A stretch of DNA of 49,995 nt, filler included, from Streblomastix strix (Eukaryota), in assembly GCA_008636045.1 (NCBI GenBank). It is 3 parts of 3 records of this genome, joined end to end, with 100 filler letters (N's around TTAATTAATTAA, not from the genome) between each part and the next. Parts side by side here need not be neighbours in the genome. Positions count along the whole stretch, not along the records: positions 16,709 to 33,303 come from SNRW01000788.1; 2 more parts are not named here. One strand, written 5' to 3'. Shown here in pieces: positions 1 to 49,995 of this stretch. Made by a program: the position numbers and the translations under genes. The notes under the pieces were generated by a model. That model ran no database searches. It was not told where the DNA came from and saw only the letters and a list, made by a program, of their open reading frames with translations. How positions within the stretch are numbered: position 1 is the stretch's first letter; each line of letters begins with the position of its first letter.

Positions 1-1449
1 ATTAAAATAGGGAGTTCATTTGCTTAGATTCCCATGGGATGATTCAAGGAATAATCTTATTAGAGTAAGTATGAAAAACATTGAATAGATATATTTATTG
101 AAAAAATAAACAGAAATTAGAAAATAATTTTAATTTATTATTTTTTTTGTTATCAATTTTTTTATTTCTTCATTTTTTTTATTATAAATATATATAATAT
201 CACTATCTCATATATTTCTATATATATTTAGATGATCCTACTGCCATCTTTAAACTGGACAATGTTCTGCTGACAACATCAAATGATGATGAAATAACAC
301 AAATTAGAGGTCAGAATTCATCAACTATATTATTATAGAGCGCTGCGGAGGTATAAATTGAATTTATTTATTTATTGATATATTATTTATAAGTTAAGAG
401 TTTAGTGATAGATATATATATGTTGATTATTTATATAAATGTTGCTTTGGATTATAATAATTTTTGATTTTTATTATTTTTATTATTTATTGTCATTATA
501 ATTATTCAGGTTTATATAAGAAACTCGGAGTTTGGCCACGGAGTTTATACAGTTGGCTCATTAATTCAAATTGAAAAGTATTTCATATATTAAAACAAAT
601 ATTTTATTATAATAATAATATTTTAAATAATAACAGTATTATTATCAATAATATTATTTATAATTTTTAATTTTACTTTTTTTAATATAATTTCAGCCGT
701 GTTGTACTCATAAATATAGAAAATAATAAATTCAATAAACAAATACGATCTGGATCAGTACCAGGTACTTTTTTTTATACAATTTATTATATACAACTAT
801 TTAATTCAGTTTAATTTATTATTAATTTATTATTAATTATTATTAATATTTTTTTATATTTATTTATTTATATTTTTGTGTTTTATATAGGCACAACAAC
901 AGTCATTAATGAAAATGGAGTAGTTATCAACGCTCAGTTATCATTAAATGATGGCACTTATAAGTATTTATAAATTATATAATAAATACAGTTTCATTTA
1001 AATAATATTACATATATATTTATTATATTAATATAAATATTGTTTTTTATATAAAATTTATTTATTTATTTATTTCTCAATCAATTAACAGCCGTTCAGT
1101 TCTCAGAATCCGAAACTCGACCTTCAGCGGCGACAACTTCAACCCATACGACTCTGAATATACTTCCACATCATCCAAATAAAGCAAAAACAAAAACAAA
1201 AACAAAAGCAAAAAACATCCCATAAATTAATAATAGGAAAATGTACTTGACTCAACTGATGTGTGTTATTGGAAATCGTCAGCTGTTTCTGTGAAGAATG
1301 GAACCGTTCTGCTGGAAAGTGGGAAATTTGAGGGGTTGAATGATGGTTTGCAATATCTTATTGATATTTTATAATTGATTTATATATAATTGATTTTGGA
1401 ATTATTGATTGATTTATTTTATTTTAATTTTATTTATTATTATTTATTA

Positions 1450-1529
<80 letters not shown>

Positions 1530-4500
1530 AAATAATAATTTAGGTGCACTATACATCTATTAATCATACGCTGTAATTTCCAAATATTTTACATTTAATA
1601 GAAATTATTAATTAAAACCAGCAATTGAAAGTGGTATGATATTTTTATAATAAAGAAAAAATATATGAAAAATTTGAAAAATAAAAAAAAAAAATCAATT
1701 AAATTTTCCTATAAATATAAATTATTTATAATTAGGCTTCAGCCGAGTCGGTAGGAATATAATATGCGAAGGATTATCGGCATTGACAATAGAATCAAAG
1801 GACAGCTTTATTGAAGACGGTAAGCAAATTTGAAATTTATATATTTTCCTTTCAAATTATTTTTTATTTATTTATTTATTTAATTAGGCGTTCCATCATC
1901 AAGTTATTGGATTGAAAGAGATTTAGGAGAAATTAGTTAATAATCCAATGGATGCAATGTGACGGTATTTAATTTGTACTATTTACAAATAATACGAAAT
2001 TTAAATTTAATTAATTATTTATTTAATTCAATATAAAATTCAATTAATAATTCAATATATAATTCAATATATTATATATATACTAATTATATTTTATAGG
2101 GTCTCTTTGATAATGAACCATCATTATTGTTCCAACCCATTGTTGAAGGAGTTGAAGCTGTTATGATCGATGATTAGATGAACAGCGATGGTATGTTATA
2201 GAATATAGAAATATATTTATACGTTATTGAGTAATAATTGAAAATTAAATAGATTATATATTTATTTTCTTTATATTTATGATTGTTTTTATAAATATTC
2301 AATAATTTTCCTCATATTTTTTATTATATATCATTCTAATATCAGATTCAAACAAAGAGAAGAAAAAAACTTTGCTCCGTTTAACTTTCAAAGGACAACA
2401 TTTAGAAAAATGCGGTGTTGATGGAATCAAAGGATTCTAAATCATTGACCAAAGATATGTTATTGATCAGAGTACAAGTAATGGTTTGTGATAAATATTA
2501 TTATTTATATTTTAATGTATTATTTATTGTATTTTTAATCTTAATTATTTTATTAATTTTTTATTAAATTATTAATTATGTAATATATTATTAAATATAT
2601 TATCATATATTTATTTTCTTTAATAATTCATTAGCTGATGAACTCGAAGAAGGAGTAGCTATATAAGCTCCAATTCCATCAACAGCAATATGGAATAATG
2701 AGAACCAGATTGAATTTGTTATCAACTCAACTGGATTGAGTCAAGATTAGACATGGGTTGTGAGGTTCGTATTTAATTATATAATATTTATTTATAGATG
2801 AATGCATTAATTACTTTTTAATGTATAATATATAACTTTAATTTATTTTATTTTATATTCAACTTTATTTCATTTATGATTCAATTCAGGTTATTATATG
2901 GGTAAGGATCAACAGGTGTTACATCATCTGCATATGCATTTGGATATCTAGGAGACAGTGATATCCCTTCAAAAGGTAATTAAAGAATATTTTTCTTATG
3001 TTTCTTTTAAATTTTATATATATTAATAATTTTTATATAATAATTTAATATAATTAAAAAAACCAATACATATTATTATTATTAAATTATCATATTATCA
3101 TATATTACATAACAATATAAATCAACACACCCATATATATATATATAAAGGCGGCCTTTCCACAGCCTGGATAATCATCATCATCATCATCGTGTTCCTA
3201 CTCTTAGTAGGCATCATTCTCTTCCTGACATGTTTAGCCGTCTATTTCTCCAACAAGAAGAAGCGAACCAAGAAAAGATCAGTGCAGAACAAACCGGATG
3301 AACGCGACTACGAAAATCTGAAAGAGGAGCAGCAGTCACGATTGACTAAAGAAGAGTCAACAAGCTACGATTCGGATGATTATCCAACAAAAACATCTAG
3401 AACTACTAGCAGGTATGGACGTCCATCTGTATCGCGCACATTTACTGGGACTGAAGTGAATTCGAGTTAGCCTAGGACAAAGTCTTATAGCACACATACT
3501 CAGTCGATTACTACGAAAGAGCCGGTTACAGTTACTGGGTAATCTGGTTTGGAGATGGGAGTTGGAGATGGGAGTTGGAATTGGATTTATATTTGAATTA
3601 TATTTATATTTGATTTTATTATTAATTTGAGAAATGAATGAAAGAATAAATTTTTATTGGAAATTTTTTTTTTTTGATTTATTTTTTATTTAACTTTATT
3701 TTGATATTTAGATGATGATCCTCAATAGATCACTGCACAAATATCCACATAATATGAAACTTCTACTCTTGATAGGTATAAAACAAAAATTATTAACTAA
3801 ATAACAATATCAATATTTTGTTTATATTATTATTTAATTTAATACATCATTTATTTATATATAACATATTATTTAATTTAATACATCATTAATTTATATA
3901 TATAACATATATTCATTCATTCTATTATTAAATAAATAGGCATCGTCTTGGAGAGAGGAAGAGACCATATCGAAGTGGAGACAGTCTTTTCTCAAAATCA
4001 TAAACAAGCAGAAGTCAGAAGTATATTATTTATTTTTTTATATCTGAATTAATTAATTTATTTATTTATTTTTGAATTTAATTTAATTTATTGATTATTT
4101 ATTTGTTTATTTATATTAAAAGATCTCGTTCTTCCAGACATGATACATTTGGTGGTAATAGACCAAGTTTGAATAATAACAATTAATAAATTTTAACAAA
4201 TTGAATAGTTTAATTTAAATCATATTAATAATATATACAAAACACCAATATTTCATATATATTTATACTCAAATATATTCCAATATCTTTTATTTATATT
4301 CAAATATCAGGTGATGAGACCTACAAACACACCAACAACCACACATTCAGCACAGATGCAGATTCTAACACGAAAAGGGAAAGAATAAGGGAAAGAGCTA
4401 GAGATGGTATTTAATATGTAATTAATATATAATATTATTATATATAATATTGATAAATGAATAGAAATATATTATTGATAAATGAATAGAAATATAATAT

Positions 4501-7500
4501 TGATAAATGAATAGAAATATAATAATTGAATGTTAAAACGAATAATTAATTAAGAAATTTTAAATTTTTATGCATTAATATTTTTTTTACTATTAATTAT
4601 TGATAAATATAACAGATCCAAATTCAAAAACTATATCAATCAGTGAAAGTGAAAGTATGCTGATTACAAAAATATTTACTTAATTTAAATATATAATTTA
4701 AATTAATATTTATTATATATAAATTTTTATAATCTTAATTAATATTTTTTATTATTACAAAACCTTACTAATTTATTTAATTCACATTTTACTGCAAATC
4801 CACCCACATTTCCAGAAGACAAATCCATCACATCCGGCCGCTCAAAGCCGCAATCCAAATCCGAAAGTGGATCATCACGTGGATCGCATCGAAGTGGATC
4901 AAAATCAATCCCATAAAAAGACAGGTCATTTTCTAGGACTAAAACATAATCTGGGACAAAATCGGATTCTGAGTCTAATTCAAGCTCAAGCAGCAGCTCT
5001 AGTTCGACTACGAGGTCGAGATCGAGGTTTGTGTTTGATGTTAGAAGAAGTGAGAGATTGATTTATTAGAAAAAAAAAACTATTAGAAAAGAATTTAATT
5101 TGATAATAATTTAATTAGATAAAATAATTATTTTTAATTTTTATTTTTGATACAAATTCCAGATCAAAATCTACTAGCTCAAGTAGTTCTAGGTACATAT
5201 ATTTTAATTTAAATTTATAAATCCTATTATTGAAAACTTTATTTTTATTTATTTCTTTATTCAATTTTTTTTTTCTTCATTTATTTATTATTCAGATCTT
5301 CAAGCAGCTCAAGCCCGTATGATTTATTGTTTAATATATTAAACACTATTTACTTAATAATATTTTTTTTTTCAATATAATTTACTTCATATTTATTTTC
5401 TAATTTATATTATTTACTTATTATTTTCTATCTAATAATATTAACACTTTATTTACTAATTAATTATTTATTTATTTCCTTCAGTTCTGTTCGTTCAGGA
5501 TCAGCAGGAGAGAAACAAGGAGATACGCCGCCCACATCACATAAGAGTATGATTATATAATAAATATATATAAATATAGATATATTTAATATTTATAAAA
5601 TAATTTAATATTTAATATTTATAAAATAATTTAATATTTAATATATATAAAATAACTTGAATAATATTAATCAACCAATTAACTTATATACAATTAATAT
5701 TTCATATACATTATTTCTATTCATCTATATCTATATCCCATTTAACACACTTCCATCCACATCCACATCCACATCCACATCCAACAACAGTCAACGTCGA
5801 CCGCAAAGACGTAAAATCCCCGCACAGCTCCAGAATAACCCCAACCTCCAGATCCACTCCAAGAACTATCTCAGATCGGACACACTCACGTTCAGAGAGG
5901 TCAAATACGCACTCAAATTCGCATAACTCAAATTCGCATAATCAGTCCAGGAATTAGTCGAGGAGCAACAATAATGATAGGAGGGGGAATTTTGATAGGG
6001 ATGGAGATGTGTATTCGCCTTCGCACTCGAATTCTTAGGCTCATACGAGGTCGGGGACGGGGAGGACGCAGCATTCGTAGAGCTCGAGTATGCTGATATA
6101 TTTATGTTTTATATGTTTATATGTAAATATTGTTAAATTTATATGAATATTGTTAGTTATATTTATTTTTATATATGTAAATAAAAGGAGTTTTTTATTT
6201 ATTTGGATTGAAATGAGAGAAAATTTTCAAATTTTAATTTTAATTTTAATTTTATTTATATTTAATATTATATTTATAGTCCACAATAGAGAAGAATAAG
6301 GAGGTGATCTCGATACACATGTTGGTATGAAATTTAGTAATAAGAATAATAATTTATACTATATCAACATAATATTCACCAATTAATTATTTACTTTATT
6401 CATTCGCTAATTAATTAATTAACTTCTTTATTCATTCACTAATTAATTAATTAATTAATTTATTTATTTATTAACAAACTAATTAATTTATTCATTATTT
6501 AACCAACCAATTAACCAACCTAATCAAGCCTCCCACGAGTCCCAGGTGATGCGGCAACAGGATTCAAGGCCACTTTCAGTGTCATCCAACAGGTCACATC
6601 CATCGTCACTAGGAGAAGGATCATTTCCTGGATCTACAGACAGGAAACAGAAAAGCTAAGGGTACGTATATTATAATAATTGTTGATGATTGATAATGAA
6701 TTATATATATGTATTAGTTATATATTTATATTGAATATTAATTTAGTATATATTTGTTGTAATGATGGTTGAAATTGAGAGGAATTAGAATAATATTTGC
6801 ATTAATTTTATTTTTGTTATTAAATTTTATTTATTTATTCATTGATTTATTATTAATACAATTAGATAAGTTACTCATGATACACATGGAGCTGACGGTC
6901 GTGAGGAATAACGTGGAGGAAGAGGAGGTATGAAAGGAAATGAATAATAAAGATTGAATAATAAATAATAATAAATAAAAAAAATAAAAAATTATATTTT
7001 ATTCTAATTTTCTTTACTATTTAATTATTCAATAAATTTTTGATTTTCAATTAAATCTCACAATATTATTTTATATTTATATATATACATTCCCATATAC
7101 ATAATAATAATAAACAACCAGGCTACGAATCCCCAAGTTCGTCAATTGGAAACTAACAGGGATCTGCTTTTGACAGAGTGACACCACACGAGAGAGAGAC
7201 AAGCAGATCCAGATCAGAAGGATGTGTGCAGATATATTATATATTATATATATTATATATGTAGATATATATTATATATAGATATATAATATATGATGAT
7301 ATATGGATAAATATATGAAATAATTGAGTAATAATATATATTATATAGATATATTATATGTAGATATATGGATAAATATATGAATTAATTGAATAATAAT
7401 ATATATTATATAGATATATATTATATGGTGATATATATTATATGTAGATTAATATATGAATTAATTGAGAAATAATAGAATTAGAATATATATTTGAATT

Positions 7501-7917
7501 AATTGGATAATATTAAAATAATTAATAAATTATTATTATTTTTATATATTATATTTTATTTTCTCATTTATTATCATTCTTTCCATTTAAACAGAGAAAT
7601 CTCGAAGTGCCAGTCACCGCACCAGCGACGAAGACAGAATTGATTCATCTGCTCGTTCAGTTCGCATATTATATATATTATTCTTATATAATAAATATTA
7701 TATATATTATTCTTATATAATAAATATTATGTATATTATTTTTATATGTACTAAATATTTCATATATTATACATTATTTATTAACCTATATAATATTTAT
7801 TAAATTTATAAACATACTAATCAATATATTTAAACCCAGGATGACTTCCGTGCTGGCGACACACTTCCTAAAGATGGTGCTAATTCTTTGTTTGACAATG
7901 ACGAGGATTGGGAATGA
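1..7917 (+). CDS. Multi-exon type I membrane/surface protein (5'-partial) with Ser/Arg-rich cytoplasmic tail
   Basis: Many short GC-richer exons flanked by GT..AG in AT-rich introns. Exon 232-350 reads DPTAIFKLDNVLLTT...LLQ(TAG)SAAE; exon ~1092-1344 reads ...DVCYWKSSAVSVKNGTVLLESGKFEGLND. TM helix AWIIIIIIIVFLLLVGIILFLTCLAVYF followed by NKKKRTKK at ~3165-3275. Last exon 7840-7917 reads DDFRAGD...DEDWE*TGA. Confidence 0.8.
1435..1527. repeat. (ATT)n microsatellite inside an intron
   Basis: Visible run of attattatt... Confidence 0.9.
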
Positions 7918-8304
7918 TTCTCCTATTGATAATAAGGAAAATAATATTAAATAAGAAACTGAGAAGAATAATATTGATAATAATATATATAGAGCGTGCT
8001 GTGATATGCTTGTTACTCAAGCTTGTATTTAGATCTTTCAGATATGATATGATATGATAGAATATAAGCTTGGGTGAGCTTTATCACATTCGTTATTTTC
8101 ATTTCTATAATTTTAACAGCCGCTCAATTCCTTTTCTCTCACTTTCGAAGTTATCACATCATGTTTCCTACACCGAGCGTTTTATTATTATTTTTTATCT
8201 TCTTAAAATAGTATAAATAAACTTGAAATATATAATAGTTGATTGAGAACTTTTTAAAGATAGTAATAATATTTCCTTATCCCTTCTAATAGGGCAACGA
8301 TAAA

Positions 8305-11300
8305 ATGAATATATCTCTCATACATGTTATTCACGAACTGTTGGAAACTGAACGAACATATGTGAAATGCTTGCGCCAACTAAATTAAGTTTGTATTTTA
8401 TAATTTTAAACTATGTAAGTTGAATAATTTACTTTTTCTTATTTTACTACTCAGTTCTATCTCGAACCAATTATTCAATATTTTTAAAAGAATAATACAA
8501 ATAAAATTGATATAATCATTAAGGAGTTCATTAAATAAACAAATGTAATCTTGAAGATAAACGAATCGTTTTTAAATGATTTTGAAAATCGCCTTATCGA
8601 CAATATTTCTTCTGAGACGTACATTTCTGACATTATTTTGAAATATTCTCCTCAATTTAAGAAGTATTTTGAATATTTTGATATCCTTGAAGATGCCTCT
8701 GAAACATATCAGAAACTTTTAATTCAATTTCCGCAAATTGCCGAAGTAAGCTACAATCTACAAGTTGACGCTAGAATATTTGTCAATTTTGATTCTCTGT
8801 CAATCACGCCAATACAGAGGGTACCTCGATACATCTTGTTAATAAATGAGATTTTGAAGCATACACCATTTGACCACGAAAATCGAGATGAACTCGAAAA
8901 ATGCTTAGATTCACTGAAAGAAACTGTAACATTCATAAATGATCATGCGCATATGAAGTATTTTAGTGATTATTTTAAATTCTACTATCTTTTATATTTT
9001 ATTTGTTTATTTATAATAGTATTAAGAAGAAGAGAACGTTGTAACTTTCTACAATTATTGAAGGATTTACAGTTTGCTAATTAGTAATTATTGTTAATAA
9101 ACATAAATTTGTATTATTTCATATAATTGAATATTACTTAGAGTCTTATATAACCTTCCAGACTTCTACTGAAAGAAGGCCATTTAACATTAGTTGAATC
9201 CAAATCTGCAAGTTAATGCTTTCTTTTCCTATTTTCTGACATTCTTCTTATTTGTATTGAAAAAGTATAAGATTTATAGTTCTATTTATAAATTTTATAA
9301 ATTTTATAAATTTTAATTAATTATTAAAATTTAATATTTATAAATTATACTATTTATATATTTGTTTTATTCATAATTTAAATATTCATATTTTATAGAA
9401 ATCTTAATAAAACAAATTCAAATCAAGCAGTTCTTCAACACTACCAAAAATAAATAAATAGAATATTAACACTGAACCTCCATAACATTTGAAAATCATA
9501 AATATTATCTCTTTAAATCAGCCTATCAAATGTTTTGATTGCTGAAGAAAATTAGAAACTTTTAATAATAACAAATAAATAACATTTAATGAATAAGAAT
9601 AGTTGAAAAACAATCAAAGTTAGAATAATAATAATAATTCAAAAATAGATAATGAAAATAAACCAAATTAAAGGAGCCATTCATTACCAAATTCGTTGAT
9701 TAAATGGAGGAAGAATCAACAATCTGAATAAAACAGTCATTTTCTTATTTTGACATAAAGACAAACTTTTCTGTTTTAATTGCAATTAAATGAAGATGTA
9801 GATAAATGGATCAGTGAAATAAATGAAGCTGTTAATTAAATTAATGCTTTTAAATAGGAAGAATTAAAGAAATAACAAGAAGAAGAGAAGAAAATTGATT
9901 TTAATTAATTAACTGAAGAATAAAATTAATAGAAAATTAATTAAAACTAATAGAAAAATGAATAAAATAAATAGAAAAATAGAATTAGAAATAAAAAAGC
10001 TAAATATAATGCTAAACAAACAAATATTAAACCCAAAGTAAATAGTAATATCAATAAATATTGAAATTAATCAAAATCATTTAAATAAAGAAGACCATAA
10101 AGTGTAATAATCAATAATCTATAATCTATTAATCAATAATCTATTAATTAGACTAAAATATTTGAAAATAAAGATGAATTTAATATTGATGAATTAGAAA
10201 TCATTGCTCCATAAAATCCATTAATGTGGAAAGATCTATTGAAACATATGGACATTGATTGGAATACAATTAAATATTATAATGAAAAAGAATTGGAAGA
10301 TTAGAATAGAATGAAATTAAAGTAAGAATTAGAGAATGGAAGATAAAATATCAGAAAAACATTAGAAGATTTGTTGAAATAATAAATGTATTAACAATAA
10401 AATTAAGAATAAATTGAAAATAAAGATTTAGTTAATGTTATAGATCAGAAAGAAATAAGTTAATAACCTGTTATCAATAATAACAAAAAATAAGGAATGA
10501 TATAAGATATAAATTAATCTAAATAATAAAAACAGAAGAAGTCAAACATCAAATATAAATAATCAAAATTTAAGAAATTAAATTCATATAACAAAATAAT
10601 ATTAAATAAGTATAAACAAGCACAAGAATAATTAGAAATAGAACTTAATAATTAAATAAAGGAAGATTCTAAATTTATTGATAAAGAATATGAAGAATAA
10701 GAATAAGAATATTCAGTGAAATATTCTGAAATAAAGAAAAACATTCTTTAATTTGAAGATAAAATAATTAATGAATAAAATTAAAGGTTGTAAGAATAAG
10801 AATTACTAATGAAAGATGTTTTAAAGTAGTAATAATAACTAATTGAATTAGAAATGAGTATTAATAAATAGAAAGAATAGCAAATTCAAAACAAAGAAAT
10901 GCAAAAACAATAAAATAAAGAAATTAAATAAAAAGAAAAGGAGAAAAAGAAAATATTTCAATTTATTGAATAGAAAAAGTTATAAATATAATAAATATAA
11001 TAAAATTATGTATAAAGACTAGAAGATGAAGAGAATGAAAGATTTCTCCTTGAATAGTAAGAAGACAAACTTTATTTTGCTGTAATTAAATAATAAGAAT
11101 ACAAACAGAAGGAAAAACAAGAAAAAGAAGAATAAAGGAGATTCAATTATGGAGAAAAATTGCAAATTCTGAAAAATGTAGAAGAAAACGATAATTAAAT
11201 ATAAATGAATTTATCAAATCAAAAAAAAATTGGCTAATAAACCAATAAAACTAATAAAAACATATATTAGAAATCCAATTAAATAAATAAATAGAATTAA

Positions 11301-12683
11301 TTTAATAAACAAAAGTAATCATACTAATTATAACAAAAGCTTCAATAAAAAAGATCAAACAACACAAAATCTATCAAATCATTCAATGGAACATCTTCTT
11401 TGCAATATATATAACACAGAAAATCATTAAGTAATTTAACTTATTAATATAGAAATTAATTGCAATATAATAAGAATAATAATAACATAAATAAGAATAT
11501 TATGTTAGATAATTAGTTTGGAACAATTTAAAGATCAAAGTTTAATTCTGCTTAGAATAGAATATAATTATTGCAAAACAAATTACATTATTAAACTATT
11601 CAAGAGAATAAATATAATAATAATCTAAGATTCAATCAAGATTTTAGATTATAATAAAGAATAGAAAACAATAATAAATAAAAAGAAATGAAAATTAATC
11701 CAACAAATCAATTCGCCAGAATTTCAAAATCGGAACCAGGAACTCCTTAAATAGTCGGATTTATAAATCATTTTCATTCAAAATCATAATCAGTTCAGAA
11801 TGTGGATAAAAATTTCATAACATAACCATTAGAAGAAACATTGAATGAATAAATGTAATTTCATCTGAAAGATAATGATTTAACTAATAATTATATGATG
11901 AATGAAAATATAGAAAATATTGAATATGAATAAGAAAAAGAAGATGAATCAACTTCTCGTAATAAAAGTTAATAAGAAAAAGATGACAATTCTTAATCAT
12001 TAATTAAAAGCTAAAATATAAAAGATTAATTATTAATAAAAATAATTTCTCCTATTGATTTACAATAATAAAAGATTGAATCAACAAATGTTGTAAAGAA
12101 TTATTAATAATAATAAAATCTTAAAGTGAATAAATAATAAAATCTGAAGATGAGTCAATATTAATAGCGTTTGTTAGGTTTGGCTCATTTAACACATCAA
12201 ATCAACATAAATTCATCAAGAAAAACATAAGATGAATAATTTCGCCAATCTTAACTTTCGAAGCAGAATAATTAAATGTTGCTTTAATAGCATTAGTTTA
12301 ATATCCCACTTAATTAATATTAACAAAATCCACATTTACCTTCATATAGGTCTAATACATTTTCTAACTATATTTCTTAACCTTAAAAAGCATCAACATC
12401 TAAATAATCTTCAATAACAACATCTGCTAATCAAAATAGATTAAATACTAAATCTAATCTAAAATTCAAATCTTATACTTCTCCTTATAGATTTGATTAG
12501 AATCAATCAAATATACCCAATATTAATGATAGATATAGAATTCAGAGCCCAATATAACAGAGAAATATAACTTAAAGTATAGGGCGATTAATTTTTGATA
12601 ATGGTTATATTGATGCCAATTAAAATTTCAGATATCATTCAAATTTTAAATTTATTAATCAAAATAATAAAATATGGAAATGA
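8305..12683 (+). CDS. RhoGEF (DH + PH domain) protein with long Gln/Asn/Lys-rich coiled-coil tail
   Basis: DH motifs HELLETERTYVKCL (exon 1) and ITPIQRVPRYILLINEILKHT (~8800-8865). PH-like motifs RLLLKEGHL..CFLFLFSDILLIC and DKWISEINEAV. Introns at ~8389-8454, ~8960-9020, ~9080-9140 and ~9266-9398. Long last exon is open only with TAR=Gln and ends ...KIWK*TGA at 12681-12683. An upstream exon is possible (acceptor-like AG at 8292). Confidence 0.85.
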
Positions 12684-13729
12684 TAAAATAATATAACATG
12701 ATTTTCTATTGGAGAAGGAAATTTCATTTTAAATTTGTACCTTAAGATCATATTTACTTACAAATCAGCATTTTTTTTGTATCTTTTATATATTTTTTAA
12801 ACCACATTTATTATTTGAATATTATTTTTTAAATAATTATTAAACATCAGTTTTACCTTTAATCCTAATTTATTATTTTTTTTAGTATATAAGATCAACG
12901 TTTTATCTTCTATTTTTTTGAAAATTGCAATCTTTTCCCAAGAAGTTTTTTATTTTAAGTTTTATAAGAGCTTCCTTTAATTTTTATCTTAAAATTATTA
13001 ATCATAATTTTTGATCATTTTATAGTTTTTATACTAAATAAATAGTATAAACATATAGTACTTAATTTTGAAAGATTTTTTTTTATTTGCTTCAATGATT
13101 AGTTATCAAACTTATCATCGAACAAAAAAATTTTTTAGGTCTGTTCTTAACAGTTACTTGCTCGGTACCTAGGCATTTATCAATGTAGGGGATATCTTTT
13201 AATGAACGTTTATTAGTTTTTCAAATAATTTTTATGTATAAACAATTCCGGTTAAACATTTTTAGCACTAAAAAAAGCGAATGAAATTCTAAAACTAAAA
13301 ATTTCTTTTTATTTGCATGGGCATTCTTTATAATTTGGTTTTAATTTTCTTAATCAATTATAATTATTTTTATAATATTATAATTTAAAGCTTTCAATCA
13401 TTTTAAGCCAAATTTAGCCCTAAACAATCTTATAAAATTTTTATTTAACAATTATTTTCATAATTCATGTATATAATTCGTTATTACTTATGCAAATAAA
13501 CTTACTTTATGTATATGTTAAGTTAATATCTAAAATAAGCATCAAGAAGCATTCTATTTCATTATTACCCCGATTACAGTAAAATATTGGAAAATTCCAA
13601 CAAATTAACTGACATTTAGCTTCACAATCGAAAATTATTATTTTTTATTATCTAATTCATTTATTTACTATATATACACCCAAGTTTTATAATTATTTTA
13701 TTTCTTTATTCTATTCTATTACTTTTCAG

Positions 13730-16608
13730 ATGACATTTTCATAATTCCTCGTTGCTTTTGTTGTCTTTAGCAATATTTTTTCACTGCCGAATTCGGAGTC
13801 TTCACATACACCCACGTCATCTTCCATGCTTCCACTTTAATCAAATACAGAACCATTTTTCAGATCTTCCAACGCTCCGTGCACTTTCGAGATCAGCAGC
13901 CAATATACTGAATATGATAATACTACTTTCACAGCCAAGAACATAACATCCGTTATTTCCGTTTCGTCTAACTTGTGTGCAGATGGATACTTCGCAACAG
14001 TGATTGATGCTTCACATACTGAATTTGTGAATATAACCAGAGATTTGTCTCGACCAATTGTTATCACAGTATGTTTTTATTTACTATATTTTTATAGATA
14101 TTTAAAAATATATATATATTATTAATTTTTTCTGTTATAACTATATATCCAATCCTTAATTCTCTCCAGGGCAATGCCACACAAGACGGGACCAGCATAA
14201 AAACACTGTGGCGCACAAACACAGTTACTGATAGTATAGTGCATCTCGATATGGGCGATTTAACACTGACAAACTTTGACTTCAGTTACATCAAATAGGG
14301 GAATTCGTTGTATCCAGAGAATTGCCTGGTTGATTCGTCTGAGTCAAGAACATATACGAAAAGGCTTAAAGTTACATAGTGTGTTTTCAACGGTTTGGGA
14401 TCAGGAACCGCAGTTCGATCGATACTTATAGGAAATTACCTTGATAATCTATAAATTAAAGAATGCGTTTTCTAAAATGCAGTGATAAATGGTCCTCGTA
14501 GTGCAGTATATTGTATATCAAACAAGACGTAAACAACTTACAGCGTCGAATTATCTAAATTTCAGAACATTCAGATACATTCAGCTTCTGCAACAGCGGT
14601 TCTTTCAATATCAATTATGGGGGATTTAAATATTGCATATGTGAATTAGTGCAACTTCACGAACTGTACTTGCACTGGTCAGAACAGCATATCAGGTGCT
14701 ATTTATCTGTAATCTGGAGTTTTGGGGTTTAATCACAGTTAGGTTATTATAATGAGTTCACTTTTCTTGGATAACTATGGGCAAGAAACTGGAGCGATTT
14801 ATGCAACAGGACTTCCATTAGTAAACTCTTTCAAAACAAATGGCTTTTCTGGGAATAAGAAAAATGGATCTGACCAAAAAAGTTGTGATTCTGTTCTACT
14901 TTGGACAAACTACAGCGTGAATTAAACTTTAGATGTTGCTAGAGATAAAGTAAGTAAATTGTTTGAACCAAGTTAATCGACGAGCAATTTTAGTGTATTT
15001 TTCAGATTTGTTATTAATAGTGCTACTGATGCTGAAGGGTACGTTAATATCAATCCTTCAATTGAGTTATGCAAATCAAAACTGCTTATTAATAGTAATT
15101 GTATGTGCGATCCATATTCTACTGCATATCCTGTTGATCAATGTTTAAAAGATAAAATTTGTGTTGTAGATCTAATTAATTAGACTAATGCAACCTGTCC
15201 ATGTTTGAGCACAGGTGATCCAAGAGCTGGAAAAGGATAATGTCCAGCATACTGTGTTAAAGGAAATCTAACATAAAATTGTGTATGCGATACAAATATA
15301 ACTAATTACACAGTTTAATAATGTTAATAGGAGAAGTTATGCACATTCAATTTGTCTAATCAAACAAACACCACCTGCCCCTGTTTAAATACATCTGATC
15401 CAAGAGCTGGTAAAGGATAATGTCCAGCATATTGTGTTAAAGGCAAAGTAACTCCAGATTGTGTATGTGATACAAACCTTACTGGTTATACATATTAGCA
15501 ATGTCAAACTGAGAAGAAATGTATAACAGATTTGATTAATCAGAATAATTTGTCTTGTCCATGTTTGTCAACTGGTGATCCTCGAGCTGGTAAAGGTACT
15601 TGTCCTGCTTATTGCACAGCTAAAGATAAACCAACTACCGATTGTGTTTGTGATTCAGGTCCAAATGCAAGTTATCCTTATTCTACATGTTAATCGAATA
15701 AGATATGCACTGAAAGTTCAAATTCAACAGTTACAAAAGATTCATGCACATGTTCAAGAACAAATTATCCTACAGGATGCAAGTGTCCAACAGATTCATC
15801 ATAATTAACTGGTATTCCATAAAACAGATGTGAATGTCTAAAAACTGGTGATCCCAGAGCAAATGGAATCTGTCCTGCTTATTGTATTAAAGGATAAGTT
15901 AATGCAAGCTGTGAATGTGACACAAACTCATCATCATTTCCTTTATCCAGTTGTCAAACTGAGAAGAAATGTATAACAGATTTGATTAATTAGAATAATA
16001 TAACTTGCCCATGTTTGAGCACTGGCGATCCAAGAGCTGGATAAGGTCAATGTCCAGCATACTGTATTATAGGATAAGTGACTGCAAATTGTACATGCAA
16101 TACAAATACATCAGGTTATACTGTTGATCAATGCCAGAAAGAGAAGTTATGTATTATAGATCTAGTTAATTAACCAAATACAACGTGTCAATGCCTTCCT
16201 ACTGGAGATCCAAGAGCTGGAAAAGGATAATGTCCAGCATACTGTGTTAAAGATCAAGTTAATTAATCATGTGTGTGTGATACAAATATACCAGGTTATA
16301 CATAAGCACAATGTCAGATCGAATACTAATGCAAATATAACTTAGCTAGTCAAACAAATGCAACTTGCCCATGTTTATCTACTGGTGATCCTAGAGCTGG
16401 ATATGGATAATGTCCAGCTTATTGCGTAGCAAAAGATTAACCAAGTTAAAGTTGTGTTTGTGATTCAAATCCAGGTGCATAATATCCTCCATCTTCATGT
16501 TAATCAGAAAAGAAATGCAATGTTAGTTCAAGTTCAACAGTTACAAAAGATTCATGCACATGTTCTGGATCAAATCATCCAACTGGTTGTAGATGTCCAT
16601 CTGAGACT
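13730..16608 (+). CDS. Secreted/surface protein: signal peptide, beta-helix-like region (GAIY, FxNC) and Cys-rich GDPRAG repeats; 3'-truncated by contig end
   Basis: MTFSQFLVAFVVFSNIFSLP...; intron 14069-14169 (GT..AG); motifs SGAIYLQ, TGAIYAT and CNFTNCTC; then repeated CPCLSTGDPRAGKGQCPAYC...CVCD. Confidence 0.85.
15090..16608 (+). repeat. ~180-bp (60-aa) Cys-rich coding tandem repeat
   Basis: GDPRAG-encoding motif at ~15214, 15394, 15574, 15847, 16024, 16204 and 16384. Confidence 0.9.
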
Positions 16609-16708
16609 NNNNNNNNNNNNNNNNNNNNNNNNNNNNNNNNNNNNNNNNNNNNTTAATTAATTAANNNNNNNNNNNNNNNNNNNNNNNNNNNNNNNNNNNN
16701 NNNNNNNN
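16609..16708. other. Artificial contig linker
   Basis: N44 + TTAATTAATTAA + N44 (100 bp), identical to 33304-33403. Confidence 0.97.
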
Positions 16709-19700
16709 TTCTTTTATTATTTCTTCTGGTTTTTAATCATCTTCTGGATCTTTTTCTGTTGGATCAAGAATATCAGGATCAGTTGGATTAATTTCTATTT
16801 ACTTACAAACTTATTCACCTCTTGGATCATCAACTTCTAGACATGGACAATTAGAAGTTGATTAATGAATTAAATCAACAATGCATAATTTATCTCTCTC
16901 ACATGTTGCTTGTGGGTATGAAGATCCCAATTCACACATACAATCAATAGTGAGTTCAACTTTTGAAATGCAATATGATGGGCAAATGTCGCCAGCTCTT
17001 GGATCACCTTTCATCAAACATGGACAGTCAGCTTTAGATTGATGTATTAAATCTATGATACATTTTTTATCTTTCTCACAAGATTCATATGGATAAGATG
17101 AAGATCCTGTATCACAAATACAATTTACATTTGTTTATCCTCTCACACAATATGTTGGACAAGCACCACCAGCTCTTGGATCTTAAGTTGTTCTGCAATC
17201 ACATATTGATTATGGAATTCCAATTAACTGTGATGAATTTGTTGGACACTTGCAACCATATGGATAATTTGATTCAATGCATGAACATGAATCTTATGGT
17301 ACTGAAGAGCCTGATTATGCAGTACATTTCTTATCTGATTAACACAACTAAGGAGGATATTATACATTTGGATTCAAATCACAAACACAAGAAGATGTTG
17401 GAATATCTGGTCCTATACAATATGCTGGGCAGGTGGTTCCTGCTCTGGGATCTGAAATATTACTACACTGACATTGAGATGTTGGAATATTAATCAATTA
17501 GGATGAATCAGTTGGACACTTGCAACCAGAAGGATAATTTGTTCCTGAACATGTGCATGAATCAGTTGGAACTGTAGAACTTGAACTTGCAGTACATTTC
17601 TTATCAGATTGACAAGTTTAAAGAGGATATTATGCATTTGGATTTGAATCACAAGCACAATTTGCATTTGGTGTATCTTTAGCTGTACAATAAGCTGGAC
17701 AGGTGTTTCCAGCTCTTGGATCACCAGTTGGCAAACATGGACAATCAGATGCAGATTAATGTACTAAATCCGTTGCACACAACATATCTTTCTGACATTA
17801 AGCCAATGGGAAAATAGTTGAATTTGTATCACAAACACAATTTATAGATACATAACCTTTCATGCAATATACAGGACAAAAACTACCATTTCTTGGATCA
17901 CCTGTTGATTAACATGGACAGTAAGATATATTCTGATGAATTATATCGTATGTGCATAATTTATCTTTCTCACAATCTGAAGAAGGATAAGATGTAGAAT
18001 TGGGATCACAAACACAATCAGATGTTAGTTCAGCTTTTGATTTACAATATGATGGACAAGTAGTACCAGCTCTTGGATCTTCTTCTGAAAGACATTAACA
18101 TTATGATATTGGTGTATCTTTAGTGATTGAGCTGCATGGATCTGAAATTATTATTGAACTAAGGTCATAATCAATTAATGGTTTTCTTCCAAGTTCTGAA
18201 TCAGCTCCAAATTCAGTTCCATAAATTGCATTAGTTTTGTTATATGAAGGTGAATTAATATTAATAAGGATACGCTATTATATATTCATTGATATGATAT
18301 TCCAACAATAAATGAATATATCTCGACCAAACAATTATGCTTTATTATCGATAAATTGAACTTAATTTCCAATAGTGAAATTATTTGTTGAATTTTGAGC
18401 CAGTGAAAGATAAATACTTCCACCTCGTCCTCCGCTGTTTGAACTCTATATTGAATTACATTCTTTGAATTTCACATTTCCATCAATTTTCAGTTAACCA
18501 GATTACACTAACCAAGCATAGATAGCTCCACCTTCTCCTCCAATACAAATACATTTATTAAATTGACAAGTACCTTATATAGTAAGTGATGAACCTGAGT
18601 TGATATATGCATAAATAGCACCTCCTTCTCTTCTGGATTAGCATAAGTCAAATATGCATGCTCCATCAATTGTTACTGATCCTTAATGGATATTTGTATA
18701 GATTAGGCCTCATTCTCCATTATACAAACACTCTGTAAAGTTGCAATTTGCGATCTATACTTTATCAGTTTCAATTTCCAAATTGATGTAAATTACTCCT
18801 CCAACGTAATCTGCAGTATTTTCTAAGCTCTTAAATACAGAATTGGTTAATGTTAATGATCCAGATTGAATGTAGATTACTGGTATAGTAAATTTTGTCA
18901 AATCATATACTTATAGATTATCAATTATTACAAAGTTAGCTTAATAGACAAATATCAATTGTTATTCCAATGATGTTTAATATATTCTTATATTTCTGAA
19001 TTAATTATTTCCTATAGCATAAAAGAGATAGTAATTAGGTAAAACAATACAATTATGAAAGTCTACTTAATTTATTGAGCTATATTCTGGTCCTGGAACG
19101 ATTAACGCTGATCCTAAAATAGTACTATCAGCATATACATTCAAATTTGTTACCGATAAATTTCCACTATAAAGATGAATAAAACCATCTTCTTAGATAA
19201 TAGCACTTTCATTAATAGATAAGTTAATTATTGTCAAGTTTAGCACTTAGCAATCCATAAAAAAATATTGATTAATAATACTACCACCACTAATTGTGAA
19301 ATTGTTGAAGAATGTGTTTCCTCCTATTAAACTAAAGAACCACATATCTCCAATTATTTAACTGCCACCAGTAATTGTCAAGTCATTGAATATATTAATA
19401 CCTCCCCAACCTAAAATGAAAGACTGTTATTCAATAATCTATCCAGATATAGTGAGATTTGCAATTGTTAAATTGCCTTCATCATGCTTAAATATTAATT
19501 TTTGTTTGATTGAACCACCAGTAACAAAGCAATTATAGATCTCAACTTTGGTCTAATCTCCTTATGAAATAATAGCTGCTTCAGCAATTCCTGTTAATTT
19601 CAAGTTAAGAGATTCAATGAAGAATGTTCCAGCATGAATAAATATATAAGAATTGCACATTAAATCTTTTCTGGTATCTTAATATGATGTTATTCCATGA

Positions 19701-19975
19701 ACAGTTCCTTCTTTTCCTATAGTTGCTTAATCATTAACTGTGAATTAGTCAATAATGCAAATTGTGAAATTATAATTTGAAGAAGGTGATGTATATTCAT
19801 AAGGATACTTCTAAGATAGTGTTTTACAGGGAGTTGAAGGATTGTCAATACAATTAGTACTATCAGCAGGATTTCCATTGTCATCTACGTAAATGTTAAC
19901 AGAAGCAGCTTGTAAGGAATTGATAGATGCAACTAATACCAGAAGAACAGTAACAAGATTCTATTAGTTACTCAT
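16709..19975 (-). CDS. Surface protein of the same beta-helix + Cys-rich GDPRAG family; 3'-truncated
   Basis: MSNQQNLVTVLLVLVASINSLQAASVNIYVDDNG... (signal peptide); EGGAIYAYI, GEGGAIYAWL and GGRGGSIYLSL; DPRAG..CPxYC..CVCD repeats at ~16800-18150. Open with TAR=Gln. Confidence 0.85.
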
Positions 19976-20099
19976 TATTGATGCTTATATCTTGGATTTA
20001 CTGGCCAAATTCTTATTAATAGAATATATATGAGTAATGTATGCTTCTAAAAATGTTCTAAAAAGAACGAGAATCAGTATAATCCAGAAATTACTAATG

Positions 20100-20863
20100 A
20101 ATTAATGAAAAGAATTCAACGGAGCTGTCTTATATTCAGTATTTGATTGATAATGGTTGCAACGAGTCGCAAAAATAACTTTGTGAAAATTTATGCTTTG
20201 ATGCTAAAGTAAATTCATCGTGTTAGGCCGAGATGAGTCATTTTCTGTTCCAGCACAAAAAACGGCGTAAGAAGATGTTTACGAAGGAAATTGATTCAAA
20301 TATATTTATGCCCTCATATATACAAGTATAAATATACAAACAAGGAACATTTATCTGTCCTTGAGCACTCTGTATTAGTCAACCAAATAAATTAGAAAGA
20401 TTGGATTAATCCATTTGAGAAAAGAAAAAGATAAGAAGTTTTGATATATATTATTGATTAAAAAGGATATGTTGATGATAAATAAAAATATAAAATAGAA
20501 AAATAATTTAGTGATTAAGAAGATAAAATCAAAATTGAATAAGAATCTGAATGGTATTTGCTATTATGTGGTGAAAGTTATGATTTTATTGATCAATAAT
20601 TGGAAAATGCAATTGGTGAAGAACTTTAATAACAGAATAACAGAACAACAACAGCTCCTTCATCACAAATGATTCCATCTTCATCAGGACATTTTTTAAC
20701 AAAAGGAATACTCTAAGTCAATTTGTATAGAGGTTATTTTTAATTTAATTTGTATTCATACATGCATATAAAAAATTTTTTTAGAATTAAAACTACATTA
20801 AAAAATACAAATTGTACTAGTTAATATGAAATTAACACTTAATACTCAAAAATGAAAAATTGA
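20100..20863 (+). pseudogene. Degenerate hypothetical gene fragment divergent from the surface-protein gene
   Basis: Open stretch ...NQKDWINPFEKRKRQEVLIYIIDQKGY...EWYLLLCGESYDFIDQ. The 5' part is frame-disrupted and is duplicated inverted at ~23840-24200. Confidence 0.35.
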
Positions 20864-20879
20864 AAAAAACTCATTGATA

Positions 20880-21719
20880 TCACCATGGCTTTGGATTGTT
20901 CCTGTCATTGTAGAAGTTCAAAATCTCTCTTTTGGCTTCTAATGCCCTATTTTTGACATCCCATTGATATCTTTTATTAATTAATTACGATTCAATTTCT
21001 TCATTTCCTCCTTCTTCTTCTATCTGTTCTTCACATAACTTGGTAAGTAATGGTTGAAGTGGGAAGGATGGAAATAAAAAGTCTAATCTTCCTTGATGAA
21101 GTTAATAGAAGTATTCATTCATGTTATACATTTCCAAATATAATTAAATTTCTTATTATTCTTTGGAGAATAAGTTATGGAAGATTAGATTTAGATTCAA
21201 GAATTGGGAAGATTTGACAGAATTGAATTAATGAAGTGTTTAATAGGGTAAGAATATTAAATATTACATTTGGTTGATATGTAAGTGCACTCAATCCATT
21301 TATTGAATCAGAAGATTTAGAATCTTTATTAGAAGAAGAAAATATCTCTCCAAACTTCTTCAGAGTTTATATTAATTATTAAATTAATGATTTTAGAGTA
21401 TCAGTATATCCTATAAGTGATGGAAGGATTATATCATTGATTACTGTGGAAGATGGATTAAAATCTGGTTTAAATGCGAGTTCAGCCAATCCTGATAGGG
21501 CAGGAATTGCATTTTGTATTTCACTGAACAAAAAAAAAAAATAAAATAAATATTAAGTGATAAGGATATATGATTGAAATACTCAATGGATTTCTAGCTG
21601 AGACCAGAAAGAAGAGTTTAAAAACGTTGAGGTGCTTTCATAGGTGGTGCATTCGGTTTTGTGAAATGCTGAGCGATTGTGATTGCAAGATTCACAAATT
21701 CTTTAACAGAAGAAGTCAT
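20880..21719 (-). CDS. Hypothetical protein of expanded 'EQIEEEGG' family (5' end uncertain)
   Basis: ...YFYQLHQGRLDFLFPSFPLQPLLTKLCEEQIEEEGGNEEIESQLINKRYQWDVKNRALEAKREILNFYNDRNNPKPW*; intron at ~21525-21582. Confidence 0.65.
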
Positions 21720-22810
21720 AAGCTGCTATATATTTTAAATAAAAAATCAATAAATGTTTAATTTAAAAAGAAATGTATAATTTAACACCTGAATAATAAA
21801 TAGAGTTCAAGTTATAAACAGATTTTTTAATTTGAAATAAAATTGAATTACTTGGATTTTTAAAGTTCTAAAATATTATAATTTAGATAGAAAATGATTA
21901 TAAAATATAATTAAATATAAATTAAATTTAAATTAAAGTATTTAAAAATGTTTATGATTCAGAATTCATGATGCAAGTTTTAATGTATAATCTCTGGTTA
22001 AATATAGGAATGTAAATCACAAATTTAATTTTAAAATTGTATAAATAGTTCAAAATTTCAAATAAATAAATAAAAAATGTTGTTCTAACAACAAAAACAT
22101 AAATTAAATTCAATTTATCTCCCAATCTCATTGTGACATATTCAATAAGCTTCATATATTGCATGTAAACAATATTTTGTATAAATTTATTATTTATATT
22201 AAATAAGTCCAAAATAACCAAGAATTCGACAAGTATTCGTTTTGAACACCTATATTTGATATAATATTGAGTGAATTTGTGATTATTAAATGACAAATTA
22301 TTATATAAACCGAATTATAACCTGTAAATTCTATTATATCCAATAGAATACCAACTAAATATTAAAATTTAAAACTTGAACGACTTCTGATTTAATATTT
22401 ATTTAATTTGGTTTTCTTACATTTTAATATTATATATTAATATTATTTCAACTATTTTGTTAACATTTATTATCATTCATACAATAGTTTATGCTCATAA
22501 CAGAATTTTCTAAATTTCTCATAATTCTAGATTATTATGCTTAATATTTCTTATTACGATTTATGTTTTATTGTTCAAGATTTGTGTTTAGATGTAATTA
22601 CGGAATATCTTATAAAATTCAATAAATATTTAATATGACATTCTATATTTCGTTTTTAGGACAAAAAACATCTTTTTTAGAAATTTGCAAATATTATTTT
22701 GAATTAATTATATTAAACTAATTATTAATTTATTACTTTTATTTACAATTTTTTATTTAACATACATTATTGAACCATAAAATCCTACAGTAATAAATAC
22801 AAACATTTAA

Positions 22811-23638
22811 ATGAGTAACAGAAAAATAAGTATTTTTTCTTTTATCTTTATTTTATTATTTATTTTGTTTCATTAATTAAATTCTCCTATTGTAATAATT
22901 ATATTGACATCAGTTCCAAATAAACAATAAAATCAAATAGAATAAAATATCTTAGATGCTACATAAATCATAATTTCATTTGCTTCTTTAGATGATCATA
23001 ATAAGAAAATAAAATAATATTAATAATAAAATTAATAAAAATCACAATCATCCATTTCTCCATCAAATATTTCTTATTCTATTGATCTCATTAAGAATTA
23101 AATCAATAATAATAAATGCAAAGAAATAATACAAATACCTGATCTACTTTGTTCACTTATTAAATTATACAGAAACGAAATTAATATACATACTAACGGG
23201 AACGAAGATAAATATTCCTTTCGTTTTAGAAATAAATGCAGAGGATGTCTTAATTCCATTCATTGTCATGGTGATATACAAATATAAACAGAATTAGCAA
23301 CTCATGGATATGTTGGAGTATTGACCATGTCTGTTAGTTAAGCTGGAGGGAGTGGAGAATAAAAAGATGATGAAAAATATATTGGATTGAATTACATCTT
23401 CGAATTCCTCAGTTAACTTCTTCATGGGAAAAATAATTAATCTATATTATCATCTAAACTCGCTCTGTTTAAAATAAGCATGGAGTAAATAGAAGAAGGA
23501 GGAGGAATTGAATCATAATTAATTAGTAAAAGTTAATATAATTATATCATGAATAGGTCAACAGAAATATAAAGAAAGATTTTGAACTTCTACATAGACG
23601 TGAGAAGTCCAAGGCAATGGTGGTATTGGTATTTTTGA
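22811..23638 (+). CDS. Hypothetical protein of expanded 'EQIEEEGG' family
   Basis: ATG 22811; intron ~22830-22912; ...CRGCLNSIHCHGD...SQAGGSGEQKDDEKYIGL...MEQIEEGGGIESQLISK...RKILNFYIDVRSPRQWWYWYF*TGA. Paralogous to the C-terminus of 20880-21719. Confidence 0.7.
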
Positions 23639-24306
23639 ATTTGACTTATTTCACGTAATATTGCCTTGAGTAACCAATAAAGTTTACTATTGAAGTACAT
23701 TAAAAGTAATATCAATTTTAACAATGAGTTTATTAAGTAATTTTTTTATAATAAAAATTCATGATTATACAAATAAAAAATTATTCTATTTTTTATTTTA
23801 TTTATCATAAATATTTCATTTATAATCAATAATATACTTTAACATTTCTTATCTCTTTCTTTTCTCAAATGGATTAATCCAATCTTTCTAATTTATTTGG
23901 TTGACTAATACATGGTGCTCAAGGACTGATAAATTTTCCTTATTTACTTATTTATACTTGTATATGTGAGTTCATAAATATACTTGAATCAATCTCCTTC
24001 ATAAACATCTTCTTACGCTGTTTTTGGAGTTGGAATAGAAAACAGTTCATCTCGGCCTAACACTATGAATTTACTTTAGCTTCAAAGCATAAAATTTAAC
24101 AAAGTTATTTTTATACCTCGTTGCAACCACTATCAATTGAATACTGAATATAGACAGCGCAATCGCATTCTACTCATTAATTTTCAAGTAATTTCTGGAT
24201 AGTACTGATAATTGCTCTTCTTCAAACATTTATAGAAGCATACATTACTCATATATATTCTGGTAATAATAATTTAACCAGTAAATCAAAGATATATTCA
24301 TCAATA

Positions 24307-26250
24307 ATGAGTAACTAATAGAATCTGGTAACTGTTCTTCTGATTTTAGTTGCTTCTATCAATTCTTTGCATGCTTAATTTGTTAATATTCATGCAAATG
24401 ATAATGTAAACTCTATTGATGGAACTAATTGTATATCTTCAGCAATTCAATCAAAAAAAATTAAAGATGAAATAATTGATAATTATAAAATTCGCCCTCA
24501 AATTACTTCTTAGAATTTCCCTCAAATCTTAGACGGAAATACTGAATGTATTTATTAAGGATAAAATCAGAAAGAGAATCGATGCTAAATTCCAATATTA
24601 AATTCATTTCATCATATTGAACAAGTTCATCATATCAATAATAAACTTATAATGGTTAATAATTTCATAGTTATTATTATTCTCCATATAATATCATTAA
24701 ATTCCATATAACAAATAATCTCACAAAATAAAATGAAAACAAAATAAATCAATAAACTTAACAAAAATTAGATTAATTACTTACTGATAATTCAAATCCT
24801 TCGAGTATATATTTCTTTTGTTGGTATATTTGAATCCTCAGCTACAACATTTTTCTTTCAAAACTAAAATTATGTAGATTAGCCAGTAAGGAACATTACA
24901 GTAAATGAATCAGGAGATGAATATATTGAATGAAATTACCAATTTAATAAATGTATTTGTACAAGTGGGAATCGTGGAGCGATCTATATAAGACTCAATT
25001 AATCTGGCCAATTGAAAATTGTTGGAAATTTACTATTCAAAGAATATAATGCAATATAAAGTTCAAACAGCGGAGGATGAGATGGAAGCATTTATCTTTC
25101 ATTAACTCAATATTCAACAAATAATTTTACTATCAGTATCACTATTTCTTTTGTCGATAACAAAGCATAATTATTTGGAAGGATATATTCATTTATTGTT
25201 GGAATATCATATCAATAAATGTATAATAGCGTATCCTTATTAATATTAATTCTCCTTCATATAACAAAACTAATGCAATTTATGGAACTGAATTTGGAGC
25301 TAAATCAGAACTTGGAAGAAAACCATTTATTGATTAAGATCTAGGTTCGATATTAATTTCTGATCCATGCTGTTCAATCACTAACGATACATCAATATCA
25401 TAATGTTAATGTCTTTCAGAAGAAGATCCAAGAGCTGGTACTGCTTGTATATCATATTGAAAATCAAAATCAGAACTAACATCTGATTGTATTTGTGATT
25501 CAAATTCTTCATCTTATCCTTCTTCAGATTGTGAGAAAGATAAATTTTGCACATTCAATTTAACTAATTAATCTAATGCAACATGTCCATGTTAATCAAC
25601 AGGTGATCCAAGAAATGGTAGTTTTTGTCTTGTATACTGCATGAAAGGTTAGATATCTATAAATTGTGTTTGTGATACAAATTCAACTATTTTCCCATTG
25701 GCTTAATATCAGAAAGATATGTTGTGTATAACGGATTTGGAACATTAATCAGCATCTGAATGTCCAAGTTTGTGTACTGGTGATCCAAGAGCTGGAAACA
25801 TCTGTCCATCATATTGTACAGCTAAACATACACCAAATGCAAATTTTGCTTGCGATTCAAATCCAAATGCATAATATTTTCCATCTTAATGTCAATCTGA
25901 TAAGAAATGTACTGCAAGTTCAAGTTCTACAGTTCCAACTGATTTATGCATATTTTCAGAAATAAATTATCCTTATGGTTGCAATTGTCCAATAGATTCA
26001 TCACAATTAAGTGGTATCCCATCTTCCAGATGTGAAAGTCGAACAATTGGAGATCCCAGAGCAAATCGGATTTGTTCAGATTAATGTACAAAAGGATAAG
26101 TTACATCTAATTGTATATATAATTCAAATTCATCAGACTTTCCTATTACTCAATGTTAAAAAGAAAAATTATGTATAGCAGGTTTAATCAATCAAACTAC
26201 AGATAATTTTCATCTAGATGAATGCTATTATAACTATGTATCACCAAGCT
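24307..26250 (+). pseudogene. Decayed inverted duplicate of the 16709-19975 surface-protein gene
   Basis: Same start MSNQQNL(V)TVLL. CGA>TGA in GGRGG (~25078) and TGT>TGA in CPSYC (~25458); frameshifts; middle replaced by unrelated sequence at ~24450-24900. Confidence 0.85.
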
Positions 26251-26754
26251 AATATTTTTATTTCTTTATTTTATTGGATTGTGCATATACGAGTACTATA
26301 TTGATAATCTGGTACAATTACTATCCCATTTTTGTTTTTTTCACCTTTTTTTTTACTAAATTCTTTTTACAGCTCCTAGAATTTGCAGTTTTCCAAGTTT
26401 TGAACATAATTTTGAAATAAAAACTTATAATTAAAATAAAAAAAAAAAAAAAAAGGAAACCCGATACTAATGATACGAATTATGAATTTGTATTTAATAA
26501 ATTTAAGCAAGAAATGGAAAAATTTCTTACCGGTAACAACTTGTGTAACTTTGAAGACATCGTTAAAATGATCGATACAATAACACAACCATCGTTATTT
26601 TTATAACTACCGTTTCAATCTCGCCATCCGAAGCACCTCATATCACGAATTTAAACCTAATATTATTATGGTTACTCTATTAATATTTTTTTTCAAAATA
26701 AAAAACATTATATTTTTTTTTTATTTAATAATCTTTATTTTATTATTGTATATT

Positions 26755-26922
26755 GCCGGTGGATCAAGCGGCGAGAGCGACTAGCGGGTCTATTGGAGTG
26801 TATTCAACTTTGCGGAGTACATTCACAATCTACGCAATGGCAAACACGAGAAGTATGATGATATATTCCAACACCGTCTCAGACCTCAACCTCACCTTCG
26901 TAAAACAACAGAAGAAACTAAA
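26755..26922 (+). pseudogene. Exon or fragment of 'EQIEEEGG' family gene
   Basis: AGGSSGESDQRVYWSVFNFAEYIHNLRNGK...PQPHLRKTTEET resembles AGGSGEQKDDEKYIGLNYIFEFLSQLLHGK of 22811-23638. Confidence 0.5.
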
Positions 26923-26974
26923 TGTAAATTAAATATTTCATTGAATTTTCTATTTTTTTGTCAAAATAAATTAT

Positions 26975-27448
26975 AATTATTTTTATATTTATTATTACAA
27001 ATTTATAAATTTAAATGTTTAAAATTGTTTCATTTCAAATTTTATAAATATTAAAATATTTTTTTTAATTTAATTTTAAAAATTTAATTTATAAAATTTT
27101 AAAATTAATTTACTTAACTTTGAAAACAATTTATTTAATTTTAATTTTTTTATAAATAATTAACATGTGTTACATTAAATTAAAAATTGTACATTTGAAA
27201 ACTTTATTTTATGTATTAATTACAGTTACAAATCTAATTATATAAGTTTTATAGCTTATTAGTTTTAAATAAATTTTTCATAATTTATAATAGTAATCAA
27301 CTTTTTACTAAAAATTACTCTAATAGATTAATACGATAGTAATAAATTATAATTATTTTTTTATATTTATTAATATTTATGTATAAATTTTAATGTTTAA
27401 AGTTGCTTTATTTTATATTTGATGAAAATTAAAATATTTTTTTTAATT
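26975..27448. repeat. Imperfect ~95-bp AT-rich direct repeat (26975-27070 and ~27352-27448)
   Basis: attatttttatatttatta...tataaattt(a/t)aatgtttaaa.ttg.tt.attt...attaaaatattttttttaattt occurs twice. Confidence 0.5.
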
Positions 27449-28299
27449 TGGGCGTTTGCAAACCAAAAAATTGCATAATGTTATTATTATACAAAATTGA
27501 TATACAATATATGTACTATACTTATATTATAATAATAGTTGCAATTTATTGTTTACCGTTTCATTTTTTTGATTTTAAAATAAAATCATAAATAATAAAA
27601 AAAATATGATAATATATTGTAAGAAAAAATTGATTAAAAATTTTGAAAGATAGAATAATTTAGTGATATTTTATATTAATAATATATATGGACTGCACCA
27701 GAGAGCACTAATTCTGCCACGCTATTTATACCATTAATCTCCGCATCAATTTACTATCATGACTAAGGCTCATTTCAGCCATGGAAATTAGACACGTAAT
27801 CTCCACGTCAAATGACTATATCTACAAAACCCTATAATCTCCGCACCAAATGACAATACTACAAAATGACGCATATTTATTTACGACATGAACTAATTTT
27901 ATCACGGTATTTATGCTCACAAATCCTATGACAAAAATCAACTCAATCCATTAATGTGATACGCAAATGATATGGATTAATATTTAAAATTTATTCAAAA
28001 ATATTCAAAATGATTTGAAAAATAAAGGTCATATTTTCAAAATTTATGAAAAAATTTAACAATTTTAACTACTAATTTCTACACTAACTAATAGACTAAT
28101 TATATCAATCACTTATATGTATAGTCTATATCACTACATACTTCACTAATATGTATAGTAATTAGCATAGTGATGTGGGGTTGTGTGTTAAGATATTATG
28201 AAATAAATTACTAAAATTTTTCAAATAAATTCAAATATGGGTATACTTTATGTATCAATAATTAAAAATATTAAAGATAAAAATAATATAATCAATTGA

Positions 28300-28662
28300 T
28301 CAAGAATCTGATTATGAAGCATTTATGCTATCAGCTTTCTTCGAAAAGCCAGCTTCGCTGACTGATTTGGAATCAGAATTTTCATTAATACTTTCACTCT
28401 AATCACTTAAATGATTTGCTGCCTATGGCAATAATTCAATTTACTTACAACGTCGTATTACATACTCTTTTACATGAAACACCTTTAATTAATCATGTTT
28501 ATAATAAAATTTATATAGCGGTATTGTCATATATTTATTCAATGTGAATGCTCTTGCTGTAGATAACAATTCCTTATTTTATTTTACGAATTAGCGCATT
28601 TCATTAACTGTTTTGATTGATGGTATTTATAATAATAATAATGACTTTAATTCCTATGTCAT
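28300..28662 (-). CDS. 120-aa conserved element protein
   Basis: MTQELKS...IKTVNEMRQFVKQNKELLSTARAFTLNKYMTIPLYKF...*TGA; aligns by eye with 37320-37670. Confidence 0.7.
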
Positions 28663-28754
28663 TTTATTAAAAATTAAAAAATCAAACTACTCCAAAATCT
28701 AACACAAAATAAACGAGTTTTTTTCCAACATACAAAATGTCGGACAAATACAGA

Positions 28755-31700
28755 ATGAGTAAATAATAGATTTAAAACCTACTAGACTAATTATAAGTTC
28801 AATATTTACCTAATTATAAATCAGTTGAATTAAGAAATATGTTAACTAATGAATTGCATCGTTTGAATTACTAAGGTCACATAACTGTTACAACTGAAAT
28901 TGTAGCTTTTGTAAATCAAATTGTTGCTATAAGAAATGAATAATAATAGTAATAATTAGAATAAGTTGAACAATAACAATAACCCTAATTATAATAATTA
29001 ATAGAAACAGTTGATGAATAGTATTAATAGTTGAATAATGATTAACATTAATCACAATTAGTCAAAAATATTGATGAGATCATAAATGAATTGGATTAAT
29101 CTGATAATACTGATGATGATCTATTCAATCCTGATAAATACAGAGCTAATTACAAATAAAAATTTGATTAAAGTGGTAGAAGATAGCGTATGCAATAATT
29201 GATACAAGCATAGCAATAAATCACCAATTAAATAAATTAGTTATAACGGTCATTATAAACAATTAATAGTATTTTAAGTGAAGAATTTGATTTAGATACC
29301 AACTCTGTTGACGGCATAAATGCTAATGAACAGATATAACCAACTGATATTAACGAAAATTATAAACTGTTGTTAGTTGAACAATAATTGAAACACTAAT
29401 AAAAATTAGATTAATAAGAATAGTTACATCAAAAAGAGATACAAGAATTAAAGGATAGATTAGAGAAATAGAATAAAGCAGCTGTTCTAATCCAAAAGCA
29501 TTATCGAAGGCATTTAGCAGAGCAACTAATGAAATAATCAATTAATTCTGCTAAGGTAATTTAAGGCAAATGGCGAAGACATAAGCTATACGAATAATTA
29601 GAATAGCTAATCATCAATTAAAGATATAAGAGATAGGGTGAAAAGCCATTTAGATTACTCAGTTATTTAGAAGCAAAATTAGGCGCTAAAGAGTTCGCAA
29701 AAAGAGTCAAAAAACTTAATGAAGAATATTATGGATTACATTAGAATCATTTTAGTGAACCGAGTATAACGAAAACATAGTAATTAAATAAAGATAGGGA
29801 ACTTGAATAGAAAGCATTCGTTATCTTCACACCATAGAATTTATAGGCTTATTATGTTGCATTAGATTAGGCATGATAGAAATTCTAGGATAAGAATGAA
29901 GTTAGTATAGAAGGATTATCTGATGGGCTAATGAAGTCGAAAGATATACTCAATAAAGAACCATATATTTAATACTATTACAATCATTTCTATGACTTAT
30001 AGCAACTGAAAATAAAATCTACTAGGTATATGAATTAGAGAAAGCTAAGCCTTATAAAGCATACATTAGTTTTGGATCTATCTGGTAGAAAAAGAAATAG
30101 GTATACAAGCATTAACAAACATTAGATGAATATCATTACACTCACACTACACCTAATGCTGGTGATAGTTACAAAACTCTATCTAACACAGTAGTTCGAG
30201 ATAAACAAACTAATGACTATTTCAAACAGAAGGCTGTCGATCTACTATCCGATTATTAAGATCCAATTCATGAAGATTCATCGACATTAATGACTGCACT
30301 ATATTCATTTTTGATTGTTGTTTACCGATTACCGTTAGGTACTAAAATGGATAAAATATGTTAGCACTTTAATAAAGAAGGTGTCACTAGGGATATTGAT
30401 TGTGAATATAATATATATTGGTTTATAGTAGCATCATTTGCATTGCACCCTGATATCGATAATAATAAGAGTAGGGTTAGTGATGCAATTAAATTGTTTC
30501 TCTAATACCATGACGTTAACTCAAGCTAGAGATTAAATAAAGCTAATAAATAATTACTCGAACAATATAAAGGTTTCAATTATGTAACTGATCTCGAAAA
30601 ATATCAATAAATATTCAAGCTAAACGTAATAACATATATGTGTGATGAGGTGAAACAAAAAACAAATCGTAGTGATGTCGAATAATTTAATAAATTTGAA
30701 GAACATATTATTGACAAGGACTATCAAACTGTTAATGTATTATTAGTTTCGTTGTCATTAGTCGATGAAATTCATGCAATGTATATTAGTGATATTGATA
30801 AGGTAATTAATGGAAAGCTCTGTCCTCTTAACTGTTAGACGATATTCAATACTAAGAACTAAAATTATAAGCGAGATCTTGCGAGACATTTGAAGTTCTG
30901 TTAGGGTCCATAGACAGCTAAATAAGTTAAATTAGATCATTTACCAAAGCCATATTATCCACATATATCAAATAATAAGTTACTCTAAAAATTAGTAGCA
31001 ACGGGCTAATCAGATTTGTTAATGCCAACACTCAATTACATTACATTTGATTTTGAGACAGTAAAGAACATAATTAATGAAGGTAATATAATAGCTTAAT
31101 TAGAACCATTATCTGTAGCGTCAGCAGCAACAATAAATGACTAAATTACAACGTAATATTTTGATTTACGAAATGGAACTGACTTTATTGAATAATGGAT
31201 AAGTTAATTGTTTGAAGTTGCTATTAAAGTCAATGAAGCTAATTAATCAAACATACCCGATATAACAATTGAAGATAAAAACTAGCATTAGCACGGAGTT
31301 TATCCATACAAGCCTCAAGTATCTGTTATTAGATTCAATTCTAAGAAATTTGATATAAATTTATTACTCAAACATCTACTTAAAAATAAGACTAAAATTT
31401 AATATTTAGGAACAACAACCTAGGCCAAACAAACAATTGTATCACATTAAGATTATGATTTTGACTTGAGATTTATTGATATACTATCATTCATTCCACC
31501 AAACAATACATTAAAGTAGTTCGTTGAGAAATTTGGAACCAAAGGTATAAAATTAACAAAGAGTATATTTCCACATGGATCATTCAATTATGATAACTAT
31601 AAATTAGTGTTAGGACTAACAATTCCATTCACTAAGGATGATTTCTATGACAAGCTTAATAATAAGAATATTAGTGATGAAGATTATGAATAATATGTTT

Positions 31701-33190
31701 ATGATTTCACTTCATTTCAAGACAGATGGGAGTATCTAAAGCACTATAATATCAGGGATGTTACTTGTATGATTAATCCAATCAATCATCTTATTCAAAT
31801 AACATGGGAGGAGAAATCAATATGTTAGGGTGTATATCATTAGCTCAAATTGCTAGTTAAATTAAATACAAGTACTGTTATGACAAGTTCGATATCAATG
31901 CAAGTTATAATATAGTTAATGGATTCGAATAATTCGAAGTCACTTAATACTGGTGGAATAACAAAGTTAAGGGATATATTAACCAAGATGAGTTTGCTAA
32001 GAGGGATACAACTAATAATGTAATTGAAGATGATATTGATTGGATTAGGGATAAAGTAGCTACTGAAACATGCCATCTATGTCACAATAAATTCACTAAA
32101 GAAAACAAACCCACATTAGATAGAATTGATAATTCAATTGGTCACACAAAATCGAACTGCCAACTTGCTTGTTAAATATGTAATACCGTTAAGGCTGATA
32201 AAGATAATGATATTAGTAAATTAAAGATATAATTAATGAAATATGCAATCCATGAACATCTACCTATGACTATTAACAACGAATCTGTATATAATATGTT
32301 AAAGAAATGTATGTAGGGTGGTTTGTCTAATGTGTTTCATTAATGTAATTTGAAAGGTGTCACACACATCAACAAACTTAGATATAATCATGTTACTAAA
32401 ACAATAACATCATATGATACTCCTCATATAATTACTCACATCCTTGACTTAGATTTCAACTCTCTCTATCCAAGTGTATTTAGTGGTATCTTCAACAAAA
32501 ATAACCCTTATACGAATAATCGAATATATCAAGCTGGAGGAGTAACTAGTTATTTCAAATGTACATCTAATAGTTCAAAATAGAAAGCTCGCGATGTAAT
32601 TATGAGTGATGATAGATATACTGACATTGGATAGCTATTCTGTGTTAAAATTAAAGGTCATATTGATGAAAAACATATTAACTCATATATCAAATTAGCA
32701 CCTATATGGAGGAAATTAACATACAATAATTCAATTGAATAGATAGGAGAATTTATGTACAATAAGATGAAATCATAGGGATTAACTGTTGATAAACCTA
32801 CTACAAAACTAACTTCATTGCTATCGACACACAATCAATTTATGTGCTTCACTAATTACATATTATGGTTTTTGATTGATTATTGTAATTTTATTATTGA
32901 TGACATTGATTCAATTGCTCTATTCGATAAACACCTAGGTTTTGAATCATTTGCCTGTACAATGATGGCTAAGAGATAGGATGCAATTAGCCAGCACAAT
33001 GACACGAAATCACTATACTACAAATAGATACTAAATAGTGCTTTTGGAGGAGAAGGATAAAATAATGCTAAATTTGATAAGATATCATTTAACAATGCTC
33101 GATAGACATCACTCAAATAATTGAAATTGGATCATAAGATAACAAGGAAATTAACTGATACTACATACAATTCTGATGGTGAAGTTATTG
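28755..33190 (+). pseudogene. polB: Protein-primed family B DNA polymerase (pPolB), disrupted and truncated
   Basis: ExoI YITFDFET (31037-31060), ExoII xFNSKKFD, ExoIII YLKHYNIRDV, motif A LDFNSLYPS (~32450-32475), motif B YKQILNSAFG (~33020-33048). In-frame TGA at 29874-29876; frameshifts near 30010 and 31818; motif C absent. Confidence 0.92.
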
Positions 33191-33303
33191 TATGTTAATT
33201 TCCTCCATATAGGTGCTAAATTGATATATGAGTTAATATATTTTTCATCAATATGACCTTTAATTTTAACACAGAATAGCTATCCAATGTCAGTATATCT
33301 ATC
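33185..33303 (-). repeat. Fold-back inverted copy of 32611-32729
   Basis: 119 bp reverse complement with 2 mismatches, at the contig end. Confidence 0.9.
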
Positions 33304-33403
33304 NNNNNNNNNNNNNNNNNNNNNNNNNNNNNNNNNNNNNNNNNNNNTTAATTAATTAANNNNNNNNNNNNNNNNNNNNNNNNNNNNNNNNNNNNNNNNN
33401 NNN
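33304..33403. other. Artificial contig linker
   Basis: N44 + TTAATTAATTAA + N44. Confidence 0.97.
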
Positions 33404-35031
33404 CTCTGCCTTAATATCTGGCATCGTAATAAATGAATATGCTAGAAAGAAACATAAATTTTAATTATTTTTCTCAGGGTCAATATATCGAATCTCTCGC
33501 CTAATAATATGCTTCTTTAATGATGGTATTGTTCGAACACCACCAGCGCCTGCATGTTAAAGCCTAAACACCTGAATCATTATTGAAAATATTCCTACTA
33601 TTTTCTCTTTGGTGTCCATGATGGTTTTCTCTTACATTTGAATTATGTGGTTTCTAATGTATCTTTTATAATCCTCCAAATCTAAGTGGGTGCGTATGGT
33701 TGTCAGTGCTTTCATCTATGTTCTGGCTTCAAGAGGATGATTAATTTTATACGTTATTTATTAATCGTTTTCTTAGCCATCAACTCGTTCAATAATCACT
33801 CCAAAATCAAATGCAATTTTGAATGCAAATTTCTATTCTCGCTAATATATTTCATCTAAATAAACATCAACATCTTCAATCGTTTTCAAATCATTTTTGT
33901 AATATTCTTTTGTAGGGCTGATGGTATGAACATAGAATAGGTCATATTTTACGTGTTAATTTTATAAATGTTTTCGCTCAAATTAAATTATTCTTTCATA
34001 TTCTTATTCGAGTTGTGGCTCGCATAACATTATCGTGCTCTATAGGACGTTAAGAGCATCAATTGGCCTAAAAATCTTGCCCTCATTTTCATTATTGAAT
34101 TATTTTATTTCATCTTTAACATTTTTAAACACATCTTCATTCTATTTTTATTTAAGATTTATTTTTTATTCATTGATTTCTTTCAATAAATTTGCATGTT
34201 TGACTCGTTAATCTTCCATAACTTGCTCCCATTATTAATTGTGCTGTTGGCTCTATTCGTCTTAAGCGTTCATTTGCTATTTGTTATTCTATTCTTGCAT
34301 AAATTTTTTAGCGTAAGCATCACCGATAATTTATTCGTTTTGAAGGCTTTATTGAATATCTTATCTGAATCGTCTTGCAAATGGTTCGGATTATAATATT
34401 GTATTTCTAACTATATCTCTATTGTTTCTACCGTGATTTAAACCGATTTTATCTAAAATTTATGAAAATTATGACCTCAATTCATTAACATTTATTTTCT
34501 ATTATATTTCAGGGTCATGTAAAACAATAATTCTCTTATAATATTTTGAGTTAATTTTTTAGGCCTTAAATCCAATTGATAATCCTCCTTGAGTCTAACG
34601 ACTTCGTGAGCTTCACCTTGTTCGGGTTTCAGTTCATGTGATAATTCAGGAGACAGTTAATAATTCCGTGCTTGCATTTACGTAATATAATTCTGCATTT
34701 ATATCAATTATTATTGTCGTTGTTCCATTTATAATTCAGGCGATAGTTAATAATTACGTGCTTACATTTACGTAATATAATCCTACATCAAAACCTATTA
34801 TTATTATTCTGTTTATTATTATGGCACTGGCTAATAATCGCGTACTTGCGCCCATCTTATATAGTCTCACATTTAAGTCATATATTATTATGTTTATCTG
34901 GGAGATTGATGCAGTGGTAAATTTAATGGTAATAGCTCTGGTAATTCTTGAGTCATTAACGGAGGCACAATTGGAGGCACAATTGGAGGCGTGCGTCGTC
35001 TTTATGAGTCTTACCCCTATTTACCTGCCAT
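33404..35031 (-). pseudogene. N-terminal part of pPolB (Gln-rich extension, terminal-protein-like region, start of vOTU-like domain)
   Basis: ...YLDEIYQREQKFAFKIAFDFGVIIE...IVGIFSIMIQVFRL...NQNLCFFLAYSFITMPD is colinear with the contig-2 pPolB (KPYKAYISFGSIW...LYSFLIVVYRL...YNIYWFIVASFALHPD). Contains frameshifts and TGAs; truncated by contig start. Confidence 0.75.
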
Positions 35032-35067
35032 TTATTAAAATTAAAAATAAAAAATATTTACATAAAT

Positions 35068-35260
35068 ATAATGATTAATAAATTGGACTGGGTTGATTGG
35101 ACCGAGTCAAAACATCAATGTATTTTATGAAATTGGCACAAAGAAATGGAATCGTTAATGAATGACTTTTGACTGGACCGTGTGGATTGGGTGGATTGAG
35201 TCAAAAACTTTTATAAAAAGCTGTGGCCAACTGGACAACTGGCCAATAATTGAGAAAAAT
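35068..35260 (+). repeat. Intergenic palindromic element, copy 1 (long form)
   Basis: TGAATGACTTTTGACTGGACCGTGTGGATTGGGTGGATTGAGTCAAAAACTTTTATAAAAAGCTGTGGCCAACTGGACAACTGGCCAATAATTGAGAAAAA. Confidence 0.95.
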
Positions 35261-35283
35261 AAATAAAAATAAAACCTATTAAA

Positions 35284-36364
35284 TCATTTGAATTTATATT
35301 TAGCTAAATCAAAACCACCTATTTATTCATGTCTCTATGTTAGAATTTGACCATAATATTACATGGCTTAACCAAGTGTTTCCTTAATTCTAGCATCGAC
35401 ATCTTTGGCTTAATATAATTGAGTAATAACGGTAGGCAATTCTTTATTATATAATCTTTTAGCAAATGGCAAAAATTCGTATTATCGTTACTAAATTTTA
35501 GTTTTATTGCTTCTGTTATATATGTCTATTTTTCCATCTTATCTTTCTAATATTTCTACCGCAGGACTAATAAGAACTGAATTCCAAGCAGATGCCATTA
35601 TTTGTTGTTTGATTGCCATTGGCAATTATGCGCCTCCATTTTGGTTTATGATTTTTTTGGCGTTGACGGTGAATGCTCTGAAACTAAAATTCTTTATCTC
35701 CCTTACCTTATGCGGCTTAGTCATTAACAGCCATTTCATGTAAGGGCCGCCTTTTATTCCAGATGCTTTTAATTTGGCTGCCAATGCTGCTCGTTCTAAA
35801 TCATTAACATCTGAATAATATTTTTTCTTCCAATTTCTTTTATGTTAATGCTCTAAGTCGCCAAATCCTACAGCTGTTGTATAACCATCGACTGAATAAA
35901 TCGCGTTCTTTTTCTTATCAAATACAACCACATTATCAGGAGTGGCTACATTATCATCTAAATCTTATTCCAATACACTAAATCGTTTGTCTAAATGCTT
36001 ATCTTATATATATTTTTTGGGCACTGACGGCAGACGATAAGCTATTAATTTTCTTCATATCTCTGTTCAAATAACCGACAAGTGTAGCAAGAACATCACC
36101 CGCCTCTTCTCTGAATTATGGGCCTCCATGCTTTCTTGTTGTTTGAATCATACTGGGATGGAACGGCAGCCTACCAAACGGTTTTGCTCGTGATTTCATT
36201 CTGTCCTATCTTGAAGCTTGTGATTCATAATAATCGTAATCATCCTCCATTCCGTCAATGTCCATCATCCCACCTGCACCACTAACACCTAAGCCTTAGC
36301 CTTTTTCCGTTTCAAATTCTTATCTTGCTTCCTTTTCAATTTATTTTAAATCGAATTCTGACAT
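35284..36364 (-). pseudogene. ~360-aa viral hypothetical protein (one +1 frameshift)
   Basis: MSEFDLKQIEKEARQEF...EQDLDDNVATPDNVVVFD...IYSVDGY...KYKFK*TGA; span 1081 = 360x3+1, with the shift near 36015. Confidence 0.7.
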
Positions 36365-36403
36365 TCTATTTCTTATCGAAAAAAAAAGTTTTAAATAATA
36401 AAA

Positions 36404-37193
36404 ATGGCGAGTTTAACATAAAAAAGTTGATAATATGTTAAAAAAAAATAAAAGTGAATAAGCACGAAATTTAAACTTTTATTCATAAAGAGTTAAATTT
36501 TACATATAACTCTGTAAATTTATTGATTGATTAGCGCGGCAGTGGCAAGACGTATAATGTCTTCAAAGAGTTAATAAAATTAAGTTAATTAAAAAAACAT
36601 TGTTATACACTATTCATATATGTCAGCGACTCAAATAATGACACCACTTATAAAAAGATGAAGGATTTAATTAAAATACCGATTAAAATTATTCCATATG
36701 CCGAAACGGATCAAGTGCTGAATGATTTGATAGAATGTAAATAAGCGTATGATGGAATATAAGAAAAATAATTATAAAAAGAACTAACTGAACAATCAAA
36801 AGATGATATATTAACCAATGTATTTGGTGCTAGTGGAGAAGGTAATTTTGACGTCAAATTTCCCCATATGATTGTTTTATTTGACGATGCAATGAGTATA
36901 TTTAAAAATAAAAATAATCCATTATTTAAGAAGTTATTTAAGAACTGATAACCCAGAATAACATACTTCCTTTGTTTATAGGACATCATTGGTTTGGATG
37001 CTGCGATTAAATCAAATCTTGATTCATTGTGGTTCTTCGGTTCATTTAACAGATTAAAATTTAATTAATTTTTTTATTAATCTTCAATACCATCAGATAA
37101 AGAAACAATATGGTATGAATATGTTCGACTAACTAAATAATAAGCATTAGTGGTATAATATAAAATGAGTGGAACAGTTGTTAAAATAATTTG
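36404..37193 (+). pseudogene. A32-like (FtsK/HerA) genome-packaging ATPase
   Basis: Walker A LLI[D]QRGSGKT (36529-36552, first Gly mutated), Walker B HMIVLFDDA, Arg-finger region KN[TGA 36946]QPRITYFLCLQD; frameshifts near both ends. Confidence 0.88.
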
Positions 37194-37216
37194 AAAACAT
37201 TTGAAAAAAGCAAATA

Positions 37217-37324
37217 TTTATTTTTCTCAATTATTGGCCAGTTGTCCAGTTGGCCACAGCTTTTTATAAAAGTTTCTGACTCAATCCACCCAATCCACAC
37301 GGTCCAGTCAAAAAGTCATTCATT
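37217..37324 (-). repeat. Intergenic palindromic element, copy 2
   Basis: Reverse complement of the copy-1 core; starts at the TGA stop of 37320-37670. Confidence 0.95.
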
Positions 37325-37670
37325 TCAGCGCTTAAACCAAATGGTTCAGAACATCCAAAAACTAGTCTAATTTATACTCAATCCTATTCAATTAATCTTT
37401 TGCACAAGTTCTTATACATACTTGACCTTCTATTTTTGATAACTAATAGCCGTCCAATTTATATAATTTATTTAATTTTTACGTTGATAGTTTAGATAAT
37501 TATTATTAATTTTGGGAAATAAATTATTTGAAATCGTTTAAAGTCTCAAAATATTTATGTCCGTCAGTCTAACCTTCGACCCCCTCCTCGTTATCTTATT
37601 CATCATATTCTATTTATAATTTTAAAGTAAATTAATTGTTTTTTCTATTGTCAAATAATATTCTTTCCAT
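37320..37670 (-). CDS. 116-aa conserved element protein
   Basis: Intact ORF: ...YFETLNDFKQFISQNQQQLSKLSTQKLNKLYKLDGYQLSKIEGQVCIR...ALK*TGA. Confidence 0.75.
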
Positions 37671-37704
37671 TTTATTTCTGCAAAAATAAAATAAATAATG
37701 CCGT

Positions 37705-38591
37705 TCATTTGTGTTCAAGTTATATATTCATATATTCCTTAATTTTATTTATGACTTCATCAGTTAAATCTTCATTAAATATATATTTAGTTCCTTTAAA
37801 TTAAATACCTTCCATATTTTTATTTAAATATTCTTTGATGGCTTCATTTTTGGTCATTGCAATACATTCCTAATCATAGTATAAAAATGCATCTTTTAAT
37901 TTCTACATCAATTTTCGACTAATACATTTCTTATTTCTTCTTCGAACCTTTAAAATTGTATTATTTTTATCATCAACTTCTATATATTGAACGGCTAAAA
38001 CATAAGCTGTTTCTATGCCTTATGGAACAGCTCTTGGTTTCAATTGTTATATTTCAATATCTTTTTAATTTATTATTATTTTTAATTCATTTTTTTTAGC
38101 TTTTATTTCTTCATAATTTCGATCAAATGTTATACTTTTGCATGATGCAATAGAAGTTGAATCGTCTAACTAATATTCTAAATGTATTCTTTCATCTAGT
38201 AAATCCATTATTTCATTTACATATTCTAAATATTTAACTGACGTTTTCATGCAGATAATATTCAGAAATTTCTTATGTGCATATGCTCCTCTTATTTCAT
38301 TTGATAAAGATAATGGAAGTTAGTAAATCAGGGGTGGCTCAAATTGAGCCGACCTCCTAATTCGAGACAAGATTTATAGTCTTAAAACATTGGAGAACGA
38401 ATTATGTTTTTTAATTATTTATTTGTTTTTTCTTACTAATTTATTTATTAAACAAATTTTGTTGCATTAATATAATCGTCTTTATCTCGGATTATTATAT
38501 TGAATCCATTATTTGAGCCAACAGTAAAATTTTCATTGTTTGTTGCAATTGATTATATTGTTCTGTTGTTTTGTTCGTTTGTTGATTCCAT
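37705..38591 (-). pseudogene. KilA-N domain protein (frameshifted)
   Basis: NGFNIIIRDKDDYINATKFVQQ...NEIRGAYAHKKFLNIICMKTSVKYL, then coiled coil and LKPRAVP; frameshift near 38340-38370. Confidence 0.8.
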
Positions 38592-38647
38592 CTTATATAC
38601 AGATAAAAAGTTAAATTTGTATAAAAATAAAACGATTTATTTTAAAA

Positions 38648-38956
38648 TCATTTAATTTATTTTATTTTTTCATCTGCTTCTTAAATTTTTAATTCTAATT
38701 TCTTTATATTTTTTTTACAAACTGTTTCAGATTCAATATTTCTTAAATTGGCCTCTTTTTAAATTAATTTCATCATTTCTATCATTTTTTATTTTGCATT
38801 AATTAATCTTTCTTATTCATATTCATAATCAATAATTTTAAACTCTAAGTCTTCTCCATCTCTTTCAGCTTGCACTAATAAAAATTTCATAGTATCTACC
38901 ATAAAAATTCGTGCATATTTTTCAAAACTTAAATTCTATTTCTCATTATTTGCCAT
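38648..38956 (-). CDS. 102-aa coiled-coil hypothetical protein
   Basis: Intact ATG..TGA ORF under table 6: MANNEKQNLSFEKYARIFMVD... Confidence 0.6.
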
Positions 38957-39004
38957 CTCTATAGTGATAAAAACATGAAATTAAATAATAATAAATAATT
39001 TATT

Positions 39005-39397
39005 TCAATATTCCAGCATCAACTCCAGAACAAATTTTAATTATTAATTTATTTTCATTAATTCTTAATTTTAGCGGAACCATACATATAAATATCTGTT
39101 GTGGTTATATAGAATGAAAGGCTTATAAACTCGTTATTCATTACAATAGTCAACAAATTAATCGAAATATTATTCTTCCTAAACCATTGAACTATGAACA
39201 GAAATGTCTTCGTTAGCGCCTTAGTTTGAACAATGACATTAGCAGAATATTATTTTTCTTTAATTATCTGAATTTACAAACGCGTATGGTAATGCAAAAC
39301 CAACTCCATTTTATCCGTTTTCTCCGATAACAACTCCATCATTTTATATTAAAGTGTAATATTTTAAGTTTTATGCTGAAGTCATATTTGAAACCAT
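39005..39397 (-). CDS. 130-aa beta-rich protein, candidate minor capsid/structural protein
   Basis: Intact ORF: ...GFALPYAFVNSDNQRKIIFCQC...DISVHSSMVQ...YLYVWFR...KFVLELMLEY*; lies directly downstream of the capsid-like gene. Function is inferred. Confidence 0.55.
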
Positions 39398-39514
39398 TTA
39401 TTACGAAATAAATAAAAAATAATTAATATAACTAATGACCTATTTAATTAACTGTATTAATGTTCAGGTGTTAGTTATATATGCAAATAAAAAAATAAAA
39501 AATGTTCAATTATT

Positions 39515-41235
39515 TCAGGCACTTAATGGTCCAATAACTTCATCAAATGAATGGTTTGTATCATATATGCAGCTACCACCTGCAGCGCGTGAAAACAACC
39601 AAAATGTATCATGAACTGTGCATAAAATAGGATGCGGTGGTATCTTTCCGCTGGAATCAACATTATAATATGAATCTGTAGCTCCTTGATATATTGGTGC
39701 TCCTCTGAGTTCGACAGATGTGTTTTAGTTTTGTGTGTCTAATCTGTCAAAAGTTAGTGCTCCGTTGCTGTTCCTTTCACATTATAGAGTTATCAAAAAG
39801 CTTGTTAAATCTGTATGAGGGTTCAGTCTTCGGGTTGCAGTATTTCTTAGCATTGTCAAAGCATCTTCGAATTCATCAATGGCTTCGAATAAAAGGTCAA
39901 GATTTGACGCATTGAGTTATAATTGGAAGAGTTATTGGTCTAGCGTATTCATGGGCATATCTGGGAAATTACGTCCGCAGGTGGTTACTTGCATGTTCTG
40001 ATAGCAAGGATTTTCAAAGCAAATCGTAGCTCTTGCATCTTTAAGGAACAGAAGGCAGAAGTCGGTTACGTGAGACAGAGGAATATTATAAGATGTTCGT
40101 ATTCATGTTAAAGTAGCAGACGTTGGAAATGGCCATACTTCCACACGTTGAGCGGGAACAACAAATGGACGTTAGCTGTATAATTTTCGGACTCGATTAA
40201 GGCATGCATCAGTAGCTTTATAACCTGCCATGTTAGCGGTTACCTCTGTTATGACATAATTTTTTATGCTTATGGTGACCGGTTTGATGTCGCATATTAA
40301 GTTTTTCAATCCTGACTCAGTTAGTGGTTCCGCATGTAGTCCTGTAATCAAGTCAGAAGTGCATCCCAATTACGTAAATTATTTAGTATATTGGAATGTC
40401 AGACTCCAATTTCTGAACATCAAATCAATATCCATTTTCTTCTATTGACTGCTACCCAATAACTCATCTTTATTCATTGTATAATATTTAGCCATTGAAA
40501 TTATTGGATTCACTTGACAGAAAACGAATGCATGAGGATTAATTTTGAATTTTATTTTTAAATCACCAAATTGGCCATTAGGGTAGTCAGTGAATGCAGA
40601 GAATATCAAGAGGTCATCAAGTGGAATGCTGACTTTGAAACGTATTGGAATTGTATATGGAATGGATGTTTGATTTCCTATTAGCTCTTCAATCTCTCGC
40701 ATATTTATATTTGTTCCACACGCTAACGTATCAAAATTATGAATGTTCTCGTATAAAGAATGTATATGTTTTCTATTATTTTTCTCACTTTTTGGCTTGA
40801 TTGTATTATAAATGAATGATTCAGTTGTTGCGTCATTCTATAAGTTTCCATCAATAGTTTTACCTCTATGATAGATGGTATATTCGAGAATAAGATTTGA
40901 GCCTGATTTGAGACCTACGAATAGAACCAATCCGTCTTTATATGATTCGTCAATTTTATCAAATTTATCATCGAGTTAAATATTGGCAGTTAGCACTACC
41001 GACAAGAATGAATTTTATATCTATGTGATGTCGTGGTCTGTGTCTGATAAACTAATGATTATCTCCTTATCAAATAAGCTGGCATTTATGATTCTGGTTT
41101 GATTTCCTTGATTGAATAACGATGTTCTCCGTCATTAGTGAATGGAACGATAGCATTACCTAACAATGTTTCTTCAATTGTTCCTGCTTGTTGTAAATGT
41201 GTGGCTTTCATTAAGAATCTGTTTATCTTTTACAT
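39515..41235 (-). pseudogene. Probable major capsid protein (~570 aa, double jelly-roll inferred)
   Basis: Long beta-rich ORF: LFVGLKSGSNLILEY...FKVSIPLDDLLIFSAFTDYPNGQFGDLKIKFKINP...FVVPAQRVE...CFENPCYQNMQV...ITLQCERNS. Size and context next to ATPase and fibre genes fit an MCP. Frameshift near 41075 and TGA at 40103-40105. Confidence 0.7.
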
Positions 41236-41303
41236 TCAATAAAAAATTGAAATAGTTAAATATAAACGTAATGAAATAAAAATCATTTATTAAATATTTA
41301 TGA

Positions 41304-41387
41304 ACCATGTGGATTGGGTGGATTGAGTCAGAAACTTTTATGAAAAGCTATGGCCAACTGGACAACTGGCCAATAATTGAGAAAAAT
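41304..41387 (+). repeat. Intergenic palindromic element, copy 3 (5'-truncated)
   Basis: ACCATGTGGATTGGGTGGATTGAGTCAGAAACTTTTATGAAAAGCTATGGCCAACTGGACAACTGGCCAATAATTGAGAAAAA. Confidence 0.95.
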
Positions 41388-41411
41388 TTAAATCGTTAAT
41401 GTTTATGTTTT

Positions 41412-41726
41412 TCATTGGTTCTGTAATTTTATTCTTCAACTCTGTATGTCAATTGTTAATTTTTATCTTAAATATTCATCATTTCTCAACGTTTCAAAAT
41501 CTTATCTAAATTAACCGGTTTTATCCGCACCATAGCCATAATCAAGAAATGAGCTAGCAGCATCTAAACCATTGCCTATTGTTTAGCCTACAGGACCCAA
41601 TATTCCAAGTATCGGTATTGCAAATGGTTTCATAAACGGTTTATAAATGTTATGATTAGCCCATTAAAGACCCTTCCCTACTTTTTGAACTAATTGCTTT
41701 ATTTTAAGAAAAATCTCAATTGCCAT
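41412..41726 (-). CDS. Small protein with N-terminal amphipathic helix (candidate membrane-lytic virion protein)
   Basis: MAIEIFLKIKQLVQKVGKGLQWANHNIYKPFMKPFAIPILGILGPVGQTIGNGLDAASSFLDYG...; first TGA at 41436-41438, second in-frame TGA at 41412-41414. Confidence 0.65.
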
Positions 41727-41808
41727 AACTTTATTTTTAATAAAAATAAATTTTTATATGTACTATTTTGGATTTGAATAATTGATCGATTTATTTTTCA
41801 TTAATAAA

Positions 41809-41987
41809 TTGGCCAGTTGTCCAGTTGGCCACAGCTTTTTATAAAAGTTTTTGACTCAATCCATCCAATCCACACGGTCTAGTCAAAAGTCATTCATAAT
41901 TTAATCCACTTCTTCGTGCCAATTTCCTAAAATTCATCTATGTTTTGATTCGGTCCATTCAACCAAATCCATTTTATTAGTCATTAT
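41809..41987 (-). repeat. Intergenic palindromic element, copy 4 (long form)
   Basis: Reverse complement aligns with copy 1 over ~180 bp. Confidence 0.95.
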
Positions 41988-42012
41988 CAAACGTTCAATA
42001 AATAAACGTTTT

Positions 42013-43593
42013 TCACAAATAATACATTCCACTGGCGTAATGTTTATAAACATCAGCTGAATCTATTGGGATTGACTCTTATGGTTCTTATAATTAAAAG
42101 TATAACATTTTAAATTATGAATTTACTATAAAATAATTCACTGAAAATTTATTCTATCTTCCGCCCTATGTGCTACATATAGTTGCAGGGAAGCCCAAAT
42201 TTTTACCATCTGCAGGTATTACAGAATCAGGAATACGACCAACTTCTTACGTTCTGCCATTTAAACCTTTAGATTCAAAATATAGATTGAATACGCATAC
42301 TCTACAAGTGTCATCATCAACGATATAGAACGTATTATATGCTGATGAGGGGAAAAAATCATTTATCATAAACTGATTATAAACATTTGTTATCGTATAT
42401 TGTGGTTGTGGCGATGAACCTAATTATTTTTCATGTTTTATTATTACTTCGTCGATGTGAGATTCTACATCTTCAGGTGCTGACTCGTTGGCGTTTGTGC
42501 TGTTCGTATAGTTATCAAGTATATAAGTTCTTTAAAATTCACAATCTAGCATATTCAATTATCCGCTGACGGCCACCTATACAGCTGATGATTTATCATA
42601 CATATCCTTGAACAAACTCATAGCAGAAAATTCCTGTTGTTCGACATGAATAGGCATATATTTCGTATTAGGTGGTAGTAGTTTTTTGCTGATTGTCGAA
42701 AATAATTTATATACAGTCTATTATGCTTCATAATTGGCACCTAATTGTGTCAATTTTGCCCTAAAGCTATAAGTGATGAATGGACCATCTTTAATAAAAT
42801 ATGCTGCTCTATCTGCTTTATATCTCGCTAATTCATCCATAAGTTTTATTTCACTGTTCAAATAATTAGTTCGATTTAGCCCTTACACTACCGCCTCGAT
42901 TAAATTTGTTTAATTTTTCACTGTTTTATAAACGTACGATTAGGCTTCAAATTAACCATTTCCATTAACATTCCATGTATCCATAATGTCAATTTTTCCG
43001 TCATTATTGGAATCATAATTTATTTTTTTCGATGATTCATAATTTCTATAATATGTGATATTAAGCACAAGAGCAGTATTTGACGGCAGCCACCGAGAGC
43101 TTATAATAAATGGCACTCCTTAATCGATATAACAAAATATGTTATATGTATTGGAGGCATCGGTTCCAACTAATGCAATCACTTAATCACCCTGTTTTGG
43201 TCTCGCTTCTTGTGGATAACTTTAAAATAAATAACCGTTCGGAAATACACCTGTTGTTGCATATGACGCGGTAAGTGTAATTCCATCGCCATAAACGACT
43301 AATTATTGATCTGAACCACTGGAGGCTAAAAAACTTTATCGCTCTAATTATGTACTCAAATCCAATTTCGTTATAGCATTCGGCATTGGTGGCTCGAACT
43401 TTTCATTTGATGCGTAGATAATATCATCGTTATTTTTCACTTGCTACTACAGAGTTTGGTTTCTAATTGGAACAGATTGCGGCTGTTGCTCGAGTGGCTT
43501 AGGATAACGTTCTTTGATATATGCGTATAATTCTGGGAAGTAAGATAAACCAGCAGCGTCTAATAATCTTTCATCGATATAAACATTTGACAT
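42013..43593 (-). CDS. 526-aa protein with three repeated beta-domains resembling fibre/receptor-binding heads
   Basis: Intact ORF (527 codons). Recurring segments YLFQSYPQEARP, KLFSTISKKLLP and EVGRIPDSVIP, each preceded and followed by beta-strand-like patterns. Confidence 0.65.
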
Positions 43594-43654
43594 TTATATT
43601 CAATAAAAATAAATAATTAATCCAAACAATTTCAAACAATTATTAGCAGAAGCA

Positions 43655-46563
43655 TCAAAGCATCCAACTGAATTATAAGCCAACATCATCATTAATACCC
43701 AAGCTTCTGTTGAGTCGGTAGTTATTCGGAAATCTCAATATGAATACACACATGTTAATGTCTTTCGCTTCATTGCGAATGAAATAGGATATGTAGTGCT
43801 TGGAGGTGTTGGAGGAGTTATGGAATTACTTATGCTTCCAACAGTGCAAATTGTAGTTTATGTAGAAATATTGATTTAAGTTTTTGGTTAAATTTCCATC
43901 ATCAAAGTATAAAAAATGCCTATTCGAGTAAATTTTAAATAATTGAATGTAATATTAGAATCTAAATTGACAACTAAATTTGTTATGTCCTCCACTTGCA
44001 CTCCTCCAAATGATGATAATAATTGGTAACCGCCACCAGCCAATAAAATCAATGTATCATCCTTACCTGTTTTAGCAAATCCAGCTGCACTAACATTTGA
44101 ATTGAATGTTTTTGTGCCATATATCGTTTAATTATCATAACGACAAACAAAAGCATTATAAATTTCTCCTCTTGTCAAATAATCTTTATCATACTCCGAC
44201 ATTGATAACTCATCATCATCTATTCGTAAAACTCCATGAATTATTTAAAGTTCTTATCCCGTTTTTTTCACATAATTAGAATCATCAACACTTCCACCTC
44301 CGAATTCAGAAATTGGTTTTGTTCCACCTGCTCCAAGTAATACAACGCTATCATCAGCACCTGATTTAACAAATTATGAGCCTGTAATTGTTCCCATTCC
44401 ATTGATAGAACTTACGAACCTACAAGCATTATTGCATGTCTTGTTCGCTGTTATTGTCTATGAAGTGCCCAAGGTCATATAACCGCTTAAATCAACATCA
44501 CCAACTTCAATTTATGATATCAAATAATCAGTTTCTGTTTTTGTATAAGTTGTTGATTGATTTGCTTTCAACAGCAGCAACGCATCATCTTCACCTTTTG
44601 TTTATGAAACACCTGAATTGGCTTTATTACTGAGCAGATTATCGGCTTCTCCTTTAATGTATGAATCGATTAATTATGTCTTATCAGCCTTCAACAGCAG
44701 CAGAGCATCATCCTCTCCTTTGGTGTATGAAACTCCTGAATTAGCTTTATTACTGAGCAAATTATCGGCTTCTCATTTTGTGTATGAATCAATCAATTAT
44801 GTTTTATCAGCCTTCAACTGCAGCAACGCATCATCTTCTCCTTTTGTATATGAAACACCTGAATTGGCTTTATTATTGAGCAAATTATCGGCTTCGCATT
44901 TAGTGTATGAATCAATTAATTATGTTTTATCAGCCTTCAACAACAACAGAGCATCATCTTATGTCTTAGTGTATGCATCGATTTAATCGCTTACGTTTAA
45001 TTTGTCGTCGAGTAGAGCATCGGCTTCAATCTTCGAATATACATCAATTAATTATGTTTTATCAGCCTTCAACAATAGCAACGCATCATCTTATGTCTTA
45101 GTGTATGCATAAATTTAATCAGAAATATTTAATTTTAGATTTAAATTTTAATCTTTTTCAGTTCATGAATAATTTTATGATTTATTATAATAATTTGAAA
45201 AATTAACGCTTGCATTTACGTCCTGTATGGCCTTAACACCACCACCAGCACAAACAACAGAATTATTATCGTAATTTTATACAGATATTCCGACTGTGTG
45301 GATAGTTGTATTAAATATCTTTTAACCTGTAATAGTTTCATCATAGTTAGTCGTTATAAATGAACTATTTTTCGCAGGTATTAATGTATTTCCATCAAAT
45401 GATAAATCTGTTATTGCATTGCCTCCTCCTGTAGCAGCTCCAAGAATGGTCATGACGATGCTCATATCTGGCAGTTCTGTTTCTAGTGCTCGAAGATTAG
45501 AGCCATCCCACCAATAATCCATGATTTACTTATCAACTATATATAAATTATCACCAATTGCTAATTTTGCAACGTTTTCCTAATCTTCCATCCAAGTATT
45601 CATCTGATCCGTAGTCGCGAAGACATATCCTTTTGATTCGCCTGAAGCGATATCTCGAACTTCTTATAATTATGACTATGATACTAATGAACTTACTAGC
45701 ATATCACCATCACCAGCTAGAAGAATTGATTCATCATTTTTATTCAATTTCGATATGCTTGAAACACTTATTATTCCGAATTATTCTTGACCTGTTATTG
45801 TTTGAGCCGAAGTTAAATCAACATAATCCGCTAACTCTGTTTTATCAGCCTTCAATAATAGCAGAGCATCATCTTTCTATTTATTATAAGCATCAATTTA
45901 ATCAATAATATTTAATTTTTCATCAAGTAAGGCATCAGCTTCAGACTTATTATATGCATCGATTTAATCGCTTACGTTTAATTTGTCGTCGAGTAGAGCA
46001 TCAGCTTCTTATTTGGTATATGCATCAATTAGCTCAGTTTTATCAGCTTTCAATAATAGCAGAGCATCATCTTCAGTTTTCGAGTTAGCATCGATTTAGT
46101 TATAAATATTTAATTTATCATCGAGTAGGGCATCGGCTTCAATCTTCGAATATGCGTCGATTTAATCGGATATATTTAATTTATCGTCGAATAGGGCATC
46201 GACTTCGGTTTTATTGTATGCATCAATTTAGTCTGAAATATTTAATTTTAAAGCAAGCAATTCATCATCTTCTGTCTTCGAATATGCATCAATGAGCTCT
46301 GATTTATCAGCTTTCAATAATAGCAGAGCATCATCTTCTTATTTCGTATATGCATCAATTTAGTCGGAAATATTTAATTTTTTATCTATCATTTCATAAA
46401 TTTCTTCACGATTATAAGGTTTAGACGCTTCATTAGTTATATTTATTATATTTTCAATATTTTTTACTTCGTTAATTAAGCCAATAGTGTTATACTTACT
46501 TGAACCATAAAGCACTTAATCATGATTTAACACAACATCAAGCATATGCAAATCTCCGTCCAT
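43655..46563 (-). pseudogene. ~970-aa fibre-like protein with phage-tail-fibre-type repeats
   Basis: ~20-aa repeats (D)AYTKxEDDALLLLKADKTQLI and AYSKIEADALLDDKLNISDQI; QTITGQKxF..SILLAGGG modules. TGAs at 45163, 44773 and 43735; frameshift near the 3' end. Confidence 0.8.
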
Positions 46564-46594
46564 TTTATAAAAATAAAAATAATTTATTATGGCA

Positions 46595-47131
46595 TCATAT
46601 TTTATTTAACACAGTCATTAATCCTTTAGATACTGCACTAATAATTTTGCTTGTAATTTCTCCTGAATCTAAAATATTTTTTATTTTTCTTATTTTTTAT
46701 AAACAAATTTTATAGCTATCCCTTAATAAATTTACTTTTTCGACGTCGATCTTTAATATATTTACGTTTCCAATCAATATCTCATTTAATGTTTAAGTCG
46801 AATCGCTGCAAAACCTACCACTACATCCTTCATCCTCTATACTCAATTAAATTTAACTTTCTGGGACGTCGAAAGTGTAGGCAACAACCCGAATCAAATA
46901 ATTTTCAGATAATATGAAATGCACTGATTCTTTAATCATATTCTCGTCTTCACTAATGACATCCAACAGCCAACGACACACTGAAGGGTCTGGAGTTAAA
47001 TTTTCTTCAAAAATTGAACTTCTGCACCTAGCTGACAAGGTTGGAGTTTCACATCTGATAACCTGTTGCTGAAATGGGTCAATTTCTTTTTCAAATTATG
47101 GTTCCACTTCTGGAATAGTTGGACTCTTCAT
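46595..47131 (-). CDS. 178-aa viral hypothetical protein
   Basis: Intact ORF (179 codons): MKSPTIPEVEPQFEKEIDPF...VLNKI*TGA. Confidence 0.7.
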
Positions 47132-47505
47132 TTTAATAATGTTAAAAATAATTAATTATTTGTGTAAAATAAAACCGAAAATTGAGCCTAATTAATAGAC
47201 TAAGATTGAGCTAAAAAGGTCATATTCGGAATCAGCGCATATGAATTGTGTCTATAGTTGATTATCAAATCATTTTAAAATTTCAAGAAAATAAAGTTAT
47301 TTTTTTATTTTTTATTTTTTTAATTCCTATATATAATGACTGTAAAATTATAAGCCAAAAAATAAGCCAAAAAATTAATGTTTTTGTATTGCCTTGAGAA
47401 TGATATTTATATATAATGTTGATACGTAAAGTTCAAAAATAACGTTTAAATTGATATCTCGAACGGTTGATGCATATCAATTTTGCAATATAAAAGTGTA
47501 TGATT

Positions 47506-47632
47506 TTGGCACGAGAAAATGGAATAGATAGTGAATGACTTTTAGGTGTTCCGAGTGTTCCGAGTGTTCCGAGTCAAAAAATTTTAAAAAATGCTGTGGC
47601 CAACTGGACAACTGGCCAATAATTGAGAAAAA
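47506..47632 (+). repeat. Intergenic palindromic element, copy 5 (variant with (GTGTTCCGA)3)
   Basis: TGAATGACTTTTAGGTGTTCCGAGTGTTCCGAGTGTTCCGAGTCAAAAA...GCTGTGGCCAACTGGACAACTGGCCAATAATTGAGAAAAA. Confidence 0.93.
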
Positions 47633-47714
47633 ACTTAAAAAATAAAAAAAATAAACTTATTTTAAAAATAAACGAGATTGTTATATACAAATTCAACTTT
47701 TTAATTATATATAA

Positions 47715-48795
47715 ATGGAATCAAAAGACAATCAAGCACAAACTAGCCATTCATTAACAATTCAAGAACGTATCTAAAATTTGTATGTGAATACTTATGA
47801 TTATAATAAATTTCCAATCATTTGTAAAACAGGCAAATCATTTTCAGGTAGAGCAATCGACATATCAAAATGTTAAAATCTTGCTGTTGTTGATATTGAT
47901 ATAAATAAAAATTTAGATAAATTAATATAAAAATAAATTCGAGAATTAATCGTTGAAAAAATTCCTTAAATGTGGGATTAATCAAAACAGAACATGGAGA
48001 ACTTCATATATATTGTGATATCAATGGATTTGAATTATAGGGAACATCAAATATATAAGTTTATAAAAGTGATAATTTTAATGTGGATATATTTGCATGT
48101 GTTGATGATAAACAAAGATGGATTATGTAATATGGGTCAAAAATACGTGATAGAGTTAAAGCAACAAAGCAAATGGAAGATTAGAACGAATAAATTGGTG
48201 AAATTAAAGTTGTATATTAATATGAGGCAATAAATGATTATTTAAATAAAATAAATTTATGTGAATTAGGACAAATTTTGAACATATTCGGAATAGATTT
48301 TGATGTTAATTAATAGGTCATGACAAATTAAAAGGAATAACATAATGAGTAAGACAAACCACTGCTACAACCAACAGGATTAATCGGTATGAAAAAGGAT
48401 TTCGTGATTATGTTATGTAAAGGAATTAGTGGTCTTTAAATACATAACGACTCATAACGTCATAATTTTAATGATGAAATAACTTTACTTCCATTATTTG
48501 CTGCAATTAATAGTATAATTAATATTGAAGGAATTGATAATCAATATATTTGAGAAACATATAAAAAAATAAAAATTAATAATAATTTAACAGATAAAGC
48601 AAAATAATTATTTGATGCAGCTAAAATAAGATATGAATAAAAATAATTACATCCATTCGTTTTATAAAAAATAATTAAAAAATATAATCCAAAATATTAT
48701 TAAGAATATGTAATGCCTATGTTAGTGAATGAAAAAAGATGTAAAAATTTAATTGAAGTATAATAAATTGATTTAAAAGATAGTTTCACATTATT
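47715..48795 (+). pseudogene. Prim-Pol (AEP superfamily primase-polymerase) N-terminal region, frameshifted and truncated
   Basis: Motif I NLAVVDIDIN (~47877-47906); motif II KTEHGELHIYC (~47985-48016). Confidence 0.8.
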
Positions 48796-49995
48796 CATGT
48801 ATTAAATTTTATTCTTTTTATTTGCTGCATCATATTATTTAACTATGAATACTTAACCTCCATCACATGGTTCAGTTCGTAATATTCTGGTTAAGTCCTG
48901 AGCTATTGTTTCATATTCATTATATTTATAGATACCATTTTATAACTTTTTTTTACATATCAAATAATGTGAAACTATCTTTTAAATCAATTTATTATAC
49001 TTCAATTTAATTTTTACATCTTTTTTCATTCACTAACATAGGCATTTCATATTCTTAATAATATTTTAGTTTATATTTTTAGCTATTTTTTATAAAACGA
49101 ATGGGTGCGATTATTTTTTTTCATATCTTTTTTAGCTATTTCAAATAATTATTTTGCTCTCTCTGTTAAATTATTATTAATTTTTATTTTTTCATATGTA
49201 TCTTTAATGTATTGATTATCAATTCCTTCAACATTAATTATACTATTAATTGCTGCAAATAATGGAAGTAAAGTTATTTCATCATTTAAGTTATGACCCT
49301 ATGAGTCGTTATATATTTCAAGACCACTAATTCCTTTACATAACATAATCACGAAATCCTTTTTCATATCGATTAATCCAATTGATTGTATTAGTGGTTT
49401 TTCTTACACATTATATTATTCCTTTTAGTTTGGTATGAACTATTAATTGACATCTAAATCTATTCCGAATATGTTCAAAATTTGTCCTAAATCACATAAA
49501 TTTATTTTATTTAAATAATCATTTATAGCTTCATACAAATATATAACTTTAATTTCTCCAATTTATTCGTTCTAATCTTCCATTTGTTTTGTGGCATTAA
49601 CTCTATCGCGTATTTTCGACCCACACTACATAATCCATCTTTGTTTATCATCATCACTTGCAAATATATCCACATTAAAATTATCACATTTATAAACTTA
49701 TATATTTGATGTTCTCTATAACTCAAATCCATTAATATCGCAATAAATATGAAGCCCACCATGTGCTGTTTTGATTAATCCCACATTTTAAGGCATTTTT
49801 TCAACGACAGATTCTTGAATTTATTTTAAATTAATTTATCTAAATTTTTATTTATATCAATATCAACAACTGCAAGATTTTAACACTTTGATATATCGAT
49901 TGCTCTACCTGAACATGATTTACCAGTTTTGCCAATGATTGGAAATTTATTGTAATCATAAGTATTTATATACATATTTTAGATACGTTCTTGAA
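48796..49995 (-). pseudogene. Second, inverted Prim-Pol copy
   Basis: 48963-49995 is a diverged reverse complement of 47761-48795, with LAVVDID and KTAHGGLHIYC. Confidence 0.8.

Follow-up and report, generated by a model that had tools for sequence, protein, structure and literature searches.

Tandem IQ motifs in the N-terminal stalk of polinton-like viral DNA polymerase precursors from Streblomastix strix, and their predicted binding of calmodulin

The DNA analysed here (hereafter the window) is a stretch of 49,995 nucleotides from the protist Streblomastix strix, which lives in termite guts, and is read with genetic code table 6. It is made of three unrelated pieces of ~16.6 kb (1-16608, 16709-33303 and 33404-49995), joined by N linkers of the form N44-TTAATTAATTAA-N44 at 16609-16708 and 33304-33403; since these positions are joining linkers, open reading frames (ORFs) that cross them are artefacts. 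A host RhoGEF gene lies at 8305-9492 on the plus strand (PF00621, E 3.5e-27), and several copies of a Cys-rich repeat protein built of CxCxxxxDPRAG units, which probably belong to a family of host surface proteins, are found at 14071-18565 and 24940-26103. The third piece has an ORF at 36118-36948 on the plus strand containing GSGKT (Walker A-like) and VLFDD (Walker B-like), likely a packaging ATPase, for which Pfam and PHROGs provide no name, as well as ~120-base tandem repeats encoding DQIDAY-type units at 44564-46386, possibly a fibre protein (matching a PHROG of unknown function, E 1.6e-7). It also contains an intergenic repeat of 90-200 bases, 80-98% identical and present in both orientations (35068-35274, 37215-37324, 41301-41395, 41787-41987 and 47499-47647), which may serve as a common promoter or terminator, and ends in a 1-kb inverted repeat (47761-48795 and 48963-49995) that is 91% identical.

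On the second piece the GC content jumps from ~0.15 to 0.38 at 27700 (27690-28731 region), and this change likely marks the left edge of an element. The region includes an unnamed ORF of 143 aa on the minus strand (28300-28731), which is divergent from the polymerase. Beyond it, the locus has the replication gene of a polinton-like virus in a decayed copy, part of an integrated, virus-like element, and encodes a protein-primed DNA polymerase (pPolB) with a long N-terminal extension. An ORF at 33293-34300 was considered as a neighbour of this gene and rejected, as it sits on the other joined piece. The features of the locus are:

28737..29876, plus strand: N-terminal extension ORF of the pPolB precursor, from the likely ATG to a copy-specific TGA (table 6; X1-X4 contigs)
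28761..28930, plus strand: small three-helix N-terminal domain (model and alignments), also present in subfamily 2 and in P0095/P0176
28931..29477, plus strand: Gln-rich helical or coiled-coil stalk; in the P0001 model, helix 51-140 extends across both IQ units
29478..29546, plus strand: IQ unit 1 (IQ1), 23 aa, Ile at 29490 (Pfam PF00612); IQKHYRRHLA in 5 of 5 proteins that reach the unit
29547..29615, plus strand: IQ unit 2 (IQ2), 23 aa, Ile at 29559; 34 copies compared
29874..29876, plus strand: nonsense lesion of the window copy, or an assembly error (contig depth; homologous proteins)
29958..30331, plus strand: terminal-protein (D1) domain, broken by a frameshift at ~30008-30017 (model fold match; frame change)
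30370..30800, plus strand: vOTU protease domain, bounds approximate; Cys lost at 30416, His at 30773
30821..31816, plus strand: zinc-finger-like segment plus exonuclease domain, with motifs at 31043, 31334 and 31745; second frameshift at ~31813
32071..32184, plus strand: endonuclease VII / HNH insertion in the polymerase (phrog_1035, E 6e-8 on P0034; Cys motifs)
32452..33303, plus strand: polymerase palm, motif A at 32452 and motif B at 33022, cut before motif C

In other S. strix copies the chain runs from a helical N-domain through a coiled coil and the IQ pair into the terminal protein, the vOTU protease, the exonuclease and the polymerase with its endonuclease VII insert. Residues 250-375 of the AlphaFold2 model of P0001 superimpose on the Y-family little-finger domains of Pol iota, Dpo4 and Pol eta (Z 5.5-5.9, 86-99 residues aligned), a middling Z, but the predicted little-finger-like terminal-protein fold fits the published one. 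Residues 387-533 match OTUD1 (Z 8.6, rmsd 5.0, 121 aligned), and the vOTU Cys and His follow the terminal protein in P0002 and P0038; the motif [NK]ICWF occurs in 17 of the 34 subfamily proteins, the other 17 being without a match to the pattern. The best matches of the P0001 model in BFVD are an adintovirus (E 1e-14) and a MELD-virus protein (E 3e-11). Foldseek against the PDB returned nothing at E 0.001. The predicted exonuclease motifs of the window were recognised by motif patterns. All exonuclease motifs and the polymerase motifs A, B and C are present in P0002, and A, B and C also in P0034, while the window has no motif C because its piece ends at 33303. The last 124 bases of that piece (33180-33303) repeat 32611-32733 in inverted orientation (97.6%), which is probably an artefact of amplification or of the assembly. 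Pfam DNA_pol_B_2 matches none of these proteins, only the distant relative P0136. Most of the 34 subfamily proteins with the IQ2 block are fragments, and among them the terminal-protein pattern is seen in 28, the exonuclease pattern in 23 and motif C in 5.

With one stop, two frameshifts and no protease Cys, the window copy is dead. The earlier note recorded a TGA at 29874 and a frameshift near 30010, and both are present; to these must be added three features that it overlooked, namely a second frameshift near 31813, a vOTU Cys lost at 30416 and a piece that stops at 33303, short of polymerase motif C. The stop and the frameshifts are peculiar to this copy. At 29874 all the depth in the covering contigs from runs X1-X4 (10, 2, 5 and 1 contigs; X1 and X2 are one sample, maybe the source of the window, X3 and X4 come from other studies) has a sense codon, as have the homologues, so the TGA is not the conserved true stop that would have made the IQ-bearing ORF a separate gene. 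Read evidence on the first frameshift is partial, the insertion being seen in 9, 4, 1 and 0 contigs, respectively, plus loose ends. Other S. strix copies possess a continuous chain from the IQ motifs to the polymerase, such as P0034 with 1653 aa, which aligns with the window in three successive frames (1-374, 372-969 and 969-1427) that are gapless at the breaks; P0002 (1448 aa) aligns in the same way. Both IQ units lie upstream of the terminal protein in P0001, P0013, P0033, P0034 and P0038, and these fused homologues bear out the proposal that the motifs belong to the pPolB/terminal-protein precursor. The carriers are eukaryotic gene models, able to splice over lesions as P0010 does, and those named are all from one organism and probably one assembly. 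Because P0010 is apparently the public model of the window locus itself (same residues), it is not independent evidence.

The contigs from X1-X4 match the window from 28734-28735, with loose ends and unrelated sequence before that point. Among the 40 of 206 differences listed, none creates a stop codon, and 13 of the 34 codons affected are silent. Given that the copies match only from 28734-28735 and that the listed differences create no stop, the ATG at 28737 is the likely start, which would place ~400 residues ahead of the terminal protein. A model of low confidence (mean pLDDT 60) gives the N-domain at the head of this extension helices at 9-23, 29-42 and from residue 49 on, and the domain finds no match in Pfam; it may tentatively be likened to HeH/LEM/SAP-like folds, for which Pfam likewise returned nothing.

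The earlier note had read two IQxxxRR motifs in AAVLIQKHYRRHLAEQLMKQSINSAKVIQGKWRRHKLYEQ, from 29478 on under table 6, with starts 23 codons apart at 29490 and 29559, and both the motifs and their distance are confirmed. Scanned under table 6 with the Pfam IQ model, the whole ORF scores 25.1 bits against the PF00612 cut-off of 20.3; the single passing stretch is IQ1, and IQ2 alone, as in P0002, has no Pfam match at E 0.05. Among the homologues P0034 (21.9 bits), P0038 (21.8), P0013 (20.9) and P0033 (23.2; IQ pair at residues 184-243) pass, and P0001 remains under the cut-off with 18.4 bits. The fragment P0013 already bears an IQ protein label in UniRef. When the 379-aa ORF was shuffled 100,000 times, with patterns picked post hoc after the sequence was known, two IQxxxRR motifs appeared in 4 shuffles and never at a spacing of 22-26, and a loose IQ pattern at that spacing appeared in 0.5%. 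In the P0001 model both units sit inside one 90-residue helix (51-140) continuous with the coiled coil, with pLDDT dropping from ~90 to 60 across them. The motifs retain I1, Q2, a hydrophobic residue at 5 and R/K at 6 on a helix. Across 34 copies of IQ2, I1 is kept in 34, Q2 in 32, W5 in 31, R/K6 in 32 and L14 in 34, and free positions vary, with five different residues at position 3 and an even division of position 6 between R (16) and K (16). The motifs are hence conserved in related copies, the absence of which the earlier note had named as grounds for giving up its reading; as the copies are 77-90% identical overall, this conservation is weak evidence of selection.

The complete (myosin-type) IQ consensus has Gly7 and Arg11, and neither residue is found in any of the 34 copies of IQ2 or the 5 of IQ1, so that the motifs are of an incomplete type. 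The S/GxxxR element is also given in PMC13693507. Accordingly, of the likeness to myosin necks that had been suggested, the 23-residue spacing stands and the motif type does not, the nearest matches being ASPM-like arrays, Nav1.4 and rdgC. The closest cellular match that we found is P0121, an ASH-domain protein with an ASPM-like IQ array, which is identical to the S. strix pair at 18 of 40 positions without gaps; two other IQ arrays reach 10-12 of 40. The 23-residue spacing recurs in 9 of 18 cases in P0121 and is the commonest in cellular IQ arrays, being shared also with the IQ arrays P0162 and P0190. The ASPM-like arrays differ from the S. strix pair in having many repeats, often with G7 and R11. 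As a lead from sequence comparison, the pair may have been captured from an ASPM-like gene. A sequence search of the PDB yielded the IQ peptides of Nav1.4 (6MUE, 6MBA, 6MC9) and rdgC (8ZLW), which share the IQxxYRRH core and the lack of Gly7 but are single motifs in cellular proteins, at non-significant E-values (0.16-0.74) and with an unrelated enzyme as the top row.

When 1.84 billion representatives were searched with P0001, 182 matches came up, the best 150 of which were examined. Two of the matches listed, P0161 and P0122, mark out a second subfamily in S. strix, whose extension is ~20-24% identical to that of the first. In 16 of 20 subfamily-2 proteins a segment AATVIQxxVRKWF, a single IQ-like unit variable at positions 3, 4 and 11, directly follows the N-domain; of the remaining four, one is changed at Q2 and three are without the segment. 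In a MAFFT alignment this unit is a 23-residue insert absent from subfamily 1 at that place, while the subfamily-1 pair is largely unmatched; the edges of the insert are uncertain because the region is Gln-rich. The unit stays under the Pfam IQ cut-off (best 12.2 bits, in P0199), and a profile built from it alone has, among 200 sequences, its top 45 matches all in IQ units, at modest E-values. Trees of the TP-vOTU region part the two subfamilies, and a single clade is rejected (AU p 0.014, on a quick LG+G4 tree of 34 rows hand-picked from 88, with the group named after an earlier tree). Among the matches listed, nine distinct relatives have no IQ motif in the 120-254 residues before the terminal protein, and none is seen in a related copy in the window at 33404-34558 (minus strand), which covers the N-domain, the terminal protein and the start of vOTU at the N-terminal end of a further pPolB-like gene and is 33% identical to subfamily 2. 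As these nine relatives with a long N-terminus and the copy at 33404-34558 do without it, the family can dispense with the motif. The tree would be compatible both with two gains and with a single gain followed by relocation and losses.

The sequences themselves show the fusion, the order of the domains, the conserved motifs and the lesions. To the reading as a whole, in which intact relatives carry an IQ stalk fused to the polymerase at its terminal-protein end and the motifs likely hold host calmodulin or another EF-hand protein akin to it, we give a probability of roughly 0.55. By analogy with known IQ motifs, it is fairly probable that each unit would be held by one lobe of calmodulin or of another EF-hand protein. 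Other readings of the same block have to be weighed against it. The block could be a basic amphipathic helix, IQ-like or IQ-derived and without calmodulin binding, that acts as a nuclear localisation signal or a DNA-binding arm: each unit has a net charge of +3 with RYKR next after it, G7 and R11 are missing, and terminal proteins carrying localisation signals exist. Yet two subfamilies only ~22% identical both retain I1, Q2 and the lead-in AAxxIQ, and a localisation signal needs neither these nor the exact spacing seen in cellular arrays, and we regard this reading as unlikely. We think it distinctly unlikely that the block is a functionless passenger, part of an ASPM-like IQ array of the host that was captured in a fast-changing spacer. 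The resemblance to P0121 and the patchy occurrence over the family would fit such a capture, whereas two placements in two lineages and anchor positions that are kept while free ones vary speak against it, as does the proportion of silent codons, 5 of 9 in the IQ block versus 8 of 25 upstream (among the 40 of 206 differences listed).

The gene models themselves raise a further reading, in which the polymerase begins at the internal Met at 29529 and carries IQ2 only, the stalk and IQ1 being a separate product or untranslated. This Met is position 14 of IQ1 and is invariant in alignment A2, and 29 of the 34 public proteins with the IQ2 block are without IQ1, since the models open at this Met or close to it. 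Against this, the frame from 28737 to 29529 is free of stops, the contigs match from far upstream and add no stop among the differences listed above, P0033 and P0034 are continuous from the N-domain into the terminal protein, subfamily 2 begins at an equivalent N-terminus, and the Met has a second role within IQ1. An internal start is therefore improbable, and most public gene models of the family probably begin too late and hide IQ1.

If host calmodulin or a related protein does bind the stalk, each motif, lacking Gly7 and Arg11, would be expected to grip apo-calmodulin mainly by its C-lobe, like the Nav1.4 IQ, for which 6MBA is described as a C-lobe, extended calmodulin mode in PMC13693507; the same paper shows that similar IQ motifs differ greatly in affinity and that a canonical-looking IQ can bind apo-calmodulin weakly. 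Two tandem calmodulin-bound units would stiffen one long helix. Cleavage by vOTU between the terminal protein and vOTU has been proposed for polintons (PMC11161782), and were it to occur here, the terminal protein at the 5' ends of the genome would keep the stalk. Calmodulin would then be a light chain and a calcium-sensitive handle for moving or holding genome ends, most likely to bring them to the nucleus or shift them inside it, and not to regulate catalysis. That the stalk is such a handle for transport or tethering is a tentative suggestion drawn by analogy. A literature search did not confirm calmodulin in oxymonad hosts. A full 149-aa calmodulin gene occurs on an IMG/VR giant-virus contig (L002, 601-1050).

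The polinton or Maverick pPolB (PMC11161782) has the same TP-vOTU-Exo-Palm order, a little-finger-like terminal protein and an OTU fold, and the S. strix form differs from it in ~400 more residues before the terminal protein, made up of the helical domain, the stalk and the IQ motifs; in the parts of that paper available, two N-terminal domains are given and the word calmodulin is absent. Table-6 endogenous viruses are known from S. strix, and the Metamonada-group endogenous viral elements described in the available sections of PMC10120064 share this host and code. That group is defined by capsid proteins, whereas here we have the polymerase alone, the piece ending at 33303. All 28 homologues found for the IQ-bearing ORF carry the name Streblomastix strix. 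JGI metagenomes and IMG/VR were scanned for related loci and gave none, a protein scan that may miss table-6 genes. IQ motifs are already known in viral myosins, with IQ tails in 15 of 24 giant-virus myosins (PMC8215601, in part); these too belong to DNA viruses of protists but sit on a motor protein. Similarly, the IQ-motif gene of CpV-BQ1 (PMC12085832, in part) comes from a DNA virus of a protist but encodes a protein of unknown kind, neither a replication nor a terminal protein. An IQ motif on a pPolB or terminal protein was not found in the main texts of the literature searched, largely papers free of subscription, and the word calmodulin is absent from the main texts of PMC12721341, PMC13215967 and two 2026 preprints. 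From sequence comparison, an IQ-bearing form of the polinton pPolB thus appears to be new and is so far confined to one host.

More speculatively, and with the odds against it, oxymonad polinton-like viruses may have twice taken host calmodulin as an accessory subunit of the terminal protein, through 23-residue IQ units at differing sites of the stalk, making genome transport or precursor processing calcium-sensitive. If true, this would be a direct link from host calcium signalling to a polinton replication protein, and would bear on how protein-primed viral genomes arrive in the nucleus and on what wakes integrated polintons.

Follow-up and report, generated by a model that had tools for sequence, protein, structure and literature searches.

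Does the last part of a window of 49,995 nucleotides from Streblomastix strix (assembly GCA_008636045.1; three pieces joined end to end) carry a Polinton-like virus written in the code of its host, in which TAA and TAG are read as Gln, and in what condition is it? The part in question, positions 33404–49995 (SNRW01000789.1), forms a contig of its own and looks viral along its whole length. The first-pass annotation had described it as an endogenous, virion-forming element with pPolB, ATPase, capsid, KilA-N, fibre and Prim-Pol genes, all intronless and ending in TGA. We find that it is very probably a mutation-damaged piece of a Maverick/Polinton-like virus using TAA/TAG as Gln, likely one of hundreds of copies integrated in S. 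strix, an oxymonad protist of the termite gut, or a close relative.

Gene content of the contig

The identification was carried by the major capsid protein (MCP) of the Metamonada (MMN) group, encoded at 39515–41226 on the minus strand. Modelled from a 97-row alignment, it is predicted to fold as a double jelly-roll (pLDDT 93.4, pTM 0.92), superseding an earlier model from 47 close homologues (pLDDT 43, no Foldseek match at E 0.001 or better). Its top PDB matches are the MCPs of Sputnik (3j26, the best, E 7e-13), iridovirus, PBCV-1 and mavirus, at E 7e-13 to 1e-10. The check proposed earlier for 39515–41235 thus returned the fold expected of a capsid protein. The virophages Sputnik and mavirus are nearest in fold but only ~10% identical in sequence, and no protease is seen here. 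A Pfam search with the MCP family matched neither a capsid family nor DUF4106. All 120 listed matches (of 214) are labelled S. strix, are 52–94% identical and lie on contigs of up to 57 kb, and in a quick tree of 49 of the 97 rows the window MCP falls inside a 14-row S. strix group (SH-aLRT 100). Directly after the gene, a 130-aa ORF (39005–39397, minus strand) is by its position a candidate penton or minor capsid gene, although comparisons with relatives for penton homology were not significant. Upstream of the MCP lies an open 96-aa ORF (41436–41726, minus strand), for which BLASTP detected no similarity to the small ORF at the same place in relatives L002, L005 and L013.

Profile and homologues point to an A32/FtsK-type packaging ATPase, inactivated, at 36404–37194 on the plus strand. 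The best PDB match of the family profile is the STIV B204 packaging ATPase (E 0.013), terminase-type PHROGs were assigned to 7 of 21 family members, and 34 of 43 matches are labelled S. strix; the window copy itself has no Pfam or PHROG family. Taken on its own the A32-type assignment would be weak, and the agreement with STIV B204 is likewise a weak check against a cellular ATPase. With the capsid gene found to be a double jelly-roll in TAA/TAG=Gln and the ATPase matching a viral packaging enzyme, neither of the two findings named beforehand as evidence against a Polinton-like virus, a capsid lacking the jelly-roll and an ATPase of cellular type, was obtained. In several S. strix copies the MCP and ATPase genes are adjacent by consecutive locus tags, unlike in the window. 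Divergent from the ATPase is gene A (35284–36364, minus strand), which encodes a conserved protein, is frameshifted and has short matches (E ~1e-4) to the gene at the same position in three relatives (L003–L005).

The N-terminal part of pPolB (33404–35031, minus strand; start codon tentative) carries a TGA and a frameshift in its 5' part. It matches standard-code relatives (set G001) at two places, just ahead of a pPolB-like frame (E 9.8e-15) and inside a pPolB-like frame of 1536 aa (E 1.2e-4). Of the claimed pPolB gene, only this putative N-terminal part is present; the contig stops at 33404, and the catalytic domains lie beyond. The catalytic pPolB of the window (30290–33231) is on a different contig, across the N-spacer at 33304–33403; the second contig of the window was tried as a match for the N-terminus and gave none.

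At the other end, 47761–49995 consists of two ~90% identical copies fused head to head. The first (47717–48795, plus strand) is a likely Prim-Pol (AEP) gene with a frameshift and a TGA, cut at the foldback; the second (48796–49995, minus strand) is Prim-Pol-like, frameshifted and runs off the window end. Motifs of the Prim-Pol (PF09250-type AEP) consensus, DxD, TxxGGxH and a third catalytic motif, are visible in the pieces at 47717–49995. These pieces were the four best of 750 segments against a local Prim-Pol profile, but at E 0.08–0.5 and with an HH probability of 10%; the profile tests were not significant, and Pfam, PHROG and IMG/VR searches gave no match. The proposed Prim-Pol is a candidate recognised by its motifs, in a fused double copy with both members frameshifted.

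The remaining genes, all on the minus strand, include gene B (37320–37670), an open frame of 116 aa with no family at a meaningful score in Pfam or PHROG, and a KilA-N domain gene (37705–38591), recognised as claimed by Pfam (E 2.9e-5 and 0.032 for its first and second pieces) but split by a frameshift near 38350. A repeat protein (43735–46563; 66- and 123-bp repeats) matches PHROG 5004, of unknown function, at E 3e-9; the repeats suggest a fibre-like protein, as proposed, and the frame contains two internal TGAs (45165 and 44775). Further open ORFs were called at 38648–38956 (102 aa), 42013–43593 (526 aa; no family or relative found) and 46595–47131 (178 aa). Collinearity with homologues indicates that the MCP and ATPase genes have no introns, and to that extent the intronless claim stands.

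No rve integrase was found in the contig, in line with the first-pass annotation; an integrase-like ORF follows pPolB in relatives L005 and L013, a position missing here. Nor, as also stated there, was an adenovirus-like cysteine protease, for which no frame scanned gave a Pfam or PHROG match, and the element is incomplete. Intact members would have a linear genome copied by the protein-primed polymerase and pumped into a jelly-roll capsid by the A32-type ATPase, would attach through the fibre, and would integrate by an rve integrase encoded just downstream of pPolB.

Genetic code and decay

Read with table 11, the region has no stop-free frame of at least 150 aa; table 6 gives 47, of which many are shadow frames. 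To read the code from homologues, we scored the columns of the MCP alignment in which the window has TAA or TAG (TAR), leaving aside rows labelled S. strix and keeping the other 82. Of 12 such columns, 7 have Gln as their most frequent residue, and at residue 254 it occurs in 76 of 80 of these rows; in the ATPase, Gln is invariant at 4 of 14 TAR columns (8–9 non-S. strix rows). The claim that the genes are written in TAA/TAG=Gln is confirmed by this placement at conserved Gln positions. TAR makes up 0.50–1.0 of Gln codons in 15 viral frames and 0.64–0.75 in four host frames. Reading TGA as a sense codon was rejected because in the MCP it stands where homologues have Gly, and in the ATPase where they have Arg.

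A close copy, L001, has 92% DNA identity and an MCP of the same type. Under code 6 the two MCPs differ by dS 0.35 and dN 0.026 (dN/dS 0.073), and 9 of the 16 Gln codons common to both are TAR in both copies. Because of this selection and these shared codons, it is likely that the replicating virus used the host code and did not gain it by decay; together with a tree in which the S. strix capsids form one group, they agree with the long adaptation proposed earlier. The lineage would then have taken on the code while replicating under selection. The copy is decayed and AT-rich, as it would be if the active virus had not been adapted to the code and its CAA and CAG codons had turned into TAA and TAG by neutral C-to-T decay once it was inserted, and not before. 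We give this account hardly any credence, and it is already contradicted: at non-synonymous sites the copy diverges from L001 by only 2.6%, yet 50–100% of Gln codons are TAR; TAR codons are shared despite the synonymous divergence and purifying selection; and standard-code relatives end 13 of 14 genes in TAA, while the window capsid and ATPase frames have TGA at the position where their homologues end. Since those relatives mostly use TAA as a stop, the stop-codon barrier to host switching would act in both directions, which would make the family a usable test case for how the genetic code restricts the host range of viruses.

Internal TGA stops or frameshifts break 8 of the 14 frames, all six genes named in the first-pass annotation among them, so the description of genes cleanly terminated by TGA fails. 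The MCP has a frameshift near 41077–41080 and a TGA at 40103–40105. The ATPase has N-terminal frameshifts, a change in the first Walker A residue and a TGA at 36946–36948, a position that is Arg in all 9 of the non-S. strix homologues. With capsid and ATPase both broken, the present copy is not virion-forming on its own; it would have decayed after insertion and could be mobilised only in trans. Some of the breaks could be assembly artefacts. Many annotated S. strix MCP and ATPase homologues are fragments too.

Neither host flank, terminal inverted repeat nor target duplication is present within the contig, both ends of which are missing, and its own integration in host DNA is presumed. The close copy L001 lies beside a host gene of the GH92 family (Pfam E 3e-23) that contains TAA/TAG. 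The absence of host flank would suit a free extrachromosomal protist virus whose stops and frameshifts are assembly noise, as would the fact that 24 contigs of run X1, and L001, have the base that the MCP frameshift lacks, and the finding of Bellas et al. (PMC10120064) that many stops in other endogenous viral elements are assembly artefacts. We regard such a virus as very improbable, given the number of broken frames, the missense damage at a catalytic motif, the fragmentary S. strix homologues, the junction of L001 with host DNA, and an IMG/VR search that returned no relative by MCP or ATPase.

Relatives and published elements

Standard-code relatives (set G001, L002–L014), with MCPs 23–30% and ATPases 37–43% identical to those of the window, also have gene A, the N-terminal domain of pPolB and some of the same gene order. 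They differ in being open under table 11 and in having an integrase-like ORF, and the window query found no Prim-Pol in them. The order is pPolB, integrase-like ORF, gene A, ATPase, small ORF and MCP in L005, and pPolB, integrase-like ORF, small ORF and MCP in L013. The names pPolB and integrase presumably apply to these genes, given their motifs and one PHROG match (E 1.2e-4); Pfam recognised neither.

The Mavericks of Trichomonas vaginalis use the standard code. Their family-level gene set includes pPolB, ATPase, Kil-A N-terminal, DNA primase domain and fibre-like proteins (PMC7845603), kinds of gene that are recognised or proposed in our contig, but the c-integrase and terminal repeats documented there are missing from the present piece. 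Their primase, Mav1.6, belongs to a subclass and is a possible counterpart of the Prim-Pol proposed here. The pairing of pPolB with a primase, held to be notable in the first-pass annotation, was already known at family level.

The virus family and its code were published in 2023, and the claim of novelty is overstated. Bellas et al. (PMC10120064) reported Metamonada-group endogenous viruses, including those of S. strix, with 820 MCP hits; the S. strix elements use the host translation table (table 6), are held there to have a long association with the host, have 3j26 as the best structural match of one of their MCPs (Table S3) and match Trichomonas Maverick MCPs at ~32% identity (Table S5). 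Our segment shares the capsid family, structural match, translation table and very high copy number of those viruses and does not differ in kind. The passages and table rows consulted contain neither a gene map of these elements nor a selection test, and mention no intergenic repeat; with the main claim in print, little is added here beyond the selection test and the repeat described below. This was the only paper joining Streblomastix with Polintons in a search that took in a minority of subscription papers. A 2026 preprint still leaves Metamonada Polintons unplaced. Tetrahymena thermophila reads TAA and TAG as Gln. Its Tlr elements are Polinton-like with a double jelly-roll MCP and a packaging ATPase (PMC4028283), as here, but have an SF1 helicase in place of pPolB and a distinct capsid lineage.

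Intergenic repeat R and gene order

Repeat comparison revealed five copies of an intergenic repeat, R, in strictly alternating orientation: R1 (35068–35247, plus), a 70-bp core with a degenerate upstream copy; R2 (37233–37313, minus), between convergent genes; R3 (41301–41387, plus); R4 (41808–41987, minus); and R5 (47494–47632, plus), with variant 9-bp units, between divergent genes. The cores of R1, R2 and R4 are identical at 68–69 of 70 bases. There is no copy in relatives L002–L026, the exact motif is absent from GTDB genomes and IMG/VR, Rfam gave no hit, and no report was found in literature that excluded most subscription papers and bioRxiv supplements.

Several simple identities were rejected. 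R sits between convergent, tandem and divergent genes, an arrangement that fits neither a pure promoter nor a pure terminator. As a hairpin it folds better than shuffles in only one of three copies (z −3.5, −0.6 and +0.7). The case for a coding fragment is unpersuasive: a single frame stays open from copy to copy, but a hand count makes roughly half of the few changes silent. A host SINE was dismissed as the other two contigs (33 kb) have no copy. R is likely to be a cis-regulatory cassette that the virus has conserved, and it may serve as a recombination point as well. By analogy, PeSL cassettes of T4-type phages are short intergenic promoter/terminator cassettes at which recombination shuffles modules (PMC2839356); these belong to bacterial phages and have no sequence relation to R. 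The conserved repeat offers a lead on gene regulation or shuffling in an unplaced virus group.

R could also be where independently mobile modules truly end or recombine. The virus would then be modular or segmented, and its polymerase, its gene A–ATPase pair, its capsid and fibre blocks and its Prim-Pol could each invert, excise or integrate alone. The alternating orientation would fit, as would the near-identity of the cores against a dS of 0.35 between close MCP copies, the MCP–ATPase adjacency elsewhere in S. strix, and L001, which switches to other DNA inside R3, at the position matching 41325, ahead of the host gene. That junction is a single case from a chimera-prone type of assembly, however, and five copies alternate by chance about once in 16; no recombinase or target duplication was seen, nor any R copy in the relatives. 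We consider such modules improbable, and slightly more so the combined proposal of a recombination or end signal, separately mobile blocks and a two-way stop-codon barrier, under which polymerase, packaging, capsid, fibre and primase blocks would each be able to invert, reassort and integrate independently.

Runs of three studies contain thousands of variant contigs near-identical to the segment. The neighbouring contig of the window has a 98% foldback. In our own contig, the ~90% identical foldback points to a possible chimera of several copies. Under this alternative, unlikely but the strongest of those considered, amplification or assembly would have joined several viral copies or modules through R and the foldback, and neither the gene order nor the pPolB–Prim-Pol pairing would be that of a real genome. 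In its favour, two Prim-Pol copies are fused head to head, the neighbouring contig also has a foldback, hundreds of similar copies exist, near-identical R copies are natural misjoin points, and none of the variant contigs aligned to the segment spans even 4 kb. Against it, the neighbourhoods of gene A with ATPase and of the small ORF with MCP match those of relatives. The gene B/R2 and R3/MCP junctions also recur, since contigs of runs X2 (from another study) and X3 continue from the end of gene B into R2, as loose ends, and L001 carries the left part of R3 upstream of its MCP.

Identity and state of the element

The region 33404–49995 is a genuine, decayed member of a published virus family with a published code, both of which were in print before the present analysis. 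In the sections of Bellas et al. 2023 (PMC10120064) used here, endogenous viral elements (EVEs) of S. strix use the host's translation table, a long-term association is inferred, 820 MCP hits are counted for S. strix and one S. strix MCP is matched to Sputnik 3j26. The element fills the entire third contig (SNRW01000789.1) and is open at both ends, with no host flank found within 33404–49995; the N-spacers of the window lie at 16609–16708 and 33304–33403. The first-pass annotation had its genes ending cleanly in TGA, but 8 of the 14 frames carry breaks, and none of the genes that it named is intact. Assembly artefacts, described as a source of EVE breaks in the same sections of Bellas et al. 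2023, may be behind some of these breaks.

The proposed jelly-roll capsid was supported by structure prediction. Searched with its internal stop written as X, the MCP gave 214 matches; among the matches listed, all (at least 120) were labelled Streblomastix strix, at 52–94% identity. Folding from close homologues failed (pLDDT 43), while a 97-row alignment gave a model with pLDDT 93.4 and pTM 0.92, for which Foldseek returned the Sputnik MCP first (E 7e-13), followed by iridovirus, PBCV-1, mavirus, faustovirus and PRD1 capsids; a viral structure library gave the same picture. When 49 of these 97 rows were used for a quick tree, the 14 S. strix-type rows formed one branch (SH-aLRT 100) amid metagenomic relatives. 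The capsid family (P0168–P0312) is much broader than S. strix and Trichomonas, with 548 clusters at 50% identity recovered by profile search at E 0.001 or better, and the clusters looked up came mostly from short metagenomic contigs. An amphipathic-looking helix opens the small ORF ahead of the MCP (41436–41726) and also the ORFs in the equivalent position in relatives, a trait reminiscent of the membrane-lytic adenovirus protein VI.

Other annotated genes are present in damaged form. The ATPase had 43 matches (34 with an S. strix label), and in the PDB its profile came nearest to the packaging ATPase B204 of STIV, with a modest E value (0.013). One Walker A residue and a conserved Arg are lost. 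With its broken genes, this copy could not have assembled or filled virions. Most annotated S. strix ATPase homologues (P0123–P0163) begin downstream of the Walker A region, which means that either the public gene models have been cut short or the copies themselves are damaged as well. KilA-N was found in both halves of a single frameshifted gene, and the fibre-like repeat protein, its frame broken, matched a PHROG without functional name (E 3e-9). Over the KilA-N and 102-aa ORFs (38128–38925), contig cover was lower in all four runs and several contigs skipped parts, weakly suggesting that this may be an accessory block of variable content.

Genetic code of the element and its relatives

The element is invisible to standard ORF calling, as had been noted: stop-free frames of at least 150 aa in the third contig numbered 0 under table 11 and 47, many being shadows, under table 6. 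Homologue columns of the MCP and ATPase provided a test of the code independent of frame counts and upheld the reading of in-frame TAA/TAG (TAR) as Gln. Across the 82 rows of the MCP alignment without S. strix label (set apart by label), Gln made up 33% at TAR columns versus 23% at CAA/CAG columns, and at 7 of the 12 TAR columns it outnumbered every other residue; outside both it was not within the six commonest residues. Among non-S. strix ATPase rows, 4 of 14 TAR columns were invariant Gln. TAR fractions of Gln codons were 0.50–1.0 in 15 viral frames and 0.64–0.75 in 4 host frames. Internal TGA as a recoded sense codon was ruled out, since it falls on Gly in the MCP (51/82 rows) and on Arg in the ATPase (9/9).

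A related contig, L001, carries an MCP with 92% DNA identity to that of the window, open over its 390 codons and lying next to a host GH92 gene in which TAA/TAG are likewise used. Under code 6 the pair has dS 0.35 and dN 0.026; of the 16 Gln codons that they share, 9 are TAR on both sides, suggesting that TAR use is older than the split and was carried through strong purifying selection, in line with the claim of a lineage long adapted to the host code. Judged from the sequences of this single MCP pair, decay alone could not explain TAR use. Relatives in assembly G001 have open frames under table 11, and TAA ends 13 of their 14 homology-supported genes; a code-6 host would read past these stops, and the barrier predicted between code-6 and standard-code hosts would accordingly work both ways. 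Under its Alphaproteobacteria label, G001 includes many contigs from standard-code viruses of Metamonada type (L002–L014), probably protist or viral DNA assembled along with it; public proteins derived from it bear the bacterial label. A 2026 catalogue notes one giant virus genome with code 6, and Metamonada Polintons are left without a placement in a 2026 preprint.

Replication genes and gene order

The annotated pPolB stood in part. Frame 33404–35031 matches G001 immediately ahead of a pPolB-like frame (E 9.8e-15) and also inside a 1536-aa pPolB-like frame (E 1.2e-4), which marks it as a probable pPolB N-terminus; the catalytic pPolB of the window (30290–33231) belongs to contig 2 and does not match this N-terminus. 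The putative Prim-Pol frames display the expected motifs, but they are broken and gave no significant match in Pfam, PHROG, IMG/VR, G001 or profile comparisons; two copies, ~90% identical, are joined head to head at 48795. The possible pairing of both genes in one genome, considered notable, is termed uncommon for pPolB with primase-helicase in the portion of Yutin et al. 2013 used, but T. vaginalis Mavericks already have pPolB, integrase, KilA-N, primase and fibre-like genes at family level, according to the sections used of PMC7845603.

Gene order in two standard-code relatives runs pPolB, integrase-like ORF, gene A, ATPase, further ORFs, small ORF, MCP (L005) and pPolB, integrase-like ORF, small ORF, MCP (L013). 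The integrase-like ORF, presumably so by its motifs, had no Pfam match. Because the spot right after pPolB is missing from the third contig, integrase absence there carries little weight.

Contig 2 holds a second, distinct pPolB element (28300–33303) adjoining host genes, with a Gln-rich N-terminal ORF bearing an IQ motif and a pPolB that is frameshifted and interrupted by an endonuclease VII/HNH insert (PHROG E 1.5e-10), the insert apparently being present in L005, L009 and L013 too. The contig ends in a 98% identical foldback (32611–32729 and 33185–33303), typical of amplification chimeras.

An intergenic repeat

Five intergenic copies of a ~70-bp repeat, R1–R5, end at 35247 (+), 37233 (−), 41374 (+), 41808 (−) and 47620 (+), between convergent, tandem and divergent genes. 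R1, R2 and R4 have 68–69 of 70 bases in common, and the core consists of 9-bp units, an AT-rich centre and 8-bp units. No copy was found in the window's other two contigs or in L002–L026, and no exact-pattern match in GTDB or IMG/VR. By analogy with phage PeSL cassettes, as described in the part of PMC2839356 used, R is likely a regulatory cassette and may promote recombination. Contigs from sequencing runs X2 and X3 extend from gene B into R2, and L001 retains part of R3 ahead of the MCP, then departs from the element within R3. A bolder reading, based on one junction, is that R marks modular mobility of virus blocks.

Elsewhere in the window, host Cys-rich repeat proteins at 14071–18289 and 24930–26133, with units like CPCLSTGDPRAG, probably represent a surface protein family.

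Follow-up and report, generated by a model that had tools for sequence, protein, structure and literature searches.

An apparently virus-restricted, positionally conserved composite element in the gene spacers of a Polinton-like virus of the oxymonad Streblomastix strix

Related signals and the viral setting

The hairpin rule of mimiviruses describes a long stem of ~13 pairs closed by a short loop, with poly(A) added within the hairpin. In mimivirus and Marseillevirus this hairpin is a polyadenylation signal, which lacks sequence conservation and is a substrate of a viral RNase III (PMC4402537; see also PMC5413956). In the pGKL linear virus-like elements of yeast, termination at a stem-loop followed by a U-tract has been shown (PMC6211774), and the hrs of baculoviruses are dispersed repeats with palindromic cores that serve as origins and enhancers (PMC6669502; PMC4535591). 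For virophages and Polinton-like viruses (PLVs), the available text of the relevant papers gives short promoter motifs or none (PMC8547959, PMC12220804, bioRxiv 10.1101/2022.07.28.501842), among them TCTA in mavirus and AAAATTGA in PgVV-14T, all of 4-8 nt (PMC8547959; bioRxiv 10.1101/2022.07.28.501842). Endogenous viruses of a Metamonada group that use code 6 have been reported in Streblomastix strix itself (PMC10120064).

The element described here, present in five copies in the window (the whole stretch of 49,995 nt that was analysed), resembles each of these in part. Like the mimivirus signal it is palindromic and closely follows stop codons in the spacers of a virus; unlike it, it is one repeated sequence, its stem has 9-10 pairs including G-U, and it accompanies only 5 of 12 stops. 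Since the mimivirus signal is not sequence-conserved and the element is (24-nt core identical in 5/5 copies), and since its stem also falls short in length, the element is not the mimivirus hairpin signal with which the sequence-only reading had compared it. With the pGKL terminators it shares a weak stem-loop near the stop (pGKL median 26 nt), a U-rich end and an AT-rich linear setting (PMC6211774); in contrast, the available text of that source describes pGKL ends as sharing no sequence motif and pGKL as encoding its own RNA polymerase, of which none was found here. As in the hrs, dispersed intergenic repeats carry a palindromic core, but hrs are arrays of one unit, whereas the element is a single composite of three sub-motifs at a fixed distance to stops. 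By analogy, it would work like the yeast stem-loop terminators and is laid out somewhat like the hrs, apparently as a member of neither. Virophage and PLV promoters are likewise repeated cis-signals in the spacers of small capsid-coding viruses, and the tail ATAATTGA fits their WWWWWTGW pattern (bioRxiv 10.1101/2022.07.28.501842) and precedes an ATG in copy 5; however, the element is 87-200 bp long, and in copies 1-3 the tail points against the gene. The S. strix viruses of PMC10120064 have the same host, code 6 and a capsid protein of the same kind, but no internal repeat is described in the available text outside the supplements. A literature search that covered texts other than subscription journals and supplements found no description of the element in work touching S. 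strix or its viruses.

Three ORFs of at least 90 aa are present in the window when it is read in the standard code, and long ORFs emerge under code 6, which was applied with TGA as the sole stop. PLV DNA occupies the window from ~28.2 kb to its end. The element-bearing virus is a decayed, ~20-kb Polinton-like virus of an oxymonad, whose region contains polymerase-B-like pieces with an HNH/EndoVII domain, an ATPase, a KilA-N gene, a capsid gene, fibre-like repeats and a primase-like gene (Table 1). Capsid protein, packaging ATPase and family-B polymerase, by which PLVs are recognised, are thus all present, the latter two being assigned from motifs read in the ORFs, with no match for either in domain libraries; for the ATPase-like gene the motifs are a Walker-A-like RGSGKT and hhhhDD. 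With Preplasmiviricota clusters, in which 12-29% of members carry capsid families, the capsid gene has an Atlas similarity of 0.96-0.97; its Atlas neighbours are Preplasmiviricota and Parabasalia, and its structure prediction was too poor to use (pLDDT 32). Gene X found no match by Atlas (0.85) or by fold comparison. All 120 listed homologues of the capsid gene and 45/45 homologues of gene X are named Streblomastix strix; the capsid profile matches 543 protein representatives at E<=0.001, ten full-length ones that were looked up being ENA, Logan, JGI or NCBI records, and the capsid group may extend well beyond S. strix. No related loci with DNA for capsid or polymerase were found, and neither a viral RNA polymerase nor an element-binding protein was identified in the element-bearing virus. 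The genes beside the element carry frameshifts and private stops, and many are broken in this virus copy, which bears out the decay noted before.

Table 1. Element copies and neighbouring viral genes, in positions of the window.
Feature	Coordinates	Strand	Remarks
Gene W	34477..35031	-	Gln-rich, broken; start 192 nt from copy-1 core
Copy 1, long form	35068..35264	+	core 35224-35247; between gene W start (ATG 35031) and gene X stop
Gene X	35284..36364	-	broken; ~360 aa in intact homologues; stop 36 nt before copy-1 core
Packaging-ATPase-like gene	36455..37194	+	broken; stop 38 nt before copy-2 core
Copy 2	37215..37324	-	core 37233-37256; between stops of ATPase and gene 37320 (convergent)
Gene 37320	37320..37670	-	its TGA falls in far border of copy 2
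Major capsid protein gene	39515..41226	-	frameshifted here; 570 aa in homologues
Copy 3, short form	41301..41387	+	core 41351-41374; between capsid start (41226) and small-gene stop (41412)
Small conserved gene before capsid gene	41412..41726	-	stop 37 nt before copy-3 core; ATG 81 nt from copy-4 core
Copy 4, long form, tail replaced	41808..41987	-	core 41808-41831; between small-gene start (41726) and 526-aa-gene stop (42013)
526-aa gene	42013..43593	-	penton-like label by position alone
Fibre-like repeat protein gene	43600..46563	-	broken; label from repeats and position
Copy 5	47506..47632	+	core 47597-47620; between two gene starts (47131 on -, 47715 on +)
Primase-like gene	47715..48728	+	broken; ATG 94 nt from copy-5 core; we take it to be primase-like from its motifs, no library match

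Several further features were observed in the window. At the left end of the viral region, 28620-29876(+) encodes a Gln-rich coiled-coil protein with an IQ motif (Pfam E 1.2e-5). Two polymerase-like frames, 31726-33231(+) and 33290-34300(-), stand head to head at a scaffold gap beside an inverted repeat (32611-32729/33185-33303; 119 bp, 98%), and an HNH/endonuclease VII domain is inserted in the polymerase at 31990-32220 (phrog_1035, E 1.5e-10). The DNA left of this gap, which includes a polymerase-like frame and no element, may be a second virus copy. Both N gaps (16609-16708 and 33304-33403) hold the TTAATTAATTAA linker, an assembly artefact. The primase-like gene occurs as an inverted pair (47761-48795 and 48963-49995, 90-93% identity) that is too diverged for a simple amplification fold-back, and host genes for Cys-rich repeat proteins form a large inverted duplication (17441-20494 and 23789-26099, 81-91% identity).

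Anatomy and placement of the element

The anatomy, placement, spacing and strand asymmetry of the element were observed directly. Its 24-nt core is matched exactly at 35224(+), 37233(-), 41351(+), 41808(-) and 47597(+), against none in 100 shuffles, and BLAST of three copies against the window returned these five alone, with the extents given in the sequence-only reading and none in the 28 kb of host sequence. In the direction of the A-rich tail, the parts follow one another as an optional 5' extension (copies 1 and 4, and part of it in copy 5), the heptamer GAATGAC, three units of 9 bp, a dyad centred on TTTTATAAAA, the core and AATTGAGAAAAA, the last being replaced in copy 4. The element is therefore directional, running from three 9-bp direct repeats through a TATA-like dyad into a 24-bp core of three 8-bp units. 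Its length varies from 87 to 200 bp, the A-rich tail end being fixed and the opposite end variable. Over 78 nt, copies 1, 2 and 4 share 75-77 positions (77/78 for copies 1 vs 2), copy 3 shares 68-71 with these three, and copy 5, which carries a different 9-bp repeat type (GTGTTCCGA three times), shares 56-60 with the others. The outer palindrome TTTTGACT..AGTCAAAA described earlier stands intact in copies 1 and 4; copy 2 departs from it at one position, and in copies 3 and 5 it is disrupted.

Matches to TATA, CCAAT and T5NT in the element are leads only, being frequent in AT-rich DNA and absent from some copies (TATAWAWR in 3/5); sigma-70 promoter matches did not exceed chance and have no bearing on this host. 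The 24-mer core had no match in the viral_contigs and metagenome_contigs collections. A 19-mer had two bacterial matches, with ~4 expected by chance, and one viral match that lacked the element's other parts. An Rfam search with the element gave no match at E<=1, and a protein search with its own translation returned nothing.

The fixed A-rich-tail end and variable other end (87-200 bp), together with the terminal hairpin, would suit a selfish non-autonomous repeat of MITE, Helitron or REP type that survives only in viral spacers. We regard this origin as very improbable: a terminal inverted repeat is absent (2-8 of 15 positions match), the two ends share AT-only words alone and show no target-site duplication, the 28 kb of host DNA in the window holds no copy, and the element keeps the same sites and orientation in other loci and a fixed distance to stops.

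Between 33.4 and 47.8 kb, the ORF list and homologue mapping give 14 genes with 13 junctions, 14 starts and 12 stops. The element is present at 5/13 junctions, which include tandem, convergent and divergent ones, in both orientations, and 7/12 stops have no element. Its ten flanks comprise five stops and five starts, so that it has no overall preference for 3' ends; with copy 5 lying between two starts, placement at 3' ends was overstated as a rule. Neither the five starts nor the lineage-variable 9-bp repeats figured in the sequence-only reading. The stops on which that rule was based are nevertheless real under code 6, namely those near copies 1-3 (35284, 37192-37194, earlier given as 37193, and 41412) and those at the other end of copies 2 (37320) and 4 (42013). 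The gene at 37320-37670 takes its stop codon from the border of copy 2 (37311-37324).

On the tail side of copies 1-3 the stops lie 36, 38 and 37 nt from the core, a constancy whose chance probability is 0.001-0.005 on a uniform null that was set post hoc, and the last ~20 nt before each of the three stops are unrelated in sequence. A TGA at 41436 is private to the window's copy, another base standing at 41438 in nearly all contig depth of all four runs, so that 41412 is the correct stop and the 37-nt spacing of copy 3 holds. Among gene-X homologues with an intact end, 14/35 run 4-5 residues longer, and the stop-to-core spacing may therefore vary among virus copies. In copies 4 and 5 the GAGAAAAA end faces an ATG, 81 and 94 nt from the core, and the dyad half faces the starts of gene W (copy 1) and of the capsid gene (copy 3). 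Distances from the core on the far side (192, 63, 124, 181 and 465 nt for copies 1-5) follow no pattern.

Strand asymmetry and 3'-end signals

On the strand read by the mRNAs of three genes (gene X, the ATPase-like gene and the small gene), the core folds into a stem of 9 pairs, two being G-U, that is closed by a 4-nt loop and has a U-run behind it; on the opposite strand it folds into a 6-pair stem with no U-run. The element was previously proposed as a bidirectional terminator; from this asymmetry it looks one-way. With G-U allowed, the longest uninterrupted stems have 9 pairs with a 4-nt loop and 10 pairs with a 24-nt loop. Copies 1-3 thus have, close to the stop and on the strand of the mRNA, a GC stem-loop and U-run like those of intrinsic-type terminators. 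Sites with a GC hairpin and a U-run number five in the viral part of the window, all of them the five antisense strands, and none in the host part, at thresholds set after the site had been seen; a separate scan of 41200-42100 gave two sites vs 0.3 in shuffles. Folding z scores of the five antisense strands were modest (-3.1, -2.1, -0.4, -3.1 and -0.1), failing for copies 3 and 5.

Polyadenylation signals were also compared, AAAUAA and AAUAAA being putative oxymonad signals (PMC8767320). After the stops of the three hairpin-facing genes, no AATAAA or AAATAA occurs within 100 nt, the first lying at 247 nt, nowhere in 300 nt and at 120 nt, respectively. By comparison, 5/6 element-free genes with a valid stop (the fibre gene left out) have a hexamer within 30 nt, and the two genes reading the opposite strand of the element have one at 96 and 34 nt. 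This contrast is weak, as the spacers are rich in such hexamers (53 in 1910 nt). The dedicated 3'-end signal put forward by the sequence-only reading thus fits copies 1-3, with their constant spacing, hairpin and U-run on the strand that is read and no host-type hexamer nearby, but it is not general.

The core shows no compensatory change among the five copies, and the variants inferred from peptides (below) would keep the stem. It is equally readable as three 8-bp direct repeats and in this respect looks like a DNA binding site. Copies 4 and 5 retain the core though no gene reads into their hairpin strand. The main rival reading, which we consider less probable than a boundary role but still a serious candidate, is a DNA-level element like the baculovirus hrs, a protein-bound enhancer, origin or packaging site that acts in either orientation and has no 3'-end role. 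The direct repeats, three of 8 bp and three of 9 bp, on either side of an AT-rich dyad, the occupation of tandem, convergent and divergent junctions in both orientations, the retention of the core where no gene ends and a repeat type that varies by lineage at a constant 9-bp period would all agree with it, as would the origin and enhancer activity of the dispersed palindromic hrs (PMC6669502). It leaves unexplained, however, the spacing of 36-38 nt and the strand-specific hairpin with its U-run. Moreover, viruses with a protein-primed polymerase begin replication at their termini, which counts against an hr-like origin.

Other virus copies and a candidate boundary module

Other virus copies were probed through mis-spliced gene models and through contigs from four runs (three studies) aligned to 40900-42400, an interval that covers copies 3 and 4; run X1 may be the window's own source and is not independent. 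Element-derived peptides were detected in 6/371 proteins at E 0.002 or better, a level that no reversed control reached, P0028 being marginal as controls reached 0.005 in another run of the peptide search. Four of the peptides lie after gene X (the copy-1 site) and two before the capsid gene (the copy-3 site), all oriented as in the window. In addition, a contig from another study (X2, record 13) bridges copy 4 to the 526-aa gene, and X1 record 3 has at the copy-3 site a 269-nt spacer that is not alignable at 80%. These peptides and contigs show the element at the same sites and in the same orientation in other virus copies; it is a positionally conserved and apparently virus-restricted cis-element. 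Its core, earlier described as invariant, is identical in 5/5 copies within the window, but elsewhere peptides imply variants, with a changed middle unit in P0032 and P0182 and a lost unit in P0335, as judged from protein.

The repeat type differs between these loci: at the copy-3 site P0335 carries the copy-5 type and P0087 another, P0035 and P0028 have a further one, 29 loose ends of X1 contigs show the copy-5 type, and one X2 contig shows a GTGCATCGA type. Throughout, the 9-bp period and the frame GTG-N4-GR are constant and the middle letters change together across all units, a pattern that fits homogenisation within a lineage. It points to 9-bp repeats that may be homogenised by lineage, the comparison being between viruses rather than between two sites of one other virus. 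Contig depth is higher over the core than over flanking genes, a measure that cannot rank parts and is given no weight here. Among the 40 best-supported of 185 sequence differences none falls inside copy 3 or 4 (P 0.008); this count is likewise given no weight, because the copies cross-map and it covers 40 of the 185.

Gene order was compared in the same material. In 35/38 multi-region proteins the order fibre > 526-aa gene > small > capsid is kept in one sense, and 21 of these, fused gene models from other loci, have the small gene directly before the capsid gene in the same sense. The remaining three comprise one with gene W antisense after gene X (P0029), one capsid-X join and one join of capsid to a host gene; P0025 joins gene X to ATPase-like residues, as read by eye. 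No copy-3/4 inversion was seen in 15 of 21 contig joints, the three opposite-strand joints being single contigs. Both tests under-detect inversions, since gene models fuse genes of one strand and repeats interrupt contigs. That the element is a recombination site, with blocks of genes flipped or swapped among the genome's many virus copies, is, in our estimation, quite unlikely, though somewhat less so than a selfish repeat. The alternating orientation of the copies would accord with it, as would the near-identity of paralogous copies, which implies exchange between them, the rearranged joins in P0029 and P0025, and a spacer beside copy 4 whose length varies between contigs. The one order and sense of 35/38 models, the 21 with small directly before capsid and the 15/21 joints free of the copy-3/4 inversion speak against it, though these order tests are biased against inversions, and no recombinase was recognised among the window's viral ORFs, several of them unassigned. 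The invertible or exchangeable cassettes suggested earlier consequently found no support, on two weak tests. One gene model (P0041) fuses a gene-X fragment to sequence that presumably resembles a DIRS-type tyrosine recombinase.

The reading we tentatively prefer, at somewhat short of an even chance, is that of a virus-specific boundary module in which a one-way 3'-end signal is joined to a protein-binding half. A one-way 3'-end signal is the best reading for three genes because the spacing is constant and the hairpin with its U-run is strand-specific; a DNA-binding role is also called for by the direct repeats, the dyad and the copies that face starts; and since both lines of evidence are present, the element is read as a border module. 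As such it would mark off transcription units from one another in the gene spacers of this oxymonad PLV. The GC hairpin and U-run on one strand would probably end transcripts whose stop sits 36-38 nt upstream: mRNAs of gene X, the ATPase-like gene and the small gene would pass a U-rich spacer and then UUUUUCU before reaching the hairpin, and would stop or be cut near the U-run. The TATA-like dyad and the three 9-bp repeats would be DNA sites for a viral or helper-virus protein, and this half of the element would likely control the next gene. Conversion, or selection for a single binding protein, might maintain the likeness of copies within one virus, in which case the repeat type would differ between lineages.

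Few systems have shown how integrated PLVs begin and finish transcription, or whether this depends on the host or a helper virus, and what they have given is short promoter motifs. A wider proposition, which we hold to be rather unlikely, is that these viruses punctuate their genomes with a conserved terminator of their own and a lineage-specific code of three repeats read by a viral or helper-virus protein, so that the matching factor alone would switch on each lineage. The conserved element with its variable repeat code offers a handle by which transcript ends could be mapped, a binding protein baited and virus lineages typed, and in the S. strix genome, with its very many virus copies, the repeat types could distinguish lineages.

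Follow-up and report, generated by a model that had tools for sequence, protein, structure and literature searches.

A likely attachment fibre of endogenous Polinton-like viruses in the oxymonad Streblomastix strix and its repertoire of tip domains

We analysed a stretch of DNA of 49,995 nucleotides (the window) from the Streblomastix strix assembly GCA_008636045.1, which consists of three contigs joined by N spacers. The gene described here lies on the contig at 33404-49995 (16,592 bases). The window is AT-rich and nearly free of open reading frames under translation tables 1 or 11, and on the minus strand neither table gave a long ORF across 43655-46563. When TAA and TAG were read as glutamine (table 6), this region became a single fibre-like gene on the minus strand, running from 46563 to 43655. 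In frame from the ATG at 46563, glutamine is encoded by 34 TAA and 4 TAG codons (38 together), as against 8 CAA/CAG. The features of the locus are collected in Table 1.

Table 1. Features of the fibre-like gene and its neighbours, in window coordinates
Feature	Position	Strand	Remarks
Upstream 178-aa ORF	46595..47131	−	no family; 28 matches; many gene models join it to the fibre
Fibre-like gene, broken copy	43655..46563	−	code 6; three TGA stops and one frameshift
N-terminal 49 aa	46417..46563	−	recognisable in full-length paralogues; putative capsid-anchoring end
Repeat block 1, nine 22-aa YxKxExDxLLxxK units, aa 50-247	45823..46416	−	putative shaft; PHROG 5004
Module 1 (QTITG...ILLAGDG)	45706..45804	−	motif pattern
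Central non-repeat block with DYWWDG motif	45340..45705	−	basis of the stalk tree
Module 2 (ETITGQKIF...VVCAGGG)	45238..45339	−	BppL_N-like in paralogues
Repeat block 2, eleven units, aa 465-689	44497..45171	−	holds the first two TGA stops
In-frame TGA, aa 467	45163..45165	−	0 of 28 paralogue matches to the flanking pattern interrupted here
In-frame TGA, aa 597	44773..44775	−	inside repeat block 2
Module 3 (QTITANK...VLLGAGG)	44323..44460	−	motif pattern
Module 4 (QTIYGTKTF...ILLAGGG)	44029..44130	−	conserved joint directly before the tip; possible crossover zone
Tip domain of type T0 (open paralogues have 117 aa)	43655..44007	−	predicted receptor-binding head fold
In-frame TGA, aa 943	43735..43737	−	inside the tip domain
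Downstream 526-aa ORF, open	42013..43593	−	64 matches; one confident beta-domain
Major-capsid-like gene, broken	39518..41229	−	TGA at about 40105, frame change near 41080

The copy of the gene in the window is interrupted. At its three TGA sites the paralogues carry ordinary residues, as seen in 28, 11 and 22 matches to the respective flanking patterns, and at the third site related contigs from four sequencing runs all differ from the window. The tip region, which holds this third stop, also contains a frameshift near 43700, and the last residues of the family continue in another frame to a TGA that ends at 43655. Reading TGA as a sense codon was rejected because the residues in the paralogues are ordinary and conserved at all three sites, and also because TGA terminates the frame of the family. 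Since it carries three stops and a frameshift, the window copy is, judged from its sequence, a pseudogene of the fibre family that is unable to make the full protein; its product is at most a truncated N-terminal half, and the only part left for the copy would be that of a donor. In the database, the gene model for this locus (P0002), whose first 104 residues match the window at 100%, jumps over the breaks and fuses three ORFs, and we read this fusion as an annotation artefact. The earlier note on this DNA had missed both the broken state of the copy and the three-contig make-up of the window.

The same note had described two blocks of repeats of about 20 residues interleaved with four QTITG...LLAGGG-like modules and followed by a terminal beta-domain. 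Both repeat blocks (9 and 11 units of 19–22 aa) and all four modules were found; the interleaving is real but uneven, the layout being repeats, module, central block, module, repeats, module, module and tip. The second block contains six units of 22 aa, four of 19 aa and a last partial one. Tandem Repeats Finder detected both blocks in the DNA, with periods of 66/132/198 and 57/123 and scores of up to 627. In the protein, the strict repeat motif matched 16 times and the module pattern 4 times, compared with maxima of 0 and 0 in 2000 shuffles, although this comparison shows non-randomness only, as the patterns were derived from the window sequence itself. The N-terminal 49-aa segment begins 15 proteins, the window copy included. 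In these 15 proteins with a full start, block 1 has 3-11 motif matches, and among 54 proteins block 2 has mostly 3-17, both being rough counts taken from gene models. The note's comparison of repeat numbers among copies thus yielded variable counts, in keeping with its picture of a modular, length-variable fibre. Sequence searches of Pfam and PDB with the window protein gave nothing useful.

A major-capsid-like gene lies 2.4 kb downstream of the fibre gene. It has 214 homologues and matched nothing in Pfam or PHROGs; in one language-model search of one close paralogue, on which the capsid identification is based, the paralogue scored 0.96-0.98 to Parabasalia, Preplasmiviricota, Capsid_N and Sputnik-MCP clusters (Atlas features). 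The gene order recurs in fused gene models as the 178-aa ORF, the fibre, the 526-aa ORF, a 121-aa ORF and the capsid-like gene, and we found 18 further fibre/capsid pairs whose members are placed on contigs of equal length and lie within four locus tags of each other. The 526-aa ORF is possibly a second fibre-like gene; its model had a mean pLDDT of 49.5, and its matches to fibre heads were weak, none at E≤0.001. Elsewhere on the contig, KilA-N was the only named family in a Pfam scan of the ORFs, and the ORF at 36118-36948 has a Walker-A-like motif by eye and lacks a Pfam or PHROG family match. On 33404-49995 we identified neither a penton gene nor an integrase or a host flank, no tail, baseplate, portal or head family was present among the neighbours scanned in PHROGs, and none of 64 candidates in IMG/VR was a relative of the capsid. 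Polymerase-like ORFs at 30290-33231 were rejected as context of the fibre gene, as they belong to a different contig.

The host code, the decay and the presence of hundreds of diverged copies fit endogenous elements, in line with the note, which had placed the gene in a eukaryotic endogenous virus. The main text of Bellas et al. (PMC10120064) treats the viral elements of S. strix as endogenous, places their capsids in a Metamonada group and describes elements that use the host's code. Our element resembles these viruses in its host, in TAA/TAG read as glutamine and in a capsid tied to Parabasalia clusters by language-model features; the words "fiber", "fibre" and "tail" are absent from that main text.

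The fibre gene belongs to a large family. A search with the fibre gave 234 homologous proteins at E≤0.001, and the C-terminal part gave 143; in each case all 120 of the 120 matches listed are from S. strix, as are 10 of 10 further representatives that were looked up. This is a multi-copy fibre family, with hundreds of S. strix paralogues that stand beside a capsid-like gene and use the host code. All paralogue sequences come from the gene models of a single assembly, and many of these models have false introns and fusions; repeat counts are therefore rough, and a chimeric assembly could mimic swapping of parts.

The fold of the tip was predicted with AlphaFold2 for T0 alone, on the paralogue P0145 (module 4 and tip T0; an alignment of 22 rows) in place of the window copy. 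The model has an all-beta tip with a pLDDT of about 68-93 per block, in agreement with the beta-domain of the earlier note, and an unconfident stem. The closest VIA match was the receptor-binding head of phage bIL170 (2fsd; Z 10.2, rmsd 3.2, 105 of 110 residues aligned), followed by gp15 of Listeria phage PSA (6r5w; Z 9.8) and the Pa223 tail needle (Z 8.8). Three chains reached Z≥8, all of them phage tail parts. Bacterial adhesin domains scored 6-7.5, and adenovirus knobs, reovirus, Zamilon and TP901-1 heads 6.8 or less (TP901-1 BppL, 2f0c and 3ejc, 6.6). Sequence identity to the structural neighbours was 7-16%. Foldseek recovered the same viral set, Zamilon Zav_19 included. Against PDB it gave no match for the tip at E≤0.001, and against BFVD it gave 11, of which the 7 named ones are all phage proteins. 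A profile search of PDB returned a single row, 3ejc, with E 0.86. The tip is thus predicted to have a head fold of the siphophage receptor-binding type. According to Jeudy et al. (bioRxiv 10.1101/2023.01.23.525297), this fold is common to phages, adenoviruses, reoviruses, virophages and marseilleviruses; as it is spread over unrelated viruses, the fold names no donor.

A trimer model, which the earlier note had proposed as a check, was made with three copies of residues 655-982 of the paralogue P0028. It scored 0.78, whereas the best of 3 controls scored 0.00; contacts agreed to ≥93% between runs, pLDDT was ≥78 and the chains touched each other through the same residues. In the calibration, 21 of the 30 solved pairs and 0 of the 23 single chains attained the mark for such a complex; our job differed from it in using three copies, ignored the supplied alignment, covered almost none of the repeats and may have passed through likeness to solved phage trimers. 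The C-terminal third of the paralogue is predicted to form an in-register parallel homotrimer.

Taken together, these data make it likely, with a probability of roughly 0.8, that the gene encoded a trimeric attachment fibre of an endogenous Polinton-like virus of S. strix. In intact copies, three chains would wind in register, with the N-terminus presumably docked on the capsid. A shaft would be built from the 19-22-aa repeats and would grow or shrink by gain or loss of 57/66-bp units, and the modules would act as joints in the trimer that are related to the stem part of the receptor-binding protein of TP901-1. The fold of the C-terminal head suggests that it may recognise a surface receptor; the likeliest candidate is a glycan, as in several structural neighbours of the tip, carried by the host or by a helper giant virus. 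The conserved last module could supply homology for the exchange of heads between co-resident or co-infecting elements, and such an exchange would alter specificity and leave the capsid untouched. We infer the location in the virion, the ligand and recombination as the cause of exchange.

The earlier note had also proposed comparing the tip domain among genomic copies, and it is this comparison that yielded the new point of the analysis. Module 4 has a conserved end, beyond which the paralogues split into distinct domains 103-120 aa in length. In 166 of 329 proteins the tip could be assigned to one of nine reference types (T0-T8 with 57, 46, 35, 10, 5, 5, 4, 2 and 2 members), and the other 163 had no typed tip. 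Wherever two types align over at least 40 aa, their identity is 35% or less, and T2 shows almost no sequence similarity to the rest.

We compared this repertoire with the lineages of the stalk and the capsid. The stalk tree was built from the central block with 60 rows, namely all those among 154 matches for which the tip was typed and 170 or more residues were aligned. It contains 31 changes of tip type, where the least possible number is 7 and the mean after shuffling is 32.9; 46 of 200 shuffles were as low. Since 32 of its 57 inner branches are unresolved, the count is pushed toward the shuffled value. The starred branches alone, however, force 4-5 changes for each of T0-T2, and each of the four large starred clades contains several tip types. 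The central block of the window is 91% identical to that of a T1 copy, 90% to that of a T3 copy and 65-70% to those of many T0 copies. The capsid tree has 17 rows (the window, 15 of the 18 locus-tag pairs and one fused model; three pairs with an untyped tip were dropped) and 6 changes of tip type, with a least possible number of 2 and a shuffled mean of 7.1; 43 of 200 shuffles were as low. The capsid of the window is 93% identical to one paired with a T1 fibre, and in one capsid clade all five rows have tip T0. The type of spacer before module 4 showed no association with the type of tip among 124 typed proteins (p 0.31, computed from the two commonest spacers and the three commonest tips; 21 spacers were unclassified), and three spacer types each occur with six or seven tips. 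In the 40 residues before the tip anchor, the nearest copy with a different tip had a median identity of 0.90 and the nearest with the same tip 0.875. By these comparisons, the tip types appear to be scattered randomly on the stalk tree and among the capsid lineages, and recombination in module 4 would be the simplest cause of the mixing.

The mixing could also be an artefact of amplification or of short-read assembly across near-identical repeats, which would leave the fibre reading itself right. Hundreds of alike copies lie within one assembly, and two features nearby resemble chimeras: the fibre contig has an inverted duplication of 2.2 kb, and the neighbouring contig has a piece of polymerase in inverted orientation. 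Four runs, taken from three studies, contain related contigs that cover 29-30 of 30 bins; no long piece among them spans the fibre gene, and no listed piece bridges stalk and tip. The mixing, however, persists across about 70 aa, which is within read-pair distance, and nearest copies differ from each other in module 4 by about 10%, so that an assembler should have private letters to work with. Moreover, nine tips cannot be matched one-to-one with four starred stalk clades. We therefore regard such an artefact as unlikely and the swapping of tips in S. strix fibre copies as rather probable. By a narrower margin we favour the wider picture, in which the Polinton-like viruses of S. strix hold a library of at least nine heads, swapped at a conserved joint independently of stalk and capsid lineage, with donors among the integrated copies and even among the dead ones. 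In phages, the swapping of heads is well known; if it is true here, Polinton-like elements would change specificity as tailed phages do. It would also offer nine small domains, predicted to be trimeric, for expression and glycan-array screening.

The earlier note had suggested that the fibre was possibly acquired from phages of gut bacteria or ectosymbionts, and had asked for phage homologues of its modules. Homologues were found for the repeats and the modules, all of them short, and the best matches of the searches included no phage sequence homologue of the tip or the central block. The repeats matched PHROG 5004 (function not known) at 5.6e-20 and, in 6 of 13 paralogues scanned, the tail-fibre PHROG 10305; tblastn gave weak matches in 15 records of SPO1-like Bacillus phages, another match lies in a siphophage-type tail region on L006, and 43 of 93 residues were identical to a protein on L007 that lies among head, connector, tail and terminase genes in a phi29-like virion module. 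As for the modules, BppL_N (PF18338) passed its cut-off in 1 of the 13 paralogues (29.2 bits against 25.8) and stayed under it in 7 more, and with the window protein it gave no match at E≤0.05. In 50,697 records, one module match, with 30 of 51 residues identical (E 6e-7), was to a gut-phage tail protein of 425 aa, whose own tip matches a tail-fibre PHROG. It comes from a TAG-recoded faecal phage record (L002), which from its recoding and source may be crAss-like. Of 83 candidates in IMG/VR, 2 also carried short module matches, as did 1 of 352 candidates from metagenomes. A gene neighbouring the match on L003 resembles one of a Cellulophaga phage, the neighbour on L004 had no phage match, and neither of the two records behind L003 and L004 contained BppL_N.

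A recent acquisition of the whole fibre, the donor being a phage that infects bacteria of the termite gut or bacterial symbionts of the protist, would agree with the fact that the nearest outside matches of the modules are phage tail regions (L002, two IMG/VR contigs and one metagenome contig), and with a predicted tip that is structurally closer to phage heads than to adenovirus knobs. S. strix also bears Bacteroidota ectosymbionts. Each phage match, however, covers only about 27-93 residues, and the matches come from unrelated phage groups, the repeats pointing to SPO1-like Bacillus phages, a siphophage-type tail region and a phi29-like virion module, and the modules to other phages. Profile, phage and tblastn searches returned, among their best matches, no phage or bacterial sequence homologue of any tip or of the central block; the best 150 of 469 profile matches are all of the S. 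strix fibre family, the phage tblastn of the central block gave one weak match, to the module part only, and the outside matches of the tip in the Atlas features search were all below 0.9 and serve as leads only. None of 133 candidate stretches in GTDB genomes was confirmed. The use of the host code throughout points to long residence, and fibres with BppL_N occur in Polinton-like viruses of Paulinella, an organism that has no gut link (PMC12220804). We consider such a recent transfer improbable; by their sequences, the parts of the fibre seem to belong to a toolkit common to many phages.

That the family is a domesticated repertoire of host surface adhesins, for instance for holding ectosymbionts, and no longer part of a virus would suit the very high copy number, the variable tips and the likeness of the predicted tip to bacterial adhesin domains, but it is very improbable given that the copies occupy a fixed cassette with a capsid-like gene, that no signal peptide or membrane anchor is visible by eye in the sequence, and that the fibre copy of the window and its capsid gene are both decayed.

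The reading as a viral attachment fibre is in line with known systems. Fibres of the phage type are widespread among Polinton-like viruses: BppL_N is described from 411 Paulinella elements, and PTR repeats from elements of Trichomonas (PMC12220804). The phage-fibre-like protein Ltf of Gezel-14T is present in particles (bioRxiv 10.1101/2022.07.28.501842), and maps of MELD viruses also label such fibres (PMC8502044). Like these, the S. strix fibre is a long modular repeat protein of a capsid-bearing protist element, with BppL_N motifs in the family and a putative trimeric state and attachment role. It differs in the absence of a Peptidase_S74 chaperone, collagen, LamG and PTR domain in Pfam scans, and in ending in a head domain, in its YxKxExD repeats and in having nine tip types in one genome. 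The accessible text of PMC12220804 does not mention Streblomastix, and its passages on "swapping" and "recombination" are not about fibre tips. Our literature search, which covered main texts of openly available papers, found no publication that deals with the fibre of S. strix or with the swapping of tips among Polinton-like copies in one genome. Phage-like fibres and the endogenous viruses of S. strix are already in print, phage likeness in itself is ordinary and the window copy is dead; the new point is the repertoire of nine tip types on one stalk. It bears on how Polinton-like viruses recognise a host or helper virus. Their fibres have so far been catalogued by Pfam domain lists only, and here one genome supplies a matched set of one stalk, nine divergent heads and a defined joint.

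With siphophage receptor-binding proteins the S. strix fibre shares the predicted head fold, a BppL_N-like stem motif and a homotrimeric state (predicted here), although identity is 8-14%, the fibre is about 1000 aa long with long repeat blocks, and its gene has no adjoining tail or baseplate genes and uses the host code. The heads of Zamilon Zav_19 (7qrj), Noumeavirus NMV_189 (7qrr) and the adenovirus knobs are of the same broad fold as the predicted tip, with Z 5.8-6.8; these values are lower than those of the phage heads, and no shaft family of the adenovirus type was found in Pfam. From a tail fibre proper of Caudoviricetes the gene differs in standing outside any tail or baseplate module and in its code 6. 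The repeats have the same motif as PHROG 5004, the small repeat protein of SPO1-like phages and the YTKxE repeats of phage tails, with 38-48% identity, whereas the phage units are 16-19 aa long and few. In phage SP82G, the label "tail fiber" sits on a gene of 122 aa among mostly hypothetical small genes.

Directly after the broken fibre-like gene lies an open reading frame of 526 amino acids, for which structure modelling gave a confident beta-domain at approximately residues 80–182, followed by two further beta-rich stretches. The beta-domain gave weak matches to atadenovirus fibre heads (E 0.02–0.03), which stood among unrelated matches. The ORF may be a second fibre-like gene. In some Streblomastix strix paralogues of the fibre protein (P0027, P0073 and P0285), we observed an additional insert in the shaft that carries RxDHxH motifs. 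It represents a fourth spacer type ahead of module 4, the QTITG...LLAGGG-type module directly before the tip; we take this insert to be reminiscent of metal-binding fibre repeats.

A non-coding sequence of roughly 90 nt that contains two TGGCCA palindromes recurs on the contig carrying the fibre-like gene. Its five copies are 80–99% similar, and it may serve the viral element as a promoter or as a signal for recombination. A KilA-N domain gene on the same contig seems to be broken up across frames. At the contig end, ORFs form an inverted duplication of about 2.2 kb with arms approximately 90% alike, which could be a hairpin end or a chimera produced by amplification; these ORFs carry a motif reminiscent of primase-polymerases, and a family search of them gave no match.

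Positions of features in the window
Feature	Position	Strand or orientation	Basis
526-aa ORF	42013–43593	-	
TGGCCA-palindrome element	35167–35265; 37215–37313; 41301–41387; 41808–41888; 47540–47632	both orientations	sequence comparison
KilA-N domain gene	38328–38651 and 37705–38250	-	Pfam, above cut-off
Inverted duplication	47761–49995		
N spacers	16609–16708; 33304–33403		
Polymerase-B-like ORFs	30290–33303		motifs judged by eye
Cysteine-rich GDPRAG repeat proteins	14071–16600; 16712–18289	+; -	sequence

The N spacers, which contain a TTAATTAATTAA linker, connect three contigs that are unrelated to one another and roughly 16.6 kb long; ORFs running across the spacers are artefacts. The middle contig has broken polymerase-B-like ORFs with an endonuclease VII/HNH domain (PHROG 1035, 1.5e-10), and part of this region is repeated in inverted orientation at the contig end. 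Two loci encode cysteine-rich repeat proteins in which the motif GDPRAG recurs; a Pfam scan returned no family for them, and they are likely host surface proteins. In the unannotated faecal phage record L002 (1–11505), the source of one of the module matches, long tail-region ORFs appear only if TAG is read as Gln.
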